A DNA stretch of 64,000 bases from Candidatus Dojkabacteria bacterium (GTDB taxonomy: Bacteria > Patescibacteriota > Dojkabacteria > GCA-002793355). The notes under the pieces were generated by a model that was not told the origin of the DNA, did not search any database, and saw nothing but the letters and a program-made list of their open reading frames with translations. The DNA lies in NCBI GenBank assembly GCA_030583825.1, contig CP129477.1, positions 960,221 through 1,024,220 of the forward strand, given 5' to 3'. Position numbers and translations under genes: made by a program. This document shows, one piece after another, positions 1-64,000 of the stretch. Each line of letters starts with the position of its first letter. Positions within the stretch are counted from its first letter, which is position 1.

Positions 1-82
1 TGCCTCTTTTGCGAGGTCGCGATAAGACGCACTGAAAATACTGAGAATTGAAAATACAACAAAAGAAAGAATACAAATCATA

Positions 83-1294
83 TTACACCACAATATCTAA
101 AATTGATTTTACCGCTTTTACGAATATTTCTGCTTCTTCTTCAGTATTATAGAAGTACCAGGATGCACGAACGCTTCCATGAATATTATTTGCATTAAAC
201 CATGAGTGCACACAATGCTGCCCTGATCTTACAGCTATCTGATAAGTATTGTTCAAGAGTAACGAAATTTCATGGATATCTGCACCTGGAACGTAGAATG
301 AGAAAACTCCTGCTCGCTGTGTGTAATCTTGGGGGCCAATGACTTTGATTCGTGAATCGGCATATAGTCCTTCGTGAATGATCTTGCCGATTTTTAGTTC
401 TTGATCATGAATAAAGCCATAGCCAACTTTTTGTAAGTAGAGAAATGCTTCTTTTAGCGCGATGATACCGGCGTAGTCTTGAAGTCCTGCTTCAAATCGT
501 GCAGGAACACCCAGAAGCTCATAGGAATCGTAGGTTGAGGCAGCAACAGTACTTCCTCCAACATTATAAGTATCTAATTGGTCAAGAAGCTCTTTTTTTC
601 CGTAAAGGATTCCTGTTCCACTTGGGCCAAGCATTTTATGACCAGAAAGTGAGAGGAAATCTATGTCGAGTGCTCGAACATCTGCTTTTTGGTGGGGAAT
701 AAACTGTGCTCCATCAATATGAACTAGCGCTCCCTGCTGATGAGCAATCTTTACAATATTTGCAACTGGGAAAGTAACTCCGTCAACATTTGATGTAGCA
801 ACCATGCTAACAAGCCTTAAGTTTGTTGCAGTTTTTACTAATACTTCAAGCTCTGCAAGGTCAAGAGTATTGTCCTGCAACAAAGGAGTAATAAGTACAG
901 TTATACCGCGCTTTTCTTTTAGCCTAAGCCAGGGAATAAGATTGGAATTATGCTCTTTTCCTGAAACGATCACGGTGTCACCTTGTTGAAGAGATAGTCC
1001 GTTTGCAAGTATATTCATACTTTCGGTTGCATTACGTGTAAAAATGATTTCATCCGAGCTTTTTGCATTGAGGTGTTTGGCTATAACTTCTCTGGTTTCT
1101 CCTACAAGTTTAGAAACATGTTGCGCGAGATCATGATTACTCCGACCTCCACACGACGAATAATTCTCATAGTAATCGTTCATGGCAGAAATAACCTGCT
1201 GAGGACGAAGGCTCATACATGCCGTATCAAAGTACAAAAAGGGCTGTTTTCGGTTAAAAAAGGGAAAATCTTTGCGAATATCAGAGATGTTCAT
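83..1294 (-). CDS. sufS: Cysteine desulfurase, group II (SufS/CsdA-like class V aminotransferase)
   Basis: 403 aa. PLP-lysine context HK(M)LGPSGTG. C-terminal RSGQHC motif with the catalytic Cys of SufS-type desulfurases. Overall aminotransferase class V architecture. Confidence 0.85.
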   Translation of the reverse strand: MNISDIRKDFPFFNRKQPFLYFDTACMSLRPQQVISAMNDYYENYSSCGGRSNHDLAQHVSKLVGETREVIAKHLNAKSSDEIIFTRNATESMNILANGLSLQQGDTVIVSGKEHNSNLIPWLRLKEKRGITVLITPLLQDNTLDLAELEVLVKTATNLRLVSMVATSNVDGVTFPVANIVKIAHQQGALVHIDGAQFIPHQKADVRALDIDFLSLSGHKMLGPSGTGILYGKKELLDQLDTYNVGGSTVAASTYDSYELLGVPARFEAGLQDYAGIIALKEAFLYLQKVGYGFIHDQELKIGKIIHEGLYADSRIKVIGPQDYTQRAGVFSFYVPGADIHEISLLLNNTYQIAVRSGQHCVHSWFNANNIHGSVRASWYFYNTEEEAEIFVKAVKSILDIVV

Positions 1295-1481
1295 ACTCGC
1301 ATTATACTCTCATTGAGTGTGAGGTTAAAGTGAAGCAAAGTTCCAGCCCCGGTGTAGTCTTTGAAAAGTGTCCACACCGGGAAAGGAGTAATTCAGTTAT
1401 TCTTCGTTATCGGGTTCGTCATCGCCGAAAGGAGATGGAATGAAAATATTTGGGACAACTCTTTCTGTGAAAATAAAAAAA

Positions 1482-1687
1482 TGGGCGGTATTGGGCTCGG
1501 TCACCTCGCATTCTTACCTTGCCTGATAAGTATGCTCCTCGATAAGGTTACTTCGTCTTCATTGAACATCGATAAAGTAAACTTTATCTCTCGAAAAGCA
1601 AATTGTTGCTTTTCGCCCCATTCCTCTCGAAAAACGCAAGGTCACTTGCCTTTTTCTCGGGTTTCTCGCCAATGAAATATATAACAG
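1482..1687 (-). repeat. tRNA-3'-flanking conserved element, copy 1, bounded distally by an 18-nt direct repeat of the tRNA-Val 3' end
   Basis: tgggcggtattgggctcg occurs at both 1482-1499 and 1688-1705. The intervening 188 nt shares ordered sequence blocks with copy 2 at 39225-39373: ctcggtcacctcgcatt, atgctcctcga and ctcggg(t/c)ttctcg(t)cc. It also contains an A-run/hairpin/T-run module carrying compensatory changes. Confidence 0.6.
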
Positions 1688-1761
1688 TGGGCGGTATTGG
1701 GCTCGAACCAATGACCTCTTCAATGTCAATGAAGTGCTCTAGCCAGCTGAGCTAACCGCCC
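1688..1761 (-). tRNA. tRNA-Val (anticodon GAC)
   Basis: The reverse complement is GGGCGGTTAGCTCAGCTGGCTAGAGCACTTCATTGACATTGAAGAGGTCATTGGTTCGAGCCCAATACCGCCCA. It shows a canonical cloverleaf with a 7-bp acceptor stem, a GTTCGAGCC T-loop and the anticodon loop TTGACAT. Confidence 0.9.
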
Positions 1762-1801
1762 GAAATGCAGTATTATACCCTACACTCTTTTCTGTCGCAA
1801 A

Positions 1802-2896
1802 TCACTTCGTAAACTTTGCCTTAATCATACAGTGATCGCTAACCTCGGTATTGCACACAATATCTGAAGGTTGTGCTCTTATCTCAGATATACCTCCGTT
1901 ATATAAGAAAAAGTGATCTATTTGCATAAGTGGTAACTCTGCTGGGAATGTCGCGTTTAATCCGATTGTTTTACTGGTGACATGCTGAGAGATTCTCTTC
2001 ATATCCTGAATAATTTTCATTTGCTCTGTCGAGTTAAAATCCCCCGCAATAATGGCAGTGTTGTCTGAGGTAGAAATTGCATTTTGCAACTCGATAAGCT
2101 GTTGGTTTCGAATAAAGCTTGAGGAAAGCATGCAATCTTCTGTATATAGCTTTTGTGTGAAACTAAGGCACCCACGTGGTGTTAATGGATTCCAAATATG
2201 AATATTTACAAAAGAAATAACTTCATTATTTATTTCAAGGTCTGTTTTTAGAAAACCTTCATGTCTTCCAAGCTCGGCATTGCGTATGGGGAAATGCGAC
2301 ATTGTAATGAATTCGCCCTCAAACTCCATATTATATCCCGGGAAATATAATCTAAGCTCTTCTTCAATATACGGGCGAAGCAATTTTGCCTGCCAAACTT
2401 CCTGAAGTAGGTAAACATCACATTTATGCTCGACAAGTTCTGAAAGTGCTGACTCTCTATCCAAATTATTAAAGTAATAGTACGTATTTAGCGAGCATAC
2501 TGTAAACGATAATTCTGAACTTTCACCTAACACATGTTCAGTATCCGAAGAAGCAATAACTTCTTGTTCTTGTGTAACAAATACTGGAGTTTGAACATGC
2601 ACAATAAATGGCAAAGCAAAGAAAAATGAAAGAGCAAGTGCAAATATTGGAGCCTTCTTTGTAGAAAGAAAGTATAGTATTCCAAAACCAAGTATGGGAG
2701 CAAGGTGAATAAACCATGGAATAGAGATGAAAAGATCGCTAAGGGGAGTAAATCCTGTACCAACCCAATAAAATGGAAACAGTACTGCATATACGCGACA
2801 AGTAGCAATGTAAAAACGTTTAATAAATGCATTCCAAGTTGTGAATCTCTCTAAAAAAGGCATGTCTGTAACTATGTTATTATGTAATATATTCAT
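1802..2896 (-). CDS. Membrane-anchored endonuclease/exonuclease/phosphatase (EEP) family protein
   Basis: N-terminal hydrophobic helices. The C-terminal domain carries the EEP motifs LLQEV, IAGDFNS and VSDHCMI. Confidence 0.6.
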   Translation of the reverse strand: MNILHNNIVTDMPFLERFTTWNAFIKRFYIATCRVYAVLFPFYWVGTGFTPLSDLFISIPWFIHLAPILGFGILYFLSTKKAPIFALALSFFFALPFIVHVQTPVFVTQEQEVIASSDTEHVLGESSELSFTVCSLNTYYYFNNLDRESALSELVEHKCDVYLLQEVWQAKLLRPYIEEELRLYFPGYNMEFEGEFITMSHFPIRNAELGRHEGFLKTDLEINNEVISFVNIHIWNPLTPRGCLSFTQKLYTEDCMLSSSFIRNQQLIELQNAISTSDNTAIIAGDFNSTEQMKIIQDMKRISQHVTSKTIGLNATFPAELPLMQIDHFFLYNGGISEIRAQPSDIVCNTEVSDHCMIKAKFTK

Positions 2897-2910
2897 ACTC
2901 CTATAGAGTT

Positions 2911-3804
2911 GTGAATAGGCCAGCGGATAAATTTACTCTTCTTGCAATGAAATTACAAGGAAAGACAATTGTCGTGACCGGTGCATCAAGTGGCATTGGC
3001 AAAGGTGTTGCTCTTCGTGCCGCTAAAGATGGTGCAACTATCATTATGGTTGCCCGCAACCTTGATAAATTGCAGGAAGCAGCGTCAGAGGTTCAGGCTG
3101 CCGGCGGAACTCCTATTATCGTAAAAGCAGATGTAACGAACGTAGATGATGTACGAAATATCTTTCTAAAAGCAACAGAAGACGGTCGAGTTCTTGATGC
3201 AGTATTTAATAATGCAGGGCTTGGATTTGTTGGGCCAATTTATCAGTTGACTCCAGAGCAAATCCGCACAATGATTGATGTCAACACCTATGGAATGATA
3301 CTTGTTACAAAGTTTGCCTCGGAAGTAATGGTTCGCCAGCAATACGGGCATATTGTAATGACTTCTTCGATGGCAGGTTTGATAACATTACCCCAATGGT
3401 CGGTGTATGTCGGTACAAAATGGGCAGTCACCGGATTTGCAGATTCAATTCGGTATGAGTTGTCACCGTATAACGTAAAAGTAACAACGCTACACCCTGG
3501 AGCTGTGCGAACCGGCTTTTTTGATAAAGGAAAAGCTGATCTTGATATTACTAAACTCGGTGGAGACGCAATTGATCCATCTCAGGTTGCAGAAGAAGTT
3601 TACAATGCGCTCTTTACAAATACCCAAAAGATTATTGTGCCAAAAAGCCAAAGAAACTTTGCATTCCTTTACCGATACCTTCCAAGTGTCGTTCAAAATT
3701 TGATAGAAAAACAAAGCAAAGATGTTGAATATCACGCAGATATTAAAGAAGATGAGCCTGGATTTTCGTACATTAAACAAGTAAGAGTTCCAACAGAAGA
3801 ATAG
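2911..3804 (+). CDS. Short-chain dehydrogenase/reductase (SDR) family oxidoreductase
   Basis: TGASSGIGKG Rossmann motif, NAG, and the catalytic S...YVGTKWAV (YxxxK) motif. Confidence 0.85.
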   Translation: MNRPADKFTLLAMKLQGKTIVVTGASSGIGKGVALRAAKDGATIIMVARNLDKLQEAASEVQAAGGTPIIVKADVTNVDDVRNIFLKATEDGRVLDAVFNNAGLGFVGPIYQLTPEQIRTMIDVNTYGMILVTKFASEVMVRQQYGHIVMTSSMAGLITLPQWSVYVGTKWAVTGFADSIRYELSPYNVKVTTLHPGAVRTGFFDKGKADLDITKLGGDAIDPSQVAEEVYNALFTNTQKIIVPKSQRNFAFLYRYLPSVVQNLIEKQSKDVEYHADIKEDEPGFSYIKQVRVPTEE

Positions 3805-3808
3805 AAAA

Positions 3809-4228
3809 TTAATTCCCCTCTTTTGTTGATCGAGTCATTTTCTCAAGTAACTCTCTGAGTTGTGAGAATTCTTCTGCAGACAATTTATCGAAAAATACGC
3901 TTGTGGATGCCCATTTATTTTCTAGTAGATTTTGATAATACTGTTCACCTTTCTTTGTGACAAGCATCCGCTTTTCGCGCAGATCCGAAGAATTAACTTT
4001 TTCGATATATCCGTTCTTTTCAAAAGAGATCATTTTTTCAGAAATTGAGGAAGTTTGAGTCGAAATAATTTTTGCAATGTCGCTTACGGAAAGCTTGCCT
4101 TTGTGAAGAAAATAAAGAATGACAAGATCCAAAAGAAGGTCTCTATTTTGCTTTTTTGAATCCTTTTTAATTCTTCGGCCGATTAAATACAACGACACAA
4201 GTGTCTCAAAAATATCTTGTTTCATCAT
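3809..4228 (-). CDS. MarR-family winged-helix transcriptional regulator
   Basis: MarR-like wHTH segment LSVSDIAKIISTQTSSISEKMISFEKNGYIEK...REKRM. The track ORF extends to 4330, but the likely start is the internal Met at 4228. Confidence 0.5.
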   Translation of the reverse strand: MMKQDIFETLVSLYLIGRRIKKDSKKQNRDLLLDLVILYFLHKGKLSVSDIAKIISTQTSSISEKMISFEKNGYIEKVNSSDLREKRMLVTKKGEQYYQNLLENKWASTSVFFDKLSAEEFSQLRELLEKMTRSTKEGN

Positions 4229-4352
4229 AGTATGATATCTCATGTATAGAAAAAGATAAATGTGATATAATTCGGGAGCATCGAAAGAAGGAAATATGCC
4301 CTCCAATAGATTCAAATCCCCAACTTTCAAGGTAATTTAACCATCTCCTGCT

Positions 4353-6227
4353 ATGACAACTCAAGAAAATATTAGAAATATCGCGATTATCGCTCACGTA
4401 GATCATGGAAAAACGTCACTCGTTGACTCCTTGATGAAGCAAGCACATATTTTCCGTGAAAATCAGGAAGAAATGGGCAAAGAGCTTATTCTTGACTCGG
4501 GTGAGCTTGAAAGAGAAAAAGGAATCACTATTCGTGCTAAAAATATTTCAATTCCGTACAAGGGCTTCAAAATCAATATTATTGACACGCCAGGACACGC
4601 AGACTTTGGCGGTGAAGTTGAAAGAACACTTAGTATGGCAGATGGCTGTATTTTGCTTGTTGATGCACAGGAAGGCCCAATGCCTCAAACCCGTTTTGTT
4701 ACTAAGAAAGCATTTGAATTGGGATTACGCCCAATTGTTCTTATTAACAAAATTGATAAATCATATGCAAATCCTGCCCGTGCATTAGACAAAGTGACTG
4801 ATCTTATTCTTTCTCTTGCAACCGATGAATCACAATTGGACTTTACTGTTTTATACGGAATTGGCCGTATTGGAAAGATATTTTCTACTCTTCCTGCAGG
4901 AGATTTAACCCAAGCTGGCGACCTTGACGCAACGCTAGAGCCTCTTCTTGAAGCAATTGTTTCTCAAGTCCCTGCACCAAAGGGTGACGTTACTGCGCCA
5001 TTTCAGATGCAAGTAAACGGTATGGAGTATGACACTCATGTCGGCCGATATTTAATCGGCAAAATTAGTCGTGGCACTGTACATAAAGGTGACTCTATTG
5101 TGCTTATGCAAGAAACCGATGGTGAAGTAAAAACACATAATGGTAAAGCTGACAAAATTCTTACTCGCGATGGTATTGAGTTTGTCGAAGTTGACTCAGC
5201 ACTTGCAGGAGAAATTATTGCAATTGCTGGTATTGATGTATCAGGTATTGGTGGCACAATTTGTGACAGTAAAAATCAAGAAATGCTCCCTCCATTGAAG
5301 CTTTCAAACCCTTCAGTAAAGATTACTTTTGAGGCAAATACTTCACCGCTTGCAGGAAAAGAGGGTAAGTTTGTCACAATGAAGCTCTTGCAGCAGCGTC
5401 TTGACCTTGAAAAGGAAAACAATGTTGGTCTAACAATTAAAAAAATTGACGAAAGTAGCTGCTCTGTCGAAGGTCGAGGAGAATTACAGCTTTCTATTCT
5501 TATTGAAACACTCAGACGCGAAGGATATGAATTTCAAGTACGTAAGCCGGAAGTCGTTATGCATAAAGAAAATGACGTTCTTATGGAACCGCTTGAAGAG
5601 CTCTATATTGATGTTCCAGAAGATTACGTTGGAACAATTACGCAGGCATTAAGCTCACGAAACGCGGTGCTTGGCACAATGGACGTTGAAAACGGCCAAG
5701 CCCACTTTATCTACAAGATTTTGACCCGAAATTTGCTTGGTCTTCGCCTTGTACTGCTTACTGCAACAAAAGGAAATGTCATTATGAACAACTTTCTTGC
5801 GGGATATGTTCCTGTCACAAAGCAGCCGGAGCCATACCGCAAAGGTGTGCTTATTGGAACAGAATCGGGTAAAGCGATCGCTTACGCACTCAATACCGTT
5901 CAGGAACGAGGTGATTTATTCATTATCCCAGGCGATGAAGTATATGAAGGCATGATTATTGGAATCAATAAGTATCCCGAAGACTTGGATGTAAACCCAG
6001 CAAAAGCAAAGCATTCATCAAGTGTTCGACAAAGCTCAGCAGTTACTACCGATGTAAAATTGAAGGCTCCGTTACAAATGTCTTTGGAATTTGCCCTTTC
6101 ATTTATGGCAAAAGACGAAATGCTTGAAGTTACTCCAATAAACTTGCGTTTGCGAAAGATTCATTTATCAAAAACGCAGCGAGACGTACAGCGACGAAAA
6201 GACCGACAATTGCAGTCGAACGATTAA
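4353..6227 (+). CDS. typA: Translational GTPase TypA/BipA
   Basis: G1 motif AHVDHGKTS, DTPGHADF, and the NKID translation-factor GTPase domain. Length of 624 aa is typical of BipA. Confidence 0.9.
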   Translation: MTTQENIRNIAIIAHVDHGKTSLVDSLMKQAHIFRENQEEMGKELILDSGELEREKGITIRAKNISIPYKGFKINIIDTPGHADFGGEVERTLSMADGCILLVDAQEGPMPQTRFVTKKAFELGLRPIVLINKIDKSYANPARALDKVTDLILSLATDESQLDFTVLYGIGRIGKIFSTLPAGDLTQAGDLDATLEPLLEAIVSQVPAPKGDVTAPFQMQVNGMEYDTHVGRYLIGKISRGTVHKGDSIVLMQETDGEVKTHNGKADKILTRDGIEFVEVDSALAGEIIAIAGIDVSGIGGTICDSKNQEMLPPLKLSNPSVKITFEANTSPLAGKEGKFVTMKLLQQRLDLEKENNVGLTIKKIDESSCSVEGRGELQLSILIETLRREGYEFQVRKPEVVMHKENDVLMEPLEELYIDVPEDYVGTITQALSSRNAVLGTMDVENGQAHFIYKILTRNLLGLRLVLLTATKGNVIMNNFLAGYVPVTKQPEPYRKGVLIGTESGKAIAYALNTVQERGDLFIIPGDEVYEGMIIGINKYPEDLDVNPAKAKHSSSVRQSSAVTTDVKLKAPLQMSLEFALSFMAKDEMLEVTPINLRLRKIHLSKTQRDVQRRKDRQLQSND

Positions 6228-6359
6228 CGCTATTGCATACTCTTTTCCTTATTTAGGGAGCTTTTATAGCAATGAACTTATGCGACGTACGGCGACCTAG
6301 CTTAGTCGTAAAAATAATTGTAGGTGTGTCGCTCTTGACACACTATTTCATTCAGAATA

Positions 6360-6600
6360 TAATTAGTGCAGACTGGCTTTATGCCATACTGCTGCCATAG
6401 CAGCGCGCCAAGGCGTGGAACTGGGCATGCGGGTAGTTTTATGAGGGAAGCAATTCTCTCACCCTCAAGCTTGGCTTATAGGGAAAACTAGAGGCTCGGT
6501 CAGTTTGTGTTCTGGGGCAGAAGCCCTACAATACGGCATCTCGTTACCTCCCCCTACGAGTGTCAGTAGCAAGCTTCTGCTCCTTCACCCTACTTTTTTC
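6360..6600 (+). other. GC-rich structured intergenic block (candidate ncRNA or long 3'UTR terminator structure), identity unknown
   Basis: Locally GC-rich in an AT-rich genome. Nested hairpins are present (CTGCTGCCATAGCAG; GGCAGAAGC...GCTTCTGC enclosing CTCGT..ACGAG). It ends in a T-run at 6594-6599 and lies between the convergent genes typA and 6669..7448. Strand is uncertain. Confidence 0.3.
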
Positions 6601-6668
6601 CTTCTACAATATATATCACAAACATAATATCGGTACCCGCTTGTTTTTTAATTTTGAGATTTAAAGTT

Positions 6669-7448
6669 TTACTGTATTTTTGAGACTTTTCCGCTGCCGG
6701 ACTTTGTTATTGAAAGCGTTGGAGATCCTACATAAAAGACATCTCCGCTTCCACTACCTCTGACTTTCAAGACCTCAGAAGCGTTTATTGTTGTTTTTCC
6801 TGATCCATTAATATTTATGTCACCAACGTTTCCGCGCAGATTTCTTCCATCAAATTCACCTGCACCGGTAATTTCAATAGTTTGGGTGAATGCACTTCCA
6901 CTGGGGATGATTTTTCCGCTACCTGCGATTCTTGCTACGAGCTCTGTCGCATTTAATGTTGCAATAATAGATCCGACATTGTTAATAACCAGAGTGACAT
7001 TTGTACCATTTGGCAATTCTGCTGTAACCTCAGCTGCGCCATTGACTGAAATTCTATCTATGAATGGAGTTTTTATGAGAATTTCGATAGCTTGTCCTGC
7101 TGGGAATGAGTATGGTTTCTCTTTGCCCTGACATTCACTTGCGTAATTAATTATTAATCGTCGGTTTGCATCGGTAAGATCAATACAATCAAAAAATGCA
7201 TCATCGGCTTTGATTGTCACAGAGCTTTCCTGAGCTGTTTCAAGTTTTACTTTTGCTGGAATATCAATGTCTAATGATGTAACATTGCTAATTGCTGTAT
7301 CTTTTGTAGTAATTGTTCCTTTTTGGGTGATTTCTCCGTTTAAAGAAGACATTTGAGGTGCAAATATAAAAATTCCTGCGACGACAGCAATAACAATGCT
7401 TACAATAATCCCTACAATAGCAATTATGTGTAATGGAGAAAATTTCAT
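6669..7448 (-). CDS. Membrane-anchored putative adhesin-like protein (DUF2807/DUF4097-like beta-rich repeats)
   Basis: N-terminal TM helix followed by repetitive G-S-G-rich beta-strand segments (GSGKTTINASEV..GSGSGDVFYVGSP..SGSGKV). Confidence 0.4.
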   Translation of the reverse strand: MKFSPLHIIAIVGIIVSIVIAVVAGIFIFAPQMSSLNGEITQKGTITTKDTAISNVTSLDIDIPAKVKLETAQESSVTIKADDAFFDCIDLTDANRRLIINYASECQGKEKPYSFPAGQAIEILIKTPFIDRISVNGAAEVTAELPNGTNVTLVINNVGSIIATLNATELVARIAGSGKIIPSGSAFTQTIEITGAGEFDGRNLRGNVGDININGSGKTTINASEVLKVRGSGSGDVFYVGSPTLSITKSGSGKVSKIQ

Positions 7449-7646
7449 ATGGTAATTGTAATGGGAAGCGCTCTGTATTTCAACTTCTTAATAGCGCTTT
7501 GCAAATATGGTGATTTTGCCTCACAATAGGAAGTGGAAAAAACTGCCTCTAAATTTAGCGTTTTCCCTCAGTGAAGTCCTATAATTATTGAAAAGTCTAT
7601 AGGATTATAGTATAATGTAAGGAGATTATTTAAAAACATCCACAAT

Positions 7647-8636
7647 ATGAAACTAGTCGTCTATATGCCTGCACATAACGAAGAGGCAACTATAGGTCTT
7701 GTAATTGATAAAATTACAAATGTTTTTCATTCAGAATATATTGCGCAACATTTTTCAGAAACGGAAATTGTTGTTCTTAATGATAACTCAACAGATAAAA
7801 CAAAAGCATTAGCGCAAGAAAAAGGCGCAATTGTCTTTGATATTCGTGGTGAAAGCCGCGGTGTCGGTCGTGTTATCCGCCTTGGATTGGAAAAACTTTT
7901 GACTTTAAAGCCAGATGTCGCAGTAGGAATTGATGCAGACGATCAGTTTGATCCGAACGATATTCCACGATTGGTTGCTCCAATTGTTGAAGGAAAAGCC
8001 GATATGGTGACAGGAACAAAGTTTCAGGATAAAAAGAATCCTCCGGCAGGAATCTCTAAAGTAAAGCTTTGGGGTAACTATGTTGTCACAGGATTAGTAA
8101 ACTTCTTGCTTAAGACGAATTTTACCGACGTTTCATGTGGATTTCGTGCATATAGCCGTGAAGCATTACTTCAGATGAATATCTGGGGTGATCGCACCTA
8201 CGTTCAGGAAGCATTTCTCGACTTCTACTACAAAGGAATGACAATTAAGGAAGTTCCTATTAAAGCAGTCTATTTTAAAGATAGAAAATCACGCGTTTTC
8301 CGATTTGGTGGTGGAATTTTCAATTACGCAATTAAGTCATTGATGATTATGTTTACCGCAATGCGCGACTACAACCCGTTCAACTTTTTTGGGTCACTCG
8401 CAACATTCTTTATTACATTGTCACTATTCCCTGGACTATTCTTGGTAGGTCACTATTTCTTTGTTGGAAGTTTCTCACCATATATTTTCCTTGGATTCAT
8501 TGCCGCAATGCTTTTTGGTATCGGAATGTTCCTTCACTTGATTGCTCTTCTTGCTGATATGTTGGCACGAATGAGAATGAACCAGGAAAAATTGATTTAT
8601 CAATTACGAAAGCAAGCAATGAATTCTCAGCAATAA
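7647..8636 (+). CDS. Family 2 glycosyltransferase, DPM1/GtrB-like, with C-terminal TM helices
   Basis: N-terminal GT-A domain (PAHNEE...LNDNSTD...DADDQFDP) and DxD. The C-terminal hydrophobic helices are typical of polyprenyl-phosphate sugar transferases. Confidence 0.8.
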   Translation: MKLVVYMPAHNEEATIGLVIDKITNVFHSEYIAQHFSETEIVVLNDNSTDKTKALAQEKGAIVFDIRGESRGVGRVIRLGLEKLLTLKPDVAVGIDADDQFDPNDIPRLVAPIVEGKADMVTGTKFQDKKNPPAGISKVKLWGNYVVTGLVNFLLKTNFTDVSCGFRAYSREALLQMNIWGDRTYVQEAFLDFYYKGMTIKEVPIKAVYFKDRKSRVFRFGGGIFNYAIKSLMIMFTAMRDYNPFNFFGSLATFFITLSLFPGLFLVGHYFFVGSFSPYIFLGFIAAMLFGIGMFLHLIALLADMLARMRMNQEKLIYQLRKQAMNSQQ

Positions 8637-8664
8637 GCTGATGAATAAATAAAGATTAAAAGCC

Positions 8665-11070
8665 ATGAACAAGCCTCGACTTCTCATAACTGCCTCAACA
8701 TTTCCGAGGTGGGCGAATGACAAGATTCCAACGTTCATGTATGAGCTTGCACGTCAATTAACCAAAGATTACGATGTTCATGTGCTTGCACCACACTTCA
8801 AGGGCGCAAAAACTAACGAAAATATGGATGGAATTAATGTCCATCGTTTTCGTTACGGCTTTGATAGCTGGGAAATACTTGCGTATGGTGGAGGAGTCGT
8901 AAACAATCTCGAAAAAAATCCGTTTGCACTACTCTCTTTGCCACTGTATATTCTCTCTTCTTTATTTAGTCTGCTGTATTTACAGTGGAAGTATAAATTT
9001 CAGGTAATGAATATTCACTGGTTTGTTCCGATGGGTGTTCTTGCAATCCTTTTAAAGCCATTGTTAGGTAGCAAAATTGTTGTTACGTCTCATGGTGGGG
9101 ATGTCTTTGCAGTACGAAAACAGAAAGCATTATCGCTGTTTCCAATGAAGAAAATTATCTCGTATGTTATAAAGAATGCCGACCATGTGACTCTCGTAAG
9201 CTCTGGTGTTCAGGAATATCTTTCGGAAAATTTTCCAGCGTATGATCCAGGAAAAACATCGGTTGTTCCGATGGGAATTGATACAAATCAGTTTACGCCG
9301 GTAAAGCACGAGGCAACAGAAACTTCACGTATACTTTTTGTCGGCCGACTTGTTGAAAAGAAAGGGGTGAATTACCTTATTGAAGCAGCTAAAATTCTTA
9401 AAGAAAAGAACCTTTCATTTCATATTGATATTGTTGGTGATGGCCCGCTTCGTCCAGATTATGAAACACTTGCAGAAAAATTGAATGTTACGGATAACAT
9501 TACATTCCACGGATTTGTTGTTAATACAGAAGTTCCAGGATATTTACAACGTAGTTCACTATTTGCCGGGCCTTCGGTCGTTGCTAAAAGTGGAGACCAG
9601 GAAGGCTTGCCTGTCACGTTTATGGAAGCAATGGCAACAGGTATACCTGTTGTCGTTAGTGATACTCCGGGTGTTAAAGATCTTGTTACTTCTGACTATG
9701 ACGGAATTGTTGTTCCGCAGTATGATTCTGTAGCGCTCGCTGCAGGATTAGAAAAATTACTCGCAGACGCAACGTTACGTAAAACGTTCTCGGAGCGCGC
9801 AAGACAAAAAGCTCTCGCATTCGATTGGCCAAAAATTGCCGCGCAGTTTACAGAGATCTACGAAAAAGTTTCCCGACCATCTTTACTTATTGTTGCATCT
9901 ACCTTTCCGCGATGGAAAAATGACACAATCTCGAACTTTGTGTACGCTCTTGCCAAGAATTTAAGTACTACATTTAATGTTCATATTCTTGCACCACACC
10001 ATAAAGATGCAAAGACTTATGAGGTTATGGAAGGCATGCAAGTCCATCGTTTTGTATACTTTATTCCAAAATATGAACGCTTGGCATACGGAGGCGGTGC
10101 GGTAAACAATATGAAAAAATCAAGGCTAATTCCATTGCTTGTTCCGTTTTACTTGGTGAGCAATTTATTTGCAATGATTGGTTTACAGCTTAAGTACAGA
10201 TATAACATTGTAAATGTTCACTGGATTCTTCCCTCAGGTTTTCTTGCGGCGTTAATCAAACCGCTTTTCAAATTCAGGCTAGTACTGACATCCCACGGTG
10301 GAGATATTTTTGGATTAAAAGGTATGGCAGTCTGGAAAATTCTTGGACTTGAACGGTTTGCCAAGTTTATTGTTAATCGGGCACAAGCTATTACGGCTGT
10401 TTCAAGCGCGCTTGAAGAAGAAATTATTTCTATTGGTGGTATTGCAACGAAGGACAAAATTTCAGTTCTACCAATGGGAATATATGTTGATCAGTTTTAC
10501 AGACAAAATCGTAAAATGCGTCAGTTAAGCAAAAATACAAAAACAAAATTTATCTTTGTAGGACGCCATGCTCAAGAAAAATCTCTTACTACATTGCTCG
10601 ATGCCTTAAAAATCCTGAAAGAGAAGGGGTATAATTTTTCAGCAACAATAGCTGGCGATGGCCCGGAAAAGATGACATTAGAACAAAAAGCAAAAGACTT
10701 AGGAATCGCATCTGACATTGTTTTTCCAGGGTATGTGCCGAACACAGAAGTCGCTGACCTTTTTTATAAACATGATATTCTCTTAAATTGCTCAGTTCGG
10801 GAAGGATTGCCAACAGTATTTATGGAAGCAATGGCAACTGGCCTACCAATTATCGTAACGAATACGCAGGGAATTTCCGATTTAGTAGCTGATCACCGCA
10901 ATGGTCTTGTTGTTGGCATGAAAGATCCAGAAGCAATTGCAAAGGCATGTGAAGAATTGATTGAAAATGAGACACTATACAAAACTATTTCTGCAAATGC
11001 ATTAAAAACAGCGTATAAATATGATTGGAAAATTATTTCAAAGCAATATGAAGATGTTCTCCTTCCTTAA
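8665..11070 (+). CDS. Fused tandem family-1 (GT4-type, GT-B fold) glycosyltransferase with two complete GT domains
   Basis: Two homologous halves. Half one spans 1-400 (ITASTFPRW...HVLAPHFKGAK ... EGLPVTFMEAMATGIPVV). Half two spans 401-801 (IVASTFPRW...HILAPHHKDAK ... EGLPTVFMEAMATGLPII). Each half has the E-x7-E nucleotide-sugar motif. Confidence 0.8.
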   Translation: MNKPRLLITASTFPRWANDKIPTFMYELARQLTKDYDVHVLAPHFKGAKTNENMDGINVHRFRYGFDSWEILAYGGGVVNNLEKNPFALLSLPLYILSSLFSLLYLQWKYKFQVMNIHWFVPMGVLAILLKPLLGSKIVVTSHGGDVFAVRKQKALSLFPMKKIISYVIKNADHVTLVSSGVQEYLSENFPAYDPGKTSVVPMGIDTNQFTPVKHEATETSRILFVGRLVEKKGVNYLIEAAKILKEKNLSFHIDIVGDGPLRPDYETLAEKLNVTDNITFHGFVVNTEVPGYLQRSSLFAGPSVVAKSGDQEGLPVTFMEAMATGIPVVVSDTPGVKDLVTSDYDGIVVPQYDSVALAAGLEKLLADATLRKTFSERARQKALAFDWPKIAAQFTEIYEKVSRPSLLIVASTFPRWKNDTISNFVYALAKNLSTTFNVHILAPHHKDAKTYEVMEGMQVHRFVYFIPKYERLAYGGGAVNNMKKSRLIPLLVPFYLVSNLFAMIGLQLKYRYNIVNVHWILPSGFLAALIKPLFKFRLVLTSHGGDIFGLKGMAVWKILGLERFAKFIVNRAQAITAVSSALEEEIISIGGIATKDKISVLPMGIYVDQFYRQNRKMRQLSKNTKTKFIFVGRHAQEKSLTTLLDALKILKEKGYNFSATIAGDGPEKMTLEQKAKDLGIASDIVFPGYVPNTEVADLFYKHDILLNCSVREGLPTVFMEAMATGLPIIVTNTQGISDLVADHRNGLVVGMKDPEAIAKACEELIENETLYKTISANALKTAYKYDWKIISKQYEDVLLP

Positions 11071-12283
11071 GAGGTTTGACTCAGCAAAAATTTATTCGAT
11101 TATTGCACAGGTTCTTGCTCTTGGTATTGGATACGTCGCGCAGTTGATTCTGTTTGTATTACTTACAGAAAAAGAGTCATTTAGTCATTTTCAGCTGACA
11201 AACTTTACGACAAACTTACTTGGACTTTTTGCCGGTTCGGTTATTCCAACACTCTTTTCTGCAAAAATAAGTGCACTGAGTGAAAAAGACGCAAAAAGCG
11301 AGCTACAGAAAATAGTTCTTCCATATATTGTCGTTCTTCTTGGTCAGACTGCATTATTGTATGTGCTATTTGTTGGGTTAAATATTGCTCAAGGAATTGA
11401 TTCATACCGATTATTGCTTTTTATTCTCTCAAGTGTGCAGGTACTTGCGTTTTCTGTAATGAACCTTTTCCATATGTACTTTATAGGCCGACGCGATTTT
11501 AAGACATTTGCAATCTTCTATACATTGTACGGTGCGATTAAATCGTTTTTTGTACTTGCTGCAGCATTTATGTTTAACAATGCTGAAGCAATCGTTGTTG
11601 GTATTTCGCTTGCATCAGTGCTCCATTCGCTCATTATTTTGTGGTACTTAAAGGTCAAACCGGAGATCACTATTTCTTTTGAGGCACTTATTCCATATAA
11701 AAAGAGATTTTTGGATCAACTTATTGCAAATCTCGTAATGTTTGGGATCTTAAATATTTCTTTTATTATTGCGTACTTCAAAATTCGCACAGACTACGAC
11801 ACATTTAACCTGATTACCCTTGCTCAACCAATTGGACTTGTTCCCTATTATGTCGTGTCATCACTAGGAAATGTATATATGATTGATTTTGCAAATGGAT
11901 CAAAGAAAGCAACAGATATTGTAAAAATCATTACCCGGATGTTTGCATTGCTTATTGTCTTTTCAATTCTCACTCTTGTTGCAGCTGCTGTTGTTTTTAC
12001 CATTTTTAACAGAGCTCCTGTTGGTCTTTTGCTACAATATGTCATGATTATGTTTCCTTCAACGATGGCAATTTCACTCATCAGTGTGCTTTTATCAATT
12101 TACCAAGGGCTAGGAGAACTATATAGACTGAGAGCTATTGTACTTGTGCTTATTCCCCTGTATCTTTTAATATCGCTTCTGCCTGTTACAACAGAGCAAC
12201 TTATTCTTATTACAGGTGGTGTATATCTTGGTATTAGCGTGTTTATTACATTACTTTCGCGAAAGATCTCATGGAAACCGTAA
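11021..12283 (+). CDS. Polytopic membrane protein, putative oligosaccharide flippase (Wzx/MOP-like)
   Basis: About 12 predicted TM helices over 420 aa, embedded in a glycosyltransferase cluster. The 5' end overlaps the upstream gene, so an alternative start lies near 11048. Confidence 0.4.
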   Translation: MIGKLFQSNMKMFSFLKRFDSAKIYSIIAQVLALGIGYVAQLILFVLLTEKESFSHFQLTNFTTNLLGLFAGSVIPTLFSAKISALSEKDAKSELQKIVLPYIVVLLGQTALLYVLFVGLNIAQGIDSYRLLLFILSSVQVLAFSVMNLFHMYFIGRRDFKTFAIFYTLYGAIKSFFVLAAAFMFNNAEAIVVGISLASVLHSLIILWYLKVKPEITISFEALIPYKKRFLDQLIANLVMFGILNISFIIAYFKIRTDYDTFNLITLAQPIGLVPYYVVSSLGNVYMIDFANGSKKATDIVKIITRMFALLIVFSILTLVAAAVVFTIFNRAPVGLLLQYVMIMFPSTMAISLISVLLSIYQGLGELYRLRAIVLVLIPLYLLISLLPVTTEQLILITGGVYLGISVFITLLSRKISWKP

Positions 12284-13827
12284 AAACCTTATTACAATCG
12301 GCAAAGAGCTTTTTCGCGAATAATGTCGCAGCAATACTCGTGGCACTCTGTTTTGTTGCAATTTTATGGTCAACAACATTTGTATCTGAATTACCTTTTA
12401 AAAGCTATGGAGATGTTTGGGCTCACCTCGCGTTTGTGGAAGAGCTAAAAAAGCCTCTCGAAGAAGTAGGAGATCCATACTTTAACACTGGAAGTCGCGA
12501 CCCTCACAATGGAATTTATCCCGTCGCAATTGCAAAGATCAGCCAGGCAACAGGAGTTTCACATATTTTTCTTATGCAAATCTTTGGAATTATCAGCTTT
12601 GTCGCAGTCTATTTAACAGCGATTGTTGCCTACAGAACCTTTTTCCCTGATAGAAAAAATAAGCACATTGATTCTATTGTTTTAGGTATAGTCATGTTCT
12701 TAGGATGGGAAAGCTATCGTTTGTCGTATGCGGGGTATTTCTCACTTGCAGATATTGCTATTGGAATTATGTTCCCGCATTTATTTGCACTAGCATTGTT
12801 TAATCTTGCTATTACAGCTTATTACATTGTTCTAAAGCGTCAGAAAGAGAAAAAACCTATTCAAAAAACAATTGTTATTCAACTGATCGTTGCTTTTTTA
12901 AGTGCAGCAATTTTATTAACACACGTTATTACCGGAGTTATTTTAATGTATACATTCCTCGTATTTACTGGTTACTACTTCTTGTTTGAATATAAGCTCC
13001 GTCCACCGTTTGTATTTTTCTTAAATGCAATTATCCCTTTGTTGGCTGTAATTCTCTGTCTTTTCTGGCCATTTTATAACTTTTTAGATCCATTCACTAA
13101 ATTGCAAACAATTCACACTGAATCACCAATTTCCTCAATTTTCGAAATGAGAGACTGGTTTGCAGTTGCAGCAATTATGCTTGTTGGGGTATTTAGCGCT
13201 CTTGTCGCTAAAAATAGACTTATTACGATATGGTTTTTCTCTGTATTATTTGTTCTTGCCTCTTACCTCTACCCTGTTCGAATCTCTTCATATTGGAGAT
13301 TTTTCCCGGTTACATTGTTATCTCTCTCTTTTTTAATGACCTATTGGACATCATCGCTAAACCGCACAATGAGAACATTTATTCTCTTTATGATGCTGCT
13401 TTTCGGCTTCTCCAGTTTTGTTAACAAAGTTGACACTATTGGATATCGTCAAGCCGTAACTCCTGTGTCATTTGATTTTCTAAAAGAGGTTCCGTCGGAC
13501 AAAATGATTCTTTCTGACCCGGAAACTTCGTACTTATTTAGCGGAATTACTGGCCATGCAGTGCTTGTTGTAAATAAAACTCACTGGAACCCAGCAAACC
13601 ACGTTATTTCAGAAGAAAGATATAAAGATTCGCTCGCGTTCTGGCGGGAAAATGACGAAACTGGGTCACCGTACGTAATTGATAAATACAATATTGAGTA
13701 CGTTTTGATCAATAAAAAGATTTATAGAAACTTTAACGAATATGCTGTTATGCTTGGCTCAAAGTATAAAATGAAAGAATTATATCAGGATAAAAGTTAT
13801 CTCTTACTTCAGATTATTCAGGATTAA
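12271..13827 (+). CDS. Polytopic membrane protein, putative GT-C-type glycosyltransferase or polymerase
   Basis: More than 10 hydrophobic helices with an acidic first extracytoplasmic loop (VSELPFKSYGDVWAHLAFVEELKKPLEE). Sits inside the glycan cluster. Confidence 0.35.
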   Translation: METVKTLLQSAKSFFANNVAAILVALCFVAILWSTTFVSELPFKSYGDVWAHLAFVEELKKPLEEVGDPYFNTGSRDPHNGIYPVAIAKISQATGVSHIFLMQIFGIISFVAVYLTAIVAYRTFFPDRKNKHIDSIVLGIVMFLGWESYRLSYAGYFSLADIAIGIMFPHLFALALFNLAITAYYIVLKRQKEKKPIQKTIVIQLIVAFLSAAILLTHVITGVILMYTFLVFTGYYFLFEYKLRPPFVFFLNAIIPLLAVILCLFWPFYNFLDPFTKLQTIHTESPISSIFEMRDWFAVAAIMLVGVFSALVAKNRLITIWFFSVLFVLASYLYPVRISSYWRFFPVTLLSLSFLMTYWTSSLNRTMRTFILFMMLLFGFSSFVNKVDTIGYRQAVTPVSFDFLKEVPSDKMILSDPETSYLFSGITGHAVLVVNKTHWNPANHVISEERYKDSLAFWRENDETGSPYVIDKYNIEYVLINKKIYRNFNEYAVMLGSKYKMKELYQDKSYLLLQIIQD

Positions 13828-13829
13828 TT

Positions 13830-15017
13830 ATGAATATACTTATTGTTACAAGAGACACAAAACATGGCATTGGAACAACTGTGAAAAATCTTGTGTGGCA
13901 GTTTGAATCTCGTGCAGATGTTAATAAAGTAACAGTTATTGCACCAGAAACATTTGAGGTATTTACTGATAAAGTAAACTTTAAAATTGCTCCACTAAAA
14001 GGACAGTACTTCTTTACAAAAGAAATTACATTTGGAATTTCTGCAGCAAAAGCAATGAAAGAAGCATTTTCAGAGGCACAATACGATATTGTCCACTTGC
14101 ATTCGAATATCATTAATTACGGCGTTATTCCACGCTTAGGAGCAAAGATTGTAAGTACTTTTCAGGGAACGCATAAGGCATTGATGAATATGACTGTTCC
14201 AGTGGTGAGTACTTTTCACAATACTCACAAAGCTTCAACATTGATGGCAAATGTTAACGGATTAAAGTATCGAATTGGAAAATACCTTCATATTCCGTTT
14301 ATGAAGCTTGATTCAATGCGTGTTCATAACAGTAAAATTGTTACTTGTGTGAGTACTTATACTCTCGACGAAGTCAAAAAAGAGCGAGAGAATGACACAG
14401 AAGCATTTGTTTTTGTGCCCAATGGTGTAAAAACAGATGTATATCACAAAAAGGCAAGCTTTGATAAAGCAGCATTTTGGAAAGAAAAATACGGAATTAC
14501 CGATGACACAAAGAAACTTTTATATATTGGGCGTTTAGAGTCAGGAAAAGGACTTGATCACCTCGTTGCAGCAGTTGCAGAGATGGAAAATACAACGCTT
14601 ATTTTTGTTGGTGACGGTGCAGAACGAGAAAATCTTGAAAAGATTCCATTTGTAAAATGCCTTGGCTATGTCGGTAGTGAATCAGACAAAAATGATCTAT
14701 ACAATGCAGCAGATTTATTTGTATTCCCATCTCTGTATGAAAATTTTCCTCTTGTTATTGGTGAAGCAATGGCAGCCGGAACTCCAATGATCGCAACAAA
14801 AGTCGGTATGGTTCCTTACATGCTTCAGGACGATGAAGATGTTTTGGTAGAGCCAGGAAATTCTGAAGCAATGCATCAAAAAATACTTGCACTCCTTTCA
14901 AATAAAGAGAAATATACCCAAGAATCAATTGAAAATCGGCAGTTTGCTGAGAAAAACCTTAGCTGGTCAGTTGTTGCCGATACATATTTAAACTTATATA
15001 AGAAAATGACACCATGA
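13830..15017 (+). CDS. Family-1 (GT4) glycosyltransferase
   Basis: The C-terminal domain has GRLESGKG, LIFVGDG, FVFPSLYENFPLVIGEAMAAGTPMIATKVG. A short internal duplication is present (VSTFQGTHKA / VSTFHNTHKA). Confidence 0.85.
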   Translation: MNILIVTRDTKHGIGTTVKNLVWQFESRADVNKVTVIAPETFEVFTDKVNFKIAPLKGQYFFTKEITFGISAAKAMKEAFSEAQYDIVHLHSNIINYGVIPRLGAKIVSTFQGTHKALMNMTVPVVSTFHNTHKASTLMANVNGLKYRIGKYLHIPFMKLDSMRVHNSKIVTCVSTYTLDEVKKERENDTEAFVFVPNGVKTDVYHKKASFDKAAFWKEKYGITDDTKKLLYIGRLESGKGLDHLVAAVAEMENTTLIFVGDGAERENLEKIPFVKCLGYVGSESDKNDLYNAADLFVFPSLYENFPLVIGEAMAAGTPMIATKVGMVPYMLQDDEDVLVEPGNSEAMHQKILALLSNKEKYTQESIENRQFAEKNLSWSVVADTYLNLYKKMTP

Positions 15018-16483
15018 CTAAAGAGAAACTCTTAAAAATATTGCAAGTGGCTCTTCCTTACGTCCTGATTGCAATTCCCATTATTCTTGGAAGCATCATT
15101 TTGTTTCGATTTGTTGCACCGTTTGGGCTTGCTGTTTCTTACGACTTTAACATTGCCAATAATGCCGAGTTATTTGGCCGTATTCGCGATGTCGAACGAG
15201 ATGCATATGCAGAGGTTACAGATAGTTCTTTAACAATTAAAGATAGGTTTTCTGTCACAAAGGAAAAAGTTGAATTCAGTATCGTACCTGTGGGGCAAGA
15301 TTTCAAAGAAATTAAAGTTCGAATGAAACTTGGTAATACTCCAACGCAAACCACTTTAATGCAGGTACTAGACTTTGAGTATAATCGCCAGGAAAGCTTT
15401 TTACTTCGAAACAACGTTATTAAAGAGCTTGGAGCACCAAAATTTGCTTACGACGACTTTGACGTATGGAGCTTTACCTCGGCAATCCAAACGAAAGAAG
15501 ACTTGGACAATAAAATAAATGAGTTAAGCGTTACTTCCGGTGCTCTTTCAGTCTGTACGCTTGATAACGATTTCTACCATGATCCAGTATTTGAAAGTGT
15601 GACTGCTGTAAACGATACTCAGCTCTATGCTCCTGTTTTCCGTGGTTCACATGTGTTTAGCGTATATGTTGGTCGCGATAGAAAACTGTATTTTGGATTC
15701 ACTAAAAGAGACTTGAACTGGTACTCAGGAACAGATGAAATGATTATTATCCTGCGACGCCAGGGTAAAGTTATTCGCCAGGAACAAATTAATGACGATG
15801 GAATCTACGATGGCACCCAAGGACGTGTCACTGGTGTTGATCAGCCATATCTTTTGGAACTGAACAACTTAGAAGCCGGTGTGTATGAAATTGCAATCGA
15901 AACATCAGAAGACTCATTGATTACCAAGGTTCACTCAAAGAACCCAAAGGTTGTTGTGAACCGCGATATGTTCCTTGCTAATAATGGAATTTACGGAACT
16001 TTTCCAAAAGATGTTTCTATTTTCACTTATTCTCCGCGTGTGTTCTTCTCTTTTTACCACGACACCTTCCTTAACAATATGACAGTAAATGGACAGAACT
16101 TTGTTCCGGCACAATTGCAAAACTTTGAATCACTGGAATTGCAATTAAACACTCTTAACCGTGTTGATATTCCATCTGCCGACTTACGAGTCGCATCAAA
16201 GGACTACTATGCATTTACTCGTGAAAGCTACTTTAAACCGACTATTTTTGACAATGTAAATTGTGTCTCATTTCCAAAGGATGTTGCCGAAAAGCAGGAC
16301 ATTTTAGTTGTAAAGAATATGGCTGAAGACAAAGGAAACGGGTTTTACGAAATGACAATTCCGTATAAAAAAGGCTATGTTGGTGCAGAAGGTCGAATTT
16401 ACTTTACTTTCTACAATCCGGGACTTGGCATTGATGAATCACGAGTAGAAATAGAATATTTTCAAGTTGAATTAATTCGCTAA
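15014..16483 (+). CDS. Hypothetical membrane-anchored extracytoplasmic protein
   Basis: A single N-terminal TM helix followed by a 450-aa domain with no recognisable motifs. Start overlaps the upstream stop (ATGA). Confidence 0.5.
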   Translation: MTKEKLLKILQVALPYVLIAIPIILGSIILFRFVAPFGLAVSYDFNIANNAELFGRIRDVERDAYAEVTDSSLTIKDRFSVTKEKVEFSIVPVGQDFKEIKVRMKLGNTPTQTTLMQVLDFEYNRQESFLLRNNVIKELGAPKFAYDDFDVWSFTSAIQTKEDLDNKINELSVTSGALSVCTLDNDFYHDPVFESVTAVNDTQLYAPVFRGSHVFSVYVGRDRKLYFGFTKRDLNWYSGTDEMIIILRRQGKVIRQEQINDDGIYDGTQGRVTGVDQPYLLELNNLEAGVYEIAIETSEDSLITKVHSKNPKVVVNRDMFLANNGIYGTFPKDVSIFTYSPRVFFSFYHDTFLNNMTVNGQNFVPAQLQNFESLELQLNTLNRVDIPSADLRVASKDYYAFTRESYFKPTIFDNVNCVSFPKDVAEKQDILVVKNMAEDKGNGFYEMTIPYKKGYVGAEGRIYFTFYNPGLGIDESRVEIEYFQVELIR

Positions 16484-16485
16484 TT

Positions 16486-16920
16486 ATGAAAAAGCATATT
16501 CTTTCAGGACTTCTCTTTATACTCTACTTTGGGCTGTTTCTTGTATTAAAAGTCATTAACGAAATTAGCAATAACTCCATAGAATATTTGGGAAATCTTG
16601 ATGAAGTAATGATTCTTGTGGTCTCCGCAGGTGTTGCGTATTATTTACTGTTACTTTCTTCAAAAGAAGGCCTAAAGAACGATATTCTTACTGATGCTGA
16701 TGAAAAACCAGGGATCAGTTGGAGAATTCTTGCAAGTGTCGCGTCATCAATGTTTGTTGGCTACGTCGTGTATAACAAAACACTTTTTTGGGTTGGTGGA
16801 GAAATCGTCAGTGCAGCAGCTGCGTTTTGTACATTGATTGTTGTATTTCTTTCGCTTTCAACAAAGAATGAAGAAAGCTCTTCTGATCAGCCTTCTAAAC
16901 AAGAAAAAAGTGGTAATTAA
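16486..16920 (+). CDS. Small integral membrane protein, hypothetical
   Basis: 144 aa with four hydrophobic segments and an acidic, Ser-rich C-terminal tail. Confidence 0.45.
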   Translation: MKKHILSGLLFILYFGLFLVLKVINEISNNSIEYLGNLDEVMILVVSAGVAYYLLLLSSKEGLKNDILTDADEKPGISWRILASVASSMFVGYVVYNKTLFWVGGEIVSAAAAFCTLIVVFLSLSTKNEESSSDQPSKQEKSGN

Positions 16921-18386
16921 CGAACCCAATACACAGTTGTAGTATCTCCCACGCTCTGAAATCTATCTATTTGAACAAGTACTGGCGATCTGTACGCAGA
17001 GACTTGATACTGCAGTAATAATGGCAGAATGCTTTCCAACTTTTGAGGGCAAAGGCTTTGAGCATAGCCATCCACTACGTAATATCCTTGCGCCAACGGT
17101 AACTCGACAGTAAGATCGCAAATGTGTCCCGATCTATAATGCCTATATGCTGTCATAAGAGGAGTTGAACTCCATATTGTATAGTCCTTTTCAAATTGGC
17201 CATTCAATCGGTCTTGCCAATAATCTATACTGAGTGATGCAAGCGGAAGACTGACAAAAACCATAACAAGCTGAAAAACAACTGCAAAAATCATTAGCCT
17301 TTGCATGACTTGCTCTGCGATGAAGTTTTCCCATTCGCTACTGAGCACGATGGCAAGAAGAAATGGAATAACAAAAATAAGGTAGCGGAATGTGTCACTG
17401 GAGTTATATGTGTAAACACCTCCTAGTACCAATGCAGAAAGAATAAGGTACGGGCTCATAATTGCCCGTTTTTGCCATGAGAGATACGCTACAAGAAGTA
17501 AGAGGCCTCCACATAAAATACTGCCTAAAACAGGCGTTACAGAGCTTGATACATACCCTAGAGATGCAATCAGCACAATAATTGCCGAAAAAAGAACCAT
17601 AAAAGGAATTCCAAACTGAGAAAGAGCTGTTGTCCATTGTAAAATCTGAGCCTGATATTTTTTAGCATGTGTAATAAATGCAAGAATGAGACAAATCACA
17701 GCAAATGGAAGCAAAACATACAAAATGGCATATACTCCAGAATTTGAAATAAGTCCCATAACTATATAAAAAGTGAGCAATAGCGCGTACAAGCTATTCC
17801 TCCATAGCATATGCTGTTTTTTATTTGCAGTGTCTACAGGAATTCTTAAAAGCAGAGGAAAGATAAAGATCATTTCAGGGCGAATAAGTCCGAGAAGCAA
17901 TGCAATCACTATGCCAATTCTAAACTTTCGCATCCGTAATGCGCTCAGAAGGAAAGATAAAAGCATAAATGAAAAGTATTCTGTTGATGCGCGAGAAATC
18001 CAATAGATAATAGCTCCCGAGCTAAGAACTAAGAGAAATGCGAGTATTTGGGTCGTGTGAGTATGTTTTCGTTGTCTAAACGAAACAATAAGTGCTGTTA
18101 TACCTGCAACAAGAAACAGAATATTTATAAATGTTGTATAGGAGCCTGCCCACAGTAGTAAGGAGGTAATAAATGGCGCAAGAGGCTTTATAGAAACAAA
18201 GTAGTCAAAAGGAATAACTGCTCCATTATAGGAAATGGATTTAATAAAAAAATCCTGACTCCTCGCGATTACCGCGTAAATATAGGAATCAGGATAGAGT
18301 ATGTGGGGTTTTGGAATGCTTAGAAGTATTCCAGTGATAACAACCAATACAAGAGTTGCTAAAGAGGGGCCGTATTTCTTCAGCAC
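16917..18386 (-). CDS. Polytopic membrane protein, putative GT-C family glycosyltransferase (ArnT/PMT-like)
   Basis: 489 aa with at least 12 TM helices. A conserved-looking YPDSYIYA motif sits in the first loop. Convergent with the glycan cluster. Confidence 0.4.
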   Translation of the reverse strand: MLKKYGPSLATLVLVVITGILLSIPKPHILYPDSYIYAVIARSQDFFIKSISYNGAVIPFDYFVSIKPLAPFITSLLLWAGSYTTFINILFLVAGITALIVSFRQRKHTHTTQILAFLLVLSSGAIIYWISRASTEYFSFMLLSFLLSALRMRKFRIGIVIALLLGLIRPEMIFIFPLLLRIPVDTANKKQHMLWRNSLYALLLTFYIVMGLISNSGVYAILYVLLPFAVICLILAFITHAKKYQAQILQWTTALSQFGIPFMVLFSAIIVLIASLGYVSSSVTPVLGSILCGGLLLLVAYLSWQKRAIMSPYLILSALVLGGVYTYNSSDTFRYLIFVIPFLLAIVLSSEWENFIAEQVMQRLMIFAVVFQLVMVFVSLPLASLSIDYWQDRLNGQFEKDYTIWSSTPLMTAYRHYRSGHICDLTVELPLAQGYYVVDGYAQSLCPQKLESILPLLLQYQVSAYRSPVLVQIDRFQSVGDTTTVYWVR

Positions 18387-18471
18387 TTAATTATTCGTAT
18401 ACAATTTAATGCAAAGAGTTATCTTTGCTCATTATGCAGAAAAAATATCCGCAAGATAAACTTGAGATATT

Positions 18472-18732
18472 TTATTTTGTATTGTTATTTCGTCTGAAAA
18501 CAACGATCAATACTGCAATAAGCAATGCAATTGCAATAATGACTGCAAACCACACGAGGATTGAGTTCACGCCAGTGTTTGTTGCGTTCTGACCAAGAAC
18601 TTCACCTGAACGTGGTGTTGTTGTAGTTCCAAGCACTGAACCTGTTTCAGTTGCATAAACCTTTGCTGCACCAACTAAGTTGCTTACAAATGCTGCTACT
18701 GCGGTTCCAACTGCAAATAATGCTTTTCTCAT
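18472..18732 (-). CDS. Small secreted protein with C-terminal hydrophobic anchor and basic tail
   Basis: Likely start at the internal Met (MRKALFAVGTAVAAF...). It has a signal peptide, a Thr/Gly-rich region, a C-terminal TM helix and an RRNNNTK tail. No LPXTG motif is present. Confidence 0.45.
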   Translation of the reverse strand: MRKALFAVGTAVAAFVSNLVGAAKVYATETGSVLGTTTTPRSGEVLGQNATNTGVNSILVWFAVIIAIALLIAVLIVVFRRNNNTK

Positions 18733-18888
18733 TGTTGTGGTTCTTAAATAAAATAAAACTAAAGTATTATACCATTGCATAATGAGCGTGTCAATATTAC
18801 TATAGGTATAGTTATACGAGTATCGAACATTCACTCAAAAATGGTAAAATACGCTAGGTCATTTAGTAAATTTACAGAAATATAAGAC

Positions 18889-19752
18889 ATGAAACTATTT
18901 AACAAACAGCTTCCAGTGCTTGTAGCATTTGGAATTGCATTTGCCGTTGTTGGTGCCGCAGGAATGTGGCTATATCAGGATACAATTAGCCGCTTCTTCC
19001 GTGGAAACAATGAAGTCACTCAGCAGCAAGAGCAAAAGCCTCAGAATATCATAAATACATTGCCATCTAAAAGAATTGCGGTAATTGAATACCATGTTGT
19101 AAGAAATATTAGTAGTGACCAGAAAAGCGTGTATGACGATGTTACCGTACCGACAGACGCATTCTTTTACCAAATGGAATATCTTGCCAATAATGGATTT
19201 ACAACGCTTACCTTTCAGGATCTTGCGTATCACTTGGAAAAGAATATTCCTCTTCCCAAAAAGCCTGTGATTGTTACATTTAATGATGGCCATGTGACGG
19301 TATTGAATAACGCGCAATCAACATTAAAGAAATTTAATCAAAAAGCTGTTGTTTTTATGGTAACGAATTATATTGGCCAATCCGGATATCTTTCTGAAAC
19401 CGCAATTACTGACTTAATTCGTGCAGGAAATATTGAAATTGCCTCGCATACCGTGAGTAAGGTTAAATTGGCAGATGTCCCAAGAGAAGATATGGAAAAA
19501 GAGCTTCGCTTAAGTAAGCTAGCATTAGAAACGAAGTTCCCTATAAAAGTAACGACATTTGCCTACCCTTTTGATAATTACAGTGATGGCGTTGCGCGAT
19601 TTGCCCAAATGACCGGATATTCTTTTGGAGTACTCACCGATGAGAAGCTTGCTGTATTCCCACCTGAGTTGCCAATGAAAGTTTCGAGAATGCGTGTTAC
19701 AAAAGAAATGTCTCTTAACGACTTTGGAGCAATGCTCGAAACGCTCAAATAA
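18889..19752 (+). CDS. Membrane-anchored polysaccharide deacetylase-like protein (NodB homology domain, variant motifs)
   Basis: N-terminal TM helix. TFNDGH replaces the canonical TFDDG. Overall CE4-like layout, but the second His-His motif is not evident. Confidence 0.5.
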   Translation: MKLFNKQLPVLVAFGIAFAVVGAAGMWLYQDTISRFFRGNNEVTQQQEQKPQNIINTLPSKRIAVIEYHVVRNISSDQKSVYDDVTVPTDAFFYQMEYLANNGFTTLTFQDLAYHLEKNIPLPKKPVIVTFNDGHVTVLNNAQSTLKKFNQKAVVFMVTNYIGQSGYLSETAITDLIRAGNIEIASHTVSKVKLADVPREDMEKELRLSKLALETKFPIKVTTFAYPFDNYSDGVARFAQMTGYSFGVLTDEKLAVFPPELPMKVSRMRVTKEMSLNDFGAMLETLK

Positions 19753-19769
19753 TAAAAGGAATAAGGCAT

Positions 19770-20243
19770 TTAGGCTCCTGCCTCTTGCTTTACGCGTTCG
19801 AAAACTTCCTGACCGTGGCCTTTGGGATTCACATTTTCCCAAATATGAACGACTTTTCCTTCAGGATCAACAAGGTATGTTGTACGAAGTGTTCCCATAT
19901 AGGTTCGTCCCATAAACTTCTTTTCCGCCCAGATTCCAAATGCCTGTTGCAATTGCGTACTTTCATCTGAGAGTAAAGGAAACGGGAGATTATATTTCTC
20001 TTTAAACTTTAGGTGTGATTTGATTTTATCTTTGCTGATACCGACAATCGTTGCACCAAGCTTTGTAATATCTTTATTAAAATCGCGTAATTCACACGCT
20101 TCTGTTGTACAGCCAGGGGTATCGTCTTTGGGATAAAAATACAATACGAGATACTTTCCTAGAAATTCCTTAAGTGTTACTTTATCTTCTTTTTCATTTA
20201 AAACCTCGATATTTAAGGGTATTGTCTCTCCAACTTTAATCAT
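19770..20243 (-). CDS. bcp: Peroxiredoxin Bcp (thiol peroxidase, AhpC/TSA family)
   Basis: FYPKDDTPGCTTEAC motif with the CxxxxC arrangement typical of Bcp. Length 157 aa. Confidence 0.85.
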   Translation of the reverse strand: MIKVGETIPLNIEVLNEKEDKVTLKEFLGKYLVLYFYPKDDTPGCTTEACELRDFNKDITKLGATIVGISKDKIKSHLKFKEKYNLPFPLLSDESTQLQQAFGIWAEKKFMGRTYMGTLRTTYLVDPEGKVVHIWENVNPKGHGQEVFERVKQEAGA

Positions 20244-20306
20244 AATTCACGACATAAAATTTATTTACATGGCCTGTACTTTACTTTGCTATTTATTAGG
20301 CGTTTT

Positions 20307-21698
20307 TTACAAGGAAAACTCTTCTGTTTGGATCTGTTGTCTTCTCACTCCTTGGGACTTAAGAAGCTGTTTCATCGCCTTAATAAAGCCTTTTGGCCCA
20401 CAAATGTAATATTGGTACCCACCCAAACTTTTCTTCAGATACTTTCTTAGCATTTTTTCATCAATTCTGCCCTCTTCACAATGTTTTTCATCGCACTTCT
20501 CTTTTGTGATTGCAAAGACAATGTCGGCATCTTTTGTACCTTTCTGCTGGGAAGATTTAGCCTCATAAATACGCAGTAACTCCTCTCTAAATGGAGCATT
20601 TGTATATGTCTGTTCACTGTAGAAGAGTACTTTATCCTGCGCAACACGCTTCGACGTCTCAATAAATGGTGTAATGCCGATTCCTCCGGCTAAAAATACA
20701 ATAGGTGCATCTACTTCAAATGCAGGAGCTGTAAATACTCCGTATGGCCCATCCACAAATACTTTTTTGGGCGTTACAATTGTATCAAGCATTTTAGTGA
20801 ATTTCCCTTCTTTTTTAGGTGAAATCATAATTTGTGTACCAGAAACAATGTGCGACACAGTAAATGGGTGGCTTTCTCCTCCTCGGGATAGCTGAATATA
20901 AATAAATTGACCCGGAAATACATTTATTGGGCGTTCCAGCTCGATGGTGAATCGGTTTACTTCGGTGTTAAGGTGCTCTTTTTTGATGATAGTGCCCTTG
21001 CGTTTAAAGAATCCGAGATGATGCAATATACTCACTGCCACAATAATTGGGTAGATTGCTCCAAGCAGATACCAAAAGTATCGCAGATTTGTCGAAAGTA
21101 ATGTCGTTCCCACATTTAAACTATGCATATAGACGAGTGGAAATACTAAGTACGAAATAAAGTGAATACGTTTCCACCATCTGTAAGAGATATTTCTGCG
21201 AAACAATGCGCTGGTTATCCAAATAACGGCTACAATTGAAATAGCGATCTTTCCATACATAATATAAATGTCGTAGGGAGTCCATACTTCCGGTAAAACA
21301 AGCTGAAACCAATACGCTCCGTAGCTGATAAGCGCCATAAGCGGGTGGGCAAATACAAAAAGCATTCCCCAAATACCAATGTTTTGGTGCACCTTATTGA
21401 GCCAGACAAAATCATTTGTAAAGAACTTTGCAACAACGCGAACTCCCAAAACATATTGCCAAAATAGCATGATAAGGCCTAAAAGACCTGTGATACTCGC
21501 AAATGAGGCAAAGTAAAGCAATATCATGTCATTTAGTGCGGAGCTTTGCTCAAGTATTGGGATCGTCCAATACATAAATAATGGGACAATTGTTACGACG
21601 ATGCAAAGCACAAGAACAAGTTGCTTTATGTAGTTTTCCTGAATTCTTGACATAAATAATGCTGTCAAATTATGTATTTGCTCACGAGTCGGCAGCAA
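20307..21698 (-). CDS. NOX/ferric-reductase-family transmembrane flavocytochrome (bis-heme TM domain + FAD + NAD(P)H-binding FNR-like domain)
   Basis: The TM domain has His pairs spaced 13 and 12 residues apart (HQNIGIWGMLFVFAH; HFISYLVFPLVYMH) as in NOX/FRE. FAD motif HPFTVS, NAD motif GGIGITPF, and a C-terminal YICGP. Confidence 0.75.
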   Translation of the reverse strand: MLPTREQIHNLTALFMSRIQENYIKQLVLVLCIVVTIVPLFMYWTIPILEQSSALNDMILLYFASFASITGLLGLIMLFWQYVLGVRVVAKFFTNDFVWLNKVHQNIGIWGMLFVFAHPLMALISYGAYWFQLVLPEVWTPYDIYIMYGKIAISIVAVIWITSALFRRNISYRWWKRIHFISYLVFPLVYMHSLNVGTTLLSTNLRYFWYLLGAIYPIIVAVSILHHLGFFKRKGTIIKKEHLNTEVNRFTIELERPINVFPGQFIYIQLSRGGESHPFTVSHIVSGTQIMISPKKEGKFTKMLDTIVTPKKVFVDGPYGVFTAPAFEVDAPIVFLAGGIGITPFIETSKRVAQDKVLFYSEQTYTNAPFREELLRIYEAKSSQQKGTKDADIVFAITKEKCDEKHCEEGRIDEKMLRKYLKKSLGGYQYYICGPKGFIKAMKQLLKSQGVRRQQIQTEEFSL

Positions 21699-22578
21699 AA
21701 AGTATTCCCGGATAGCCTTCTGTTTGATATATCGTACCAGCTTCGGTAAATATAAGGTAGTTTACTTCACATACTTCTTGAATTCTATCCCAAAACACTG
21801 GAGGGGAAACAAAAAGAGCTGTGCTTGCTGTATCTGCAGATAATGCGTCTTTCCCATATGTAAATACCATTTTTATTGAAGTTACCGGTAGCTTTGATTT
21901 CTGATCAATTAAATGATGTAAGCTCTCTCCAGTATTTTTATCTTTCCATTGGCGGCGAGATGGCGATGAACACGCGATTGCGGCATGCTTTACTTGGATA
22001 GTTCCTATTACCTCTTCTTTGTCGCGAGGATTCTCAAGAAAAAACTCCCATGCTGTGCCATCTTTGTGCGTTGTTGCAAATATATCTCCGCCACCGTTTA
22101 CACAGAAAAAGTGAATATTCTTTTCTTTTAAATGACGCGCAAGTTTATCAATAAGCCAGCCTTTCCCAATCCCTCCGAGGTCAACACGTGCATCGTTACT
22201 TAGTTCTATTTTATCCTTGTCCAATCGGAGGATATATCCAGGCAAAACTTTGCCACTTTTTGTAAATGAATAATTTTCATCATAGCCAAGAGATGCGAGT
22301 GTTCCGCCAACTGCTGCTGAAAAATGTCCATCGGTAATATGGCTTATATTTGCTGAATATTGCAGCATATCATAAAGCTCTGGAGGAAAATCTTCCAAGT
22401 GCTTTTCCTGGTTTAGCCGGCCAATAAAGCTTTCAGGAATAAAGCGCGAATAGTCTTTTTCAAACTGCTTTGCAATTTGCTCAAGTTCTGTAAAAGCTTT
22501 TTGTTTATTAGTGGCGGAAATATCGTCTTCTATTGTGATCCACCAGTGTGTGCCAATTGCTTCAAACTCAAAGCTCAT
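21682..22578 (-). CDS. apbE: FAD:protein FMN transferase (ApbE family)
   Basis: DLGGIGKGWLIDK signature and ApbE-length protein. It is directly upstream of, and overlapping, the NOX-like gene. Confidence 0.85.
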   Translation of the reverse strand: MSFEFEAIGTHWWITIEDDISATNKQKAFTELEQIAKQFEKDYSRFIPESFIGRLNQEKHLEDFPPELYDMLQYSANISHITDGHFSAAVGGTLASLGYDENYSFTKSGKVLPGYILRLDKDKIELSNDARVDLGGIGKGWLIDKLARHLKEKNIHFFCVNGGGDIFATTHKDGTAWEFFLENPRDKEEVIGTIQVKHAAIACSSPSRRQWKDKNTGESLHHLIDQKSKLPVTSIKMVFTYGKDALSADTASTALFVSPPVFWDRIQEVCEVNYLIFTEAGTIYQTEGYPGILFAADS

Positions 22579-22582
22579 GCCT

Positions 22583-23080
22583 TTATAACGCCTGATCCAT
22601 AATTGATTTTAGTGCTGCAAGAAACCCAAATCCTGTCAGTGATGAGCCATTAACATTGCCAAGAGAGGTTATTTCTGTAATTTTTCGTCCATTAACACGT
22701 GACCCAATACCTTGAATAAACAATGATTGATACGTTTTACTCTTTGGATGATCTGCATTTCCAACAACTCTTGCCTGTGTTATGACATTATCCTGCAATG
22801 TCACTGTTACAGTAATTGTTTCTGATCCTGCTGGTGAATTATATCTTCCACTTGCAGTGTAGGTTCCATCTTTAAATGTTGTGCCTACAGGAACTGGGGT
22901 AACGGCAATTGTATTTTGTGGAATAATTTCTGACTCAGGAAATAGTCCATTCCCTGATGATTCTCTATTAAGAAACCCTGGGTTACCAATCATAAAGACG
23001 AGTCCGGTAATAACAATACATACGATGATAACGACTGCGGTTGTGATGATTGTTTTTTGTGACATGATATTTTCTTTCAC
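22583..23080 (-). CDS. Membrane-anchored FMN-binding domain protein (predicted ApbE flavinylation substrate)
   Basis: N-terminal TM helix and an FMN_bind-like fold. A candidate flavinylation site lies in NVNGSSLTGFG near the C-terminus, analogous to the [ST]GA[ST] motif. Confidence 0.6.
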   Translation of the reverse strand: MKENIMSQKTIITTAVVIIVCIVITGLVFMIGNPGFLNRESSGNGLFPESEIIPQNTIAVTPVPVGTTFKDGTYTASGRYNSPAGSETITVTVTLQDNVITQARVVGNADHPKSKTYQSLFIQGIGSRVNGRKITEITSLGNVNGSSLTGFGFLAALKSIMDQAL

Positions 23081-23199
23081 AGATTATCCTTTAGTATAGA
23101 GCAGCAATGTGAAACTAAATTGAAGCAACTATTATTTATTGTAACATGGGAACAAAGGAGAGAGCTAAAATGCCGAGTATTTCAACTCTCTCCATGAAA

Positions 23200-24360
23200 T
23201 CAGTTTTGTTGTGAGCGTGTGGGGATTATGCAAATGCCTGCGGCAATGAACATAACAATGCTCGAAGCTACCCAGAGATACGGGATATGCTCTGGCTGAA
23301 TGAATGTGAGTGTCGAAAGCATAAAGAGACCGATAGCCGCTCCAGCTTTATACACAGAGGATAAAATCGAATTCAGTGTTGACCGATACGCATTTGAGAA
23401 GCGTTCATTCAAATACGTGTCTACAAGCTGACTAATAACTCCACGACACACTTCGTGCGCAAGGAAAATCACGAATAGCACGAAAAAGGAGTCTGTTATA
23501 GCGCAAATCAGAACAAAGACTGCCATAGCGGCTGTTGTGAGTCCAATGTGTCGCAAGTCTGGGTGAAAATATCTCATTGCAAGAGATGGCCCCCACCCGG
23601 TTGTCAGCCCAATAAGCGTACTGTAAATGCCCAGCCACCAGATTGCCCCCGATTTTGCTTCAAAGTGAGCTGTCCAGTACATATTTAACGCTTGAAACGA
23701 TACTGCGATGAGGAACCATAACATAGCAACCTGCCATACCGACGCAATTTCAACTCGCAGTGTACGGCGTAGTGGTTGCTTCTTGTCAACGGACTCCTGA
23801 ATTAAGGGCAATACCTCTTTTTCGTTTGAGAATAGGTAAAGCCCAACGGCAAACGAGACGAAGCATGTTAACCCGGCAAGTAGGAATGGAACATTTAGTC
23901 CAAACGCACTGCCAATGAGTGAGCCTAAAGTTCGTGGAAGAATCGTTAGGAGTGCTAGTCTTCCCTTTGACCAGGCTTTAACTCGCGATGCTTCTTCATT
24001 CCCAAACGAATTGACCAACCATGATTCCAATGCCTGCGACATTAATGCGGAACCAATTGCTGCAATGCTTTCGCACATGATAAACCACAGGAATCCTTGA
24101 GGGAAACCATACAAAGTCATGCCGATTGCCATAACAAAGACACCTGCCAGATACACGCGAATGTGTCCGAACTTGTCACCAACCCATCCTGTAAATGGAT
24201 CAATGATAAAGTTGATACACATAAATGCTGTGTTCACTATTGCTGTTTGGCTGAGCGTGAGCCCAGAGGCAAGCAAATACAACACATAGGTGCTTGAAAA
24301 CCAAGCGTGCTCGGAATTTTCCAGCACTTTGATAATAAAGAACTTACGCTTGTGTGACAT
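23200..24360 (-). CDS. MFS transporter
   Basis: 12 predicted TM helices with a major-facilitator-like loop motif (GWVGDKFGHIRV). Confidence 0.75.
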   Translation of the reverse strand: MSHKRKFFIIKVLENSEHAWFSSTYVLYLLASGLTLSQTAIVNTAFMCINFIIDPFTGWVGDKFGHIRVYLAGVFVMAIGMTLYGFPQGFLWFIMCESIAAIGSALMSQALESWLVNSFGNEEASRVKAWSKGRLALLTILPRTLGSLIGSAFGLNVPFLLAGLTCFVSFAVGLYLFSNEKEVLPLIQESVDKKQPLRRTLRVEIASVWQVAMLWFLIAVSFQALNMYWTAHFEAKSGAIWWLGIYSTLIGLTTGWGPSLAMRYFHPDLRHIGLTTAAMAVFVLICAITDSFFVLFVIFLAHEVCRGVISQLVDTYLNERFSNAYRSTLNSILSSVYKAGAAIGLFMLSTLTFIQPEHIPYLWVASSIVMFIAAGICIIPTRSQQN

Positions 24361-24679
24361 GTGACACTTTCCTTTCGGTAGCTAAATTGTAAACGTTCTG
24401 CAATACGCAACTCGGCGAAGAAACTTCTTGCGTAACGCAGAGAAACCACCTGGAAAGAATTTTTACCTCATCTTGGTTGGAGGGTTTTAGTTGAAAATCG
24501 TTGGAAGAAGCTTGTCTGTATTATGCACGACTAATCAATAGTAATAACAGCCACAATACGATTGGCTGCTGGCCCCTGAAAAAGGGACTGGGTATTGTTA
24601 GTCATACATTTAAAATACATAGTGTTGAATTATATCCCATAGCTAGGATAAATACAAGAAAGTACGGCGCGCAAGTTGT

Positions 24680-25609
24680 ATGCATATTGCGGAATCATTA
24701 TTTATGGCTTACCATAAAAGCATGGAACTACGAATGCAGCAAAAGAAAAAGTCGGCAGATAGGCGAAAGTTACTATTTTTTGGAGTGATTGCCATCTTTG
24801 CTATTGTTACCGCAGGTATATTTATTACATCTCAAAAGAATAGTAATACTGGAACATCTGAGCCAACGCCAACTACTCTTCCCACGCCTACTCCAACAGA
24901 AGATCCATATATTACTCTGAATGAAACTCCACAAACAGAAGGAGGTCATTTCTTTGAAAAAACTCCAGTTATTGGAGGCCAACAGGCATATGTAGCGTAT
25001 CCTATGCGAGTGAATAAATACTCTCCGCCTCAAATTATTATTTATTCTCATGGATCAAATACAACCGTGACAACTGATTTTGATGATGAATTCATGCAAA
25101 ATATGCGTGGCTATGGAGATTTCTTCACAAAGGAGGGTTATGTATTTGCTGCATCAGCAATGCATGGAGCAAATTGGGGTAATCAAGCGTCGGTTGATGA
25201 CATGAAAAAGCTTGCTGACTGGATCTCAGAGCAATATTCGACTCAAGACAAAATAAACCTTTTAGCACATAGTATGGGCGGACTTTCGACATTAAAGTTT
25301 GGATTTCAGCATAGCAGTATTGTTAATAAAATTGCACTGTTAGCGCCTACGTCATATGCGAACACATACAAGCAGGCTGATTTTGATAAATTGACCACGA
25401 TTGATGTTATTATCTGGCACGGCGACAAAGATGTGAATGTGCCGTGGTCAATGAGTAATCAGTTGGTAAATCGGGCAAAAAGCCTAGGAAAAACAATAAC
25501 TTTTCATACCCTTTCCGGCAAGGGGCACTGGGATGTTGATACAGAATTAAAACAAGAAATTCTCGATTTTTATAGTGGTGTAGGAGACTCTATAGAATCT
25601 GCTGAGTAA
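24680..25609 (+). CDS. Membrane-anchored alpha/beta hydrolase (esterase/peptidase-like)
   Basis: N-terminal TM helix, a Pro/Thr-rich linker, a GxSxG nucleophile elbow (HSMGG), and a catalytic His near the C-terminus (GHWD). Confidence 0.6.
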   Translation: MHIAESLFMAYHKSMELRMQQKKKSADRRKLLFFGVIAIFAIVTAGIFITSQKNSNTGTSEPTPTTLPTPTPTEDPYITLNETPQTEGGHFFEKTPVIGGQQAYVAYPMRVNKYSPPQIIIYSHGSNTTVTTDFDDEFMQNMRGYGDFFTKEGYVFAASAMHGANWGNQASVDDMKKLADWISEQYSTQDKINLLAHSMGGLSTLKFGFQHSSIVNKIALLAPTSYANTYKQADFDKLTTIDVIIWHGDKDVNVPWSMSNQLVNRAKSLGKTITFHTLSGKGHWDVDTELKQEILDFYSGVGDSIESAE

Positions 25610-25611
25610 AA

Positions 25612-26790
25612 TCACTTTTTAGGAAAATATTCCCGTCCTTTGAGCTCTTCTGGGAAACATTCTTGATCAGATTTCTTATTCTCAAGGTCATGATCATACT
25701 CATACCCTTTCCCATATCCGAGATCTTTCATAAGCTTTGTCGGGGCATTACGGATATGCATTGGGACAGGCAAATTACCGTATTTTTGGATATCCTCGCG
25801 AACTAACGCTTCGGCAATATATGCACTATTGTCCTTTGGTGATTGTGCTAGATACTGAGTGAGCTGAATTAAAGGAACACGACACTCGGGCATACCAATT
25901 TTATGGCAGGTGTCGTATACAATATTCGCAAGCAGTAACGCATTCGGGTTTTTATTTCCAATGTCCTCGCTGGCAAATCTAATAAGACGGCGCGCGATAT
26001 ACAAGGGATCTTCGCCACCTTCGAGCATTCGTGCTACCCAGTACACTGCGGCCGAAGCATTGCTGCTTCGTAAACTTTTATGTACTGCAGATATTATATT
26101 GTAATGCTCTTCTCCTTGGCGGTCATATCGTAAATACGACTGTGCTCCTTGTTCAATATGTGTTTTTTCAATTGTTTTCTTTGAGATATTTGTGGCAATT
26201 TCAAGAGTATTCAAAGCAAATCGCATATCACCATTGCTTAACTCGGCAAGGTACTTAATTATTTCCTTATCCATCTTTCGTTCAGTAAATGGTAATGCCC
26301 GTTCTACAGCTCTTTGAATGTCATCTAGGGTATGAGATTCAAATACAAAAACTCTTGCACGTGAAAGTAATGGAGAAATTACTGTAAAGCTTGGGTTTTC
26401 GGTTGTTGCTCCAATAAGTGTTACTGTTCCGTTTTCTACATATGGCAACAATGCATCTTGCTGAGTTTTGCTCCAGCGATGGATTTCATCAACAAACAAA
26501 ATAGTATTTTTGCCATATTCTCTGTTTTTTGCAGCTAATGCAGTTACTTTCTTTAATTCTGCTTTTCCGTCTGATACTCCAGACAGCTGAAAGAAGTCTG
26601 CCTCTATTTCGTTAGCAATCAATAAAGCAAGTGTCGTTTTTCCTGTGCCAGGTGGCCCCCAAAATATCATGCTCGGCAAATGTTTTGCCTCAATAAGCTT
26701 GCGAATAGTTCCTTCTTCTCCGATAAGTGATGTCTGTCCAAGAAATTCAGAAAGTGTTTTTGGTCTTATTCTTGCTGCCAATGGCTCCAT
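25612..26790 (-). CDS. rarA: Replication-associated recombination protein A (RarA/MgsA AAA+ ATPase)
   Basis: Walker A WGPPGTGKTTLA, Walker B ILFVDEIHR, and the C-terminal MgsA helical domains. Confidence 0.9.
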   Translation of the reverse strand: MEPLAARIRPKTLSEFLGQTSLIGEEGTIRKLIEAKHLPSMIFWGPPGTGKTTLALLIANEIEADFFQLSGVSDGKAELKKVTALAAKNREYGKNTILFVDEIHRWSKTQQDALLPYVENGTVTLIGATTENPSFTVISPLLSRARVFVFESHTLDDIQRAVERALPFTERKMDKEIIKYLAELSNGDMRFALNTLEIATNISKKTIEKTHIEQGAQSYLRYDRQGEEHYNIISAVHKSLRSSNASAAVYWVARMLEGGEDPLYIARRLIRFASEDIGNKNPNALLLANIVYDTCHKIGMPECRVPLIQLTQYLAQSPKDNSAYIAEALVREDIQKYGNLPVPMHIRNAPTKLMKDLGYGKGYEYDHDLENKKSDQECFPEELKGREYFPKK

Positions 26791-26801
26791 ACAAGATTAT
26801 A

Positions 26802-28046
26802 CTACGCAACTGCAAGTGGGTATGCCCACGCAAAAAGATCGCGGACAAGTCTATTCTCCATAAACATTCTGTACGCTGTGTTGTAATGGTTCTTTATAGC
26901 GTATCGTATTCCAGGAATATGAAGCATTGCCATAGACTTCTTTTTAATGTGATGAATCGTACTAAATTTGAACTTCTTCGCATATCGTAGTGGTTTCAGG
27001 CGAGAAATATTCAAATTGTGCCATATACCCCTGGAGGTATACTCACTGCCCTTGATCATGGGGTTTACATTAAAATGCTCTGCTTCAGAAAGTTGCATAA
27101 CAAAATCGTTATACGAAAATTCTGAGTCATATCCAATCCCAATTTTATATGGCAATACGTAAATAGGCGTATTTAAGTTCATTGCTAGTTTTTGCACATA
27201 TCTATTCCCTTGTTTGCCGGTCGTGTTGGGAAATGAGTGGTTTTCAATAAGAATATAGTCCAAATGTGGTGCAAGTTGCCCAAGTGATGAACCATAAATA
27301 TATTCATTTTCTTTTTTGGGATCAAAAGTATTAACTCCAAATTGCATATTAATTGACTTAGCAACACCTTGGAGTTCACTGACAAATCCTGTTGTACTGT
27401 TTGTCCGAAATTTCAAATATTCAGCCGTAATATGAGGATCTTTTTCAAAATCTCTTGGAATTTCGTGCCCTGATGACTGCTTAAACTTTTGAGAGCATAT
27501 TTCACATGCACATCCGGCAAAAACAAATGGCTTATTGTTGTAGTATAAAGGCATGCCAAGTTGTCCCATTTGGATATTATCAATAAAAATTCCCGAAAAC
27601 CCTGAATCTTTCAAACTGAGAATTTTCTGTGCCGTAAAATCCCGATACTCTTGAGAATTTACGCACACAACATCTCTATTGCGATAATACGAAACGTTAC
27701 GATTATTATGATCCTTTGCATACCATTTCTTGTCTTCAAATCCCTCTCTTACGACATTAGGGCCTTGAATATACGCATGTACTTTTATTCCAAGTTTGTG
27801 AAAGTTTTTAAGTCTCGAAAGAATGAAAGAATAATCTTCTTTTTCTATATTTGGATGAAATCCCCATGAATAAGTTACCCAATAATCGGTAACTCCAAGA
27901 ATATCCTGTGTTCGTGCGATGTAGTCGTAGTCATACGACTCAAGGAGGCTTTGTTCATTAATTTTAGGGGAGAAGAATTTTGTATGGATCATTCGAATTG
28001 TTCCGGGGCCTGCCCAGCAGTAGTATCCTACTGACTTTTTCTGCAT
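26802..28046 (-). CDS. Hypothetical protein, putative TIM-barrel glycoside-hydrolase-like (GHL/GH114-like) enzyme
   Basis: Alternating beta/alpha pattern with conserved acidic residues (GIKVHAYIQGPN, GIFIDN). No confident family assignment is possible. Confidence 0.3.
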   Translation of the reverse strand: MQKKSVGYYCWAGPGTIRMIHTKFFSPKINEQSLLESYDYDYIARTQDILGVTDYWVTYSWGFHPNIEKEDYSFILSRLKNFHKLGIKVHAYIQGPNVVREGFEDKKWYAKDHNNRNVSYYRNRDVVCVNSQEYRDFTAQKILSLKDSGFSGIFIDNIQMGQLGMPLYYNNKPFVFAGCACEICSQKFKQSSGHEIPRDFEKDPHITAEYLKFRTNSTTGFVSELQGVAKSINMQFGVNTFDPKKENEYIYGSSLGQLAPHLDYILIENHSFPNTTGKQGNRYVQKLAMNLNTPIYVLPYKIGIGYDSEFSYNDFVMQLSEAEHFNVNPMIKGSEYTSRGIWHNLNISRLKPLRYAKKFKFSTIHHIKKKSMAMLHIPGIRYAIKNHYNTAYRMFMENRLVRDLFAWAYPLAVA

Positions 28047-28093
28047 GGGGGTATTATACTATTTTCTGTGAGCACGGTATAATTCAAGGACGT

Positions 28094-29731
28094 ATGGAAC
28101 AAAAATCAACGCAGAAAGAAAAGATTCGCATTGGTATTATCGGATGTGGTAAGCAGGCAAATATTCATGTTCAAGCGATGTTAGAAACTGATTTATTCTC
28201 TATTGTGGCACTTTGTGATGTCTCAACTGAAAATATAAATACTCTTGCAGCAGCAATCGGTTCAGATAGCTCTATTTTTGCAACAAACGATTATAAAGCA
28301 TGTATTGACTACCCTATTGTTGATGCGGTACTTATTTCGACGCGTACTTACCAACATGTTGAGCAGGCACTCTATGCAATTGAAAAGAAAAAGCACGTCC
28401 TTATGGAAAAGCCTTTGGGTATTTCTGTACAAGAAGTCAATCAACTTACTGAGGTAGCACTAAAGACCAAGGACATAGTGGTATATCCGGCACTGGAATA
28501 TCGTCATTCATATTTTTACGAAAATATGATGCATTTTATCCATTCTGATTTTCTTGACGGCACTAAATATATCTCCATTAATGAATACAGAAATCCTTTC
28601 TTTTTGCCATGGTTTTACGATAAATCGCTTTCCGGCGGCGCAATAAACGATAAGCTCATCCACTTTTTTGATGTTTTGTGTGGTTTCTTTGCACCATCTA
28701 AGCCTGTGAGTGTGTATGCAAGTGGTTCACAACATGTGTATACAGCAGGATCGTTCATTAAAGGTGTTACTGACGAAAAATACAAGCTTGAGAAATCGGA
28801 TATTATTGATAATGCCATTGTTATTGTCGAATTCGAAGATGATAAACGTGCTGTTGTTCAACTAAACATGTATGAAGAATTTCCAGTCAGTGGTTTAACA
28901 ATCCATATTGCAGGATTAAATGGCACATACATAAAAGTCACTCATGCAGATACTCCCGAATTGGAAATAACAACAAATAAAGATGGAAATATTCAAAAGT
29001 ATACAATGGAAGACCGTAGGGATTCCGATAAATACGGTATAGGTCATCCAGGTGCGAAGGAGTTGCTTATCTCTTTTTATGATGCCGTTGTAAAGAAGGA
29101 AACACCGCGCGTAGATATGTATGGTGCTCGGCTTTCACAGCTTATTACTTTTGCTGCTGAACAATCAGTGGCCGAAGGACGAAAAATTCTCTTGTCGGAA
29201 TATACAAATAAGACGATAGAAACGTTGGCAAAAGAGAGAGGTGCCGGGTATAGGGAGCGCTTTATTCTCCACGATATGAAATTAGTGCCTGAAGAGAAGA
29301 AGAAGAAAATCCGTCGAGGCATTATCTGGAGATTCTTCGGCACAAAGAATGTAGAACTTTCATATATTCGACTAACAAAAGCGACTCTTTCTAGGATTCT
29401 TCGCGGACTAAAAAAGAAGTACGACCTTTCTGCTTTTCGCGATATTTCAGTAACAATTCATCTTATTACTCCATGGGATAGCATGTATTTTCGCGTTGCA
29501 AATGGAGATATCATTCTCTCATCATATGATATTGCCGAACAAGACGATAAATTATTCTCTATTACACTTACCGAGCGTGGATTTGAAGGTTTTCTTTCGG
29601 GAGAATCACTTAATAGGCTCTATCTAACGAAGCAAGTACAAGTTAAAGGCAATTTATTTGAAGTTCGCCAGTTCAGACCACTAATGTTAAAGCTTCTTGA
29701 AGAGCTCAAGAAACAGTTGTTGATTAAATAG
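28094..29731 (+). CDS. Gfo/Idh/MocA-family oxidoreductase fused to a C-terminal SCP2-like sterol/lipid-binding domain
   Basis: N-terminal Rossmann motif IGIIGCGKQANIHV with EKP. The C-terminal 110 aa match the SCP2 pattern (LSGESLNRLYLTKQVQVKGNLFEV). The track ORF start at 27980 overlaps the upstream gene, so Met at 28094 is preferred. Confidence 0.65.
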   Translation: MEQKSTQKEKIRIGIIGCGKQANIHVQAMLETDLFSIVALCDVSTENINTLAAAIGSDSSIFATNDYKACIDYPIVDAVLISTRTYQHVEQALYAIEKKKHVLMEKPLGISVQEVNQLTEVALKTKDIVVYPALEYRHSYFYENMMHFIHSDFLDGTKYISINEYRNPFFLPWFYDKSLSGGAINDKLIHFFDVLCGFFAPSKPVSVYASGSQHVYTAGSFIKGVTDEKYKLEKSDIIDNAIVIVEFEDDKRAVVQLNMYEEFPVSGLTIHIAGLNGTYIKVTHADTPELEITTNKDGNIQKYTMEDRRDSDKYGIGHPGAKELLISFYDAVVKKETPRVDMYGARLSQLITFAAEQSVAEGRKILLSEYTNKTIETLAKERGAGYRERFILHDMKLVPEEKKKKIRRGIIWRFFGTKNVELSYIRLTKATLSRILRGLKKKYDLSAFRDISVTIHLITPWDSMYFRVANGDIILSSYDIAEQDDKLFSITLTERGFEGFLSGESLNRLYLTKQVQVKGNLFEVRQFRPLMLKLLEELKKQLLIK

Positions 29732-29756
29732 TTTTACTTAAATCGGTAAAACCTAA

Positions 29757-30683
29757 CTAAATCCACCGACGAAGTACAAGAAGCCCGTAAACAATAATTG
29801 AAAAAATGAGTGCGCCTGCAAGTATTGCTGCAAATGCCATTGGGTGCTCAGCATAGGGCACAGAAACATTCATCCCCCACAAACTGGCAACAACTGTTGG
29901 AATAGTCAAAATAATAGTAACCCCTGCAAGGAACTGAACCTTCTTATTTAGCTCGTTTGTAAAGATAATCTGATATGAGTCACGCGTAGAAACAATGAGC
30001 TTTTTAGTCACTTCTCCCATTGTAAGAGCTTGCTGAATATCGGTAAGGACATCATCAAGAAATTCGCCATCCTCCGCATAGAGTTTTACCATGGTTCCCT
30101 GCATCAAAATCTCAATTATTCGTGTTAGTGGGTTTAACACCGATAAATGAAGGTTAATTAACTGATCGTATGCGAGTAGCTGCGTAATGTCTGTACTTTC
30201 GACTCTCTTCAGTGACCGAAACTTTTCTTGCACCTTATTGTTAAGAATTAATAGCTGGCGAGTATAATCTTTTGTCAGTAATTGCAAAATAAAAAAGAGA
30301 AATTTACTTTGTTGTGTCGTCGTAAAGTTGCTGTAACTTTCTTTAAGCTGCGAAATAATCTTTGACTCCGGATTCGCAATAGTTAATGTAAACGATGGAC
30401 TAAGAATTACGGAGAATGTTTCAGAAACGGTATAACCTTTAGTGTCAATATAATCGGGAGCACGGAGATATAAAATGGTTGTATTTCCCTTTTTTTCAAC
30501 ACGAGGAATTTCAAATGAGTCTAAGGCGTCAAGAATATCGCCTTCTGTGAGTGGCAAATACTGCTGAATAAGTGAAATATCAGCATTTGTTGGCGACGAA
30601 CAATGAATCCAGCTTCCCTTTTTAATATCTGTTTGCTCTTTTATTTTGTGGTTAGACACACCCTTGTAAAAAATCTGCAGCAT
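29757..30683 (-). CDS. corA: CorA-family Mg2+/Co2+ transporter
   Basis: Two C-terminal TM helices with the GMN signature (WGMNVSVPY). 308 aa. Confidence 0.85.
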   Translation of the reverse strand: MLQIFYKGVSNHKIKEQTDIKKGSWIHCSSPTNADISLIQQYLPLTEGDILDALDSFEIPRVEKKGNTTILYLRAPDYIDTKGYTVSETFSVILSPSFTLTIANPESKIISQLKESYSNFTTTQQSKFLFFILQLLTKDYTRQLLILNNKVQEKFRSLKRVESTDITQLLAYDQLINLHLSVLNPLTRIIEILMQGTMVKLYAEDGEFLDDVLTDIQQALTMGEVTKKLIVSTRDSYQIIFTNELNKKVQFLAGVTIILTIPTVVASLWGMNVSVPYAEHPMAFAAILAGALIFSIIVYGLLVLRRWI

Positions 30684-30781
30684 ATGCCTTGCCTCACAAT
30701 TTAGATCTGGAGATACTGGAATTATACCATTACCATCTCCTTTCGGATAGCATTCTCGTTTATTACACGATATAATGACTG

Positions 30782-31177
30782 GTGGAATTTATTATGTCAC
30801 TTTGGAAAAAATACAAAAACTTCATTATTTACTGTCTTATTGGATTTACCGGCCTTAGCTTCGATATGGGACTGTTTTATGTGATGTTCAATATGCTTCA
30901 TATCAACTATATGTTGTCTAACGCAGCTTCTATGTCATTAGGAATCACAAACAACTTTATTTTGAATGCCTTTTTTAATTTTAAAAAGACAGACAAGTTT
31001 TTTATTAGATTTTTGAAATTTTACCTTGTTGGAATATTCGGAATACTTTTAAGCAACCTTATCCTTTATGTCTTTCATGACATGTTAGACATGAATGCAA
31101 ACATCGTAAAGGCCGTATCAATCGTGTTTATCGCTATTTTACAGTTCATGTTAAATAGGCGCCTGTCGTTTGCGTAG
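30782..31177 (+). CDS. GtrA-family small membrane protein (polysaccharide synthesis/translocation accessory)
   Basis: 131 aa with four TM helices and GtrA-like conserved Asn/Phe positions (ITNNFILNAFFNFKK). Confidence 0.55.
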   Translation: MEFIMSLWKKYKNFIIYCLIGFTGLSFDMGLFYVMFNMLHINYMLSNAASMSLGITNNFILNAFFNFKKTDKFFIRFLKFYLVGIFGILLSNLILYVFHDMLDMNANIVKAVSIVFIAILQFMLNRRLSFA

Positions 31178-31278
31178 TTTTTGTCAGTATTTTGTAAGAA
31201 ATTTTCTGTACAATAACTTATGTGAGTGTTTGAAATGAATCAGGTGAGTTTAATTTATTACATTACTAAGATTGATTT

Positions 31279-31956
31279 ATGAAACGAGTGCTAATAATCG
31301 AGGACGACAAATCCTTGGGCACCGTTATACAGCATAAAATCAAAGAGGGGGGATATGATGTTGTGCATGTCGTTGACGGTGAATCCGGGCTTCATGAAGT
31401 CACTATCCGAAAATATGATGTAGTAATCTGTGATCTTTCTCTACCAAAAATGAGCGGACACACCGTATTACGGAGTATTAGACTAAAAGATCCGCAAGTT
31501 CCCATTATTTCTATTACAAATTTTGCTCAGGACGAAAACGAAATTCTCAGCTACATGAATGGAGCAAATGTGTTCCATAAAAAGCCACTTCGTTTTGATG
31601 TTCTTTTATCTCAAATAAAAATGCTTCTTGAGCGTGCTAAGCAAAGTGACTATGCCGAAATTGGTGATATTGTCATTGATAACGAAAAGCGCGTTGTCAA
31701 AAAGAGTGGCAAAATTATCCCACTCAGTCACAAAGAGTTTGATGTGCTGTATATATTTGTGAATTCTCCAGGCGAAGTGTTTACAAGGCGTGAGCTCATT
31801 GAAAAAACAACAGCTTCTGCAGTAGAAGTCGAAGATGGTAGTATTGATACAATAATTAGTAGAATTCGTAAAAAACTGGGAACATATAAAGATTCCCACG
31901 TTATTGATACAGTTTACAAACAAGGATATCGGCTAAGCCTTCTCTATTTGGAGTAA
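31279..31956 (+). CDS. OmpR/PhoB-family two-component response regulator
   Basis: Receiver domain (IEDDKSL...DLSLPKMSG...K) plus a C-terminal winged-helix trans_reg_C domain (ELIEKT...YRL). Confidence 0.85.
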   Translation: MKRVLIIEDDKSLGTVIQHKIKEGGYDVVHVVDGESGLHEVTIRKYDVVICDLSLPKMSGHTVLRSIRLKDPQVPIISITNFAQDENEILSYMNGANVFHKKPLRFDVLLSQIKMLLERAKQSDYAEIGDIVIDNEKRVVKKSGKIIPLSHKEFDVLYIFVNSPGEVFTRRELIEKTTASAVEVEDGSIDTIISRIRKKLGTYKDSHVIDTVYKQGYRLSLLYLE

Positions 31957-32003
31957 AATTTACAAGCCTTGAGTGAATGTGAGTAAGTAGTACACCAAAT
32001 TTT

Positions 32004-32555
32004 TTAGGTTTGCTGTTGCTGGTTTTGTGCGGTTTTCTTTTTGTACACAATTTGGACTAGTCCACCTTTAAGTTCTTTTACGTGGAGTAATTCAAATTCC
32101 TGGTGAAATGGTTCACCGTCAAAAAGAGTAATTCCTTTGCCGAATGCTAAGGGGTGAACATCAATGATGAGAAAGTCAACGAGATTTTCTCTTACAAAGC
32201 CGTAATTAGTTTTCCCTCCACCAACAATGAGTACATTCTTGCACCCTTTTGCAGCAAGGTAATCTAATACTTTACGAGGATCCTGGGTAAAGTACTCCAC
32301 ATTCTCATATGAGCTTACTTCGGGAGGCATACTTGTCATAACAATATTTAGCTTTAATGGAACAGGATAGAGGTCTCCCTTGTACTGTTCAAAGGTTGTT
32401 TTGCCTACGATAACGCAATCTGCGTCCTCAATTGCTTTTTCGAACTGCTCTGCATCAACCGGTGATACCCACTCCGAGTCGCCATCAAGCTTAGCAATAT
32501 AGCCATCTATACTTGTTGCATTGTAAATAGTGACTGTCATTGTTAAGTAAAGCAT
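32004..32555 (-). CDS. Dihydrofolate reductase-like / RibD C-terminal domain reductase
   Basis: SIDGYIA, VIVGKTTFE and VGGGKTNYGF motifs typical of the RibD_C/DHFR-like family. Confidence 0.7.
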   Translation of the reverse strand: MLYLTMTVTIYNATSIDGYIAKLDGDSEWVSPVDAEQFEKAIEDADCVIVGKTTFEQYKGDLYPVPLKLNIVMTSMPPEVSSYENVEYFTQDPRKVLDYLAAKGCKNVLIVGGGKTNYGFVRENLVDFLIIDVHPLAFGKGITLFDGEPFHQEFELLHVKELKGGLVQIVYKKKTAQNQQQQT

Positions 32556-32591
32556 ACTCGTCTTCGAAGCGCAACGTGGGTATAATGGATA

Positions 32592-33164
32592 ATGAAAGTA
32601 ACATCAATATTCCGCCCGAATAAAAAGCTTTTGTCTGGATTTGCAACTACACTTGCGTTTATTATCATAGCAATCGCAGTAATTTTGAGAGGAAATACTG
32701 CTTCCTCACTTTCAGAAGAAGGCCAGTTGGGTACGAAAGATGTTTCTGATAATTATATGGTCACACGTGTTATTGACGGTGACACTATTGAAGTTCGTAA
32801 AGATAACGCATTACATAAAGTTCGCTTAATTGGCATTGATGCTCCAGAAACCGGAAGTGGCAATACAACCAAAGAATGTTTTGCAGACGAAGCAACTGCA
32901 GCGTTAACGTTGCTTATTAACGGAAAAGAGGTAGTACTTCGCGATGATCCTACGCAGGATGATAAAGATAGATACAACAGGCTTTTACGCTACATTTTCC
33001 TCCCAGATGGAACAAATATTAATCTTGAAATGGTTAAAAATGGATACGCGCATGAATATACGTATCGCGTACCTTATGAATTTCAGGCAACTTTTAGTGA
33101 TGCACAAGAATATGCAGAGTTTGCACAAGTTGGGTTATGGGCTTCCGATAACTGTAAGCGTTAA
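32592..33164 (+). CDS. Membrane-anchored thermonuclease (staphylococcal nuclease homologue)
   Basis: N-terminal TM helix. SNase catalytic residues lie in VIDGDTIEV...VRLIGIDAPE...DRYNRLLRY. Confidence 0.85.
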   Translation: MKVTSIFRPNKKLLSGFATTLAFIIIAIAVILRGNTASSLSEEGQLGTKDVSDNYMVTRVIDGDTIEVRKDNALHKVRLIGIDAPETGSGNTTKECFADEATAALTLLINGKEVVLRDDPTQDDKDRYNRLLRYIFLPDGTNINLEMVKNGYAHEYTYRVPYEFQATFSDAQEYAEFAQVGLWASDNCKR

Positions 33165-33209
33165 CAAAAGGTGGAACAGAGAGGGCTAGGTAATTAACGG
33201 GGGAAGAAT

Positions 33210-33368
33210 CTAGCAAGGGAGGCTTAGTATGGGCATACAGCTAAAGGTCATGTGACGAATCTGCCACAAAACTGTTAACGCATATGCTACTGCCATAATA
33301 CCCACGAAATCCACAATCCCAAGCAATACAACTTGCGTGAATAGTGATTGGTTTTTCGTTTTTTGCAT
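33210..33368 (-). CDS. Small hydrophobic protein (52 aa), below the ORF-track size cut-off
   Basis: A perfect SD, GGAGGTGA, lies 5 nt upstream of the ATG. It translates to MQKTKNQSLFTQVVLLGIVDFVGIMAVAYALTVLWQIRHMTFSCMPILSLPC with one predicted TM helix. Confidence 0.35.
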   Translation of the reverse strand: MQKTKNQSLFTQVVLLGIVDFVGIMAVAYALTVLWQIRHMTFSCMPILSLPC

Positions 33369-33498
33369 AGTCTCACCTCCTTTCTTTTTTAATGTGCCCT
33401 CTCTTCTCTATTATACCATTTTATAGGACACTTTGTCGCATAATCTGTCGCAATATTACGTATTTCTTGCCTTGCGTCCAAATATTCGTTACACTGGA

Positions 33499-33906
33499 GC
33501 CATGTTTGAATATAATGGAAAATTCTACAAAGTAATTATTTGGGATTGGCTTTATACCCTTTATAACCCTGATACGGCTGTTTTGTATCAATGGGTTGAG
33601 GAATTATTTCGCTCGATCCCTCCAGAAGTAACACATTACCTTATCAGTTTTGCAAAACATCCAGACTTGCGACTTAAAAAAATCCAAAGTTCGGCAGTTG
33701 CATCATACTTTAAAAAGGTTGTTATTGACACAGAAGATAAAACTCAGGCATTCACAAATCTTTTGCATAGTGAAAATTTAAAGCCGGAAGAAGTGCTTGT
33801 TATTGGAGACAATCCATCACACGAAGGGCAAGCTGCTAAAGCAGTTGGATTCGATTATATTCATGTGTGGAAATTTGCTGAGCAAAAAGGTTATACTCAC
33901 GAGTAA
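33499..33906 (+). CDS. HAD-superfamily hydrolase-like protein with degenerate motif I
   Basis: C-terminal HAD motif IV (VLVIGDNPSHEGQAAKAVG). The N-terminal motif reads WDWLYTL rather than DxDGTL. The track start at 33433 is possible. Confidence 0.4.
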   Translation, partial: AMFEYNGKFYKVIIWDWLYTLYNPDTAVLYQWVEELFRSIPPEVTHYLISFAKHPDLRLKKIQSSAVASYFKKVVIDTEDKTQAFTNLLHSENLKPEEVLVIGDNPSHEGQAAKAVGFDYIHVWKFAEQKGYTHE

Positions 33907-33907
33907 A

Positions 33908-34360
33908 CTACTTTTTGGGGAATGCCACTCTTTCCAAATTCATTTTTTCAAGTTGTTCTGCCACTTCATTTACAAACGTCTCGACATTATTAAAAGTAAT
34001 ATCCTTTTCTTTCAATAGAAGTAGCGCTTCTTCGTAGACATTATCCCAGTTATTTTTGTGCTTTACGGCAAGTGCTTTCCATGGAATACCTGACGAAGCT
34101 TTTAAAATCTCTTCGGGAACTTTAAGCTTTTTACCACTAAATAAAAACGAGAGTATTGGATAGCCAATAGTGCCTTGAAATTTGCTCATTGGATCATCTG
34201 CGATGATTCCATTCCTTGCCAAGTCATAAAACACGCGGTATGTCTTTGTTTTTTCGGAAGAAACGACGATTGCGCCACTCTCGTTATGAGTTACTCTCTC
34301 ATCGGCGAGAGCGCCTACTGCCTCTAAATATTTAATCTTGTGAGGAAGTTTCCATGCCAT
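33908..34360 (-). CDS. Hypothetical protein
   Basis: 150-aa ORF tightly linked to neighbours, with no recognisable motifs. Confidence 0.4.
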   Translation of the reverse strand: MAWKLPHKIKYLEAVGALADERVTHNESGAIVVSSEKTKTYRVFYDLARNGIIADDPMSKFQGTIGYPILSFLFSGKKLKVPEEILKASSGIPWKALAVKHKNNWDNVYEEALLLLKEKDITFNNVETFVNEVAEQLEKMNLERVAFPKK

Positions 34361-34884
34361 TATTCATTAAGCAACGTAAAGTCTACTCCTGCACATTGTG
34401 TAGGAGAAAAAGTGCTTGGGGGAACCTCTGCAATGATTCTTGTCATATCGGGTTCGTATGTGCCATTAATAAATATGCCAACACAGTAAGGATTTGCTTC
34501 GTTTCCTAGATTAATAACTGCAAATGTGGAATTACTCTCCACAACTGTTGAAGGTAAGGATATGTATTGCATTTCACTTCCCTCATTTGTTGCTTCAACA
34601 ATCGAGAGCCCAGGAAAATTGCTTCCGGGGGAAACTTGGTTATCTGTTTTTACGTAAAGTTTGCTTGTATCCTCAAGCCCTGAAACAAGCTCGTATGCAG
34701 ATGTTGTAAAGGAGGGACGGTACGTGGATGGCTCAGATTGCATCACTGCATTTATAACAATAGCGACAATACCTGACGCAATGCTGATAATTCCTAGGCC
34801 AATGATAATAAATGGTGGAATATACGGAGGAATCTCTTTTGTAAGAGAAATTTCAGGTTTTTTTGACTCTTTTGGTTCCGGCAT
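34360..34884 (-). CDS. Hypothetical membrane-anchored extracytoplasmic protein
   Basis: N-terminal TM helix (IIIGLGIISIASGIVAIVINAV) followed by a Ser/Thr-rich domain. Confidence 0.4.
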   Translation of the reverse strand: MPEPKESKKPEISLTKEIPPYIPPFIIIGLGIISIASGIVAIVINAVMQSEPSTYRPSFTTSAYELVSGLEDTSKLYVKTDNQVSPGSNFPGLSIVEATNEGSEMQYISLPSTVVESNSTFAVINLGNEANPYCVGIFINGTYEPDMTRIIAEVPPSTFSPTQCAGVDFTLLNE

Positions 34885-34930
34885 AACTTTACATACAATT
34901 TAGCAAATACTTCATTGTATCACCAAACTA

Positions 34931-36013
34931 TTACTCTGTTTTAAAGAATTCCCAAATTACTTGTGTAGCATCTATATCTTTTGATGGCCTATCCGTAATA
35001 CCAAGAAGGTAAGAATTAGTTTCCTGACTTCCCGGCCACGCGTGTCCTTGGGCTTTGAGAGAATAAATCACAAGTGCTGTGTTATTTACGCAATTACTGT
35101 ATGTTACTTTTGTTGTTGAATTTCCTCTGTTTTCTGTTGCAGGATCGGCATTACAACCGTTTGCAAGCCTCCAAAACTGAGTCGTATCTGCAACTGAAAT
35201 ATCGGTGCGCCCTCGATCTACTCCTTCGCTTTCACCTCCTAAATATTTGACATGCTTATCGAGTACTCCATGAATTATGAGTACCGAAATTGGCTCAGAA
35301 GGGCGTTCAATTACTTTCTGCTCAGCCTGACTACTTTCCCGGCCTCCAATTGCTCCTCCAACAACCGCAACTTTAGCGAAGAGATTGTTTGTTTCGGTCA
35401 CAAGGCGATATGCAAACATTCCACCATTTGAAAACCCTGTTGCATAGACTTTTTCTGTGTCAACTGTGAATGTTTTAGATACCTCTGTGAGTATTTGTGT
35501 TACAAAGCTGATATCATCAGAATTGCTTGAATAGGCAAATCCACAGCAGTGCACTGCATTCCATGTTCTGCCAAGATCATTATTTTTAAGCCAACCAGTC
35601 TCTTGTTTTACACCATCAGGGTAAATGACAATAAACTTTTCCCTTTCGGCTAACTCAGAAAATCGCGAGACTTCTTCCATATGCTTGCCATTTCCTCCAC
35701 CACCATGAAATACAAATACCAACGGATAGGATTTCTCTGAAGAGTAATCCTGCGGCGCATACACTCGATACGTACGCTGCGCTTGTGCAATACGTGTTGT
35801 CACGATTTGTGTACCACCTTTTGAAGTAAGTAACCCAGAAGTATTTGCGTTTTGCCGAGCAATAAAAATAAAAACGATGATTGCAACAATGATAACGAGA
35901 ACTCCTAAGAGTGCCGTAATGTTATTCATTCCTAAAAACGATGGTTTTTGTTTTTTATGAGTAGTTCGGGCCATGCTCCTGTCTATTTTGAATAACATTG
36001 CTATAACGTGCAA
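34931..36013 (-). CDS. Membrane-anchored esterase (PHB-depolymerase/LpqC-like alpha/beta hydrolase)
   Basis: YPLVFVFHGGGGNG oxyanion region and a GFSNGG nucleophile elbow. N-terminal TM helix. An alternative start lies near 35974. Confidence 0.7.
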   Translation of the reverse strand: MHVIAMLFKIDRSMARTTHKKQKPSFLGMNNITALLGVLVIIVAIIVFIFIARQNANTSGLLTSKGGTQIVTTRIAQAQRTYRVYAPQDYSSEKSYPLVFVFHGGGGNGKHMEEVSRFSELAEREKFIVIYPDGVKQETGWLKNNDLGRTWNAVHCCGFAYSSNSDDISFVTQILTEVSKTFTVDTEKVYATGFSNGGMFAYRLVTETNNLFAKVAVVGGAIGGRESSQAEQKVIERPSEPISVLIIHGVLDKHVKYLGGESEGVDRGRTDISVADTTQFWRLANGCNADPATENRGNSTTKVTYSNCVNNTALVIYSLKAQGHAWPGSQETNSYLLGITDRPSKDIDATQVIWEFFKTE

Positions 36014-36530
36014 GTGCGAACAATAGGCTGGATAGACGGTTCAAAAAAGCTTTTAAACTATCGGAAAGAAGGTATTCTTCTGAGAAAAGTAATGCTTCTC
36101 TTTCGACTCTACGAGAAATTGTTCTTGCGACATCTATCTGCGCAGAAATAGTACTTTCACCCGGAATTATAAAATGTGTAATCTGAGGAATAACTTCGTC
36201 AAATGACTCGATAACCTGTTCAACCTCGGAAACATGTTTGTCTGTGATAATTTTTGTATTTGCCTGTTTTGGGGGGAATATTTTTGCTGCAATTTCAGCT
36301 TGGACAATAAACAGCAGCTCTTGTGTACGTAGTAATGAATCGTGAAGAATCTCCATTTCAGGTAGCACTTCCGCCAATGGAAGCGTAAACGATCTTGCCA
36401 ACCCGATCACACTATTGCATTCGTCAAGAGAACCTAGAAGAATAAGGCCTTGAGAAGACTTTGCGACCTTTGTATTGCCCACTGAGCTTTCTCCTGTATC
36501 TCCTTTTCGTGTAAAAAATGGTGTTTTCAT
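35955..36530 (-). CDS. ATP:cob(I)alamin adenosyltransferase, PduO type
   Basis: N-terminal TRKGDTGES motif diagnostic of PduO/MMAB-type adenosyltransferases. 191 aa. Confidence 0.8.
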   Translation of the reverse strand: MKTPFFTRKGDTGESSVGNTKVAKSSQGLILLGSLDECNSVIGLARSFTLPLAEVLPEMEILHDSLLRTQELLFIVQAEIAAKIFPPKQANTKIITDKHVSEVEQVIESFDEVIPQITHFIIPGESTISAQIDVARTISRRVEREALLFSEEYLLSDSLKAFLNRLSSLLFALARYSNVIQNRQEHGPNYS

Positions 36531-36644
36531 AGTTTGTAAGGCTATTTATTATAACGGAAATTTAATAAAACGGTAACTTGTTTAAAAGCATGAGTCTGTA
36601 AGAAGTTCGACAGGAAAAGTGACCTATAAAATGGTATAATTCGT

Positions 36645-37133
36645 TTGTACATTTCACATATTCAGGAAAGGAAAAATATGTCTCTGAGCTCGCAAGTTCC
36701 GTATTTTCATCCGTTCGTTATAACTCAGATTACCGTCGAAAACGCGTTTCTCACGCTGGAGGGTTATTACGACGAACCCTATACGCATATCGCGGCGACT
36801 ATCCTTGTTCCGGTTAAGATTATCTATCAGAAAGGAAATTGGACTATATGGGGATTCACTCAAGCTCCAAACCTTTCCGAGCGTGATAGCGCGCACGTAC
36901 ACCCGGTTGCTCTATTGGCTGATATTCAGCGTATTGATTGCGTTGGTGTTGAAGTGAATCAAGAAACCGAAGATGTTACGATCCATCTCCAGCAGCACTC
37001 CCATTTTGAGGACTATGGTTTAGTCTTCGAAGAAGACGCTGTTGAATTAACGGGAAGGCAAAACGTTTATAAAATCTACGATCGGGCGAATGCCATTAGT
37101 ATTTTACTGCTTGACGCTCCTTACCACCCCTGA
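36645..37133 (+). CDS. Hypothetical protein
   Basis: 162-aa ORF followed by a hairpin and T-run terminator. No recognisable motifs. Confidence 0.4.
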   Translation: MYISHIQERKNMSLSSQVPYFHPFVITQITVENAFLTLEGYYDEPYTHIAATILVPVKIIYQKGNWTIWGFTQAPNLSERDSAHVHPVALLADIQRIDCVGVEVNQETEDVTIHLQQHSHFEDYGLVFEEDAVELTGRQNVYKIYDRANAISILLLDAPYHP

Positions 37134-37138
37134 ACAAC

Positions 37139-37184
37139 CCCTCGGTATAGGAACCAATACACTATGCCGAGGAGATCCTTTTTA
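37139..37184 (+). terminator. Rho-independent terminator candidate for 36645..37133
   Basis: Imperfect inverted repeat CCTCGGTATAG / CTATGCCGAGG followed by TCCTTTTTA. Confidence 0.4.
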
Positions 37185-37195
37185 TAGAGAAAATA

Positions 37196-37230
37196 ATCAA
37201 AAAGAAAACCAGGAGCTCCTGAAGAGCTCC
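37196..37230 (-). terminator. Rho-independent terminator candidate downstream of tRNA-Pro
   Basis: Hairpin GGAGCTC-CTGAA-GAGCTCC followed, in minus sense, by GGTTTTCTTT. Confidence 0.5.
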
Positions 37231-37268
37231 ACTGAGGCATCTGCAGCCCCCTGCCGCACAATACTCAG

Positions 37269-37342
37269 TCGGGGAAACAGGACTCGAACCTGCGACCTCT
37301 ACTTCCCAAAAGTAGCGTTCTAGCCAACTGAACTACTCCCCG
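37269..37342 (-). tRNA. tRNA-Pro (anticodon TGG)
   Basis: The reverse complement is CGGGGAGTAGTTCAGTTGGCTAGAACGCTACTTTTGGGAAGTAGAGGTCGCAGGTTCGAGTCCTGTTTCCCCGA. Anticodon loop TTTGGGA and a GTTCGAGTC T-loop. Confidence 0.85.
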
Positions 37343-37390
37343 GTACGAGTGAATTATATCACGGAACTATGACTTCAGACAAATGTATCT

Positions 37391-38494
37391 GTGATACAAT
37401 TTCTCATGTTTATTCCGACATATCATTATAATTTATTCGCCTATCTAGGGACAAAAAGAACTCCTTTGCCAAAGAATATTGCACGAGAATTTTACCTTTC
37501 CTGGGAAGATGCCCTCTGGGATTTACTAAAAGCAAAACGTATCCCCAAGGGAAGTAAAGTGCTTGTTCCGAGTTTTCACTGTTTAGACGTAATGAATAAT
37601 ATTGCTGCACATGGGTATCCATGCGAAACATATGAGGTTGATAGAAATTTCGCTACTACTCCACAGCTGGTACTTGAAGCACAGCAAAAACATAATGCGA
37701 AGGTTATTGTCGTTTTTCATACTTTAGGAATAAAAAATTCATTATTCCAAGACACTTCCTGGATAAATCAACTACCAAAAGACGTAATTATTATTGAAGA
37801 TGCTGTTCATAGGGTTATAGAGCCGTCCAGGCTTACAATTTTGGGCCAAAACCACTTTATTTTAGATAGCTTGAGAAAAGTGACACCACTGCAAGGAAGC
37901 TTTATTTACGGCCTTCCAGAGGCTTTGGACTATAAAAAAACACCGACTCAAAAAGCCTTTTGGTACCAGTTAAAAGGCGTATATTACTTTGTAAAGTTTC
38001 AATGTATGCTTTCCATTGCTGCAATATTGCAGTCACCAAAAATAGTCAAAAAGGCAGAAAAAGTACTTACAGTTCATGACGACCATATTGGAGATAATGA
38101 AATATCGGGCAGAAACTTTGGGATATTCAGCTTTTTTCAGCGATTTTTAGACTTTAAAAAGATTCGCAAGATAAAACATTATCAAGCAACACATTACGAA
38201 AACAGGCTTTTCCCAATGCTTGAGCAGAGTAAGTCGTTTTTTAGAATTACTGTTTCGGAAGAAGATAAATCTGAACTACGCGGATATCCCATTGGACTTG
38301 AAGGAGAGTTTGCAGATGAAGTATTAGCTTTTTTGAGAGAGAATGATGTTCTTTTAACCTTTCATTTGAAGGATTGCGAGTGGTGTCAAAACAAAAAAGT
38401 GATATTTCTTCCGATGGGGCCACATATAAACATGCAGCAAGTTGAATATGTCTGTAGTGTGATTGAGAAATACTGTGTTACACAAAGTTCCTAA
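37391..38494 (+). CDS. DegT/DnrJ/EryC1-like PLP-dependent sugar aminotransferase, diverged
   Basis: DegT-like spacing of VLVPSFHC, IIEDAVHRV and SLRK (candidate PLP Lys). Similarity is weak. Confidence 0.4.
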   Translation: MIQFLMFIPTYHYNLFAYLGTKRTPLPKNIAREFYLSWEDALWDLLKAKRIPKGSKVLVPSFHCLDVMNNIAAHGYPCETYEVDRNFATTPQLVLEAQQKHNAKVIVVFHTLGIKNSLFQDTSWINQLPKDVIIIEDAVHRVIEPSRLTILGQNHFILDSLRKVTPLQGSFIYGLPEALDYKKTPTQKAFWYQLKGVYYFVKFQCMLSIAAILQSPKIVKKAEKVLTVHDDHIGDNEISGRNFGIFSFFQRFLDFKKIRKIKHYQATHYENRLFPMLEQSKSFFRITVSEEDKSELRGYPIGLEGEFADEVLAFLRENDVLLTFHLKDCEWCQNKKVIFLPMGPHINMQQVEYVCSVIEKYCVTQSS

Positions 38495-38828
38495 AATACA
38501 CTTTCCAAACGTAGCCCTTATCTTCTGTTGGCGTTTGTAAGTAAAGTGTTTCCCCAACATCCAATGTTTGCTGACGGAAACCTCCTTGTGTATCAATTGT
38601 CCCTGGATAATCAACTTCACTAATCTGTACGCCAGTATTGTTAAATACTGTAATTTCATTGTTTCCAAATTCGACCCGCAACTCTCGATCAATCGAAGCA
38701 TCTCCTTCCATTTGAATCACCTGCCCATCGTCGGTGTAATGTTCTTTAATTGAAAGTACCTGCTGTGCGATGCCAGCACTGGATTTTTGCCAAAGATAGG
38801 TTTCTATTACAATAAATGCTTTTGCCAT
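38478..38828 (-). CDS. Small hypothetical protein, paralogue of 38828..39184
   Basis: Start codon overlaps the upstream stop (TAATG). Shares G/T-rich beta-like segments with its neighbour. The track ORF extends to 38858. Confidence 0.45.
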   Translation of the reverse strand: MAKAFIVIETYLWQKSSAGIAQQVLSIKEHYTDDGQVIQMEGDASIDRELRVEFGNNEITVFNNTGVQISEVDYPGTIDTQGGFRQQTLDVGETLYLQTPTEDKGYVWKVYFRNFV

Positions 38829-39184
38829 TATGACAATGAGAGTAATGTTACTTCCCAACTCGCTCCCCGCCCTTCTTCATTATACACGAACAATAATGAA
38901 TCTCTTTCTGCAATTGTGATATTTGTAAAATCCCCTTCGCCTGGACTAATTGCTTGTCCTGGAGTATCCAAGAGGTGCGGTTTCTTACTATCTGATTCAA
39001 TATGTACGGATAAAAGCCTATTCATTATTGAAATTGAAAATCGGAATTGCTCGTCGTGGAATTCAAGTATGAATCCTCCTCCATCTATGGCAAGAATTTT
39101 GTAAGGAAGTTCTGCCTTAGTAATACGGGAATTTTTATAGCTTTTTGTCCAGAGGGTTCGTGTTACTTGTAATAATGCTGACAT
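38828..39184 (-). CDS. Small hypothetical protein
   Basis: 118 aa. The start lies about 34 nt downstream, in minus sense, of the tRNA-Leu-linked element. Confidence 0.45.
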   Translation of the reverse strand: MSALLQVTRTLWTKSYKNSRITKAELPYKILAIDGGGFILEFHDEQFRFSISIMNRLLSVHIESDSKKPHLLDTPGQAISPGEGDFTNITIAERDSLLFVYNEEGRGASWEVTLLSLS

Positions 39185-39214
39185 GGATTATTGTAACATA
39201 AGAAAAAGATAATT

Positions 39215-39373
39215 AGAGGACTCGGTCACCTCGCATTATACCGAAGATTAAGGAATGCTCCTCGACCCCATCCACTCGCTTCAAACAGTAATTGTACTGT
39301 TTTTGCTCGGGCTTCTCGTCCATCATTAAACAATTAAGGGAATCCGGATAAAAATTACCCTGATTCCCTTAAT
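39215..39373 (-). repeat. tRNA-3'-flanking conserved element, copy 2, bounded distally by a 10-nt direct repeat of the tRNA-Leu 3' end
   Basis: agaggactcg occurs at both 39215-39224 and 39382-39391. The interior shares the ordered blocks of copy 1 (see 1482..1687). Confidence 0.6.
39318..39367 (-). terminator. Strong hairpin and T-run immediately 3' of tRNA-Leu
   Basis: In minus sense: TTAAGGGAATC-(17-nt loop)-GATTCCCTTAA followed by TTGTTTAATGA. Confidence 0.5.
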
Positions 39374-39457
39374 GCCGAGAAGAGGACTCGAACCTCCACA
39401 CCCTCAACGGGCACAACGACCTCAACGTTGCGTGTCTGCCATTCCACCACCTCGGCG
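39374..39457 (-). tRNA. tRNA-Leu (anticodon GAG), class II with long variable arm
   Basis: The reverse complement is GCCGAGGTGGTGGAATGGCAGACACGCAACGTTGAGGTCGTTGTGCCCGTTGAGGGTGTGGAGGTTCGAGTCCTCTTCTCGGCA. Anticodon loop TTGAGGT. Confidence 0.85.
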
Positions 39458-39531
39458 AGTACAAAGTATTATACACAAGACGCAATTGAAAATCTACAAA
39501 CATTACTAAGAAATCTTGAAAAGATTTTGCC

Positions 39532-41427
39532 CTACGGTCGCATAAATTGCCTATCTATCATCTCCGTGCTCAGCATCCAGACAACTCTTCTGCCATGAGG
39601 ACATGCATAGGGAACTTCGCATGCAAGCAAGTCTTTTACTAATGAGGTCGCTTCTTCTTTAGCAAGACGTTCGTTCATACGGATCGAGTTATGACAAGCA
39701 ACAGTTGCTATAACCAAGCTGATATCTCTTGTGCTCGAAAAGTCTGCAACATCAGGCATCAATCCAATGTTTTCAATAGTTGCAAGCTCTGCAACTGCTT
39801 CACGAAGGACTCTTTCATTATCTGCTCGTTGCAAAAATAATGGAATTGCTGTTACGTTTAAAGATTCTTCGCTTAATGATACTGTAAATCCGAGTTTTTC
39901 AAATACCTCTAAATGCTCCTGTAATACACTATGCTCGGTGGGAGAAATTGGAAATACCGTTGGAACAAGCAATTGTTGTTGCGGTAAAGATTTTCCGTAT
40001 AAATAGGCTTTCTTCAATGCTTCAAATCGGATCCTCTCTGCCGCAGCGTGCTGGTCAATGAGCCAAAGTTCTTGCTCCCATTCAACAACAATATATCTCC
40101 CCAAAAGTGCAGTAACAGAAACCATCTCCTGCTGTGATGCTGTTCTTGCAAGCACAAGCTTCTGAGGGTCAATAGATGGGGCAAATTCCTGATCGGGCAA
40201 TTGTGTAGCAGATTCATGAGCATCTTCATTGTTTTGTGATTGGTGAGATGCAGTAGTTTCTTCAAATCCGTATTTTTCTTGTGGAGATTGGAACATCATT
40301 GGAGAAGCAGAATATTCATTATTATTACGTAGCCGCGAAAATGCTTTTTGTTCATTTGAATCCCATTTCGAGCTCGCATTTCCCGATAAGTAGGAACTAT
40401 TCGATACCCTGGGGGGTATGCCCATTTCTTCACCAACCATCTGCTGCAAAGACAATTCCACTGCCTGTGTTACGGTGCTGTACACACGGAATGGGTTTAA
40501 AAACTTTACTTCAGTTTTGCGTGGATGAACATTCACATCAAGCTGCGAGCTATCAATTGTAATAGCGATTACACCTGCAGCTCTAAATGTATGCGGAACA
40601 TACTTCTCAATTCCTTTTTGAAGAGAGCGAATGATTCCCTTGTCTTCGATGGATCGTCCATTAACAAAGATTCTTATAAAACGGCTAGTTTCGCCCAAAT
40701 ATTTAGGATGAACAATAAAGCCTGAAACTTCTGTTCCATACGCTGAAAACTGTACAGGAACAAAATTATCCTGTGGGACTTTTAATACTGCTGTGGTGCG
40801 TGTCAAAGTCATTCCTTGCCCTGTGGGAGGAAGGTCATAAATCTGTTTTCCGTTATGAGTAAGCGTGAAATATACATCTGAGCGAACAAGTGCCATATTT
40901 TGTACCATTTCCGTAATATATTTTGCTTCCGTTTCCTTCGACTTTAAGAACTTTTGGCGAGCCGGTAACGTCATAAATAAATCAGAAATTTCGATTGTCG
41001 TGCCTATTCCGCGAGATGCCGGTGTTAGTGGATCAATATTCCCTTGCGTGACTGTAATCTTGTATGCAGCATCTGAGTCTTTCGTTTTGGAGGTGATGGT
41101 CAGCTTGCTGACTGCCGAAATAGAGGCGAGCGCTTCACCACGAAATCCATACGTCATAATTGTCGTAAGGTCTTCGATATTGGAAAGTTTGCTTGTTGCA
41201 AAACGCTCAATTGCCTGAGGTAAATCTTCTTTATCTATTCCATAACCATTATCTCGAATCTCTATTTTCGTAATGCCACCGTCTTCAATAGAAATATCAA
41301 CTCGAGTAGCGCCTGCATCTAAAGAATTCTCTACAAGCTCTTTTACAATGGATGATGGACGTTCAACGACTTCTCCTGCTGCGATTTGGTTAATTGTTTG
41401 CTCCGGTAATTTTTGAATTTTTGCCAT
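39532..41427 (-). CDS. mutL: DNA mismatch repair protein MutL
   Basis: GHKL ATPase motifs (ELVENSLDAGAT, DNGYGI) at the N-terminus, and the C-terminal dimerisation/endonuclease region. Confidence 0.9.
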   Translation of the reverse strand: MAKIQKLPEQTINQIAAGEVVERPSSIVKELVENSLDAGATRVDISIEDGGITKIEIRDNGYGIDKEDLPQAIERFATSKLSNIEDLTTIMTYGFRGEALASISAVSKLTITSKTKDSDAAYKITVTQGNIDPLTPASRGIGTTIEISDLFMTLPARQKFLKSKETEAKYITEMVQNMALVRSDVYFTLTHNGKQIYDLPPTGQGMTLTRTTAVLKVPQDNFVPVQFSAYGTEVSGFIVHPKYLGETSRFIRIFVNGRSIEDKGIIRSLQKGIEKYVPHTFRAAGVIAITIDSSQLDVNVHPRKTEVKFLNPFRVYSTVTQAVELSLQQMVGEEMGIPPRVSNSSYLSGNASSKWDSNEQKAFSRLRNNNEYSASPMMFQSPQEKYGFEETTASHQSQNNEDAHESATQLPDQEFAPSIDPQKLVLARTASQQEMVSVTALLGRYIVVEWEQELWLIDQHAAAERIRFEALKKAYLYGKSLPQQQLLVPTVFPISPTEHSVLQEHLEVFEKLGFTVSLSEESLNVTAIPLFLQRADNERVLREAVAELATIENIGLMPDVADFSSTRDISLVIATVACHNSIRMNERLAKEEATSLVKDLLACEVPYACPHGRRVVWMLSTEMIDRQFMRP

Positions 41428-41435
41428 GCACTATT

Positions 41436-42665
41436 TTAGCACAGCTCGGTTTCCCATACCTTTGTTTTGTTACGTAGTGCTAATGCAAGAATCATCGAAT
41501 TTCTGGAAGTCCATGAGTGATTATGTCTATCTATACCGCTCAGTGTTTTTGTCGTAATGACTTCAATTGCGGGCATATCATTTTCTGCGCGTTGCTGGGC
41601 AAAGGCATTTGCTGTCTCTGTAACTTTGGCAACAGGGAATACTCCATCTTTTTGTGAAAGGATAATTGTGATCGGCGCATCTATTCGATCATTTTCCTGC
41701 TCCAGGATATTTTCAGCGCATCGGTGAGCAAGCCAAGGCATAGTTTTGTGAGGTTTAATAATCGCATCGTCGCCTACAGCGTTAACAATAATTGTTCGGT
41801 TTTCATAATCTCGAAGCACTCTTATTGTGTCCATTCCGAAGCCTGCTGCAATACCAAGAACTCGTAACCTGCGAATCCCTTGCCTTTTAGCTAGGTAATG
41901 ACGTTTATCTATCCATTCGGGGACATTTCTTTCTTCTTCGGGAATGTAGTCAAAACCTGGATAAACTCCAGCGGGACTAACAAGGTGTAATCCATTTAGA
42001 TTCATCTTTCCATTGAGCTGACCTGCTGCTCGCATAGCGATTGCTGCGCCGGCAGAAAACCCAAGCATATGAACCTCACCTGTATATTGCTCATTTTGTG
42101 CGGCCCAGCGCTCGTGAAGCATTCTTTGGTCTTGCTGCAACAGCTTTGAAACAATTTCTCCATCTGCCGAAAAAGAACCATAAAGCTGCTCATAGCGTTG
42201 CAACTGTGTTAAGTATAATGGATGCAAATGCTCGGAGTATGGATCTCTTGCAGTCATGCCGGTACTTAGCATTGACGGAATTGCCACAACTCGATAGCCA
42301 ACAGCTGCGAGAGCACAGATTTCTGCGCTTGCATTGTCTGCGCCAGCAATACCACCACCAAAAAAGTAGAGTGTTTGCTGGTTTGGATGAGGGTTAATAT
42401 TCACCTCGATTGCATCGGCATGTACCTCTCCAAATCTTGTTTTTGCAACTAGTTCATGACGCGTATGTTGGCTTTGAGGGTGTTTTTCTGGGCAAGGCTT
42501 CGCCTTTCTTGCTTCTGTAAAGGCATCATACGCCTGTTCTAAACGTTCTTCGAGTTCGACAGAAGTGAGAGTTGTATGCAGTTCAGTGGGCAATGGAGCA
42601 ATTCGGTCTGTAAGGATCTGTTCTTCAATGTCATAGTATTTTTGGTTAACTACCCGATTTTTCAT
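41436..42665 (-). CDS. Hypothetical alpha/beta-hydrolase-like protein
   Basis: GxSxG elbow (GFSAGAA) and an oxyanion-like FFGGGIAG. GC content is visibly higher than neighbouring genes. Confidence 0.35.
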   Translation of the reverse strand: MKNRVVNQKYYDIEEQILTDRIAPLPTELHTTLTSVELEERLEQAYDAFTEARKAKPCPEKHPQSQHTRHELVAKTRFGEVHADAIEVNINPHPNQQTLYFFGGGIAGADNASAEICALAAVGYRVVAIPSMLSTGMTARDPYSEHLHPLYLTQLQRYEQLYGSFSADGEIVSKLLQQDQRMLHERWAAQNEQYTGEVHMLGFSAGAAIAMRAAGQLNGKMNLNGLHLVSPAGVYPGFDYIPEEERNVPEWIDKRHYLAKRQGIRRLRVLGIAAGFGMDTIRVLRDYENRTIIVNAVGDDAIIKPHKTMPWLAHRCAENILEQENDRIDAPITIILSQKDGVFPVAKVTETANAFAQQRAENDMPAIEVITTKTLSGIDRHNHSWTSRNSMILALALRNKTKVWETELC

Positions 42666-42791
42666 TGCGAATTATACCATTTTTCGGTGTCATTTTCTAT
42701 TTGGAGTAAATAAAATAGTTAAAAGTTACTCAAAAAATGAGTTCCGTTGCGATATTGACCATAACTCGAGGTTATGATATTATCACCACAT

Positions 42792-43238
42792 ATGAACGCA
42801 TCACTTATCGCAAAAGTTCAAGAGTCATTCGCAACAGAAATTTCTGACAAAAAATTGCGTGATTCACTTCGAGTTGGAGACACTATTGTCGCTAATACTC
42901 GTATTTACATCGCAAAAAAGATGCAGAAAGCATTAACAACTGCTGAAAAGCAGGCCGCTCAAAAAGCAGCTCAGTCTGGATCAGATGAACTCAAAGTCCA
43001 GCCATTTAAAGGTGTTATTGTCGCATTTAACGGAACAGGTTCAGGCAAAAAAGTAGTTGTCCGAAAAATTGGTGCAGATGGTATTGGTGTTGAAAAAATT
43101 ATTCCTTTGTACGGAAATATTCTTGAATCAGTCGAGTTAGTCTCACGCGGTAAGCCACGACGATCAAAGTTGTATTACCTTCGCAACCGCATTGGTAAAA
43201 AGGCATTGAGAGTTAAGGAAAAGGCTGTTGCAGCATAA
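42792..43238 (+). CDS. rplS: 50S ribosomal protein L19 with an internal 30-aa insertion
   Basis: LRVGDTI...VQPFKGVIVAFNGTGSGKKVVVRKIG...RRSKLYYLRNRIGKKALRVKEK aligns with the L19 core. The track ORF starts at 42774. Confidence 0.8.
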   Translation: MNASLIAKVQESFATEISDKKLRDSLRVGDTIVANTRIYIAKKMQKALTTAEKQAAQKAAQSGSDELKVQPFKGVIVAFNGTGSGKKVVVRKIGADGIGVEKIIPLYGNILESVELVSRGKPRRSKLYYLRNRIGKKALRVKEKAVAA

Positions 43239-43844
43239 ATGAAGTATCCCTCATTCTTTTTAGAGTATCATGCGTTGCAGATTCATTCCGCTATTGCCGG
43301 AGTAGATGAAGTTGGCCGTGGTTGCTTATTCGGGCCAGTAGTTGCAGGCATTGTTGTTTTAACCAACGAAAAACAATATATTCCACAAGTTCGAGATTCA
43401 AAGACCCTTAGTGAGTTACAAAGAACTATTCTATCATCACAAATAAAAGAGACTGTACCAGCATTTGGACTTGGGGAAGCTTCTGCAACTGAAATAGATA
43501 CTTTCGGTATTCGTAAAGCTACCCAACTTGCAATGATGAGAGCGTATTGGCAACTTTCCTTACAGCCAGAAGTTCTTCTTATGGATGGTGAAAAAGCAAC
43601 AATTCCTTTTCTTGGAAAAACTTTTCAGTTCACAAAGGGAGACTTAAATCATTATTCGATTGCTGCTGCATCAGTCATTGCAAAAGTATATAGAGACAAT
43701 CTTATTTCTTCGATGAGCGAAGAGTTCCCAGAATACAGTCTTTCTTCAAACAAAGGCTATGGCACTGCAGCGCATATGAAAGCGCTCAGAGAGCATGGTG
43801 CAACACCATTACATCGAAAATCTTTCCTCTCTTTTTTGTCATAA
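43239..43844 (+). CDS. rnhB: Ribonuclease HII
   Basis: GVDEVGRGCLFGPVV with catalytic DE, and DSKTLS. Conserved rplS-rnhB synteny. Confidence 0.9.
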   Translation: MKYPSFFLEYHALQIHSAIAGVDEVGRGCLFGPVVAGIVVLTNEKQYIPQVRDSKTLSELQRTILSSQIKETVPAFGLGEASATEIDTFGIRKATQLAMMRAYWQLSLQPEVLLMDGEKATIPFLGKTFQFTKGDLNHYSIAAASVIAKVYRDNLISSMSEEFPEYSLSSNKGYGTAAHMKALREHGATPLHRKSFLSFLS

Positions 43845-44222
43845 TTGAGGCTTTATACTCTTGGTATGAAGCTACAAGTATTTGGAGAGTCATTAATCTC
43901 TCATTATTTACAGCTACAGGGAGTGCGCATTATCGGTAGAAATATTTACTGCAAGCCATATGGAGAAATAGATATTCTTTGCGTATGGAAGCAGTATCTC
44001 CTCTGTATTGAGGTAAAAACACGGCTACTCCATTCAATTGAGCATGAGCCGAGATCTCCGCCAATTACTCAATACAAAACAGCAAAACTACAGCGTGCGC
44101 TGAATCAATACATTATGTCTCACAGACGATACTCATATTTACAGAAGCTCTGTGTTGGGTACATTGTGTATATACACAAGGGCAGTCATAACTGCAGTAT
44201 CCAAAGAGTGCTACTCTGTTAG
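43845..44222 (+). CDS. yraN: YraN-family (UPF0102) predicted endonuclease
   Basis: GEIDIL...IEVKTR motif. Conserved position downstream of rnhB. Confidence 0.7.
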   Translation: MRLYTLGMKLQVFGESLISHYLQLQGVRIIGRNIYCKPYGEIDILCVWKQYLLCIEVKTRLLHSIEHEPRSPPITQYKTAKLQRALNQYIMSHRRYSYLQKLCVGYIVYIHKGSHNCSIQRVLLC

Positions 44223-46534
44223 TCCGTTACAGAAGGCGTTGGAGTCGGTGTCACACTTGGTGTTGCAGATGGAGACGGTGCAGGCGCTGCTGAAGGTTGC
44301 TGGGTAGTTGCCTGCTCTTTAATCTTTTTGACCTGCTCAATTTGCTCGTTAGTGAATCGAAGAAGCTCTTCTTTTTCTACTGCACCCAGTGTAGAGCTTT
44401 CAACCGAAGCCTTAATGTCTTCGTATGCTTTAATTGCTTGGTCAAATTGCCTCAGCTTGATTGCATAGCCTGCTTCTATAAATCTAACGCGGAGAGGGCT
44501 ACCAATTGTGCTTTTAAGAATTTCAAGGTTTTGACCAATAAGCTGGATTGATTGAGGATCATCTCCAAGTCTAACAAGGAAGTCAATAAAGTCATATCGA
44601 GCTGTAACATTGTATGGATTCTGATTTAACGCAGCGGTAAAGCTTAGCAATGCTTCATCTGCATATGGGCCAGATTTCTGTGTTTCTGACATTGCACTAA
44701 ATACTCCCGCAGCTGAAAGCCAGTAGTCACCTCGCAGTGGGTTTTCATCAACAAGTGCGTATGCATGGTTGATTAATCGGTTTGCGAGAAATCGCTTATC
44801 AATCGTTGATGCTCCAACTTTGTCAGGATAGCTATTGTTCAATAAATACAATGAGTATAACGAGTTTAATCGAAGATTGAAGAAAGGCGCACATTTGTTA
44901 CATACAGTTGTGCCTTTCACCGACTCGGAATAAGCACTTACCAAAGTATTTGAGGCTTTTTCATAATCACCAAGACGAATATATTCCTGCGCAATAGAAA
45001 CCCTTTTGCTGGCGCGCAATAAATAATAATGAGTCATTGCCCCTTGGCCAAGAATCCAGGTGCCAACAATTGCAAAAATGATTGATGCTCCTAATACAAC
45101 ATGAACAATAATATTTTCGACATTACTTTTGTAATCCGTAATATGAAGACTTACGGCACGGATTTCTTTCAAGTTATCCTGCTGCATTTCAACTTTGTCG
45201 AAGTATAAGGCGAGTACAACAATCCAGAGCAAAATCATGAATGGAGAAAAGAACGTAACGAAAGAAAAAAGTAACAACACAGTAAATAAAGAAAATTCGA
45301 CATATAACTCAGATGATTTTTTCGATTTGAAGAACATATACACTGCATTTGCAATTAAGCCTCCCCATACTAAAATGCCCAGTAAGCCGTATTCAACGAG
45401 AATATCAAACCAGAAGTTTGATGTGCGGTAAAAGAGAACATCGCTGCCAAGTGCTTTTACAATTTCTAACGGACGATACAATGGGAATAAATACGAGACA
45501 GCAGAGCCGCCCCATCCAACCAAAAGCCTCCAAATTGGAGTTGCGCGATTCATAAAGCTCGCCTGAATAATTTCAATTGATGTTCCAATTGGCATAGAAA
45601 GGTAAAGGTTTGTTGTTGCGATAGACAATTGGAAGAATACAAATCGCGCAACAACCATTACAACAAATGATGCAAGCATTGCAGCAAGGAATATTTGTGT
45701 TTTTTGGTCTTTGTCTCGGATTGCAATAAATGACCAAAACAAGAGGAACAATACGACGATACCTACCAAGTACATAATCATATTTCCAGAAGTTGGAAGA
45801 CTTAACGATCCAAAAATAGATAGTGTTACCAGCAGTATCCACTGTGATACCGTACCAACTTGCTTATCTTTATCTGATCTCTTTGTCATGTATAACGAAA
45901 CCATCCATGCAAGAACGATAATGGCAAGAACGTGAAATGCCAAAGAATTAAGCGGATTTCCATGCAACACATATGGCGAGGTTTTTAGAAATGTAAGGTA
46001 TTCTGCATAGTTTCCAAACATAGACTCAAAAAGGCTGTGAGGGATTGCATACAATATTGCCGATACGACATCGCTTAATAGTAACCAAATCGGCATCTGT
46101 TGAAGAAATCGAACAATACTCTTATCTGCTGAAACACTGATTATCTTAATAACAAAGAAAGCAACTGCTCCAACCATTAAAATAACTGAGCTTGACGACA
46201 TATTAAAGTCATTTCCCCATAATGCATCTGCTGGGAATAATGCGAGTGCTGTACTCACAATAAGTGTGGCAAGAATTCCAAGCATAAAAAGATTATTCTT
46301 TAAACCAGAAAAGAAAATGCTTTTCTTTGATTTGTAAAGCAAAAAGCCCAGATATAGAAACAGCACAATTGCCCAAAGAATAATGCCTCCGCTTTTAAGA
46401 ACGGTTGCAGTACCATTGTTTGGCAACGGAAAAGTCAAAAAGAAAAGTGCGAACCATAAAAGTCCGACAACAATATCGAAAGCAGTTATGGAGAAGCGTT
46501 TTTTCTCCGCTTTTGGTTGAATTTGTGCGTCCAT
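44219..46534 (-). CDS. O-antigen-ligase-like polytopic membrane protein with C-terminal TPR repeats and a Pro/Ser/Thr-rich tail
   Basis: At least 12 TM helices with a Wzy_C-like region. The C-terminal 250 aa are TPR-like, ending APAPSPSATPSVTPTPTPSVTD. Confidence 0.6.
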   Translation of the reverse strand: MDAQIQPKAEKKRFSITAFDIVVGLLWFALFFLTFPLPNNGTATVLKSGGIILWAIVLFLYLGFLLYKSKKSIFFSGLKNNLFMLGILATLIVSTALALFPADALWGNDFNMSSSSVILMVGAVAFFVIKIISVSADKSIVRFLQQMPIWLLLSDVVSAILYAIPHSLFESMFGNYAEYLTFLKTSPYVLHGNPLNSLAFHVLAIIVLAWMVSLYMTKRSDKDKQVGTVSQWILLVTLSIFGSLSLPTSGNMIMYLVGIVVLFLLFWSFIAIRDKDQKTQIFLAAMLASFVVMVVARFVFFQLSIATTNLYLSMPIGTSIEIIQASFMNRATPIWRLLVGWGGSAVSYLFPLYRPLEIVKALGSDVLFYRTSNFWFDILVEYGLLGILVWGGLIANAVYMFFKSKKSSELYVEFSLFTVLLLFSFVTFFSPFMILLWIVVLALYFDKVEMQQDNLKEIRAVSLHITDYKSNVENIIVHVVLGASIIFAIVGTWILGQGAMTHYYLLRASKRVSIAQEYIRLGDYEKASNTLVSAYSESVKGTTVCNKCAPFFNLRLNSLYSLYLLNNSYPDKVGASTIDKRFLANRLINHAYALVDENPLRGDYWLSAAGVFSAMSETQKSGPYADEALLSFTAALNQNPYNVTARYDFIDFLVRLGDDPQSIQLIGQNLEILKSTIGSPLRVRFIEAGYAIKLRQFDQAIKAYEDIKASVESSTLGAVEKEELLRFTNEQIEQVKKIKEQATTQQPSAAPAPSPSATPSVTPTPTPSVTD

Positions 46535-46623
46535 GAAATAAGGGCAGCAAAATTATTATCTATGTGACACTATATCATAAAATTATGATAAGTTGCAGAA
46601 GCAGTTTTACGAAAAATGAAAGT

Positions 46624-47877
46624 TTACTCTGGCTTCTTTATTAAAACGACCAGTGCTTCAATATGACCTGTGAACGGAAACATATCGTAACCTTTTACAG
46701 AGACTATTTCATAATGGCTGGACAATATGTCCAGGTCTAATACTTGAGTCAATGGATTACACGACATATACAAAATAACCTGAGGCAGGCTTTCCAATGA
46801 TAAAAACTGCTGCAAAGCCTTCTCACCGATTCCCACTCTTGGCGGGTCAAAGACAATAACCGAACCTTTAGTAAACTCGATTTTCCCGAGCTCTTTTGTC
46901 ACATCACTGCAAATAACGGTGTAGTTATTTACCTTATTAATAATTGCATTTCGCTCGGCGAGAGCACAATTTTCCTGCGATATTTCAATGTTAATAATTT
47001 TGGAGGCAAATTGTGACAAACTAATTCCAATGGAACCAATTCCGCCATACAGATCGTACAAAATTATCTCACCTTCGGGCAAATACTTTTTCAAAGATTG
47101 TGCCATATCTTCCAATACGATTTCGTACATTTTTGCATTTGACTGAAAAAACGCATTCGGAGTTATCGCAAATGTATACGTTTTTTCATGGACAGATAAG
47201 TCATATTCTATATGAGTTCCTTTTAAGAATGTAAGGTCGTCGCTAAACGAAACATCTGACTTTGTAGGTTGTTGCGCAATTGCTATAACAGTAAACTTGT
47301 CGTAAATCCCCTCATCTTTCATAAACTGTAATAATGACTGAGGCAAGTGCTGGGGAATATTTTTCACAACAAGAGTAAGCATATATTGCATATTCCCTTC
47401 GTGTTCAGAAGAACGAACAACAAAGTATCGAATAATACCTGTATGATTCTGCAGGTCATAATACGGAAATTCCTGCCACTTGCGAAAAGCTGCCAGTACC
47501 TCGGACATGAATTCAGGTGCCAGACATGAATCCATCACATCATATACATTTGCAAACCCGCCTTTTCGTAGCCCAATTTTGCCATCGTATGCGACAAAAT
47601 CCATCTTGTTTCTATAACGCGTTCTTTTTGGCGAGATTTCAACTCCTATTTTCACATTGGGTAACACACCTTTTTCTTTAAGTGGACGATACACCTCAGT
47701 AAGCCAGAAAGTTTTTCCTTCCAGGTGATCTTCATAATGATATTCACCAAACAAGCATGAACCGCATCCCTCACACGGCAAAAGATCGGTGGTAGGGGGA
47801 ATTTGCATCAAATAATCAGAAAGAAAACTTTTTAAGTCATTTTTCTTTGATTTTCTTCTTTTTCTCGGCATTTGCAA
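46624..47877 (-). CDS. RNA m5U methyltransferase, RlmD/RumA (TrmA) family
   Basis: Cys cluster CEGCGSC, FFQSN, SAM motif FDPPRVG and catalytic SCNP. Confidence 0.8.
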   Translation of the reverse strand: MQMPRKRRKSKKNDLKSFLSDYLMQIPPTTDLLPCEGCGSCLFGEYHYEDHLEGKTFWLTEVYRPLKEKGVLPNVKIGVEISPKRTRYRNKMDFVAYDGKIGLRKGGFANVYDVMDSCLAPEFMSEVLAAFRKWQEFPYYDLQNHTGIIRYFVVRSSEHEGNMQYMLTLVVKNIPQHLPQSLLQFMKDEGIYDKFTVIAIAQQPTKSDVSFSDDLTFLKGTHIEYDLSVHEKTYTFAITPNAFFQSNAKMYEIVLEDMAQSLKKYLPEGEIILYDLYGGIGSIGISLSQFASKIINIEISQENCALAERNAIINKVNNYTVICSDVTKELGKIEFTKGSVIVFDPPRVGIGEKALQQFLSLESLPQVILYMSCNPLTQVLDLDILSSHYEIVSVKGYDMFPFTGHIEALVVLIKKPE

Positions 47878-48014
47878 TATTGAAAATTACTTAACATCCC
47901 GAGCTGTTACGCTAAGAGTTAAGTAACAATGTAATAATCATGATATTTTACTATGAAACTCTCTTTGCATAAATACAGGGCTGAGTTTGGGCACCCAATA
48001 CAAAAAGATAAACA

Positions 48015-49058
48015 ATGTTATGGTATACTTACGCCATGAACTCACACGCATATATTGTTCACACAGACGGAGGAGCACGGGGGAATCCAGGCCCAGCAGG
48101 AATAGGCTACACTATTCACTCACCAGACAAGGCTCTTCTCGCAGAGCACGGAGAAAAAATAGGGACAGCCACAAACAACGAAGCAGAATATAAAGCAATG
48201 ATACAAGCTCTTCGTGCATGCACTGAATTTTCTGAAATTAAAGAGCTAACCATCTATAGCGATAGCGAATTAATGGTTTCACAACTTACTGGAAAATATA
48301 AGGTCTCCTCTCCTACGATAAAAGAATTTTTCGGAATCGTGAAACAACTCGAATCGAAGTTTCACAAGGTGAGCTATATTCATGTGCGTCGCAATCTTAA
48401 CAAAAGGGCCGATGAACTGGTCAATGCAGCGCTTGATGGAAAAGCCATTTCAACACTTACAAAAACTTTACACACTGAAGAGAAAACAAATTCACTACCT
48501 GAATCGCTTCCTAAAAATGCAAATTTGATGTTTCACGGAAAACACATAGATGTCTATCAATGGCAACAGGAATTGTTCAATAAAGACTATACAATTTTTG
48601 AAAAATCAATTCATAAAGATTGTGTTTGTGTCATTACCACAACAAAGGAAGGGAAAATTTTACTCACTCACGAAGAACAACCATACCTTGGCGCCTATAT
48701 AAATATTCCTGGTGGCCGCTGCGAACAAAATGAATCCGCGGAAGAAACTGCTACTCGCGAATTACAAGAAGAAACAGGGTATACGAGCGATGATATAACG
48801 CTTTTTTACACATTTTCTCCAAAAGGAGATATTGAGTATACCTGCTCTATTTTTCTTGCGCGTAACGCTACCAAAAAAGCTGACCCAATTCTTGATCCTG
48901 GAGAGAAAATTACCGTTTTAGAGGTTTCTTTTGAAGAGTTTGTTGCAGCACTTCACACTGAAAACTTTAGAAACTTTCCTGTGCAATTGTGCATTTTTAA
49001 GCACTTAAGTGAAGAAGGTGGACAGAAAAAACTGAAATCTCTTTTAGGTCTTGCGTAA
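48015..49058 (+). CDS. RNase HI domain fused to a C-terminal Nudix hydrolase domain
   Basis: N-terminal RNase H DEDD residues (HTDGG, NNEAEY, YSDSELM, KRADELV). The C-terminus carries a perfect Nudix box, GGRCEQNESAEETATRELQEETGY. Confidence 0.75.
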   Translation: MLWYTYAMNSHAYIVHTDGGARGNPGPAGIGYTIHSPDKALLAEHGEKIGTATNNEAEYKAMIQALRACTEFSEIKELTIYSDSELMVSQLTGKYKVSSPTIKEFFGIVKQLESKFHKVSYIHVRRNLNKRADELVNAALDGKAISTLTKTLHTEEKTNSLPESLPKNANLMFHGKHIDVYQWQQELFNKDYTIFEKSIHKDCVCVITTTKEGKILLTHEEQPYLGAYINIPGGRCEQNESAEETATRELQEETGYTSDDITLFYTFSPKGDIEYTCSIFLARNATKKADPILDPGEKITVLEVSFEEFVAALHTENFRNFPVQLCIFKHLSEEGGQKKLKSLLGLA

Positions 49059-49102
49059 CACCTCTGTTGCCAATATTCATAATACTACTGGGCATTTGCA
49101 AC

Positions 49103-50092
49103 TTACCGAGTAAATCCAATCGAACGCAGAAAATAATACATTCTTTTTGCCATTTCCTGATAATGCGTCACAACAAGAAAATGCGGAGCATCTTTTATGG
49201 CTTCGTATTGGCTATTTTTTGTAAGAGAAGCGAATTCTTTGGTATCTTCAACCGGAACAATGACATCTTTATCTCCGGTCAAAAAAAGTGACGGTATCGT
49301 TACTTTTTTGAGCTCATGTCGAAAATCTCCATGAATTAAATCTTCTGCAGAAGAGAGTAATGCATTTCTATCGAGGTATTTCAGTTGCTTGTTTAATTCG
49401 ATATTTATAACATCAATTATCTCGCCGGTTTCCCGCAATTCTTTATTAGTTCGATATACAATTTCGCGAAGAACACTTCGTCCAAAGCTTGTGTTTATCG
49501 TTTTGTATGCGAAATCAAGGAGCGTTTCACGCTTTTTCATTTCTTCTAACACACGTTTTGTTGTTTCTGGGTTACGAATGTATGCAATATTCGTACCGTG
49601 CAATGCAGGCGCTGTAAGGATAAGAAACTCAGGCAAATACGACCTCCTTCCATTAAAAAGAATTGACAGTAGGCTCTGTTTTTTGCCGTATTTAGCCTGC
49701 AATGCAGTATATGAAGCCAATGAATACGCACCGCCGGCAGAAATTCCAAACAATCCGTATTTCTGTAGTTTTAGTTTTCCTACAATGCCAGCGACAAGCT
49801 GCCCGATAGTTTCGGTTGTCACATTTTCTTTAAGTGCGGGACTGAAACCTATAAAGCCAGGAATATCTATTCCTACAAATTGAACGTTAGGAATTTCAGA
49901 CATAAGCGGCCAAAGCGTGTATGCGGAAAAGGGCCAGCCGCTTATACCGATTATTGTTGGCTTCTCAGGGTCAATTTTGCCAAAGCTCCACAGTGAAAGC
50001 TTTGTCTTCTTAATCGTTATTGATTGATTTAACAAGCCTGAATATAAAGGGTTGACTGTCAATCTTGTTGAAGCAGTGTTTACTCGAGACAT
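49103..50092 (-). CDS. Alpha/beta-fold hydrolase
   Basis: GISAGG nucleophile elbow and alpha/beta hydrolase topology. C-terminal His in DAPHF. Confidence 0.6.
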   Translation of the reverse strand: MSRVNTASTRLTVNPLYSGLLNQSITIKKTKLSLWSFGKIDPEKPTIIGISGWPFSAYTLWPLMSEIPNVQFVGIDIPGFIGFSPALKENVTTETIGQLVAGIVGKLKLQKYGLFGISAGGAYSLASYTALQAKYGKKQSLLSILFNGRRSYLPEFLILTAPALHGTNIAYIRNPETTKRVLEEMKKRETLLDFAYKTINTSFGRSVLREIVYRTNKELRETGEIIDVINIELNKQLKYLDRNALLSSAEDLIHGDFRHELKKVTIPSLFLTGDKDVIVPVEDTKEFASLTKNSQYEAIKDAPHFLVVTHYQEMAKRMYYFLRSIGFTR

Positions 50093-50199
50093 ATTTCATT
50101 ATACACCCAATTTTCGGACATGTTTACTCTTCTATGACTTGACATTTATGCCCATAGATTGTATCGTTTGTAAGATAATTTCTCTAAGCATACTGCTCT

Positions 50200-50913
50200 A
50201 TGTTCAAAGCGCTGCTCCTCGACCTTGATGACACTTTAATAAAAAGTAGTCAGCTTTATGAAAAAGCACTTCACTTTGCGTCAGACTATATTGCAGATAA
50301 ATATGCAATGGACAAAGAAATGTTTTTCCAGGTCGCATTAGAGAAAGATACTCTCGTACGTCGTAATTTTCCTACAGTTCATACTCGCCACAGCCGAATT
50401 CTTGTCTTTCGCAATGCACTTGATGAAATGGAGATAAAATACGATCTCTCTTCCCTACCTGACGCAGAAGATATTTATTGGAACTACTTCAGGCAAAATA
50501 TTGAAGTATACGATGGCGTTCTTGAGACACTTGCGGTGCTGAAAAAACACAAAATCAAAACAGCGATTGTTTCAGACGGTGGGCTGTCTCTTCGTATTAG
50601 AAAAACACAACAGGCCGGTTTACTTCCATTTATTGACGAAATTTTCGCATCGGAAGAAGTTATTTTTGAGAAGCCGTTTTCAGCAATTTTTACTCTTACT
50701 CTTAATAGGCTTGGAGTCGAAGGAAACGAGGCTATTATGCTTGGAAATAACTATAAGAATGACATTCGTGGGGCACAGTTAGTGGGAATCCGTGCAGGAT
50801 TGTTCGACCCTAAAAAAGATGGAAATGTCGAAGGCCAGGATGGTACAATTGTGGCTGATTTTGTCATTCACGAATTTTCTGAAATCCTCAAGGAATTTGG
50901 AATTAAAAAGTAA
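50200..50913 (+). CDS. HAD-superfamily hydrolase (subfamily IA-like)
   Basis: Motif I LLDLDDTLI, motif II SDG and motif IV GNNYKNDIRGA. Confidence 0.8.
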   Translation: MFKALLLDLDDTLIKSSQLYEKALHFASDYIADKYAMDKEMFFQVALEKDTLVRRNFPTVHTRHSRILVFRNALDEMEIKYDLSSLPDAEDIYWNYFRQNIEVYDGVLETLAVLKKHKIKTAIVSDGGLSLRIRKTQQAGLLPFIDEIFASEEVIFEKPFSAIFTLTLNRLGVEGNEAIMLGNNYKNDIRGAQLVGIRAGLFDPKKDGNVEGQDGTIVADFVIHEFSEILKEFGIKK

Positions 50914-50926
50914 CTTCGTTCCACTG

Positions 50927-52393
50927 TTATAAGGCTTGTGACAATGTAATTTCCAATCCACCGTAACCATCTTCTACATTTTTTGCCTGATAATCAATTC
51001 TCTTTTGCTTCATGATCATTTTCACCATAAAGAGCCCGAGTCCTGTACCTTGAATATTCGGGTCGTCCGCTTGGCGAATTCCTGCTTCCCACATTGTTCG
51101 TGGATCTGCACATCCCGGGCCAAAATCTCGAATTCTAATTCTGGCGGCAAGTTTTCCTGTATATTCGGCTTTATAATCTTCTATTGTAATTCTGACCCCT
51201 TGTGGAGTATTCGCATATTTTCTTGCATTAATCAGTATTTCAGTAATTGAGCGTTGTAGCGATTCAGGATTAATACGCATTCCGTTTACAGAAAATCCCT
51301 CTATAATAATGGGGAACTCTCCTGCACCTGGAACCTGTGTATTTCTAAAGTCTTCTACTGCCCGTGATACGTTAGAGGTAAGATCAATAACTCGGTCGTC
51401 GCCCTCACCTTCTTCAAATAGCTTTTCAAAGTATTTTCTGCCCAGACGAAGCACGCCAATAGACTGTTGGATACTTGCACGCACAGGTCGTAAGTGTTTT
51501 TGCCATTCTTTTGGTTGCCTCAAAATAAAATATGAAGCATTTTGAATGATAGACGGAGCCTTTCTCAACTCGTGAACAAACAATCCATACGCATCTGCAT
51601 TTTCGACTAATTCATCAGTATCTCCACTGTTCCTAAAGTTTGCTTCAATAACACGCTGATATCTTGCTGCATGTGTCAAAAAGAGACGTGGATTCGGTTT
51701 GTGGTTGGGATCTGCCGTTTGCTCTAAAGGATCAAGCACTAAAATGGCTTCTGCAAGCTGTCTTCCGTAATCTTCTTTATTCACACCGTTAGGAAGTTGC
51801 CAGAGTACTTTCGCAATGTGAGATGCTTTTGCGCGAACATCTTCGAGAATCAATGTTACTTGAAATCTATCCATTGCATCAAGAGCTTCTAGCTCCGGCA
51901 GCGATAATTGAGCTTGCTTTGCTGCTTCTATCGCTTTATTAAACTCTATCATTGCAAACTGCAGTGTATTGCTTTTTAGGAATATTGCATCACCGAGCAC
52001 ATTATATTCCACACCATTTTGACCAAGCTGTGCAGAAGGTTGTCTAAATTCGTGCGATTCATTTGATGTGTGAATTCCTACAACTTTATTTAACCTTTCG
52101 GCGCGGCGAAATAGTGTTTCTTGTAATTCTGCAATCCCTTTGGGAGAAGATGAAGATTCAACAGAGCTTGCTCCCGCAATTGAGCTCGCAACTTCTTCAA
52201 TAAAAAGTAGGGTTTCACCGGGATCAAAGATATAATTCCGCTTTTCAAGCCACTCATCAATAGGCATTCCTTCTTCGGGAATATCTACTACTGGTGGTTC
52301 AACAAGTACTGCTTCTAATTGTTTCGGTCTTTTTGCTAAAGTAGCATCGTTACGCGGTAAATCATTGGCAACAGACGACATAAATTGGGACAA
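50927..52393 (-). CDS. Cytoplasmic sensor histidine kinase (no TM segments)
   Basis: H-box FVHELRKAP. HATPase_c N, G1 and G2 boxes (GTGLGLFMVKMI). The N-terminal 250 aa are an unassigned sensory domain. Confidence 0.7.
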   Translation of the reverse strand: MSQFMSSVANDLPRNDATLAKRPKQLEAVLVEPPVVDIPEEGMPIDEWLEKRNYIFDPGETLLFIEEVASSIAGASSVESSSSPKGIAELQETLFRRAERLNKVVGIHTSNESHEFRQPSAQLGQNGVEYNVLGDAIFLKSNTLQFAMIEFNKAIEAAKQAQLSLPELEALDAMDRFQVTLILEDVRAKASHIAKVLWQLPNGVNKEDYGRQLAEAILVLDPLEQTADPNHKPNPRLFLTHAARYQRVIEANFRNSGDTDELVENADAYGLFVHELRKAPSIIQNASYFILRQPKEWQKHLRPVRASIQQSIGVLRLGRKYFEKLFEEGEGDDRVIDLTSNVSRAVEDFRNTQVPGAGEFPIIIEGFSVNGMRINPESLQRSITEILINARKYANTPQGVRITIEDYKAEYTGKLAARIRIRDFGPGCADPRTMWEAGIRQADDPNIQGTGLGLFMVKMIMKQKRIDYQAKNVEDGYGGLEITLSQAL

Positions 52394-52747
52394 TTTAATT
52401 TATATAATGCCAATACATATTGTAGCCTACAAAATGCACACATAATGTTAGTTCCTCAATTTCCGGTATAAACATGATTATTTTCTTTCATGACTTTTCT
52501 TGAAGAAATTTGAGCGACAGTTTAACTCTTCATAAAACATATCTACTTTCTATTGAAACTTTTGGTACTTACATAGCATTCATTATCACTTTTAGAAAGT
52601 ATTACGGTTATCTATATAGTTAAAAATGTGAAAAGAAATAAATGAGAGATATATTCCCTTATACCATCGTGTGATACTTTCTTTGGAATATATACGCGAC
52701 AAATTCTGTCATAACTTTTCACTTCTTACAAACTTCTTACAGAATTA

Positions 52748-55402
52748 TTACTTAAATGATTTTGCTCGCATAAAAAACTTGAAAACTTCTCCCGCAACAA
52801 GAATTAACCCTGCAAGACAGAAATTAATTATAAATTGCACTGGAGTAATTGGGGCAAAGCTAAAAATAGCTGCCAAAGGAGGAATCGTGACAACAAGATA
52901 CGCTATAAGAAGCGAAAAGATAAATGCAAAAATAACTGCTTTGTTTGAGAAAATACCCAACTGAAATATTGAGTGGTGTAGTGAGCGCATGTTAAACATA
53001 TTCCATAATTGCATGAGACCTAGCACAAGAAAGACCTCTGTACGGGCAATTTCAATGCCGTACGGCAAAAGCGAAGTAAATACCCAGAATGAGATTACTG
53101 CCATAATCGCCGCAACTGAAATAATGAAAAGAAAGTTTTTAACAGTAAATATTCCTTCAGATGCGGGAATTGGGGGTTCATCAAGCACATCGTCATGCAC
53201 TTTTTCGGTTGCGAGTGCAACATCAGAAACGCCGTCAGTAACAAGGTTAAGCCACAGAATTTGAAGCGGCAGTAATGGTAGCGGCATTCCAGAAAATATT
53301 GCCAACAGGATCATAAAATCCTCTGATAAATTTGTTGTAATCAAGAAAAGGCTTGTATTACGCAAGTTGTGGAATACTGTTCTCCCTTCTGTAATCGCAG
53401 AAACAATTGTTGCAAAGTTATCATCAACAAGAATAACGTCTGCGGCTTCTCGGGCAACATCTGTACCGATCGTACCCATAGCAATACCAATATCGGCCTT
53501 TTTCAGCGCAGTTGCATCATTAATACCGTCTCCGGTCATTGCAATAACATTTCCCTGCTTTTGCAACTCTTCTGCAATTCTATGCTTTGTTGAGGGAGTT
53601 ACACGCGCAAATACCGAAACATTTTGTACAACACGAGAAAACTCAGCATCTGTAAGCGGCGCGAGGTCTGACTCGGTTAAAACAGCCATTTCTCGCGCAT
53701 TTTCTCGAAGCATACCAATTCTTATTGCAATCGCACGAGCAGTTTCTTTATGGTCACCCGTTGCCATAATAACTCTAATTCCTGCTTTTTTTGCTGCTTT
53801 AATCGCGTTTGCGACATCGGCTCGAATAGGATCGCTAATACAGAGAATGCCCAAAAGAATGTAGTCTTCCGTTCTTTCTCCATTACCTTTTGGTTTATAT
53901 GCAATTGCTTGTAACCTCATTGCCTGCTTTGCATATTCCTCAATACTGTTGTTATATTTCTGAAGCTGCTCTTCTGTTAGTTTGCAGCGTTTCAGCACCT
54001 GTTCAGCTCCGCCAACAATAACATCCCACTCTTTTTTGCTTTCTTTTTCTGCAACAAATACACCACGAATTTTGGTTTCCTGATCATAAGGAAATTCTTG
54101 TAAGACTTTTAAATATTGCATCGTTTTTGTACGTGACCAATCCAATTTTTCTGCAAGCACAAGGCGCGCTGCCTCTGTTGGATCTCCAACAATTGAATAT
54201 ACATTTGCTTTCTGTTCTAGGGTAGCATTGTTTGTAATTGCCAATAGTTTGCCTAAAAAGTCTAATTCCCGTTTTTCTTCCGATGATAAATTTTTACCCT
54301 TTTTAGTTATTTCACCTTTTGGCTCCCATTTTGAGCCTGAAATATTCAATTCTTGAAGATCTGGAAGAATTACTTTTTCGACAAACATAACGTTTTCTGT
54401 GAGAGTACCAGTTTTGTCAGTAATAATTGTATTAACACTTGAAAGTGACTCAATTGCAGGCAGATTTTTCATAACAGCTTTATTTCTGGCCATTCTCAGA
54501 GCAGCAAGAGATAACACAATGGTAAGGATCATCGGCAAACTTTCAGGAAGTCCGGAAACAAGCGTTGCAAGCATAAAGTATGCCGCTTCGCCAAAAGGCA
54601 TATCCTGCACAAAGAACACAATAACAAACGTAAGAAAAGTCGTAATAAGCGTAGAAATCACCATGACCTTGGTTAGTTCATTGACTCTTTTTTGAAAGAG
54701 CGGAACCTCCATTTTCATAAGACCAATTTGTTTGGAGATGTTTCCCATCTGGGTCTGCATGCCTGTCGCTGTTACCATAAATTGCCCTTCACCCGTAGCA
54801 ATATATGTATTCATAAACAACATATTTTTTTGATCACCCAATGATTTTTCTTGCTTTAGTGTCTTTGTGTGCTTCTCTACTGCCAATGATTCTCCTGTTA
54901 ATGACGATTCAACTACTGTAAGCTCAGACGCATCAAATAGTCTTCCATCTGCCGGGACAATATCGCCGCTTTCAATACGAACTATATCGCCAGGAACAAG
55001 CTGAGATGCATCAATTTTCTGCAACAAGCCGTTTCGTAAGACTTTTGCTTTGTGGGGAACTGCTTTGTGAAGGCTTCGTATAACATTTTGCGCTCTATAC
55101 TCATGGGTTGCACCAATAATTGCATTAATAATGACAATTACACCGATAACACTCATATCAAGAAAGTGGCCAGTGGCACCTGAAATGATTGCCGCAGCAA
55201 TCATGATAAGCATTAAGACGCTTTTGAATTGAAGCAGGAAAAATACAATAAACGGAGTTGCAGCTTCCTGCTCAATCTGATTTTGGCCATATGTGGCCAA
55301 CCGATGGTAGGCTTCTGATTCTCCTAAACCAACGTTTCTATCGGTTTTAAGCAAGAGTTCGACATCTTCAATTGTTTTTGTCGAGGGCAGTTCAATTTTC
55401 AT
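52748..55402 (-). CDS. P-type cation-transporting ATPase (P2-type, Ca2+/Mg2+-like)
   Basis: DKTGTLT phosphorylation motif, TGES actuator motif, MATGDHKETA, and the GDGINDATALKKADIGIAMG hinge. 884 aa with 10 TM helices. Confidence 0.9.
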   Translation of the reverse strand: MKIELPSTKTIEDVELLLKTDRNVGLGESEAYHRLATYGQNQIEQEAATPFIVFFLLQFKSVLMLIMIAAAIISGATGHFLDMSVIGVIVIINAIIGATHEYRAQNVIRSLHKAVPHKAKVLRNGLLQKIDASQLVPGDIVRIESGDIVPADGRLFDASELTVVESSLTGESLAVEKHTKTLKQEKSLGDQKNMLFMNTYIATGEGQFMVTATGMQTQMGNISKQIGLMKMEVPLFQKRVNELTKVMVISTLITTFLTFVIVFFVQDMPFGEAAYFMLATLVSGLPESLPMILTIVLSLAALRMARNKAVMKNLPAIESLSSVNTIITDKTGTLTENVMFVEKVILPDLQELNISGSKWEPKGEITKKGKNLSSEEKRELDFLGKLLAITNNATLEQKANVYSIVGDPTEAARLVLAEKLDWSRTKTMQYLKVLQEFPYDQETKIRGVFVAEKESKKEWDVIVGGAEQVLKRCKLTEEQLQKYNNSIEEYAKQAMRLQAIAYKPKGNGERTEDYILLGILCISDPIRADVANAIKAAKKAGIRVIMATGDHKETARAIAIRIGMLRENAREMAVLTESDLAPLTDAEFSRVVQNVSVFARVTPSTKHRIAEELQKQGNVIAMTGDGINDATALKKADIGIAMGTIGTDVAREAADVILVDDNFATIVSAITEGRTVFHNLRNTSLFLITTNLSEDFMILLAIFSGMPLPLLPLQILWLNLVTDGVSDVALATEKVHDDVLDEPPIPASEGIFTVKNFLFIISVAAIMAVISFWVFTSLLPYGIEIARTEVFLVLGLMQLWNMFNMRSLHHSIFQLGIFSNKAVIFAFIFSLLIAYLVVTIPPLAAIFSFAPITPVQFIINFCLAGLILVAGEVFKFFMRAKSFK

Positions 55403-55468
55403 TTTGACATTGTAACACGATACTATTCATTTACGCACTGCGCCAACATGGACAAATATTTGAGATTT

Positions 55469-56128
55469 CTATTCCTCGACTAGCTTTTCTACAAGCTCAT
55501 AAAATGACTCAACTAAAAGGGTTGGATTGGAATTTTCTTCCATGATAGCGCGATCGTAATACAATGTATGCTCTGGAGGAAAAAAGAGACATGAAGCAAC
55601 TTCAGCATTTTGAGCAAGCTGCATATCCTTAAGATTATCTCCAACAACCAATGTTGAATTTCGGTCGCCTTGTAACTGTTCAAGCGCGATATAGACACTT
55701 TCCGGATGAGGCTTCTGCTTCGACACCGATTCGGTGGTCACAATTGCACTAAAAAGTGAAGCAATATTTTCACGCTCAAGCACAATATTAATAGACTGAC
55801 GATACGATGTGCTCACAATGCCAAGTTTTACATCATTATTTATTAATTTTTGAAGGCATTCAACAACCCCAGGATACAATGCCACACTGTTTAGCTGCAT
55901 ATTTACAAGCTCTACAAGTCTCTCGTTATATTTGTCCAAATCTTTTTGCACAATACCTGCTTTCAATGGATTTTCCCATGCACCAAAAATTTCCTTTGCT
56001 ATATATGAGTCTGACAATCCTGTAATTTTGAATTCTCGGAATGCTTCTCGATACGCAGTAAGCCACACAGTAAGGGTTTGCGCGAGTGTTCCATCCCAAT
56101 CGAAAAGCACTGTTTTGTATGTAGGCAT
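55469..56128 (-). CDS. HAD-superfamily phosphatase (beta-phosphoglucomutase-like subfamily)
   Basis: Motif I FDWDGTLA, VSTS, K and GDNLKD. Confidence 0.8.
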   Translation of the reverse strand: MPTYKTVLFDWDGTLAQTLTVWLTAYREAFREFKITGLSDSYIAKEIFGAWENPLKAGIVQKDLDKYNERLVELVNMQLNSVALYPGVVECLQKLINNDVKLGIVSTSYRQSINIVLERENIASLFSAIVTTESVSKQKPHPESVYIALEQLQGDRNSTLVVGDNLKDMQLAQNAEVASCLFFPPEHTLYYDRAIMEENSNPTLLVESFYELVEKLVEE

Positions 56129-56165
56129 TTATTACTGTACCACACCAAAGACACTTCTCAAATAT

Positions 56166-56870
56166 TTAAAAGCCTTCTGCCTCTGCAATACTTTCAATAA
56201 GTGATAAAGGTTTTGCCTCAAGGCGATCGTCGAGTACTAGACCATCAAAGGGATCGATTTCTTTGTTTTTCTTCAATTCTTGAGCACTAATCCAAAAGTT
56301 TTCTTGATATGGAAGGTTTTCTACTAGCTCTCCCGTAGGATCAACAATAAAGCAGGTATAAAAAATAACGTCCTGCACAACTTCCTGCCGCTCTTTTTTG
56401 TAGCGAATTTTGTGATAGATTTCTTCTAAAATGATAGTGTCTGCGTCCAGGCCGGTTTCTTCTTTTAGCTCACGTTTTGCTGCTTCTGCAAATGATTCTC
56501 CAAATCGTATCTTTCCGGTAAGTCGTCCGACTTTGCCGAAATATGGGTGCTTTAATCTTTTACATAGCAAATGCTCTACTTCATTTGTTTCAGAATTCTT
56601 TCGAACTACGCGTAAAAGTACAGATGCTTTGGGCTGCTTCTCAACTTCTGTGAGTTCATCATTCATAAGGTTGGAATAGTCTTTACCTTTATCGGTTAAT
56701 TCATACTTATCATTATTTTTGGTAACAAGCTCCATTTCGATTAGCCGTTTTAAATGATAATTCATATGCTCACTTTCCAGATTCTCAATAAGAAGTTCAT
56801 TAAATCTTGCAGACTTTTGGAACGCTAATGTCTTTAAGATATTTTTTTGCAAGTCATGAAGTTGAATCAT
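56166..56870 (-). CDS. Winged-helix DNA-binding domain fused to a Nudix hydrolase
   Basis: N-terminal wHTH-like segment (NILKTLAFQKSARFNELL...MNYHLKRLIEMELV). The C-terminus carries the Nudix box GKIRFGESFAEAAKRELKEETGL. Confidence 0.65.
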   Translation of the reverse strand: MIQLHDLQKNILKTLAFQKSARFNELLIENLESEHMNYHLKRLIEMELVTKNNDKYELTDKGKDYSNLMNDELTEVEKQPKASVLLRVVRKNSETNEVEHLLCKRLKHPYFGKVGRLTGKIRFGESFAEAAKRELKEETGLDADTIILEEIYHKIRYKKERQEVVQDVIFYTCFIVDPTGELVENLPYQENFWISAQELKKNKEIDPFDGLVLDDRLEAKPLSLIESIAEAEGF

Positions 56871-56969
56871 TTTTTACAATATAAAATTATATGTTCAGAG
56901 TGTATAGCGCCATAAAAGGGGAATCAACTGAAAATAACTTTAGTAGGGAGAATACAGAGATAGGCAAAA

Positions 56970-57710
56970 TTACGATATAACAATTTCAGGGAAGTTTGCA
57001 CGACTCCAATTCCATAATACCGGATGCATATCAATGGGCAGAATATTTGTTCCTCTGAGAGCTTCATCCCACGCAACTGCAACTTTTTCAGGAGCCGCAA
57101 CTCCTGGAAGAATTCCAAGCCTTACAGTGCTTTGAATAACATGCGTATCAGGAATAATCGTAACTTTATGCATGTTTCGTAAGCTGACATCAGTAAAATT
57201 ATGCAAAATGTACAGCCAGTAATTGGCCATTTTTTGCCCCGAAAGATAAGGAAACTGCTTTTTGTGGCTCACTTGCAAAATATTTTTAATGCGTACAACG
57301 CATGATTGCCCCTGTTTTATGATAAGACGTGGATCACTATCATAATGTTCGGCTAAAGTTTTGGAAATTGCTAACCAAATGTCTGTATGTCGGTTACTTT
57401 GCAATGCAAGACGATGTTTCACAAGATCCTTTATTACCTGTTCCCGTGAAACATTTGTTACCCTCTCAGGAAAGAACACATAGTTAGTTTCAGGATCATT
57501 AAATGTTTCTAACGCAGACTTCCACATCGCCGGAGAGCTTCGCTGATAGTTAATACTTACCGGCAAAGTAAAATATAAATACCTGAGTCGTTCTGATTTG
57601 TCTAGTTCGGGATGAACTTCATGCTGATGCGTTCTTGGAATAAGGCCAGTATCAAACATTTCTTTCAAAGCAATGATTCTTTTCTGAATATCACCAAGTT
57701 CATGAGACAT
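56970..57710 (-). CDS. HhH-GPD-superfamily glycosylase-like protein (Ogg/AGOG-like signature)
   Basis: Helix-hairpin-helix with a candidate catalytic Lys (YLSGQKMANYWLYIL), followed by the conserved Asp motif (IIPDTHVIQ). Confidence 0.45.
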   Translation of the reverse strand: MSHELGDIQKRIIALKEMFDTGLIPRTHQHEVHPELDKSERLRYLYFTLPVSINYQRSSPAMWKSALETFNDPETNYVFFPERVTNVSREQVIKDLVKHRLALQSNRHTDIWLAISKTLAEHYDSDPRLIIKQGQSCVVRIKNILQVSHKKQFPYLSGQKMANYWLYILHNFTDVSLRNMHKVTIIPDTHVIQSTVRLGILPGVAAPEKVAVAWDEALRGTNILPIDMHPVLWNWSRANFPEIVIS

Positions 57711-57756
57711 TATTGATTATACTCTACGGCAATTGTTCACGCTACTAAAAAAGGTT

Positions 57757-58695
57757 TTAGCTATACTTTCTTACCCTTCCCCCGCCACTTTTAATATTTC
57801 TATATTTTCTCGTTTCGCAGCCAACCCCTTCCCAATTTTCGGTGGACAAGTAAATTGGTTTGCCGTTCCAATGCAAAAGATCATTTTGGTCAATTTTTAC
57901 TTGAGGTAACATAGTGCATGTATTCACAGGATCATTATTAGGACTGAGCAACTTCATAGTTGGTGCTGATCCAGGGCCAATGGGAAATTCTTTGTATAAA
58001 TCTATGTACTCAGGAAACTGATATGCGACATCAATGAGTACTTCAGTCCAATGGAAGAAAAAGTTATAGCCAAATACTGAAATTACTTCGTTAAGTGCAT
58101 GAACCACCGATACACGTTTTTGTGAAACAAGTTTCACGGAGCAATCTTCTATAACTTGAGGAAGGTAACGAGTAAAAAATAGCTCGCGCGTAGGAAAATC
58201 ACTTTTCTGAATAACGCTGATTGGGAACACATATGCAGTTCCGTATTTTGGACGCGACATCTGCTCTAATTTTTTAAAAACCTGATCATTTTTGCTATGT
58301 GACAATGATAGTAGTCCGACATAAGAAATAGTTTCCGGGCGGCAGACCATTCTGCAAAATAACATATTAAGAAGCCATAATGTAAAATCATCTCGTAAAT
58401 GTGACAGCGTGTCATGTAAAGCAATTGTTTGCCTATCTAATTCACGGTACACATTGCAAAATCTATACTGAGAAAGAATTGGGTCAGAGGTTAAAGGGAA
58501 AGTACTTGCTTGCTTATTCTGCCAGATCCGCATTCGCTCACGAATAAAATATTGCATTTCGTTCAGAGTTACCGTATCAAGAGTTTTCTTTACTTGCTGA
58601 GTTTCTGTGTTTGTAGATTGCGCTACCGGCAAAATAGTATGATATTCCCAATGTTTGTATAGCTTTTTTAGGCGATCAGGAATTTCGTACTGCAT
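57757..58695 (-). CDS. Hypothetical protein (312 aa), conserved-looking NVYRELDR motif, function unknown
   Basis: Soluble ORF tightly packed in an operon-like array with nucleotide-processing enzymes. No family assignable from sequence. Confidence 0.4.
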   Translation of the reverse strand: MQYEIPDRLKKLYKHWEYHTILPVAQSTNTETQQVKKTLDTVTLNEMQYFIRERMRIWQNKQASTFPLTSDPILSQYRFCNVYRELDRQTIALHDTLSHLRDDFTLWLLNMLFCRMVCRPETISYVGLLSLSHSKNDQVFKKLEQMSRPKYGTAYVFPISVIQKSDFPTRELFFTRYLPQVIEDCSVKLVSQKRVSVVHALNEVISVFGYNFFFHWTEVLIDVAYQFPEYIDLYKEFPIGPGSAPTMKLLSPNNDPVNTCTMLPQVKIDQNDLLHWNGKPIYLSTENWEGVGCETRKYRNIKSGGGRVRKYS

Positions 58696-58703
58696 ACTTA
58701 CAT

Positions 58704-59444
58704 TTACCCAAGGGTAATGAGGCTCATTCCGCCATCAATGGTAAGAATTTCACCACACATGGCATCATTTTTAGTAAGGAATAAGATTGCATCAGCAACT
58801 TCGTCTGCAGTAATAAAGCGACCAATTGCCTGCTCTGCAGCTTCTTCTGAAAGCTCCGCGTCACTCAGACCTTCCCACATTGAAGTCATTGTTTTTCCTG
58901 GTGCAACACTATTCACTAGAATATTTGGAGCAAGCTCTTTGGCGAGATTTTTCGTATAATTGTCCAATGCTGCTTTCATTGCCGAATATGCTGCCGCTTC
59001 AGGTCTTCCATGTCCTAACCTTCCGTGGATTGATGATACCATCACAATCTTTCCCTGCTTTATAAGCGGCAATAATGCATCTGTAACATGCACAATGCTT
59101 AATAAATTGACATCAAAGTGTGCTTGGAATATTTCTCCGTCGCTGGCGGTCTTTGATCCCATAAATATGCCCGCATTATTAACGAGAATCTCTATAGCGT
59201 GATATTTTTCTGCCAGAAAGGCCACAAGCTTCTCTATATCATTTTTATTGGTCAGGTCAGCTTTAACAATTGCGTGATTCCCTCCATATTCAGCACATAA
59301 ATCTTTCACCGAAAGAGCTCCCTGCCCATCTTCTTTATAAACAATAATAACGTTTGCCCCCTCTTTTGCGTACTGGATAGCAGTAGCCTTTCCAATACCT
59401 GAAGATCCTCCTGTAATAACAACAGTTTTATTTTTAAGCTCCAT
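58704..59444 (-). CDS. SDR-family oxidoreductase (FabG-like)
   Basis: TGGSSGIGKA, NNAG and YSAMKAAL motifs. Confidence 0.85.
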   Translation of the reverse strand: MELKNKTVVITGGSSGIGKATAIQYAKEGANVIIVYKEDGQGALSVKDLCAEYGGNHAIVKADLTNKNDIEKLVAFLAEKYHAIEILVNNAGIFMGSKTASDGEIFQAHFDVNLLSIVHVTDALLPLIKQGKIVMVSSIHGRLGHGRPEAAAYSAMKAALDNYTKNLAKELAPNILVNSVAPGKTMTSMWEGLSDAELSEEAAEQAIGRFITADEVADAILFLTKNDAMCGEILTIDGGMSLITLG

Positions 59445-59499
59445 GTGTTTAACAGTAAAGTAAGTATCTATTGTAGCACTTTGGTGAAACTACTTTGGA

Positions 59500-60144
59500 T
59501 TACTCTATGTCTTCTTCTGATATTCCAAACGGATACAATAGTCCGAGGATTTCGGGGTAAGAAAACTTCGCATTTTTGCAAATATTTTCGTGAGGATTAA
59601 TAAGGTAGTTCTTTGCTTTTCTAAAATCTGCGCCGATAAGCACTGACTTCTGAAATTGACTCCGAGTAAAATCTGAGCGTCTAAATTTACACTTTCTTGC
59701 TTTTACCTCCGAAAATAAAGCTTCGACAAACTGACACTTAATAAACTTACTCTCAGAAATATCCATACTGCTAAAAATGTTATACGATAAATCTGATTCA
59801 TAACATTGAACGGTAAACCCCATGCTTGTATTACATGCCGACCAATCAATTCCAGAGAGTCGGCACCTTATAAACATAGTATTATCGAATTGCGAATCGG
59901 TAAGTTTGGCAACATTAAGGTTACAATCAGCAAACACACATTGCTCAAATCTGACTTTCTTTAATTCTCCTTCACTAAAATCACACCGAGAAAATAGGCA
60001 TTTGCGGAAGGTGATACTGCGCATACCCTCCGGGGTATATCTATGCTCCCTAAAGTGGACATTCTCATACTCTTCGTCACTTACGGCTGGAGATAGCGCA
60101 AGCTGAACCTTAGCACGATAGTGAGCAAGGAACTTTTTCTTCAT
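59500..60144 (-). CDS. Pentapeptide-repeat protein
   Basis: Tandem A(D/N)LxX-type pentapeptide repeats (CDFSEGELKKVRFEQCVFADCNLNVAKLTDSQF...). Confidence 0.7.
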   Translation of the reverse strand: MKKKFLAHYRAKVQLALSPAVSDEEYENVHFREHRYTPEGMRSITFRKCLFSRCDFSEGELKKVRFEQCVFADCNLNVAKLTDSQFDNTMFIRCRLSGIDWSACNTSMGFTVQCYESDLSYNIFSSMDISESKFIKCQFVEALFSEVKARKCKFRRSDFTRSQFQKSVLIGADFRKAKNYLINPHENICKNAKFSYPEILGLLYPFGISEEDIE

Positions 60145-60145
60145 A

Positions 60146-60760
60146 CTACTTTTTTACAAAATGGTAATTCAAAAAACCACGATCTTTAAATTCAGTTCTG
60201 CTGGAACTTTGTAATTTCATATTTGAAGGAATGTGATCCGACAATTCACCTTGCCCAAAATTCGAAAAATATCGCTGTAATTGCGCATCTCCACGAAAAC
60301 TTTCATATCCATCTGTTTCACCTTCTCGCACAGCAATAAACAACTTTCCTGCTGGCTTTAGGAAACGGCAAATACCTATAATTATGTTCTCTAACTGTTC
60401 TTTGGGAAAGTGAATCAATGAAGTGTGTGCCCAAATTCCGTCAAAGTGGTCTTCCGGAAACATGATTGTTTCAATGTCCCCGACTACAGCAGGAAGGTTT
60501 TGATTCTGGCAAATCTTTACCATTTCTTCGGAAATATCTATACCAGTCACATTATATCCAAGCTCGTTAAAATATTTTAGATGTGTTCCCGCTCCACATC
60601 CAATGTCCAAAATACGTCCATTAGGCGGTAAGTCCTTTACAAAAAGATCGGCTTCGGGCTTTACGCAGGCTAAAAAATAGTCATCGTATGTTGAGCCTAC
60701 AGTACTTGCGATCGCGTTATAGGTTTGCTTTGTTATAGACTTGAAGTTTCCTGCTTCCAT
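60146..60760 (-). CDS. Class I SAM-dependent methyltransferase
   Basis: SAM-binding motif I ILDIGCGAGTH, an acidic residue at the end of beta2 (TGIDISEEM), and motif post-I. Confidence 0.8.
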   Translation of the reverse strand: MEAGNFKSITKQTYNAIASTVGSTYDDYFLACVKPEADLFVKDLPPNGRILDIGCGAGTHLKYFNELGYNVTGIDISEEMVKICQNQNLPAVVGDIETIMFPEDHFDGIWAHTSLIHFPKEQLENIIIGICRFLKPAGKLFIAVREGETDGYESFRGDAQLQRYFSNFGQGELSDHIPSNMKLQSSSRTEFKDRGFLNYHFVKK

Positions 60761-60918
60761 GAGGAATTGTATCAGGTATAATAATTGATGATGAAACGTA
60801 TAGTATTACTTCGCTTTCACAAAGATATAGAGCTTGTGCAAAATCGCATTGAATTCCTGCGTACTCAATACACGAATTAAAGTTCATGCTTAAACTTACA
60901 AGGAAGAAATAAATTCTT

Positions 60919-61692
60919 TCATTGCCGGAGAATATTCATTATTTGTCCACCAACAATAAGAGCCTGCACTCCTGCTAACGCTTTCGCATTAGGAATTTGA
61001 ATCAACCCATCATATTGAACAGCAAACTTTTGCACAGGCTCGCTCTCACGCACAAACTGTACATTTGCGACTCTGTTCGTCTCCCTCTCTATAGCAATTG
61101 TAAACGGATTATTAACACCTGTTACCGAAAAGACATAACACTCACTTTTATCACACGCTATTGTTCCTAATAACGAGTAATCTTTTCCAGGGACTAATCC
61201 TTTTACTGTATGCATATCTACACTTAAAAGTGCTTGGCGCGTTGGTAACAATTGCGAAGAAGATACGCCAAATTGTTTCTGTATTTCTGGAGAAATTATA
61301 TACCAAGATTTTTCATCTACTGAGGCGTATATTTTCTTCGCCGATTCGACAACATGGATGGTACCGTGCCTCGTAGTTATGTCGTACTTTACGGCAGCTT
61401 GTGTATATACGCCTACAAAATCAGCTTCAATATTCTTAAAGCTTCCCCGTCCAGAAACAGTTATCACAACGTTTGAGTCCAAAAACTTTTCAATTGCGAC
61501 CTGTAACATTGTGGATGCGACGTCTTCGGACAGCGAATCACTCAAAGAGTTCGATTCTTGCTCCTCGTAAGAAGTAGTGTCTACCTTTACTGCACCGTTA
61601 TTCGCAATTAATAGTGGCCTCACAAGAGGAAGCATAAACATACTGCCAATAGCGACACTACACAATAAGGTTAAAGCAAATGACCACTTCAT
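60919..61692 (-). CDS. Hypothetical secreted protein
   Basis: N-terminal signal peptide (MKWSFALTLLCSVAIGSMFM) and no recognisable domains. Confidence 0.4.
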   Translation of the reverse strand: MKWSFALTLLCSVAIGSMFMLPLVRPLLIANNGAVKVDTTSYEEQESNSLSDSLSEDVASTMLQVAIEKFLDSNVVITVSGRGSFKNIEADFVGVYTQAAVKYDITTRHGTIHVVESAKKIYASVDEKSWYIISPEIQKQFGVSSSQLLPTRQALLSVDMHTVKGLVPGKDYSLLGTIACDKSECYVFSVTGVNNPFTIAIERETNRVANVQFVRESEPVQKFAVQYDGLIQIPNAKALAGVQALIVGGQIMNILRQ

Positions 61693-61785
61693 ACCAAAGT
61701 ATAGCAGGTTTTGATAATTATATAGGTTACCGGACTACCGATTTCGGGGCATTGCAACAGAAAATTATATACTGTAGAATTCGTC

Positions 61786-63681
61786 TTGATATCTAAATAC
61801 AAATGGGGGAGAAATATGTACACTTTTTATATTCAAGCTACGGATCTATTGCTTCTGGGGGATCTTAAGCCCTTTTTAGCGTTCTTTAGCATTGTCTGGA
61901 TTCTTTGGCTACTCAAAGTTTTCTTTGCATCACAGCATCGCGACGAAAAAAGAAGTCACATCGGTACATTTTCCGTTATTGTTCCTGTTTTTAATGAAGA
62001 TGAGGTATTGTTTAATAAAGTTCTCTCACAAATTTCTCACAAGAAACCTGCACAATTAATCGTTGCCGTTGATGGCGGATCAGAAAAGATGGCAGCAATT
62101 GCACAGAAATATACGAAAGATGTACTTATACTTGAAAAAGTTGGCAAACGTAAGGCAATGCTTCTTGCTTCTCAAAAGCTTAAGAAGGATACTGATTACG
62201 TCTTGATTGTTGACTCTGATACTCTTTGGACTGACTCAACTCTGACAATCCTGAAGCCCTTTATTAATCCTAAAGTCGGTGGTGTTACGGGAAAGCACGT
62301 TATTTTTGATGCAGACAAAACACTTGCCAGAAAAATCTCTCAGTGGATGGAAGATATTCGATTTAGCTTAGTTGTTCCAGCCCAACAAGTTGCTGGAAAT
62401 GTGATCTGCCTTCCTGGACGAACACTTGCAATTCGTCGTTCACTCGTAGAAACAGTATTACAAAATGTTGCCGAAGACGAGCTATTTGGCGTTCCTGTAA
62501 CAACAGGTGACGACCGAGAAATTACTACTCAAATTCTTAAGCTTGGGTATAACACTGTCTATCAAAAAGAATCTTTAGTAGAGACAGATGCGCCAAATAC
62601 AACTAAAAAGTTTATGGATCAGCAACTTCGCTGGTATAGAAGCGTTATCCGAGAAACATTTCGACGCTTTTTCTTTTATTTGCGAAAGTCCCCACTTTCA
62701 CTCATTTGGTCATTCGAATTTATTGCCTCGGGGCCAGTTCTGTTCGTAATTATGTTCCTGGCAGTTATAAAAATGACAACGGGACTTTACGCTATTTTGC
62801 CAAGTACACTTAATGAAATATTTGTCCAAAATCCTGCTCTTCATATTTCGTTAACAATTGCAGGTTTTGTGCTCGGCTATCTTATTCGCCAAATATACGT
62901 TGTTGCGAAAAAACCTTCACGTATCTTCTTTATTCCAATATTTATCTTTTACATGCTTCTTGTTTTATTACCAGTAAAGATTATTGCGTTATTTACATTT
63001 ATGGAGCAGGCATGGAAAACACGAAAGCAACACAATATAATTGTTGGTAATGTCTTTCTTGCTCGTACAATTAGCATCCTTACAGGCTTGGGAATTTTTG
63101 CATTAAGCTTCCCAAGTGTTTATTCCATGGAAATTGGCAAACTTAATATACCGTTTAGCATTGTACTGGCGGGAAACCCTGTTGAGTACTACAACAATCG
63201 CCTAGCATTGAATTCGCCTTCAGTTGCAGGAACACGAACAGAAGAAGAAGGAATTGCTACTATTACTACAATTAAAGAGACAAAACCGGTAGAAGCAACT
63301 CAGAATGAATCAAAGACCGACAATCAGACTATCGAAGTTTCTCGACCCGAAAGAAACACAAAACCCGAAAATTATGTTGTTGTTGCTCAAAAAGGTGACT
63401 CTGTCACAACACTCTCTAGAATTGTCATTTTAAAGTACGAAAAAGACAATAACCTGCGGTTAGATGCAACTCAGCGAGCCTATGTCGAAGCAAACCTTGT
63501 ATACAATAGAAAGCAGCAGTTTGTTCGAAATGGGAATGAATTTATAGTTCCTTATAAAGCTGTTGAGCAACACGCAAACGATAGCCGAAAACTTACAACC
63601 TCTCAGAAGAGTAGGTGGAGCGTTTATACAAAAGGAAGTGAAAGCGCCTACGCCAAACTCGCGACAAGAGTCAACGAATAA
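61786..63681 (+). CDS. Processive family-2 glycosyltransferase (cellulose/chitin/hyaluronan-synthase-like) with a C-terminal LysM-like domain
   Basis: N-terminal TM helix. VIVPVFNEDE, DGGS, IVDSDT (DxD), TGDDRE and the QQLRWYRS (QxxRW) motif. Multiple C-terminal TM helices. The tail YVVVAQKGDSVTTLSRIV...GNEFIVPY resembles LysM. Confidence 0.75.
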   Translation: MISKYKWGRNMYTFYIQATDLLLLGDLKPFLAFFSIVWILWLLKVFFASQHRDEKRSHIGTFSVIVPVFNEDEVLFNKVLSQISHKKPAQLIVAVDGGSEKMAAIAQKYTKDVLILEKVGKRKAMLLASQKLKKDTDYVLIVDSDTLWTDSTLTILKPFINPKVGGVTGKHVIFDADKTLARKISQWMEDIRFSLVVPAQQVAGNVICLPGRTLAIRRSLVETVLQNVAEDELFGVPVTTGDDREITTQILKLGYNTVYQKESLVETDAPNTTKKFMDQQLRWYRSVIRETFRRFFFYLRKSPLSLIWSFEFIASGPVLFVIMFLAVIKMTTGLYAILPSTLNEIFVQNPALHISLTIAGFVLGYLIRQIYVVAKKPSRIFFIPIFIFYMLLVLLPVKIIALFTFMEQAWKTRKQHNIIVGNVFLARTISILTGLGIFALSFPSVYSMEIGKLNIPFSIVLAGNPVEYYNNRLALNSPSVAGTRTEEEGIATITTIKETKPVEATQNESKTDNQTIEVSRPERNTKPENYVVVAQKGDSVTTLSRIVILKYEKDNNLRLDATQRAYVEANLVYNRKQQFVRNGNEFIVPYKAVEQHANDSRKLTTSQKSRWSVYTKGSESAYAKLATRVNE

Positions 63682-63723
63682 ACGTTATATTGCTATTCTC
63701 CGATTGTTTCCGTACTATTATAT

Positions 63724-64000
63724 ATGCCACAGAAAGACTTTCGAGAAAAGCTTGTTGATTTTGGAGTACGTTTTGTACGATTTATTCCGGGCTATTCAAA
63801 GATTAAGCAGGAACTTCTTTCCGATTGGGAATATGCGCAATCGTTTTCTTCAGTCAGCGAATTTCTTGATAAAGAGCAAGAGACACTAAAAAAGATTACT
63901 TTAGGGTTTAACTATTCTCCTCCACATATGGAGTGGCTTATTACCGATAGTCGTCTGAAGGATTCTCATATTACTCCCTCTCCGACAGCTGTTTTTGATT
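63724..64000 (+). CDS. Hypothetical protein, 5' partial fragment running off the window end
   Basis: Open frame from the ATG at 63724 with no stop before position 64000 (MPQKDFREKLVDFGVRFVRF...). Preferred over the overlapping track ORF 63563..63889. Confidence 0.35.
   Translation, partial: MPQKDFREKLVDFGVRFVRFIPGYSKIKQELLSDWEYAQSFSSVSEFLDKEQETLKKITLGFNYSPPHMEWLITDSRLKDSHITPSPTAVFD

Follow-up and report, generated by a model that had tools for sequence, protein, structure and literature searches.

Williams 2002 reportedly counts the T-loop among the classic crossover locations. Elements that target tRNA genes, and likewise their gene-less derivatives, the CIMEs (cis-mobilizable elements), stand between direct repeats of the tRNA 3' end without disrupting the tRNA. 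CIMEs are defined by the absence of integration genes inside them, and their tandem accretion has been described (PMC5704250). Transposon homing guides aimed at tRNA-adjacent sites are known, such as the tRNA-directed 'delocalized crRNA' of CRISPR-associated transposons (PMC11656645). Partial tRNA copies are seen as well in tandem tRNA duplicates and pseudogene fragments, and hairpins between genes in REP/BIME palindromes and tRNA-linked terminator cassettes.

Here we describe short non-coding cassettes beside two tRNA genes of an uncultured, Patescibacteria-like bacterium of the candidate phyla radiation. They lie in a stretch of 64 kb, which was analysed as a whole and is called the window; coordinates refer to its + strand, and the genes in question are on the - strand. 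Each cassette sits between an intact tRNA and a displaced copy of the same tRNA's 3' end. Similar to tRNA-targeting elements and CIMEs, the DNA is bracketed by direct repeats of the tRNA 3' end (18 nt at tRNA-Val, 10 nt at tRNA-Leu, 15 and 19 nt in the relative L080), the tRNAs are intact and score normally, the junction is in the T-loop, and no integration genes are found inside. As in CIMEs, several tRNA-end copies stand in tandem in L080. Unlike CIMEs, which measure kilobases, the cassette has 105-190 bp, about the size of a single attachment site and far smaller than any described CIME. In addition, copies of one cassette stand at two different tRNAs, its tRNA-proximal part also occurs in a relative without the remaining cassette, and the window holds no cognate integrase.

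The other systems match in part. A partial tRNA copy downstream, weak similarity to the cognate 5' part and a repeated trailer are shared with tandem tRNA duplicates and pseudogene fragments, whereas a T-loop interruption with one position and one conserved sequence in two different tRNAs is not, nor is a perfect 3' part next to a nearly unrecognisable remainder. The CGAG motifs flanking hairpins and the intergenic, terminator-like character recall REP/BIME palindromes and tRNA-linked terminator cassettes, as does the repetition of the hairpin after several tRNAs of an outgroup genome. In contrast to these, the cassettes are linked to a tRNA 3'-end copy and contain long conserved non-palindromic blocks, only two copies exist in 64 kb, and no RAYT-type transposase was seen. 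The order of a conserved block and a short tRNA-identical sequence preceded by a T-rich motif is that of transposon homing guides and TnpB omega-RNAs, from which the cassettes differ in having no effector gene, no transposon body, an inconsistent guide length and a weakly structured scaffold. A MITE or insertion sequence was rejected: the ends are direct, not inverted (CGAGAAGCCCGAG vs CGAGGTGACCGAG), and there is no fixed target-site duplication, with a 4-nt CGAG flanking B3-V-B4 and tRNA-end repeats of 10-19 nt. The feature is real, unusual and narrowly distributed, and most likely an unusual form of tRNA-linked integration scar and not a new kind of system.

Structure of the tRNA-Val locus

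The gene for tRNA-Val(GAC) at 1687-1761 (-) is intact (ARAGORN; 67 bits in Rfam), and its locus is syntenic with loci L073-L075 of a relative. The sequence TGGGCGGTATTGGGCTCG is found at 1688-1705 and at 1482-1499, and corresponds to C56 to A73 on the tRNA strand. Read on that strand, the last 18 nt of tRNA-Val are CGAGCCCAATACCGCCCA, from C56 to the discriminator base, and they recur exactly 188 nt downstream. The probability of a chance 18-mer repeat within 400 nt is about 1e-8. The locus is composed of the following features.

1687-1761, - strand: intact gene for tRNA-Val(GAC), which has a promoter of its own at 1772-1800 (ARAGORN, Rfam, promoter scan)
1656-1686, - strand: proximal trailer and block B1 (CGAGAAACCCGAG, 1656-1668), also present in a relative without the remaining cassette
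1630-1655, - strand: hairpin H1, A5-GGCAAG-TGAC-CTTGCG-T5, resembling a bidirectional intrinsic terminator (terminator scan)
1616-1629, - strand: block B2, CGAGAGGAATGGGG (three-copy alignment)
1543-1615, - strand: 73-nt segment of the Val copy only, with a second A4-hairpin-T4/CGAGAG module, weakly like tRNA-Val positions 1-55 (alignment)
1500-1542, - strand: B3 (TCGAGGAGCAT, 1532-1542), variable spacer V (1513-1531) and B4 (AATGCGAGGTGAC, 1500-1512) (alignment)
1482-1499, - strand: exact second copy of tRNA-Val C56-A73, then a T-run (sequence match)
1409-1449, - strand: degenerate second trailer and B1 (ATATTTTCATT...GGCGATGACGAACCCGAT), downstream of the distal tRNA-end copy (local and global alignments)
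1292-1328, - strand: sufS promoter with a leaderless-type start (GTATAATGCGAG TATG), 12 nt of it common to B4 of the Leu copy (promoter scan)

An earlier note on this DNA had reported the 18-nt repeat, which proved exact, and had described an inserted element bounded by it. A clean 188-nt insert it is not: L074 keeps the trailer and B1 but not the remaining cassette, and in the window the degenerate trailer and B1 recur after the distal copy. Instead, the Val locus is built as repeat-insert-repeat (R-X-R, Campbell-type) or as tandem units, the geometry that a Campbell-type integration or a tandem duplication leaves. The first unit, from C56 to B4, is colinear with the second, from the distal copy to the start of sufS (p about 0.003 with the 18 nt excluded). 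The motif TCATTGG to the left of B1 was considered as a remnant of the tRNA-Val T-stem and dropped, the local-alignment test being not significant (p=0.55).

A cassette shared by tRNA-Val and tRNA-Leu

The second copy lies beside tRNA-Leu(GAG), which is also intact.

39373-39456, - strand: tRNA-Leu(GAG), intact (ARAGORN, Rfam)
39334-39372, - strand: long hairpin directly 3' of tRNA-Leu, which scores as a tRNA terminator in the relative L080
39225-39318, - strand: Leu copy of the cassette, whole (alignment; the same sequence in four independent metagenome assemblies)
39306-39318, - strand: B1 of the Leu copy
39279-39305, - strand: hairpin H1' of the Leu copy
39266-39278, - strand: B2 of the Leu copy
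39255-39265, - strand: B3 of the Leu copy
39238-39254, - strand: spacer V of the Leu copy
39225-39237, - strand: B4 of the Leu copy, which reads TATAAT-N5-GTG
39215-39224, - strand: tRNA-Leu 3'-end copy, truncated to 10 nt (CGAGTCCTCT, positions C56-65)

The cassette consists of B1, the terminator hairpin, B2, B3, the variable spacer and B4 in this order. Its length is about 105 nt, the Val copy being longer with 178 nt. CGAGAARCCCGAG is found at 1656-1668 and 39306-39318 and TCGAGGAGCAT at 1532-1542 and 39255-39265, with the same block order at both loci. The order claimed by the earlier note was thereby kept, but the Leu repeat has only 10 nt and the 73-nt segment of the Val copy (1543-1615) is absent from the Leu copies. 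The note had also placed the joint of the terminal block at the T-loop CGAG, and this is correct. The right end of the cassette, AATGCGAGGTGAC, is joined at C56 in every copy. For the 17-mer AATGCGAGGTGACCGAG the window has two exact matches, 1496-1512 and 39221-39237, both at tRNA-end copies (0.11 occurrences expected even with 3 mismatches). Its final four bases are at both sites the T-loop CGAG of the neighbouring tRNA's 3'-end copy, and the junction GGTGAC/CGAG is identical on two different tRNAs.

Three full copies of the cassette are known (window Val, window Leu and L080 Leu), which make up the small family of conserved non-coding cassettes that the earlier note had suspected. Conservation between all copies is mosaic, with identities of 100% for B3, 92-100% for B4 and 76-95% for B1, and of 21-58% for the hairpin and spacer V, except for the hairpins of the window Val and L080 cassettes (88%). 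As a whole, the Leu-linked L080 cassette is 81% identical to the window Val copy and 62% to the window Leu copy. The motif CGAG occurs 6-7 times per cassette, on the tRNA strand only and with a conserved spacing of 9-31-14-31-9. At 7 per 200 nt against a background of 0.475, the cassettes are the two densest 200-nt stretches of the 64 kb. The part B3-V-B4 forms an imperfect palindrome, in which GGTCG/TGACC and GCAT/ATGC enclose an internal loop rich in purines and V occupies the apex. CGAG is found on both sides of it, as TCGAG and CGAG exactly at the T-loop position.

The canonical repeat, taken from the L080 copies, extends from C56 to N73. The 10-nt Leu repeat in the window looks truncated beside the full 18-19 nt of L080, and the window Leu copy has apparently lost the remaining repeat together with a DUF1801 gene that L080 keeps. 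The cassette is absent at tRNA-Pro(TGG), located at 37268-37342 (-) by ARAGORN and Rfam, although its T-loop is identical.

The cassette in related genomes and populations

The GC content is 37-41%. The best named SufS homologues, at about 55% identity, belong to candidate division WWE3, the Patescibacteria group and Woesearchaeota. Just two recorded relatives are closer, with identities of 96% and 76% in SufS and of 97% and 82% in MutL. Two relatives are found in JGI 3300043184 and 3300037311.

In L080 (MutL 82%) the same cassette is found at tRNA-Leu with a full-length tRNA-end copy, plus a second, different filler. The order is tRNA-Leu, terminator hairpin, filler 1, a 15-nt tRNA-end copy, a spacer of about 100 nt, the cassette and a 19-nt copy; the locus is a tandem array. 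The cassette is composed of ATGGACGAGAAGCCCGAG, the hairpin AAAAAGGCAAGCAATCTTGCGTTTTT, TGAGCGGAGAGGGG, TCGAGGAGCAT, a 19-nt spacer and AATGCGACGTGAC, with one mismatch in B4. TTCTCATAAA follows both distal tRNA-end copies, and filler 1 joins at T60, not C56.

The relative with 76% identity in SufS (L073-L075) has tRNA-Val followed by TTTATATTCTATTGGCGAGAAACCCGA; it has no hairpin, neither B3 nor B4, and no second tRNA end. L074 keeps the tRNA-proximal trailer and the first block (CGAGAAACCCGA) as a single unit with no distal copy, and this trailer aligns end to end with the distal Val region of the window. At an empty site, the tRNA would be joined directly to TTTTTTTATTTTCAC. The outgroups (MutL 47-53%) have plain tRNA-Leu loci, not alignable to the window. 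Of the empty loci that the earlier note proposed to look for, no clean example was found among these relatives, L074 keeping the trailer and B1. In the outgroup L082 a 32-nt terminator cassette, AGTAAAAAGGCAACTGACGYTGCGTTTTTATG, stands after both tRNA-Leu and tRNA-Pro, and judged by its sequence it is clearly related to the cassette hairpin.

The Leu locus is identical across four independent metagenome assemblies, with no polymorphism indicating mobility. The Val cassette breaks between H1 and B3 in every Logan assembly: all five that arrive from the sufS side end at or near B3, and the sole assembly arriving from the tRNA side ends inside the hairpin. The breaks lie between 1543 and 1640 and are consistent with heterogeneity as well as with one more near-identical copy in another part of the genome.

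Searches for additional copies and recombinases

A scan of the GTDB representative genomes, a set that excludes the window's own genome, gave 67 matches to AATGCGAGGTGACCGAG, all of them single chance matches in high-GC coding DNA and about as many as expected by chance. The JGI metagenomes, scanned with the exact pattern GAGGAGCAT N10-30 ATGCGAGGTGAC, returned two chance coding matches only; the pattern is too strict, as it missed the true L080 copy owing to the one B4 mismatch. In three IMG/VR scans, all hit loci that were read (in one scan one of two, without L096) are chance matches. No match was obtained by blastn against phages and plasmids, and none when the spurious + strand ORF across the cassette was compared with a protein database. 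The three copies were also combined into a covariance model, which detected neither additional nor degenerate copies in the window and in ten loci of this species and related ones. Of the further copies that the earlier note proposed to seek, the cassette and tandem array of L080 were found, but none in GTDB, JGI (exact pattern), IMG/VR, phages and plasmids or at tRNA-Pro. As no further copies were detected in these scans, any mobility would be putative.

Pfam was run on the window's 60 ORFs with a length of 110 aa or more. They include no integrase, resolvase, transposase or HUH enzyme, and no TnpB, IscB, Cas12/Cas protein or Tn7-like gene. No cognate site-specific recombinase for a tRNA-targeting element or CIME is found among them, in agreement with the earlier note, which had seen no recombinase in the window.

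Predicted terminator, promoter and RNA structure

H1 scores as a bidirectional terminator in the terminator scan, and a near-identical hairpin is present in L080. The hairpin of the Leu copy has its T-run on the antisense strand only. The hairpin likely terminates the tRNA transcript. Its pairing is kept through five two-sided changes, the window Leu copy being a compensatory replacement. Among the three sequences, two-sided changes are found in 6/26 predicted pairs, of which 5/6 are in the one hairpin that was exchanged as a whole, whereas helices 4 and 5, formed by B3 and B4, are invariant. The compensatory, RNA-like pattern that the earlier note had read into the hairpins is therefore real as regards the five changes, but it belongs to one terminator-type hairpin. 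Covariation is limited to a terminator hairpin. With the remaining predicted helices invariant, this pattern does not establish a structured RNA.

The sequence of B4 is TATAAT-N5-GTG in the Leu copy of the window and TAGAAT-N5-GTG in L080, a layout with which at least 15 real genes of the window start. A TAnnAT box stands 5-6 nt ahead of the start codon in many genes, and leaderless mRNAs thus seem to be the norm in this organism. GTATAATGCGAG is common to B4 of the Leu copy and the sufS promoter beside the Val cassette. B4 looks like a putative outward-facing promoter of the host's leaderless type. B3 was rejected as a -35 element, its spacing and sequence both being unsuitable.

In the Rfam search only tRNAs reached the gathering score, and nothing credible was returned at the cassette at E up to 10. 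Cassette segments of about 90-130 nt fold weakly better than shuffles on both strands (z -0.8 to -2.1). Longer sense-strand stretches, extended by the trailer, the hairpin next to the tRNA and the tRNA-end copy, reach z values of -3.35 and -3.62. A protein-coding reading was dropped, as the reading frames are not the same in all copies and the small ORFs that begin at B4 lack conservation. None of the hammerhead, T-box or tmRNA-like motifs fits; as regards a T-box leader, the repeat is in tRNA sense and not complementary to the tRNA, and Rfam gave no T-box match.

Discussion

We propose, with about even confidence for and against, that the cassettes are the product of DNA-level recombination at the T-loop CGAG, that is, decayed or miniature non-autonomous integrative cassettes (CIME-like) which also carry a tRNA terminator and an outward promoter of the leaderless type. 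Recombination at this site and selection on the terminal blocks are suggested because the C56 junction is found on two tRNAs, L080 carries a tandem array, the geometry is R-X-R and the conservation is mosaic. The tandem copies of L080 match the tandem accretion of CIMEs (PMC5704250). The CGAG enrichment, the plain tRNA-Leu loci of the outgroups and the lack of an RNA-family match also favour this reading. A crossover in or beside the conserved T-loop CGAG would leave the tRNA intact and push the old 3' end downstream. Such recombination would be site-specific, or at least strongly site-preferring, in the tRNA T-loop. The conserved blocks and the regularly spaced CGAG motifs would be putative protein-binding arms, with the spacer and the hairpin stem free to vary. 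The element would have kept two attachment-site arms and no genes, its copies accumulating in tandem in the relative, and it could move again only with the help of a recombinase whose gene lies in another part of the genome. Several results count against an integrative cassette. No integrase or recombinase is found in the 64-kb window, and there is no clean empty site, as L074 keeps the trailer and B1, which a simple integration assigns to the element. A circle of 105-190 bp would be hard to recombine. B4 is unlike the T-stem of tRNA-Val, which a core-type binding site normally resembles. There are three full copies only, and the Leu locus is identical in four samples.

The weak resemblance of parts of the cassettes to the cognate tRNA bodies (p=0.001 and 0.012) favours instead an origin by tandem duplication of a whole tRNA unit, comprising the tRNA, trailer, B1 and hairpin. 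The second tRNA would then be a pseudogene split between U55 and C56 by a palindromic insert of 36-38 nt (GAGCAT-V-AATGCGAGGTGAC), with CGAG duplicated on both sides. We consider this possible but on balance unlikely. With the same limited likelihood, the truly shared element would be B3-V-B4 only, and the pseudogene would be best preserved in the 18-nt repeat. In L080, B1-B2 is similar to the body of tRNA-Leu (z=3.5, p about 0.001), whereas the tRNA-Val and tRNA-Pro controls are not significant. The 73-nt Val segment resembles positions 1-55 of tRNA-Val in global alignment (z=2.7, p=0.012) and not tRNA-Leu (control z=-1.0). These cognate similarities are explained better by a duplication than by an integrative cassette, and the colinear Val units, the trailer and B1 recurring after the distal copy, and the TCGAG and CGAG that bracket B3-V-B4 exactly at the T-loop position point the same way. 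However, the similarity to tRNA-Leu is marginal for the two window cassettes (p=0.015 and 0.046), the Leu-like B1-B2 module is present at the Val locus too, and filler 1 of L080 has no similarity to tRNA. Neutral decay predicts something other than a perfect 3' end of 18 nt next to 5' parts of about 55-60% identity. Alignment of the upstream promoter regions revealed no similarity, which leaves a promoter remnant upstream of the putative Leu pseudogene unsupported, and two independent tandem tRNA duplications would be required in a small genome.

A functional RNA is improbable in our view, be it an acceptor/T-arm mimic, a B4-launched transcript that starts with GUGAC and tRNA positions 56-73, or an antisense RNA with 18 nt complementary to the tRNA 3' end that stops at the hairpin. 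The minimum-free-energy fold of L080 pairs the whole tRNA-derived C61-G71 with B2 and B1 in an acceptor/T-arm-like manner (z=-2.1), but this pairing fails for the window Val copy and is impossible in the window Leu copy with its truncated tRNA end. B3 and B4 fit an invariant helix-internal loop-helix with a variable apex, and the tRNA-derived 18 nt are perfect despite their diverged flanks; yet the covariation is that of a single hairpin replacement, the cassette segments fold weakly on both strands and Rfam has no match. The layout of B4, matching that of at least 15 real gene starts, would suit a transcript launched there, although the small ORFs beginning at B4 are not conserved, and the antisense-only T-run of the Leu hairpin would suit an antisense RNA. 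The narrower form, a lineage-specific RNA in which B1/B2 pair with borrowed 3' strands of the tRNA acceptor and T-stem, or a B4-launched transcript headed by the tRNA's last 18 nt, seems decidedly improbable. We give hardly any credence to a guide-RNA-like homing module, with the cassette as scaffold and the 18 nt as a 3' guide to the tRNA gene, preceded there by GGTT, in a layout like that of TnpB omega-RNAs or Cas12 guides. The argument for it is one of geometry: a conserved block is followed by an 18-nt match to the tRNA sense strand right after T54-T55 and by a T-run in the Val copy, and homing guides to tRNA-adjacent sites have a precedent (PMC11656645). It is opposed by the lack of TnpB, IscB, Cas12 and Tn7-like genes in the 64 kb, the poorly structured scaffold, the T60 joint of the other L080 filler, a window Leu copy that has 10 nt only and nevertheless perfect B3 and B4, and the likely promoter in B4, which would leave the scaffold outside the transcript.

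If the cassettes are indeed decayed or miniature integrative elements, they would be the smallest tRNA-linked integrative remnants described so far, little more than a bare attachment site with a terminator and a promoter. The cassette breaks short-read assemblies and may lead tRNA or island predictors astray. A functional RNA, if that reading were true, would instead represent a new class of tRNA-mimicking RNA; in its narrower, lineage-specific form it would couple the expression of the downstream gene, or processing, to the tRNA machinery (RNase Z or P, CCA-adding enzyme). As integrative remnants, the cassettes would be a find from the candidate phyla radiation, about whose mobile elements little is known. 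Integration hot spots would then exist at tRNA-Val(GAC) and tRNA-Leu(GAG), and the remnants would point to a T-loop-specific recombinase in the lineage. The scars would then have been reused as regulatory DNA, providing a terminator and an outward promoter beside sufS and two small conserved genes.

tRNA-linked sequences in two relatives

A 32-nt terminator cassette, AGTAAAAAGGCAACTGACGYTGCGTTTTTATG, is found in two near-identical copies in L082, which belongs to a relative whose MutL is 53% identical. One copy lies 3' of tRNA-Leu and the other 3' of tRNA-Pro, at distances of 46 nt and 44 nt from the respective tRNA.

L082:6859-6890 and L082:8930-8961, copies of the 32-nt terminator cassette

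This element is a conserved tRNA-linked terminator repeat, and is related to the hairpin of the window cassette. In the relative with 76% SufS identity (L074), block B1 is closely followed by CCCCTCACATCTCTCG, the reverse complement of which, CGAGAGATGTGAGGGG, is similar to block B2. Judged by this similarity, CCCCTCACATCTCTCG may be an inverted remnant.

L074:9890-9910, B2-like reverse complement

Assembly breaks at the tRNA loci

The Val cassette, 3' of tRNA-Val(GAC), interrupts all short-read assemblies of the species, with the break point between the hairpin and B3 (window 1543-1640), as seen in the Logan contigs L068-L072, L076 and L094. As the Leu cassette, 3' of tRNA-Leu(GAG), assembles cleanly in four samples, the breaks at the Val cassette suggest either population heterogeneity or a second near-identical copy elsewhere in the genome. 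The 78.5-kb contig L097, of a relative whose MutL is 49% identical, stops exactly in the T-loop of its tRNA-Leu, …GGGGGTTCAAGT. A break of this type would be the expected product of a downstream duplicate of the tRNA 3' end or of an integrated element.

L097:5580-5665, tRNA-Leu at the contig end

Genes downstream of the Leu cassette

Two small neighbouring ORFs, of 118 aa and 116-126 aa, lie immediately 3' of the Leu cassette and are kept in L080, the relative with 82% MutL identity; neither matched a Pfam family. In L080, the cassette is separated from the conserved 118-aa ORF by a DUF1801-like gene on the opposite strand.

Window 38478-39184 (-) and L080:6825-7531, small ORF pair
L080:6392-6784, opposite strand, DUF1801-like gene

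The Leu locus of the window has no DUF1801-like gene, and its tRNA-end copy is shortened to 10 nt; one deletion therefore probably took both the gene and the rest of the tRNA-end copy.

Other ORFs and gene starts of the window

The ORF at 57757-58695 (-) matches the 5-hydroxymethyl-dU DNA kinase helical domain (PF18723, E=4e-16), a family tied to hypermodified thymidine pathways, themselves best known from phages. Another ORF, at 48015-49058 (+), carries an RNase H / RVT_3-like domain fused to a NUDIX hydrolase domain. Throughout the window, a TATAAT- or TACAAT-type box precedes the start codon of at least 15 substantial ORFs.

Window 1292-1307, 39185-39200, 41428-41443, 42666-42681 and 55403-55419, examples of box plus start

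Since the box lies only 5-6 nt from the start codon in these ORFs, a leaderless mRNA seems to be the usual arrangement at gene starts in this organism.

Follow-up and report, generated by a model that had tools for sequence, protein, structure and literature searches.

Introduction

Flavinylation-associated gene clusters built around a bis-heme membrane protein have been catalogued in large numbers: Méheust et al. (2021, eLife, PMC8238504) listed 1,797 'MsrQ-like' (PF01794) clusters, 1,437 of which carry a C-terminal PF00175 NAD-binding domain. Operationally, the class is defined by a PF01794 gene with an ApbE or FMN_bind gene no more than five genes away. For such clusters, transfer of NAD(P)H electrons to a flavin outside the cytosol has already been proposed (PMC8238504), and models have been presented by Huang et al. 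(2024, PMC11334425). The same surveys describe NQR/RNF-like systems, which combine an NqrB/RnfD-like::NAD-binding fusion with an NqrC/RnfG-like FMN protein and ApbE (PMC8238504, PMC11334425). Structural work on the Streptococcus pneumoniae NOX (SpNOX) has in turn shown by cryo-EM that its outer heme is exposed and that proteins are reduced directly, and has suggested that there may be a protein serving as acceptor (PMC11564096).

Here, we describe a three-gene locus within a 64,000-nucleotide stretch (the window) of contig CP129477.1 from a Candidatus Dojkabacteria bacterium. The best explanation of this locus, to which we assign a probability of roughly 0.65, is an electron-export module that is driven by NAD(P)H and belongs to the 'MsrQ-like' class of flavinylation-associated systems. 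Indeed, the Ferric_reduct gene has ApbE immediately upstream and also encodes a C-terminal PF00175 domain. An earlier note on this DNA had called the use of a NOX-family module for such a purpose unusual, a view that does not stand beside the 1,797 catalogued clusters and their 1,437 PF00175 fusions (PMC8238504). Thus, the module is a further example of a catalogued system type, not a novel kind.

Organisation of the locus

The ORF list places three closely packed genes on the minus strand in the order FMN-binding gene, ApbE, reductase, and bears out the positions, co-orientation, and overlap or abutment that the earlier note had reported. The first gene (22583..23080) encodes FMNb, a predicted membrane-anchored FMN-binding-type protein of 165 aa when read from GTG 23080, or of 160 aa from ATG 23065, the start annotated by NCBI. 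Its stop codon is separated by a 4-nt gap from the start of the second gene (21682..22578), which encodes an ApbE-family FAD:protein FMN transferase of 298 aa. The third (20307..21698) encodes an SpNOX-like flavocytochrome, a fusion of a six-TM bis-heme Ferric_reduct domain with an FAD/NAD(P)H dehydrogenase. Depending on the reductase start picked, ApbE and reductase overlap by 17 nt or are separated by 28 nt: TTG 21698 opens the 463-aa ORF, and ATG 21653 gives 448 aa (MSRIQ...). The latter, which matches a 64%-identical homologue (P0052), is probably the true start.

The module is flanked, as had been noted before, by genes for a Bcp/PrxQ-type peroxiredoxin (19770..20243, minus strand; AhpC-TSA, 3e-39; NCBIfam thiol peroxidase, 153 bits, cut-off 140) and an MFS transporter (MFS_1, 7.8e-23). 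The Bcp gene lies 63 nt downstream of the reductase on the same strand, no terminator was found between the two, and Bcp is possibly co-transcribed with the module. Immediately 3' of the MFS stop codon, a terminator-like hairpin (23157..23193, minus strand; a 15-bp stem followed by TTTGTT) suggests that the module and the MFS gene are transcribed separately; the hairpin is a consensus match only, and the scan returned 6 terminator-like sites for the region where 4.4 would be expected by chance. Among related loci, Bcp adjoins the reductase only in the close relatives L001/L002 and L174/L175 and is missing from this position in L170, L171, L172, and L173. In L170, the next-closest relative outside the near-identical loci (reductase identity, 45%), the synteny matches and the MFS gene directly adjoins the reductase, the FMN-binding and ApbE genes being missing. 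The adjacency of Bcp and MFS is therefore lineage-specific synteny and not a conserved partnership.

The flavocytochrome

Searches against Pfam returned Ferric_reduct (3.5e-10; 40.4 bits, cut-off 28) and FAD_binding_8 (5e-8), both of which had been anticipated, as had the ApbE match of the neighbouring gene. At the C-terminus, NAD_binding_1 (PF00175; residues 335-443, 5.1e-12) was matched instead of the anticipated NAD_binding_6, which was not obtained. Alignment, hydropathy, and an AlphaFold model (pLDDT 89.7) delimit a transmembrane heme domain (residues 1-227; 21018..21698, minus strand) with six long helices at residues 5-42, 55-85, 97-126, 141-165, 172-196, and 205-227. It is followed by a dehydrogenase domain (residues 233-463; 20310..21002, minus strand) defined by Pfam and alignment. 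The positively charged loop 163-175 (SALFRRNISYRWWKR), which fits a positive-inside pattern, together with the N-terminus, leads us to place this second domain in the cytoplasm.

Four candidate heme-ligand histidines are arranged in two pairs on helices 3 and 5, as is typical of six-TM proteins of the NOX superfamily: H104 (21387..21389) and H118 (21345..21347) with 13 residues between them, and H179 (21162..21164) and H192 (21123..21125) with 12, all on the minus strand. Upon realignment, all four were invariant in 27 homologues. By analogy with NOX proteins, the inner heme would be held by H104/H179 and the outer heme by H118/H192. Because the outward loops in the AlphaFold model are short (approx. 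12, 14, and 8 residues), the outer heme is expected to be poorly shielded.

The dehydrogenase domain combines the FNR-type HPF[ST] and G-x-G-x-x-P motifs. In the same 27-homologue alignment, H277 of the HPFT motif (277-280) is kept in at least 90% of sequences and P278 is essentially invariant, as is GGIGITPF (338-345), while CGP (433-435) is invariant; the protein ends in EEFSL. Pfam and the alignment thus confirm the NOX/FRE architecture that the earlier note had read from the histidine spacing and the FAD, NAD(P)H, and CGP motifs. The flavocytochrome is predicted to bind heme b and FAD. Its closest solved relative is SpNOX, both in sequence (8qt6, E 3.5e-35) and in fold (8qta, E 1.6e-20, TM-score 0.74).

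Membership in the NQR/RNF-like class was considered separately and rejected: the membrane subunit is not an NqrB/RnfD (PF03116)::PF00175 fusion. It scores 4e-162 on the reductase profile, and its score of 8e-13 on the profile of the NqrB-like fusion stems from the common dehydrogenase domain alone.

The FMN-binding protein and its probable acceptor motif

A Pfam search with the 165-aa protein gave zero matches, even at E<=10. Nonetheless, 9 of 18 members of the FMNb family match PF04205 (FMN_bind; best 6.9e-6), a profile-profile comparison by hhalign pairs the family with canonical FMN_bind proteins at 79% probability (E 1.6e-5), and the top Foldseek matches of the AlphaFold model are FMN-binding domains (8p2b, 8p2a, 3o6u), RnfG, and NqrC, albeit weakly (E 5e-3 to 1e-1). 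These lines of evidence are moderate but concordant and suggest that FMNb is homologous to FMN_bind proteins and shares their fold.

The N-terminal anchor described previously is present as a predicted TM helix (residues ~11-29; Kyte-Doolittle score 2.97), with no lipobox in FMNb. The helix is joined by a low-confidence linker to a folded domain (residues ~70-165) modelled at pLDDT 88-98. Across 193 family members, a lipobox occurs in 44 and a hydrophobic N-terminus in 146, and the family as a whole is thus predicted to be exported.

The candidate acceptor motif lies within the folded domain: GSSLTG (residues 145-150; 22631..22648, minus strand) is invariant in all 18 aligned family members, and among the 193 searched members GSSLT occurs 173 times and GASLT 15 times, with GSS as the usual form. 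The motif aligns onto 'VSGATYTS' of 8p2a and of actinomycete FMN_bind proteins, such that Ser147 (codon 22640..22642) coincides with the Thr that bears FMN in the canonical S-G-A-T. At the aligned position, GGATLT (L010) or GGASLT (L173) is found in reductase-linked relatives. The NGSSLT string singled out by the earlier note, with its Ser/Thr acceptor, is therefore found where an acceptor would be expected, and Ser147 within the non-canonical GSSLTG is the likely FMN acceptor. It should be noted that the canonical heptad is D-x-x-[S/T]-G-A-[S/T] (PMC12052999), of which only the Gly and the acceptor Ser recur in the FMNb sequence G-N-V-N-G-S-S, two of the four specified positions differing. 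Flavinylation of FMNb is for this reason not assured, and covalent FMN on Ser147 is best regarded as a prediction from the alignment.

ApbE and the site of flavinylation

The second gene product is a clear ApbE (Pfam, 1.2e-41) and matches the solved ApbEs 1vrm, 4xgw, and 6nxi. H222 (LHHLID) and D249/T253 (SADTAST) align with the conserved HviD and ADawdT of E. coli ApbE (chain 4xgw), residues to which catalytic and Mg2+-binding roles are assigned in the ApbE literature. The protein starts (MSFEFEAIGTHWW) at the first strand of the mature fold, its residues 5-12 (FEAIGTHW) aligning with that strand in the mature enzyme of E. coli. In the window ApbE, neither a signal peptide nor a lipobox nor a hydrophobic segment was found, and its ORF offers no start codon further upstream. 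The enzyme thus looks cytoplasmic, and the earlier description of it as acting on extracytoplasmic substrates, which presumes secretion, is not borne out.

The same arrangement, an ApbE without a signal peptide although its presumed substrate is exported, is observed in 69 related loci, where the median upstream room is 4 codons.

According to the view credited to Bertsova (2014) in PMC12052999, ApbE is active in its own compartment, and localisation governs its specificity. One tentative reconciliation, which we consider possible but doubtful, is that FMN attachment precedes export and takes place in the cytoplasm: the C-terminal GSS of the unfolded precursor would be flavinylated there by the signal-less ApbE, and the precursor would then be exported and anchored. 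This reading would cover both reductase-linked and NqrB/RnfD-like-linked cassettes in CPR, Actinobacteria, and Chloroflexi. If it is correct, FAD export would be needless, and the maturation route would be one not described for extracytoplasmic flavoproteins. As a corollary, screens requiring an ApbE signal peptide or a PF04205 match would systematically miss such clusters, and the low frequency of flavinylation reported for CPR would in part be an artefact of detection.

The predicted cytoplasmic location, given the reported control of specificity by localisation, also favours a reading in which the 165-aa protein is not flavinylated by the window ApbE, as do the departure of its motif from the heptad and its failure to match the Pfam FMN_bind model. 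The ApbE might then serve another cytoplasmic target or work as an FAD pyrophosphatase or flavin-trafficking enzyme, whereas FMNb might hold a non-covalent flavin or another ligand, or be modified by a second, secreted ApbE encoded elsewhere. This seems unlikely to us, in that the invariant GSSLTG falls exactly on the flavinylation site, where sister clusters have GAT or GAS. Moreover, in each of the 73 related metagenomic loci where ApbE could be seen, it adjoins the FMN-binding gene (in 7 further loci no ApbE was seen, their contigs being mostly too short to tell). The flavocytochrome alignment shows no conserved [S/T]GA[S/T]-like site, and ApbE tolerates short linear motifs and serine acceptors (PMC12052999).

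Conservation and co-evolution

Co-localisation of the three genes in related genomes, which the earlier note had set as a test, was found in the CPR genomes L001/L002, L171, L173, L010, and L133. It is nevertheless far from universal for the reductase: homologues are often solitary, with ApbE within 6 kb in only approx. 20 of 80 genome loci. It is therefore conceivable that the flavocytochrome acts alone in the manner of SpNOX, oxidising NAD(P)H or serving as a ferric reductase, with direct delivery of electrons to O2, Fe(III), or other oxidants, and that the FMN-binding/ApbE pair is a neighbour with a separate function. The approx. 60 of 80 loci without ApbE nearby speak for such independence, as do L172, where the reductase stands alone, and L170, where the pair is missing and the reductase occupies the equivalent syntenic site. 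SpNOX by itself can reduce O2 and cytochrome c and, at a slow rate, iron (PMC11564096).

Several observations, however, make this stand-alone role quite improbable. The spacing of the trio is tight and operon-like, and the trio recurs across distant CPR lineages in differing gene orders. Elsewhere, the pair adjoins another NAD(P)H-linked membrane protein, the partner of this FMN-binding subfamily being an NqrB/RnfD-like fusion in 45 of 48 decidable loci. Furthermore, the eight reductase-linked ApbEs form a single bipartition against the NqrB/RnfD-like-linked ApbEs in 100 of 100 NJ bootstraps, which is hard to explain without functional coupling. This clean split by membrane partner argues for co-evolution, the flavinylation pair having co-diversified with its membrane partner.

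Proposed electron route

The N-terminal anchor, the Ser acceptor, the histidines, and the co-localised trio make a route from NAD(P)H via two hemes to a flavinylated surface protein, as outlined in the earlier note, the best-supported reading, after removal of its unusualness, its secreted ApbE, and its Bcp/MFS partnership. On the cytoplasmic side of the SpNOX-like protein, the dehydrogenase domain would pass hydride from NAD(P)H to FAD, from which single electrons would move to the inner heme b (H104/H179) and then to the outer heme b (H118/H192). The outer heme, exposed by the short outward loops, would hand them to FMN bound by a phosphoester to Ser147 of the membrane-anchored FMN-binding protein, the FMN having presumably been installed by ApbE from FAD. 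The FMN-binding protein would in turn relay the electrons to an external acceptor, for which O2, Fe(III), other soluble oxidants, and a partner reductase are candidates. We infer both the outward direction of flow and the docking of the flavocytochrome with the FMN-binding protein. For a CPR cell living by fermentation, the benefit could lie in regenerating NAD(P)+, in acquiring iron, or in protecting the envelope.

Iron deserves separate consideration. As an assimilatory ferric reductase, the module would use its flavinylated protein to reduce extracellular or chelated Fe(III) for Fe(II) uptake. This is a special case of the electron-export reading and does not contradict it. It draws on the VIT1 ferrous-iron transporter found in 153 MsrQ-like and 6 NQR/RNF-like clusters (PMC8238504), on the Ferric_reduct family name, and on the yeast FRE precedent. 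On the other hand, neither an iron transporter nor a Fur box nor a siderophore gene was found in or beside the module in the window, L001, L171, L173, or L010, and SpNOX shows very low activity as a ferric reductase (PMC11564096), so that we regard an assimilatory role as improbable.

Electron export through FMNb would provide a plausible outward route for NAD(P)H electrons in a CPR bacterium with an approx. 1-Mb genome and without a respiratory chain, and the module thus bears on redox balance or iron supply in CPR organisms. These three small genes bear as well on GSS-motif flavinylation and on how a signal-less ApbE may serve an exported substrate.

Comparison with known systems

The Listeria flavin-based EET system (Ndh2, EetA/EetB, FmnB, PplA), with which the earlier note had drawn an analogy, is similar in function only: there, too, electrons from cytoplasmic NADH reach an FMN-binding protein that is anchored at the surface and flavinylated by an enzyme of the ApbE type. 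The components differ, since Listeria relies on a type II NADH dehydrogenase (Ndh2), a quinone, and EetAB, without hemes, and no Ndh2 or EetA/EetB homologues were seen among the ORFs annotated in the cluster or most of the window. In addition, Listeria FmnB is a secreted lipoprotein fed by exported FAD, whereas the window ApbE is signal-less. In MsrPQ, where E. coli MsrQ works with the flavin reductase Fre, a Ferric_reduct-family bis-heme protein likewise sends electrons outward to a protein partner, soluble or anchored. However, MsrQ has no fused dehydrogenase domain and serves the molybdoenzyme MsrP instead of a flavinylated protein; no MsrP homologue was found in the window cluster.

SpNOX (PDB 8qt6, 8qq7; PMC11564096, PMC11031084, PMC5676040) shares with the flavocytochrome six TM helices, four histidines, an FNR-type domain, the absence of regulatory domains, and short outward loops exposing the outer heme, although identity is only approx. 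21-22%. Even in SpNOX, the physiological acceptor may be something other than O2 (PMC11564096), and the Streptococcus loci L077, L082, and L086 have no ApbE or FMN-binding gene nearby. Within this context, FMNb is a concrete candidate for the kind of protein acceptor that the SpNOX structural work posited and left unnamed.

The NQR/RNF-like systems resemble the window module in their FMN-binding subfamily, signal-less ApbE type, one-way logic of NAD(P)H electron export, and occurrence in Actinobacteria and CPR. They differ in the conduit, which in the window is a heme-based Ferric_reduct protein and not a flavin-based NqrB/RnfD-like one, and the ApbE clades are separate.

The closest counterparts are the MsrQ-like clusters, a class known from bioinformatics only, in which a PF01794 bis-heme protein with PF00175 is likewise encoded beside apbE and an FMN-binding gene. 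Published examples are mostly from Actinobacteria, whereas the window host is a CPR bacterium (Dojkabacteria). The actinomycete and Chloroflexi clusters that we fetched have the order reductase, FMN_bind, ApbE and the canonical motif D-x-[VI]-SGATYTS; the window FMN-binding protein belongs to another subfamily, carries GSSLTG, and is missed by Pfam FMN_bind. Judging from the methods of PMC8238504, the published screen would probably skip the window cluster because its ApbE has no predicted signal peptide, and such escape may account for part of the low frequency reported for CPR. The module leaves the overall findings of the 2021 and 2024 surveys unchanged and adds to them a lineage and a protein subfamily whose sampling in those screens was probably too sparse.

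Gene organisation and flanking genes

The three genes of the module lie on the minus strand, exactly at the coordinates that the earlier note claimed for them: the 165-aa FMN-binding-type protein (ORF at 22583..23080), ApbE (298 aa, ORF with Pfam match at 21682..22578), and the SpNOX-like flavocytochrome, hereafter the reductase (463-aa ORF with Pfam matches at 20307..21698). The first two genes are separated by 4 nt. The reductase gene overlaps that of ApbE by 17 nt if translation starts at TTG 21698, while the alternative start, ATG 21653, lies 28 nt past the ApbE stop codon. The ATG appears more likely to be used, giving a protein of 448 aa with the N-terminus MSRIQ, as in the 64%-identical homologue P0052. 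In public gene calls, both for the window (20307..21698) and for the close relatives L174 and L175, the protein has 406 aa, and its first TM helix would be lost; the 448-aa version is preferred because of the homologue alignment. A Candidatus Dojkabacteria MAG has an identical 165-aa protein annotated on a contig of 1.09 Mb, which makes the host a member of the CPR/Patescibacteria. The locus is also present in several public assemblies.

Directly 3' of the MFS transporter stop codon, a hairpin with a 15-bp stem followed by TTTGTT (23157..23193, minus strand) is likely an intrinsic terminator. A promoter scan found 10 candidates compared with 13 expected, which is not above chance. The peroxiredoxin gene Bcp (19770..20243, minus strand) adjoins the module in close relatives only, and the neighbouring MFS gene tracks synteny. 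Both were considered as functional partners and rejected on these grounds, and neither belongs to the conserved part of the module.

Elsewhere in the window, glycosyltransferase genes at 7647..18386 (GT2, a double GT4 of 801 aa, and another GT4) form a block that probably represents a locus for cell-envelope glycans. Among these genes are large ORFs without a Pfam match (11021..12283, 12271..13827, 15014..16483, and 16917..18386), the last of which is visibly very hydrophobic. A 347-aa ORF (48015..49058, plus strand) encodes both an RNase H/RVT_3-like and a NUDIX hydrolase domain, and a 183-aa protein (32004..32555, minus strand), about 9 kb from the module, consists of the RibD C-terminal domain only (flavin or folate reductase-like fold).

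The flavocytochrome

The reductase matches Ferric_reduct (3.5e-10) and FAD_binding_8 (5e-8), as the earlier note had anticipated; the expected NAD_binding_6 gave no match in the Pfam scan, and its place is taken by NAD_binding_1 (5e-12). Across 27 aligned homologues (28-64% identity), the four histidines proposed as heme ligands, H104, H118, H179, and H192, are invariant, with the NOX-type spacings of 13 and 12 residues, and the motifs HPFT, GGIGITPF, and CGP are likewise conserved. A flavinylation-like motif within the reductase itself, VSGT at 285-288, was dismissed, as it is not conserved in this alignment. Among solved structures, sequence comparison (8qt6, E 3.5e-35) and fold comparison (8qta, E 1.6e-20, whole-chain TM-score 0.74) both point to SpNOX, the NOX homologue of S. 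pneumoniae, as the closest relative. The AlphaFold model (pLDDT 89.7) contains six long helices joined on the outward side by short loops of about 12, 14, and 8 residues. Because loop 163-175 is strongly basic and the N-terminus is basic as well, the dehydrogenase domain is placed inside the cell. If NOX is taken as the model, the inner heme would be held by H104/H179 and the outer heme by H118/H192.

The FMN-binding protein

The 165-aa protein has no Pfam or NCBIfam match of its own, so that the FMN_bind match foreseen for it did not materialise, and homology was instead established from other members of the family, by comparing profiles, and by fold. Its homologues are labelled FMN-binding protein by NCBI and JGI, and PF04205 is matched by half of the aligned family members (9 of 18). 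The family profile aligns with the canonical FMN_bind profile at 79% probability (E 1.6e-5). In the AlphaFold model, confidence is high at residues 70-165, and the top PDB fold matches of this model, albeit with weak E-values, are two FMN-binding domains from multi-flavinylated proteins, RnfG, CPE2226, and NqrC. Several lines of sequence and model evidence thus point to membership in the FMN_bind family. The protein's own family is large, comprising 3,613 representatives at 50% identity (E<=1e-3). In some homologues the domain occurs in tandem, with three copies in a 440-aa protein and seven matched stretches in a 1,005-aa protein (P0171 and P0172), which are presumably multi-flavinylated proteins of the same subfamily.

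At the C-terminus, V-x-GSSLTG-x-GF is invariant in the family. In two independent alignments G-S-S-L-T-G falls on S-G-A-T-Y-T-S, and Ser147 would therefore correspond to the FMN-bearing threonine; a PDB sequence-profile search with the family returned only 8p2a (E 0.15, non-significant), which served for the motif register only. The same position reads GGATLT and GGASLT in two sister clusters (L010 and L173, respectively). The candidate flavinylation site proposed earlier, NGSSLT, holds as regards the acceptor position but departs from the canonical motif D-x-x-[S/T]-G-A-[S/T] (PMC12052999), of which just the Gly and the acceptor are retained. The protein has a single predicted N-terminal TM helix, and a lipobox is found in 44 of 193 family members, a hydrophobic N-terminus in 146 of them; the FMN-binding domain is therefore predicted to lie outside the cytoplasm, in agreement with the anchor and topology first suggested.

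ApbE and the missing export signal

The ApbE of the window is a family member (Pfam ApbE, 1.2e-41), in which H222 and D249/T253 match conserved residues of solved ApbEs; the His aligned with H222 is described in the ApbE literature as the catalytic base. Its N-terminus, MSFEFEAIGTHWW, aligns where the mature E. coli enzyme has its first strand, and the protein has no hydrophobic segment, nor does the ORF contain a start codon farther upstream. In 69 related loci, a median of 4 codons separates the stop codon of the upstream FMN-binding gene from position 1 of the ApbE profile, and none of the short N-terminal extensions is hydrophobic. The ApbEs of actinomycete and Chloroflexi reductase clusters present the same picture, with no signal peptide or lipobox, and neither feature was found in any ApbE of the cassette family (the window, L090-L169, and L018-L066). 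The missing signal is thus not a local annotation problem.

The presumed substrate of this signal-less enzyme is a lipoprotein or anchored protein, and in the literature the specificity of ApbE is held to depend on where the enzyme is localised (Bertsova 2014, as cited in PMC12052999). The substrate is predicted to be exported, yet its dedicated ApbE to be cytoplasmic; none of the papers searched deals with this discrepancy for these clusters. The two might be reconciled if the protein is flavinylated before export, if it leaves by a route not yet recognised, or if there is a second ApbE.

Linkage and co-evolution

It is unlikely that ApbE does not serve the 165-aa protein, although the predicted compartments of the two differ. 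A search from the FMN-binding protein fetched 80 metagenomic loci (L090-L169), in 73 of which ApbE lies beside the FMN-binding gene; the remaining 7 contigs are mostly too short to tell. Where the next gene was readable (48 loci), it encodes an NqrB/RnfD-like::NAD-binding fusion in 45, a Ferric_reduct protein in 2, and neither in 1. The fusion is thus the usual membrane partner of the pair. The reverse search, from the flavocytochrome, covered 80 genome loci spread over many phyla, of which about 20 have ApbE within 6 kb; in actinomycete and Chloroflexi loci the order is reductase, FMN_bind, ApbE, and the motif is canonical SGATYTS. The full trio with the FMN-binding type of the window recurs in other CPR genomes (L001/L002, L171, L173, L010, and L133) with varying gene orders and orientations, and the co-localisation called for by the earlier note is therefore borne out.

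Variant clusters were also found. Saccharibacteria-type loci (L026:3953-6760, L064:5902-8410, and L074:741-3724) contain a split version, in which ApbE is accompanied by an FNR-like FAD/NAD protein and a Ferric_reduct protein that is separate and TM-only; the ApbE of L074, unlike the others, has a hydrophobic N-terminus. In L091:5001-7008, the FMN-binding and ApbE genes are followed by a 205-aa Ferric_reduct protein consisting of the TM domain only. A dehydrogenase domain was not seen in its vicinity, and the arrangement resembles an MsrQ-type variant that uses another electron donor. In a Nomurabacteria genome (L008:5598-7992 and L009), the same pair is flanked by a DoxX protein on one side and a VTT-domain protein on the other, with no reductase or NqrB-like partner found within the flank.

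A neighbour-joining tree was built from 62 ApbEs of such cassettes; the eight reductase-linked ApbEs form one bipartition in 100/100 bootstraps, and the tree divides cleanly by membrane partner. The flavinylation pair has thus diversified together with its membrane partner, and no other evidence here speaks as strongly for functional coupling. A recent swap of the pair from NqrB-like systems to the reductase was considered and rejected, as the reductase-linked ApbEs are one old, well-separated clade. The relative L170 (L170:3647-6350) has the same synteny as the window (MgsA-like ATPase, hydrolase, MFS, reductase; reductase identity 45%), but MFS and reductase are 43 nt apart, with no FMN-binding or ApbE gene between them. 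The pair has therefore been gained or lost at that site, and the reductase can also exist alone. This locus lends some support to the view that the flavocytochrome is a stand-alone oxidase or ferric reductase and the adjoining pair unrelated, but the ApbE bipartition argues against that view, which appears quite improbable.

Proposed electron path

The best-supported reading, to which we assign a probability of about 0.65, is an electron path across the membrane. FAD would take electrons from NAD(P)H and pass them via the inner heme to the exposed outer heme, which would reduce FMN, installed by ApbE, on Ser147 of the anchored protein; the latter would in turn reduce an external acceptor. Architecture, conservation, predicted topology, co-localisation, and co-evolution were observed here; that the cofactors are bound, that the protein is flavinylated, that the two proteins dock, and which way the electrons flow we infer. 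Assimilatory iron reduction, a special case of this path, is doubtful as its specific role.

Comparison with known systems

The mechanism suggested earlier, NAD(P)H electrons crossing the membrane via two hemes to a flavinylated surface protein, is largely right, and the same path was put forward for the 'MsrQ-like' flavinylation clusters of Méheust et al. 2021 (PMC8238504). These number 1,797, mostly in Actinobacteria, and 1,437 carry a C-terminal PF00175; the use of a NOX-family module can thus hardly be called unusual. The same study defined 'NQR/RNF-like' clusters in Actinobacteria and CPR, and Huang et al. 2024 presented models of both types; because both were already defined and modelled, a claim of rarity is unsupported. 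By its sequence features, the cluster of the window belongs to the MsrQ-like class, which is known but still uncharacterised, and its FMN-binding/ApbE type is one that elsewhere occurs in NQR/RNF-like clusters. To pass the published screen, a cluster needed a PF04205 or ApbE gene whose product carries a signal peptide or lipidation site (PMC8238504). The cluster of the window has neither and would therefore probably have been filtered out, and such filtering may be part of the reason why flavinylation is reported as under-represented in CPR.

Dubach et al. 2024 (PMC11564096) described an exposed outer heme and direct protein reduction in SpNOX and suggested an unidentified protein acceptor. 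Although the Streptococcus loci themselves, unlike the cluster of the window, are without ApbE, clusters of this kind name a candidate protein acceptor for SpNOX relatives.

Follow-up and report, generated by a model that had tools for sequence, protein, structure and literature searches.

The genes for tRNA-Leu(GAG) and tRNA-Val(GAC) of a Dojkabacteria species are each followed by a short, gene-less element of constant architecture that closes with a direct repeat of the 3′-end of the very tRNA behind which it lies. These elements form a real, non-random, tRNA-linked family, which also comprises copies in a sister species. The explanation towards which we lean, at slightly less than an even chance, is a miniature, non-autonomous integrative element of the size of an attP site that uses the T-loop of the tRNA as its attachment site.

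Results

Two tRNA genes are followed by the same ordered blocks

The window analysed here is a stretch of 64 kb from Candidatus Dojkabacteria (WS6, CPR/Patescibacteria), hereafter W. It was compared with a sister species, R, in which locus L094 represents the tRNA-Leu region and locus L106 the tRNA-Val region; the proteins MutL, SufS and ORF118 are 82%, 76% and 78% identical between R and W, respectively. All three tRNA genes of the window are encoded on the minus strand, in ordinary housekeeping surroundings (MutL, RNase HII, L19, a SufS-like cysteine desulfurase, BipA, glycosyltransferases and others):

39373-39456, minus strand: tRNA-Leu(GAG), intact (ARAGORN; Rfam tRNA, 47.5 bits); the same gene is present in R
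1687/1688-1761, minus strand: tRNA-Val(GAC), intact (ARAGORN and Rfam)
37268-37342, minus strand: tRNA-Pro(TGG) (ARAGORN and Rfam)

Read on the tRNA strand, both copies of the element follow the order tRNA, variable trailer, block A, an A-run, hairpin and T-run, block B, block C, a spacer, block D and the tRNA repeat. Across the copies the blocks read GGMCGAGAARCCCGAG (A), CGAGNGGAWTGGGG (B), TCGAGGAGCAT (C) and AATGCGAGGTGAC (D), with 17-21 nt between C and D. The element thereby measures approximately 110 bp from block A to block D and approximately 150-190 bp between the direct repeats including the trailer. It contains no ORF, no terminal inverted repeats and internal hairpins only. The Leu copy, the sequence of which is unchanged in contigs from seven sequencing runs, is composed as follows:

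39215-39372, minus strand: Leu copy of the element, behind tRNA-Leu(GAG), colinear with the Val copy
39373-39390, minus strand: last 18 nt of tRNA-Leu(GAG), the proximal copy of the repeat
39333-39372, minus strand: strong stem-loop, a terminator-like trailer hairpin directly after tRNA-Leu, confined to the Leu locus
39306-39321, minus strand: block A, GGACGAGAAGCCCGAG on the tRNA strand, with two CGAG motifs 10 nt apart; identical in the L094 unit E2
39283-39304, no strand assigned: A-run, hairpin and T-run, a bidirectional intrinsic-terminator-like module (-8.9 kcal/mol, z = -3.8)
39266-39279, minus strand: block B, GCGAGTGGATGGGG on the tRNA strand, aligning with CGAGAGGAATGGGG (Val) and TGAGCGGAGAGGGG (L094)
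39255-39265, minus strand: block C, TCGAGGAGCAT on the tRNA strand, exact at Leu, Val and L094 E2
39221-39240, minus strand: block D, TATAATGCGAGGTGACCGAG on the tRNA strand, the last CGAG being common to the T-loop; a 17-mer of it is unique to the two loci
39215-39224, minus strand: distal repeat of the 3′ part of tRNA-Leu, CGAGTCCTCT, truncated to 10 nt

The corresponding features behind tRNA-Val are:

1482-1687, minus strand: Val copy of the element, behind tRNA-Val(GAC) (nhmmer with a three-copy profile, E = 6e-31)
1688-1705, minus strand: proximal copy of the 18-nt repeat in tRNA-Val
1671-1687, minus strand: trailer
1656-1670, minus strand: block A
1631-1654, minus strand: terminator hairpin, after block A
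1616-1629, minus strand: block B
1543-1615, minus strand: 73-nt insert between B and C, present at Val only, which folds into two hairpins
1532-1542, minus strand: block C
1496-1512, minus strand: block D
1482-1499, minus strand: distal 18-nt repeat of the tRNA-Val 3′-end
1410-1426, minus strand: degenerate second block A (GGCGATGACGAACCCGA), located in the flanking sequence outside the distal repeat and aligned by MAFFT with the block A that follows tRNA-Val in R

The degenerate block A at 1410-1426 is possibly an older layer or a native trailer. That the two tRNAs are followed by the same ordered blocks, as stated in the original prediction, was borne out, since the blocks match exactly and stand in the same order at both loci. 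The 17-mer CTCGGTCACCTCGCATT is found only at 1496-1512 and 39221-39237, and allowing up to three mismatches the window still yields these 2 matches as compared to 0.09 expected; ATGCTCCTCGA occurs exactly at 1532-1542 and 39255-39265, and CTCGGGYTTCTCG exactly at 1656-1668 and 39306-39318 and at no other site of the window. Moreover, the two copies are the two spots of the 64-kb window that are densest in CGAG on the tRNA strand (6-7 per 200 nt in both copies versus a window mean of 0.48). Most of these motifs match CGAGRWG and fall in blocks A-D.

The element ends in a repeat of the 3′-end of its tRNA

At the proximal junction of the element copies the tRNA gene is reconstituted intact, as both ARAGORN and Rfam call full tRNAs. 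The repeat begins at CGAG in the T-loop and ends at the discriminator base. It comprises 18 nt at Val, where 18 of 18 positions agree (1482-1499 and 1688-1705), 10 nt at the Leu locus of the window and, at the Leu locus L094, 18 nt followed by 10 nt of trailer. For Val, the probability of such a match within 250 nt by chance is roughly 250/4^18, or about 4e-9. Four of the ten bases of the Leu repeat (CGAG) belong to the shared block, and the six remaining, tRNA-specific bases stand at exactly the homologous position (4^-6, about 2e-4), where R carries the full 18-nt Leu repeat. Taken together, the 18/18 match at Val, the six Leu bases and the full repeat in R exclude chance. The original prediction had allowed that the repeat might turn out to be below chance expectation; with 18 of 18 nt at Val it lies far beyond it. 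Likewise, its central statement that two different tRNAs carry related cargo-less insertions ending in their own 3′-terminus holds. Two of its measurements had to be corrected: agaggactcg is indeed present at 39215-39224, but its second copy lies at 39381-39390 and not, off by one, at 39382-39391, and the gap between the copies is 156 nt instead of 149 nt, with 148 nt from the end of the tRNA to the distal copy.

The shorter repeat at the Leu locus of W coincides with a difference in gene content. In R, an opposite-strand DUF1801 gene (L094 12392-12784) lies between the element and a pair of small ORFs, W is devoid of such a gene, and the distal Leu repeat of W stops after CGAGTCCTCT exactly where the DUF1801 gene is missing. 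Most simply, the 10-nt repeat would represent an 18-nt repeat that was cut by a deletion of the DUF1801 region.

Occupancy of the sites differs between the species

In R, the tRNA-Leu gene (L094 11948-12033) is followed by two tandem units, E1 and then E2. E1 has diverged, comprises A, the hairpin and B, and closes with 14 nt of the tRNA 3′-end. E2 comprises the full A-hairpin-B-C-D and ends in the complete 18-nt CGAGTCCTCTTCTCGGCA and a further 10 nt (ttctcataaa), which are also present after the fragment that terminates E1. Behind tRNA-Val of R (L106 9785-9858) we found the trailer and block A alone, without hairpin, B, C, D or repeat. This locus is not a clean empty site, as its trailer and block A resemble the proximal side in W. 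The family sample hence consists of four copies (W-Val, W-Leu, the diverged L094 E1 and L094 E2), three of which are full. Occupancy varies from block A alone (R Val) over two tandem units (R Leu) to distant relatives devoid of the repeat. When the Val insert, a segment X of L094 and the flanks were compared with the rest of the fetched loci, no similarity beyond chance was detected. At the Val locus, Logan contigs break on both sides of window positions 1546-1637, a weak hint at heterogeneity that SNPs or low coverage would explain equally well.

Blocks A-D are absent behind the Pro, Gly and Trp tRNAs of W and of R, i.e. at three of five tRNA loci. Hence, they are not generic features of tRNA flanks, which the original prediction had named beforehand as an outcome that would overturn it. 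In the more distant relatives (MutL 53% and 47% identical), the flanks of which are unalignable, no repeats of tRNA ends were detected within 10 kb. However, in one distant relative the hairpin module AAAAAGGCAACTGACGYTGCGTTTTT is located about 48 nt behind both tRNA-Leu and tRNA-Pro, without the other blocks, suggesting that it represents a recurrent tRNA-trailing terminator in this bacterial group. This recurrence of the hairpin AAAAAGGCAA-N6-TTGCGTTTTT is what speaks for an assembly of generic promoter and terminator features of tRNA flanks with a repeat arisen by chance. With A, C and D confined to the loci described here, three of five tRNA loci lacking the blocks and an 18/18 repeat beyond chance, we consider this explanation highly improbable. 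The element-specific features are blocks A, C and D together with the terminal repeat; the terminator hairpin alone recurs more widely.

When blocks A-D were aligned, the Val copy of W and the Leu unit E2 of R were 82% identical, as compared to 62% for the two Leu copies of W and R and 61% for the Leu and Val copies of W. Thus, copies at different tRNAs in different species are closer to each other than copies at the same tRNA, and still each ends in the 3′-end of its local tRNA. The higher identity across tRNAs (82% versus 62% between the Leu copies) indicates that the unit moved or was exchanged between tRNA loci. Throughout the copies, the sequences of the spacers and of the hairpin vary, in contrast to those of blocks A, C and D, which do not, and the blocks therefore look constrained, which is the pattern expected for functional sites.

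These comparisons also bear on the idea that the copies are independent scars of large islands or prophages, internally deleted down to both ends and without mobility of their own. The attL/attR-type anatomy fits such scars, and the tandem layers in L094, like the degenerate further block A at Val, hint that the same sites were visited repeatedly. However, the three full copies, which stand at two tRNAs and come from two species, are colinear over blocks A-D. As all three share the A-hairpin-B-C-D junctions, where independent deletions would differ, decay of separate large islands is an unlikely source, and the 82% identity of the Val copy to the Leu copy of another species argues against it as well. 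We therefore regard this origin as quite unlikely.

The element contains a terminator-like hairpin and a -10-like box

According to the original prediction, a strong terminator hairpin directly follows the tRNA. This holds for Leu, where 19-nt arms (39333-39351 and 39355-39373) form a stem-loop of -21.8 kcal/mol (z = -6.1) that is about 85% conserved in L094 (12032-12072). At Val, in contrast, the hairpin comes only after block A (1631-1654). The internal hairpin is a symmetric, terminator-like structure with a stem of 5-6 bp that folds stably in all copies and qualifies as a terminator at Val. In the Leu copy, both partners of 5/5 stem pairs differ from those of the Val and L094 copies, with pairing retained. 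The proposal of a conserved structure therefore applies to the terminator hairpin with its five compensatory pairs, but not to the remainder of the element, which yielded no supported consensus structure on either strand.

Block D contains a -10-like box, TATAAT in the Leu copy of W, TAGAAT in R and AAGAAT in the Val copy of W, located exactly 10 nt before the tRNA fragment. The same spacing separates TATAAT from the mature 5′-end in all three real tRNA genes of the window. In addition, TAnAAT boxes precede the start codons of many W genes by 4-7 nt, which points to leaderless transcripts in W. The box in block D may plausibly act as an outward promoter across the junction. Blocks C and D together were rejected as a sigma-70 promoter: the promoter scan made no call because there is no -35 element, and only the -10-like box was retained as a lead.

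The hairpin and the box are compatible with a fixed local rearrangement in place of a mobile unit. By this account, the tRNA 3′-end and its trailer were duplicated at CGAG microhomology by template switching or illegitimate recombination, A-hairpin-B-C-D serves as a terminator plus promoter that insulates the tRNA from the next gene, and the likeness between copies is kept by gene conversion or by DNA uptake from relatives. The hairpin is a good bidirectional terminator, TATAAT and TAGAAT stand at tRNA-gene spacing in a genome that places -10 boxes very near gene starts, the Val trailer and block A resemble the native-looking trailer of R, and CGAG microhomology is found at every junction. On the other hand, the same junction of D with the T-loop sequence at two tRNAs and in two species demands either a site-specific process or the coincidence of three events or more. 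Moreover, the downstream genes differ and have promoters of their own, the region of block C is not a -35 element, and three further tRNA loci are devoid of the blocks. Weighing these points, we deem a local rearrangement fairly unlikely.

The same features raise the question of an RNA gene, instead of or besides a footprint of recombination, which could take three forms: (a) the 3′ trailer of the tRNA, ending at the hairpin, may be released as a small RNA with block A as its active part; (b) a transcript that begins with the last 18 nt of the tRNA may be driven by the -10 box of block D, as a tRNA-fragment minigene or a guide-like homing RNA; or (c) a plus-strand RNA, antisense to the tRNA 3′-end over 18 nt, may end at the same hairpin. 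In line with an RNA, a conserved block adjoins a terminator hairpin with compensatory changes, the spacing from -10 box to fragment is exactly 10 nt, the fragment at the end agrees with the local tRNA in every case, even where copies are closely related, and block A shows 86% complementarity to the 3′-end and trailer of tRNA-Leu in L094. However, taken alone this complementarity lacks significance and it is not seen at Val, Rfam returned no match and no structure except the hairpin is supported on either strand. Furthermore, no conserved promoter is present for the plus strand, a scaffold downstream of the fragment would fall in the non-conserved flank upon integration, and Pfam revealed no nuclease or transposase gene nearby among the window proteins. 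In our view an RNA gene is improbable.

The small ORFs beside the Leu copy are neighbours, not cargo

The Leu copy is followed by two overlapping small ORFs (38478-39184), which the original prediction considered as translationally coupled paralogs and as a possible passenger module or target of regulation by the element:

38828-39184, minus strand: ORF118, 118 aa; neighbour of the element, not part of it
38478-38828, minus strand: ORF of 116 aa; neighbour of the element, not part of it

The TAATG overlap is correct. The distance from the end of the distal repeat to the ATG of ORF118 is 30 nt rather than about 34 nt, and paralogy is weakly supported (BLASTP, E = 0.066). The pair is syntenic in R but there the opposite-strand DUF1801 gene separates it from the element, which speaks against a passenger or regulated module. 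The genes after the other two copies are unrelated, namely SufS at Val and the 3′-end of the DUF1801 gene in R. In ORF118, which is identical to NCBI protein QY314_04675, a separate TACAAT box precedes the ATG by 5 nt, as is usual for many leaderless-type genes of W. Among 5.8 billion proteins ORF118 has one other homologue cluster, and the pair is carried by W and R only; it is absent in the relative with 53% MutL identity, and neither ORF has a Pfam match. On the basis of the synteny in R and the protein distribution we rejected the small ORFs as cargo; they are a conserved, genus-restricted local gene pair.

Searches for a partner and for a known class

Neither Pfam analysis of approximately 30 window proteins nor inspection of the gene tables of all related loci revealed an integrase or any other recombinase. 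The bounded segment of 148-188 nt holds no ORF and thus no integrase gene. In seven scans of IMG/VR for a full-size relative or an attP site we obtained nothing or chance matches, blastn against phage and plasmid collections gave no match to the element, and the 10-kb flanks of the relatives contained no autonomous relative on the same att site. Pattern scans for further copies or an autonomous partner returned one chance match, in a high-GC coding region, among genome contigs, and 77 chance matches, all in coding or high-GC sequence, among metagenome sequences.

Several candidate classes were considered and dismissed. A known RNA is not indicated: at the Rfam gathering threshold the whole window yields the three tRNAs only, and matches with E <= 10 on both element regions are noise. 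A tRNA pseudogene was suggested by eye, as block A, a 'TTGAG' stretch and GGGGTCGAG looked colinear with tRNA-Leu, but alignments were no better than those of shuffled sequences; local alignment of the element to tRNA-Leu and tRNA-Val against shuffles gave a best p of 0.024 among 16 tests. A MITE is contradicted by the lack of terminal inverted repeats and by repeats of 10-28 nt that are tRNA-specific and not a short fixed-length duplication. Finally, plus-strand ORFs of 24 codons start at an ATG in block C of the window Leu copy and of L094. They have no ribosome-binding site, the 73 nt of the Val insert are not divisible by 3 and displace the reading frame across block A, and the variation of the hairpin is compensatory, so that a peptide gene was likewise discarded.

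Discussion

The anatomy of the copies resembles attL and attR as they would be left by a site-specific integrase that uses the T-loop of a tRNA as attB. The element would then correspond to two attP arms fused to each other. The tRNA-proximal arm would supply the new tRNA 3′-end, the trailer, block A and the terminator hairpin that may stop the tRNA transcript, and blocks B-D would form the distal arm. CGAGRWG-type motifs, which are directly repeated in A-D, are candidate arm-type binding sites for the putative recombinase, and the -10-like box of block D could be an outward promoter that reads across the junction. If the unit still moves, it would presumably do so by means of an integrase provided in trans from a related full-size element. 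A gene-less segment of 148-188 nt with the same architecture at two tRNAs and in two species favours such a miniature, attP-sized element, as do the start of the repeat in the T-loop, block D adjoining the repeat in all three full copies, the differing occupancy among relatives and the 82% identity across tRNAs. Several points count against it. No recombinase and no full-size relative came to light in the searches described above, the Val locus of R keeps its trailer and block A, the scan called no sigma-70 promoter in blocks C and D, and the sample comprises four copies. The proximal arm is locus-specific and unrelated between Val and Leu, and an attP-type element must therefore swap this arm in order to change its target. 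In addition, a circle of about 200 bp is a difficult substrate for recombination.

Alternatively, the copies might be a self-contained homing unit, the terminal 18 nt of which are a programmable or templated copy of the target and not the scar of an integrase. The -10 box 10 nt upstream, at the spacing of tRNA genes, would transcribe an RNA that starts with the segment from the T-loop to the 3′-end, and this tRNA-fragment RNA would direct or prime insertion behind the corresponding tRNA with an enzyme acting in trans. Such a unit would explain why nearly identical bodies are found at tRNA-Leu of one species and at tRNA-Val of another, each with the matching fragment. We judge it decidedly improbable; if true, a CPR bacterium would harbour a mobile element that carries no gene and is guided by an RNA or templated by a tRNA fragment.

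Phages and genomic islands classically insert at tRNA genes, and the occupants of tRNA sites known to us are kilobases long and encode their own integrase. Among them, phage Ms6 has a 26-bp core including the 7-bp T-loop of tRNA-Ala, class II integrases targeting the T-loop (PMC1762012), and the ssrA genomic islands of Dehalococcoides are integrative elements at the T-loop of the tmRNA gene (PMC3146451). Like these, the family described here leaves an intact RNA gene with a downstream direct repeat of the 3′-end that starts in the T-loop, the repeat or core measuring 18-28 nt here as compared to 20 bp and 26 bp in those examples, and it shares with them a conserved end motif adjoining the distal repeat and tandem layers at one site. 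In contrast to them, only 110-190 bp lie between the repeats, there is no integrase or other gene, no autonomous relative was found, and the same element body is present at two different tRNA species. As no recombinase was found, its membership in the tRNA-targeting integrative elements is incomplete.

cis-Mobilizable elements (CIMEs), known from the literature on Streptococcus ICEs, are integrated DNA with functional attL and attR that encode no recombination or transfer functions. The family resembles them in its att-type repeats as bounds, its lack of mobility genes, its presumed mobilization in trans and its tandem arrangement with related units. As in a CIME, attL/attR-type repeats are present and genes for recombination and transfer are absent. 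However, known CIMEs comprise kilobases with cargo, whereas this element is roughly attP-sized and appears to have spread as such. CIMEs have also been mentioned with regard to tandem ssrA islands (PMC3146451).

The family can further be compared with small repeats that carry regulatory signals. The Correia elements of Neisseria are MITE-type miniature repeats with terminators and outward promoters, and like the present family they are small, non-coding and multi-copy with a terminator-like hairpin and a promoter-like box; unlike them, our copies have no terminal inverted repeats, a long tRNA-specific repeat in place of a short target duplication of fixed length, and a strict linkage to tRNA genes. 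Pcirc of ICEclc and the junction promoters of IS circles are outward promoters that are active across the joined ends after excision. The -10-like box of block D likewise points outward across the attachment repeat, but it is a putative promoter, and the element holds no gene for it to drive.

Should the ordinary reading be right, these observations would be a modest addition to a well-known theme. On the practical side, the units separate a tRNA from its neighbouring gene by a terminator and a promoter-like box, they appear to interrupt the assembly of short reads at tRNA loci, and they may serve as minimal att sites for genetic tools in CPR bacteria. To our knowledge, almost nothing is known about the mobile DNA of Dojkabacteria. 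A gene-less family of approximately 110-190 bp with attL/attR anatomy, a constant architecture and a changed target would, if true, be the counterpart of a MITE in the world of integrases, and it would betray the activity, in Dojkabacteria, of an integrative element or phage that has so far escaped notice.

A recurrent terminator hairpin behind tRNA genes

A near-identical terminator hairpin, AAAAAGGCAA-N6-TTGCGTTTTT, was found approximately 48 nucleotides behind different tRNA genes (Leu, Pro and Val) in three species, at the following positions:

L095 (locus of a more distant relative whose MutL is 53% identical) 12861-12890, terminator hairpin
L095 14933-14962, terminator hairpin
window 1631-1654, terminator hairpin
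L094 (tRNA-Leu locus of the sister species) 12271-12294, terminator hairpin

The flanks are unrelated between these occurrences, and the hairpin may represent a separate small repeat family.

Structure of the tRNA-linked elements

The element behind tRNA-Val(GAC), the Val copy, is the only one to contain a 73-nucleotide insertion, which spans window positions 1543-1615 and is flanked by CGA. This insert folds into a pair of stable hairpins, with a fold energy of -17.5 kcal/mol (z = -5.4). At the tRNA-Leu locus of the sister species, the tRNA 3′-end together with the first bases of the trailer (TTCTCGGCATTCTC) is 86% complementary to block A (GAGAAGCCCGAGAA), the conserved segment nearest to the tRNA, a value that is not significant on its own; such complementarity of block A to the tRNA 3′-end was not seen at Val.

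L094 12154-12167, 12258-12271 and 12362-12375, complementarity between block A and the tRNA-Leu 3′-end

Assembly breaks

Short-read contigs of independent runs stop inside the Val copy, with ends at 1541, 1541, 1545 and 1521 on the SufS side and one end at 1638 on the tRNA side, leaving block B and the 73-nucleotide insert unassembled between them. One contig begins at 39232, within block D of the Leu copy, the element behind tRNA-Leu(GAG). These contig ends could reflect strain polymorphism or further copies elsewhere in the genome. Separately, the independent contigs L002 and L003 end at the same internal base of tRNA-Pro, window position 37297, a further assembly break at a tRNA gene.

Neighboring genes

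The overlapping small ORFs next to the Leu copy (38478-39184, minus strand; 118 and 116 aa) are orphans: a Pfam search gave no match, and among 5.8 billion proteins searched a single other homolog cluster was retrieved, from the sister species, with 78% identity. DUF1801 genes adjoin tRNA loci in two cases, Leu and Gly; the DUF1801 gene at Leu is missing from the window organism.

L094 12392-12784, DUF1801 gene of the sister species, separating the small-ORF pair from the Leu element
L105/L106 14253-14660 and L112 4529-4981, DUF1801 gene beside tRNA-Gly, in both species

Promoter-like boxes and leaderless genes

In the window, TATAAT is located exactly 10 nucleotides upstream of the mature 5′-end in all three tRNA genes. 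Throughout the window, many genes devoid of a Shine-Dalgarno sequence carry a TATAAT, TACAAT or TAGAAT box 4-7 nucleotides before the start codon, for example:

1296-1306, box near a gene start
26802-28046, 32592, 41436-42665 and 56970-57710, genes with a box at their starts

Given the proximity of these boxes to the start codon and the lack of a Shine-Dalgarno sequence, the sequence suggests that leaderless transcripts are widespread in this organism.
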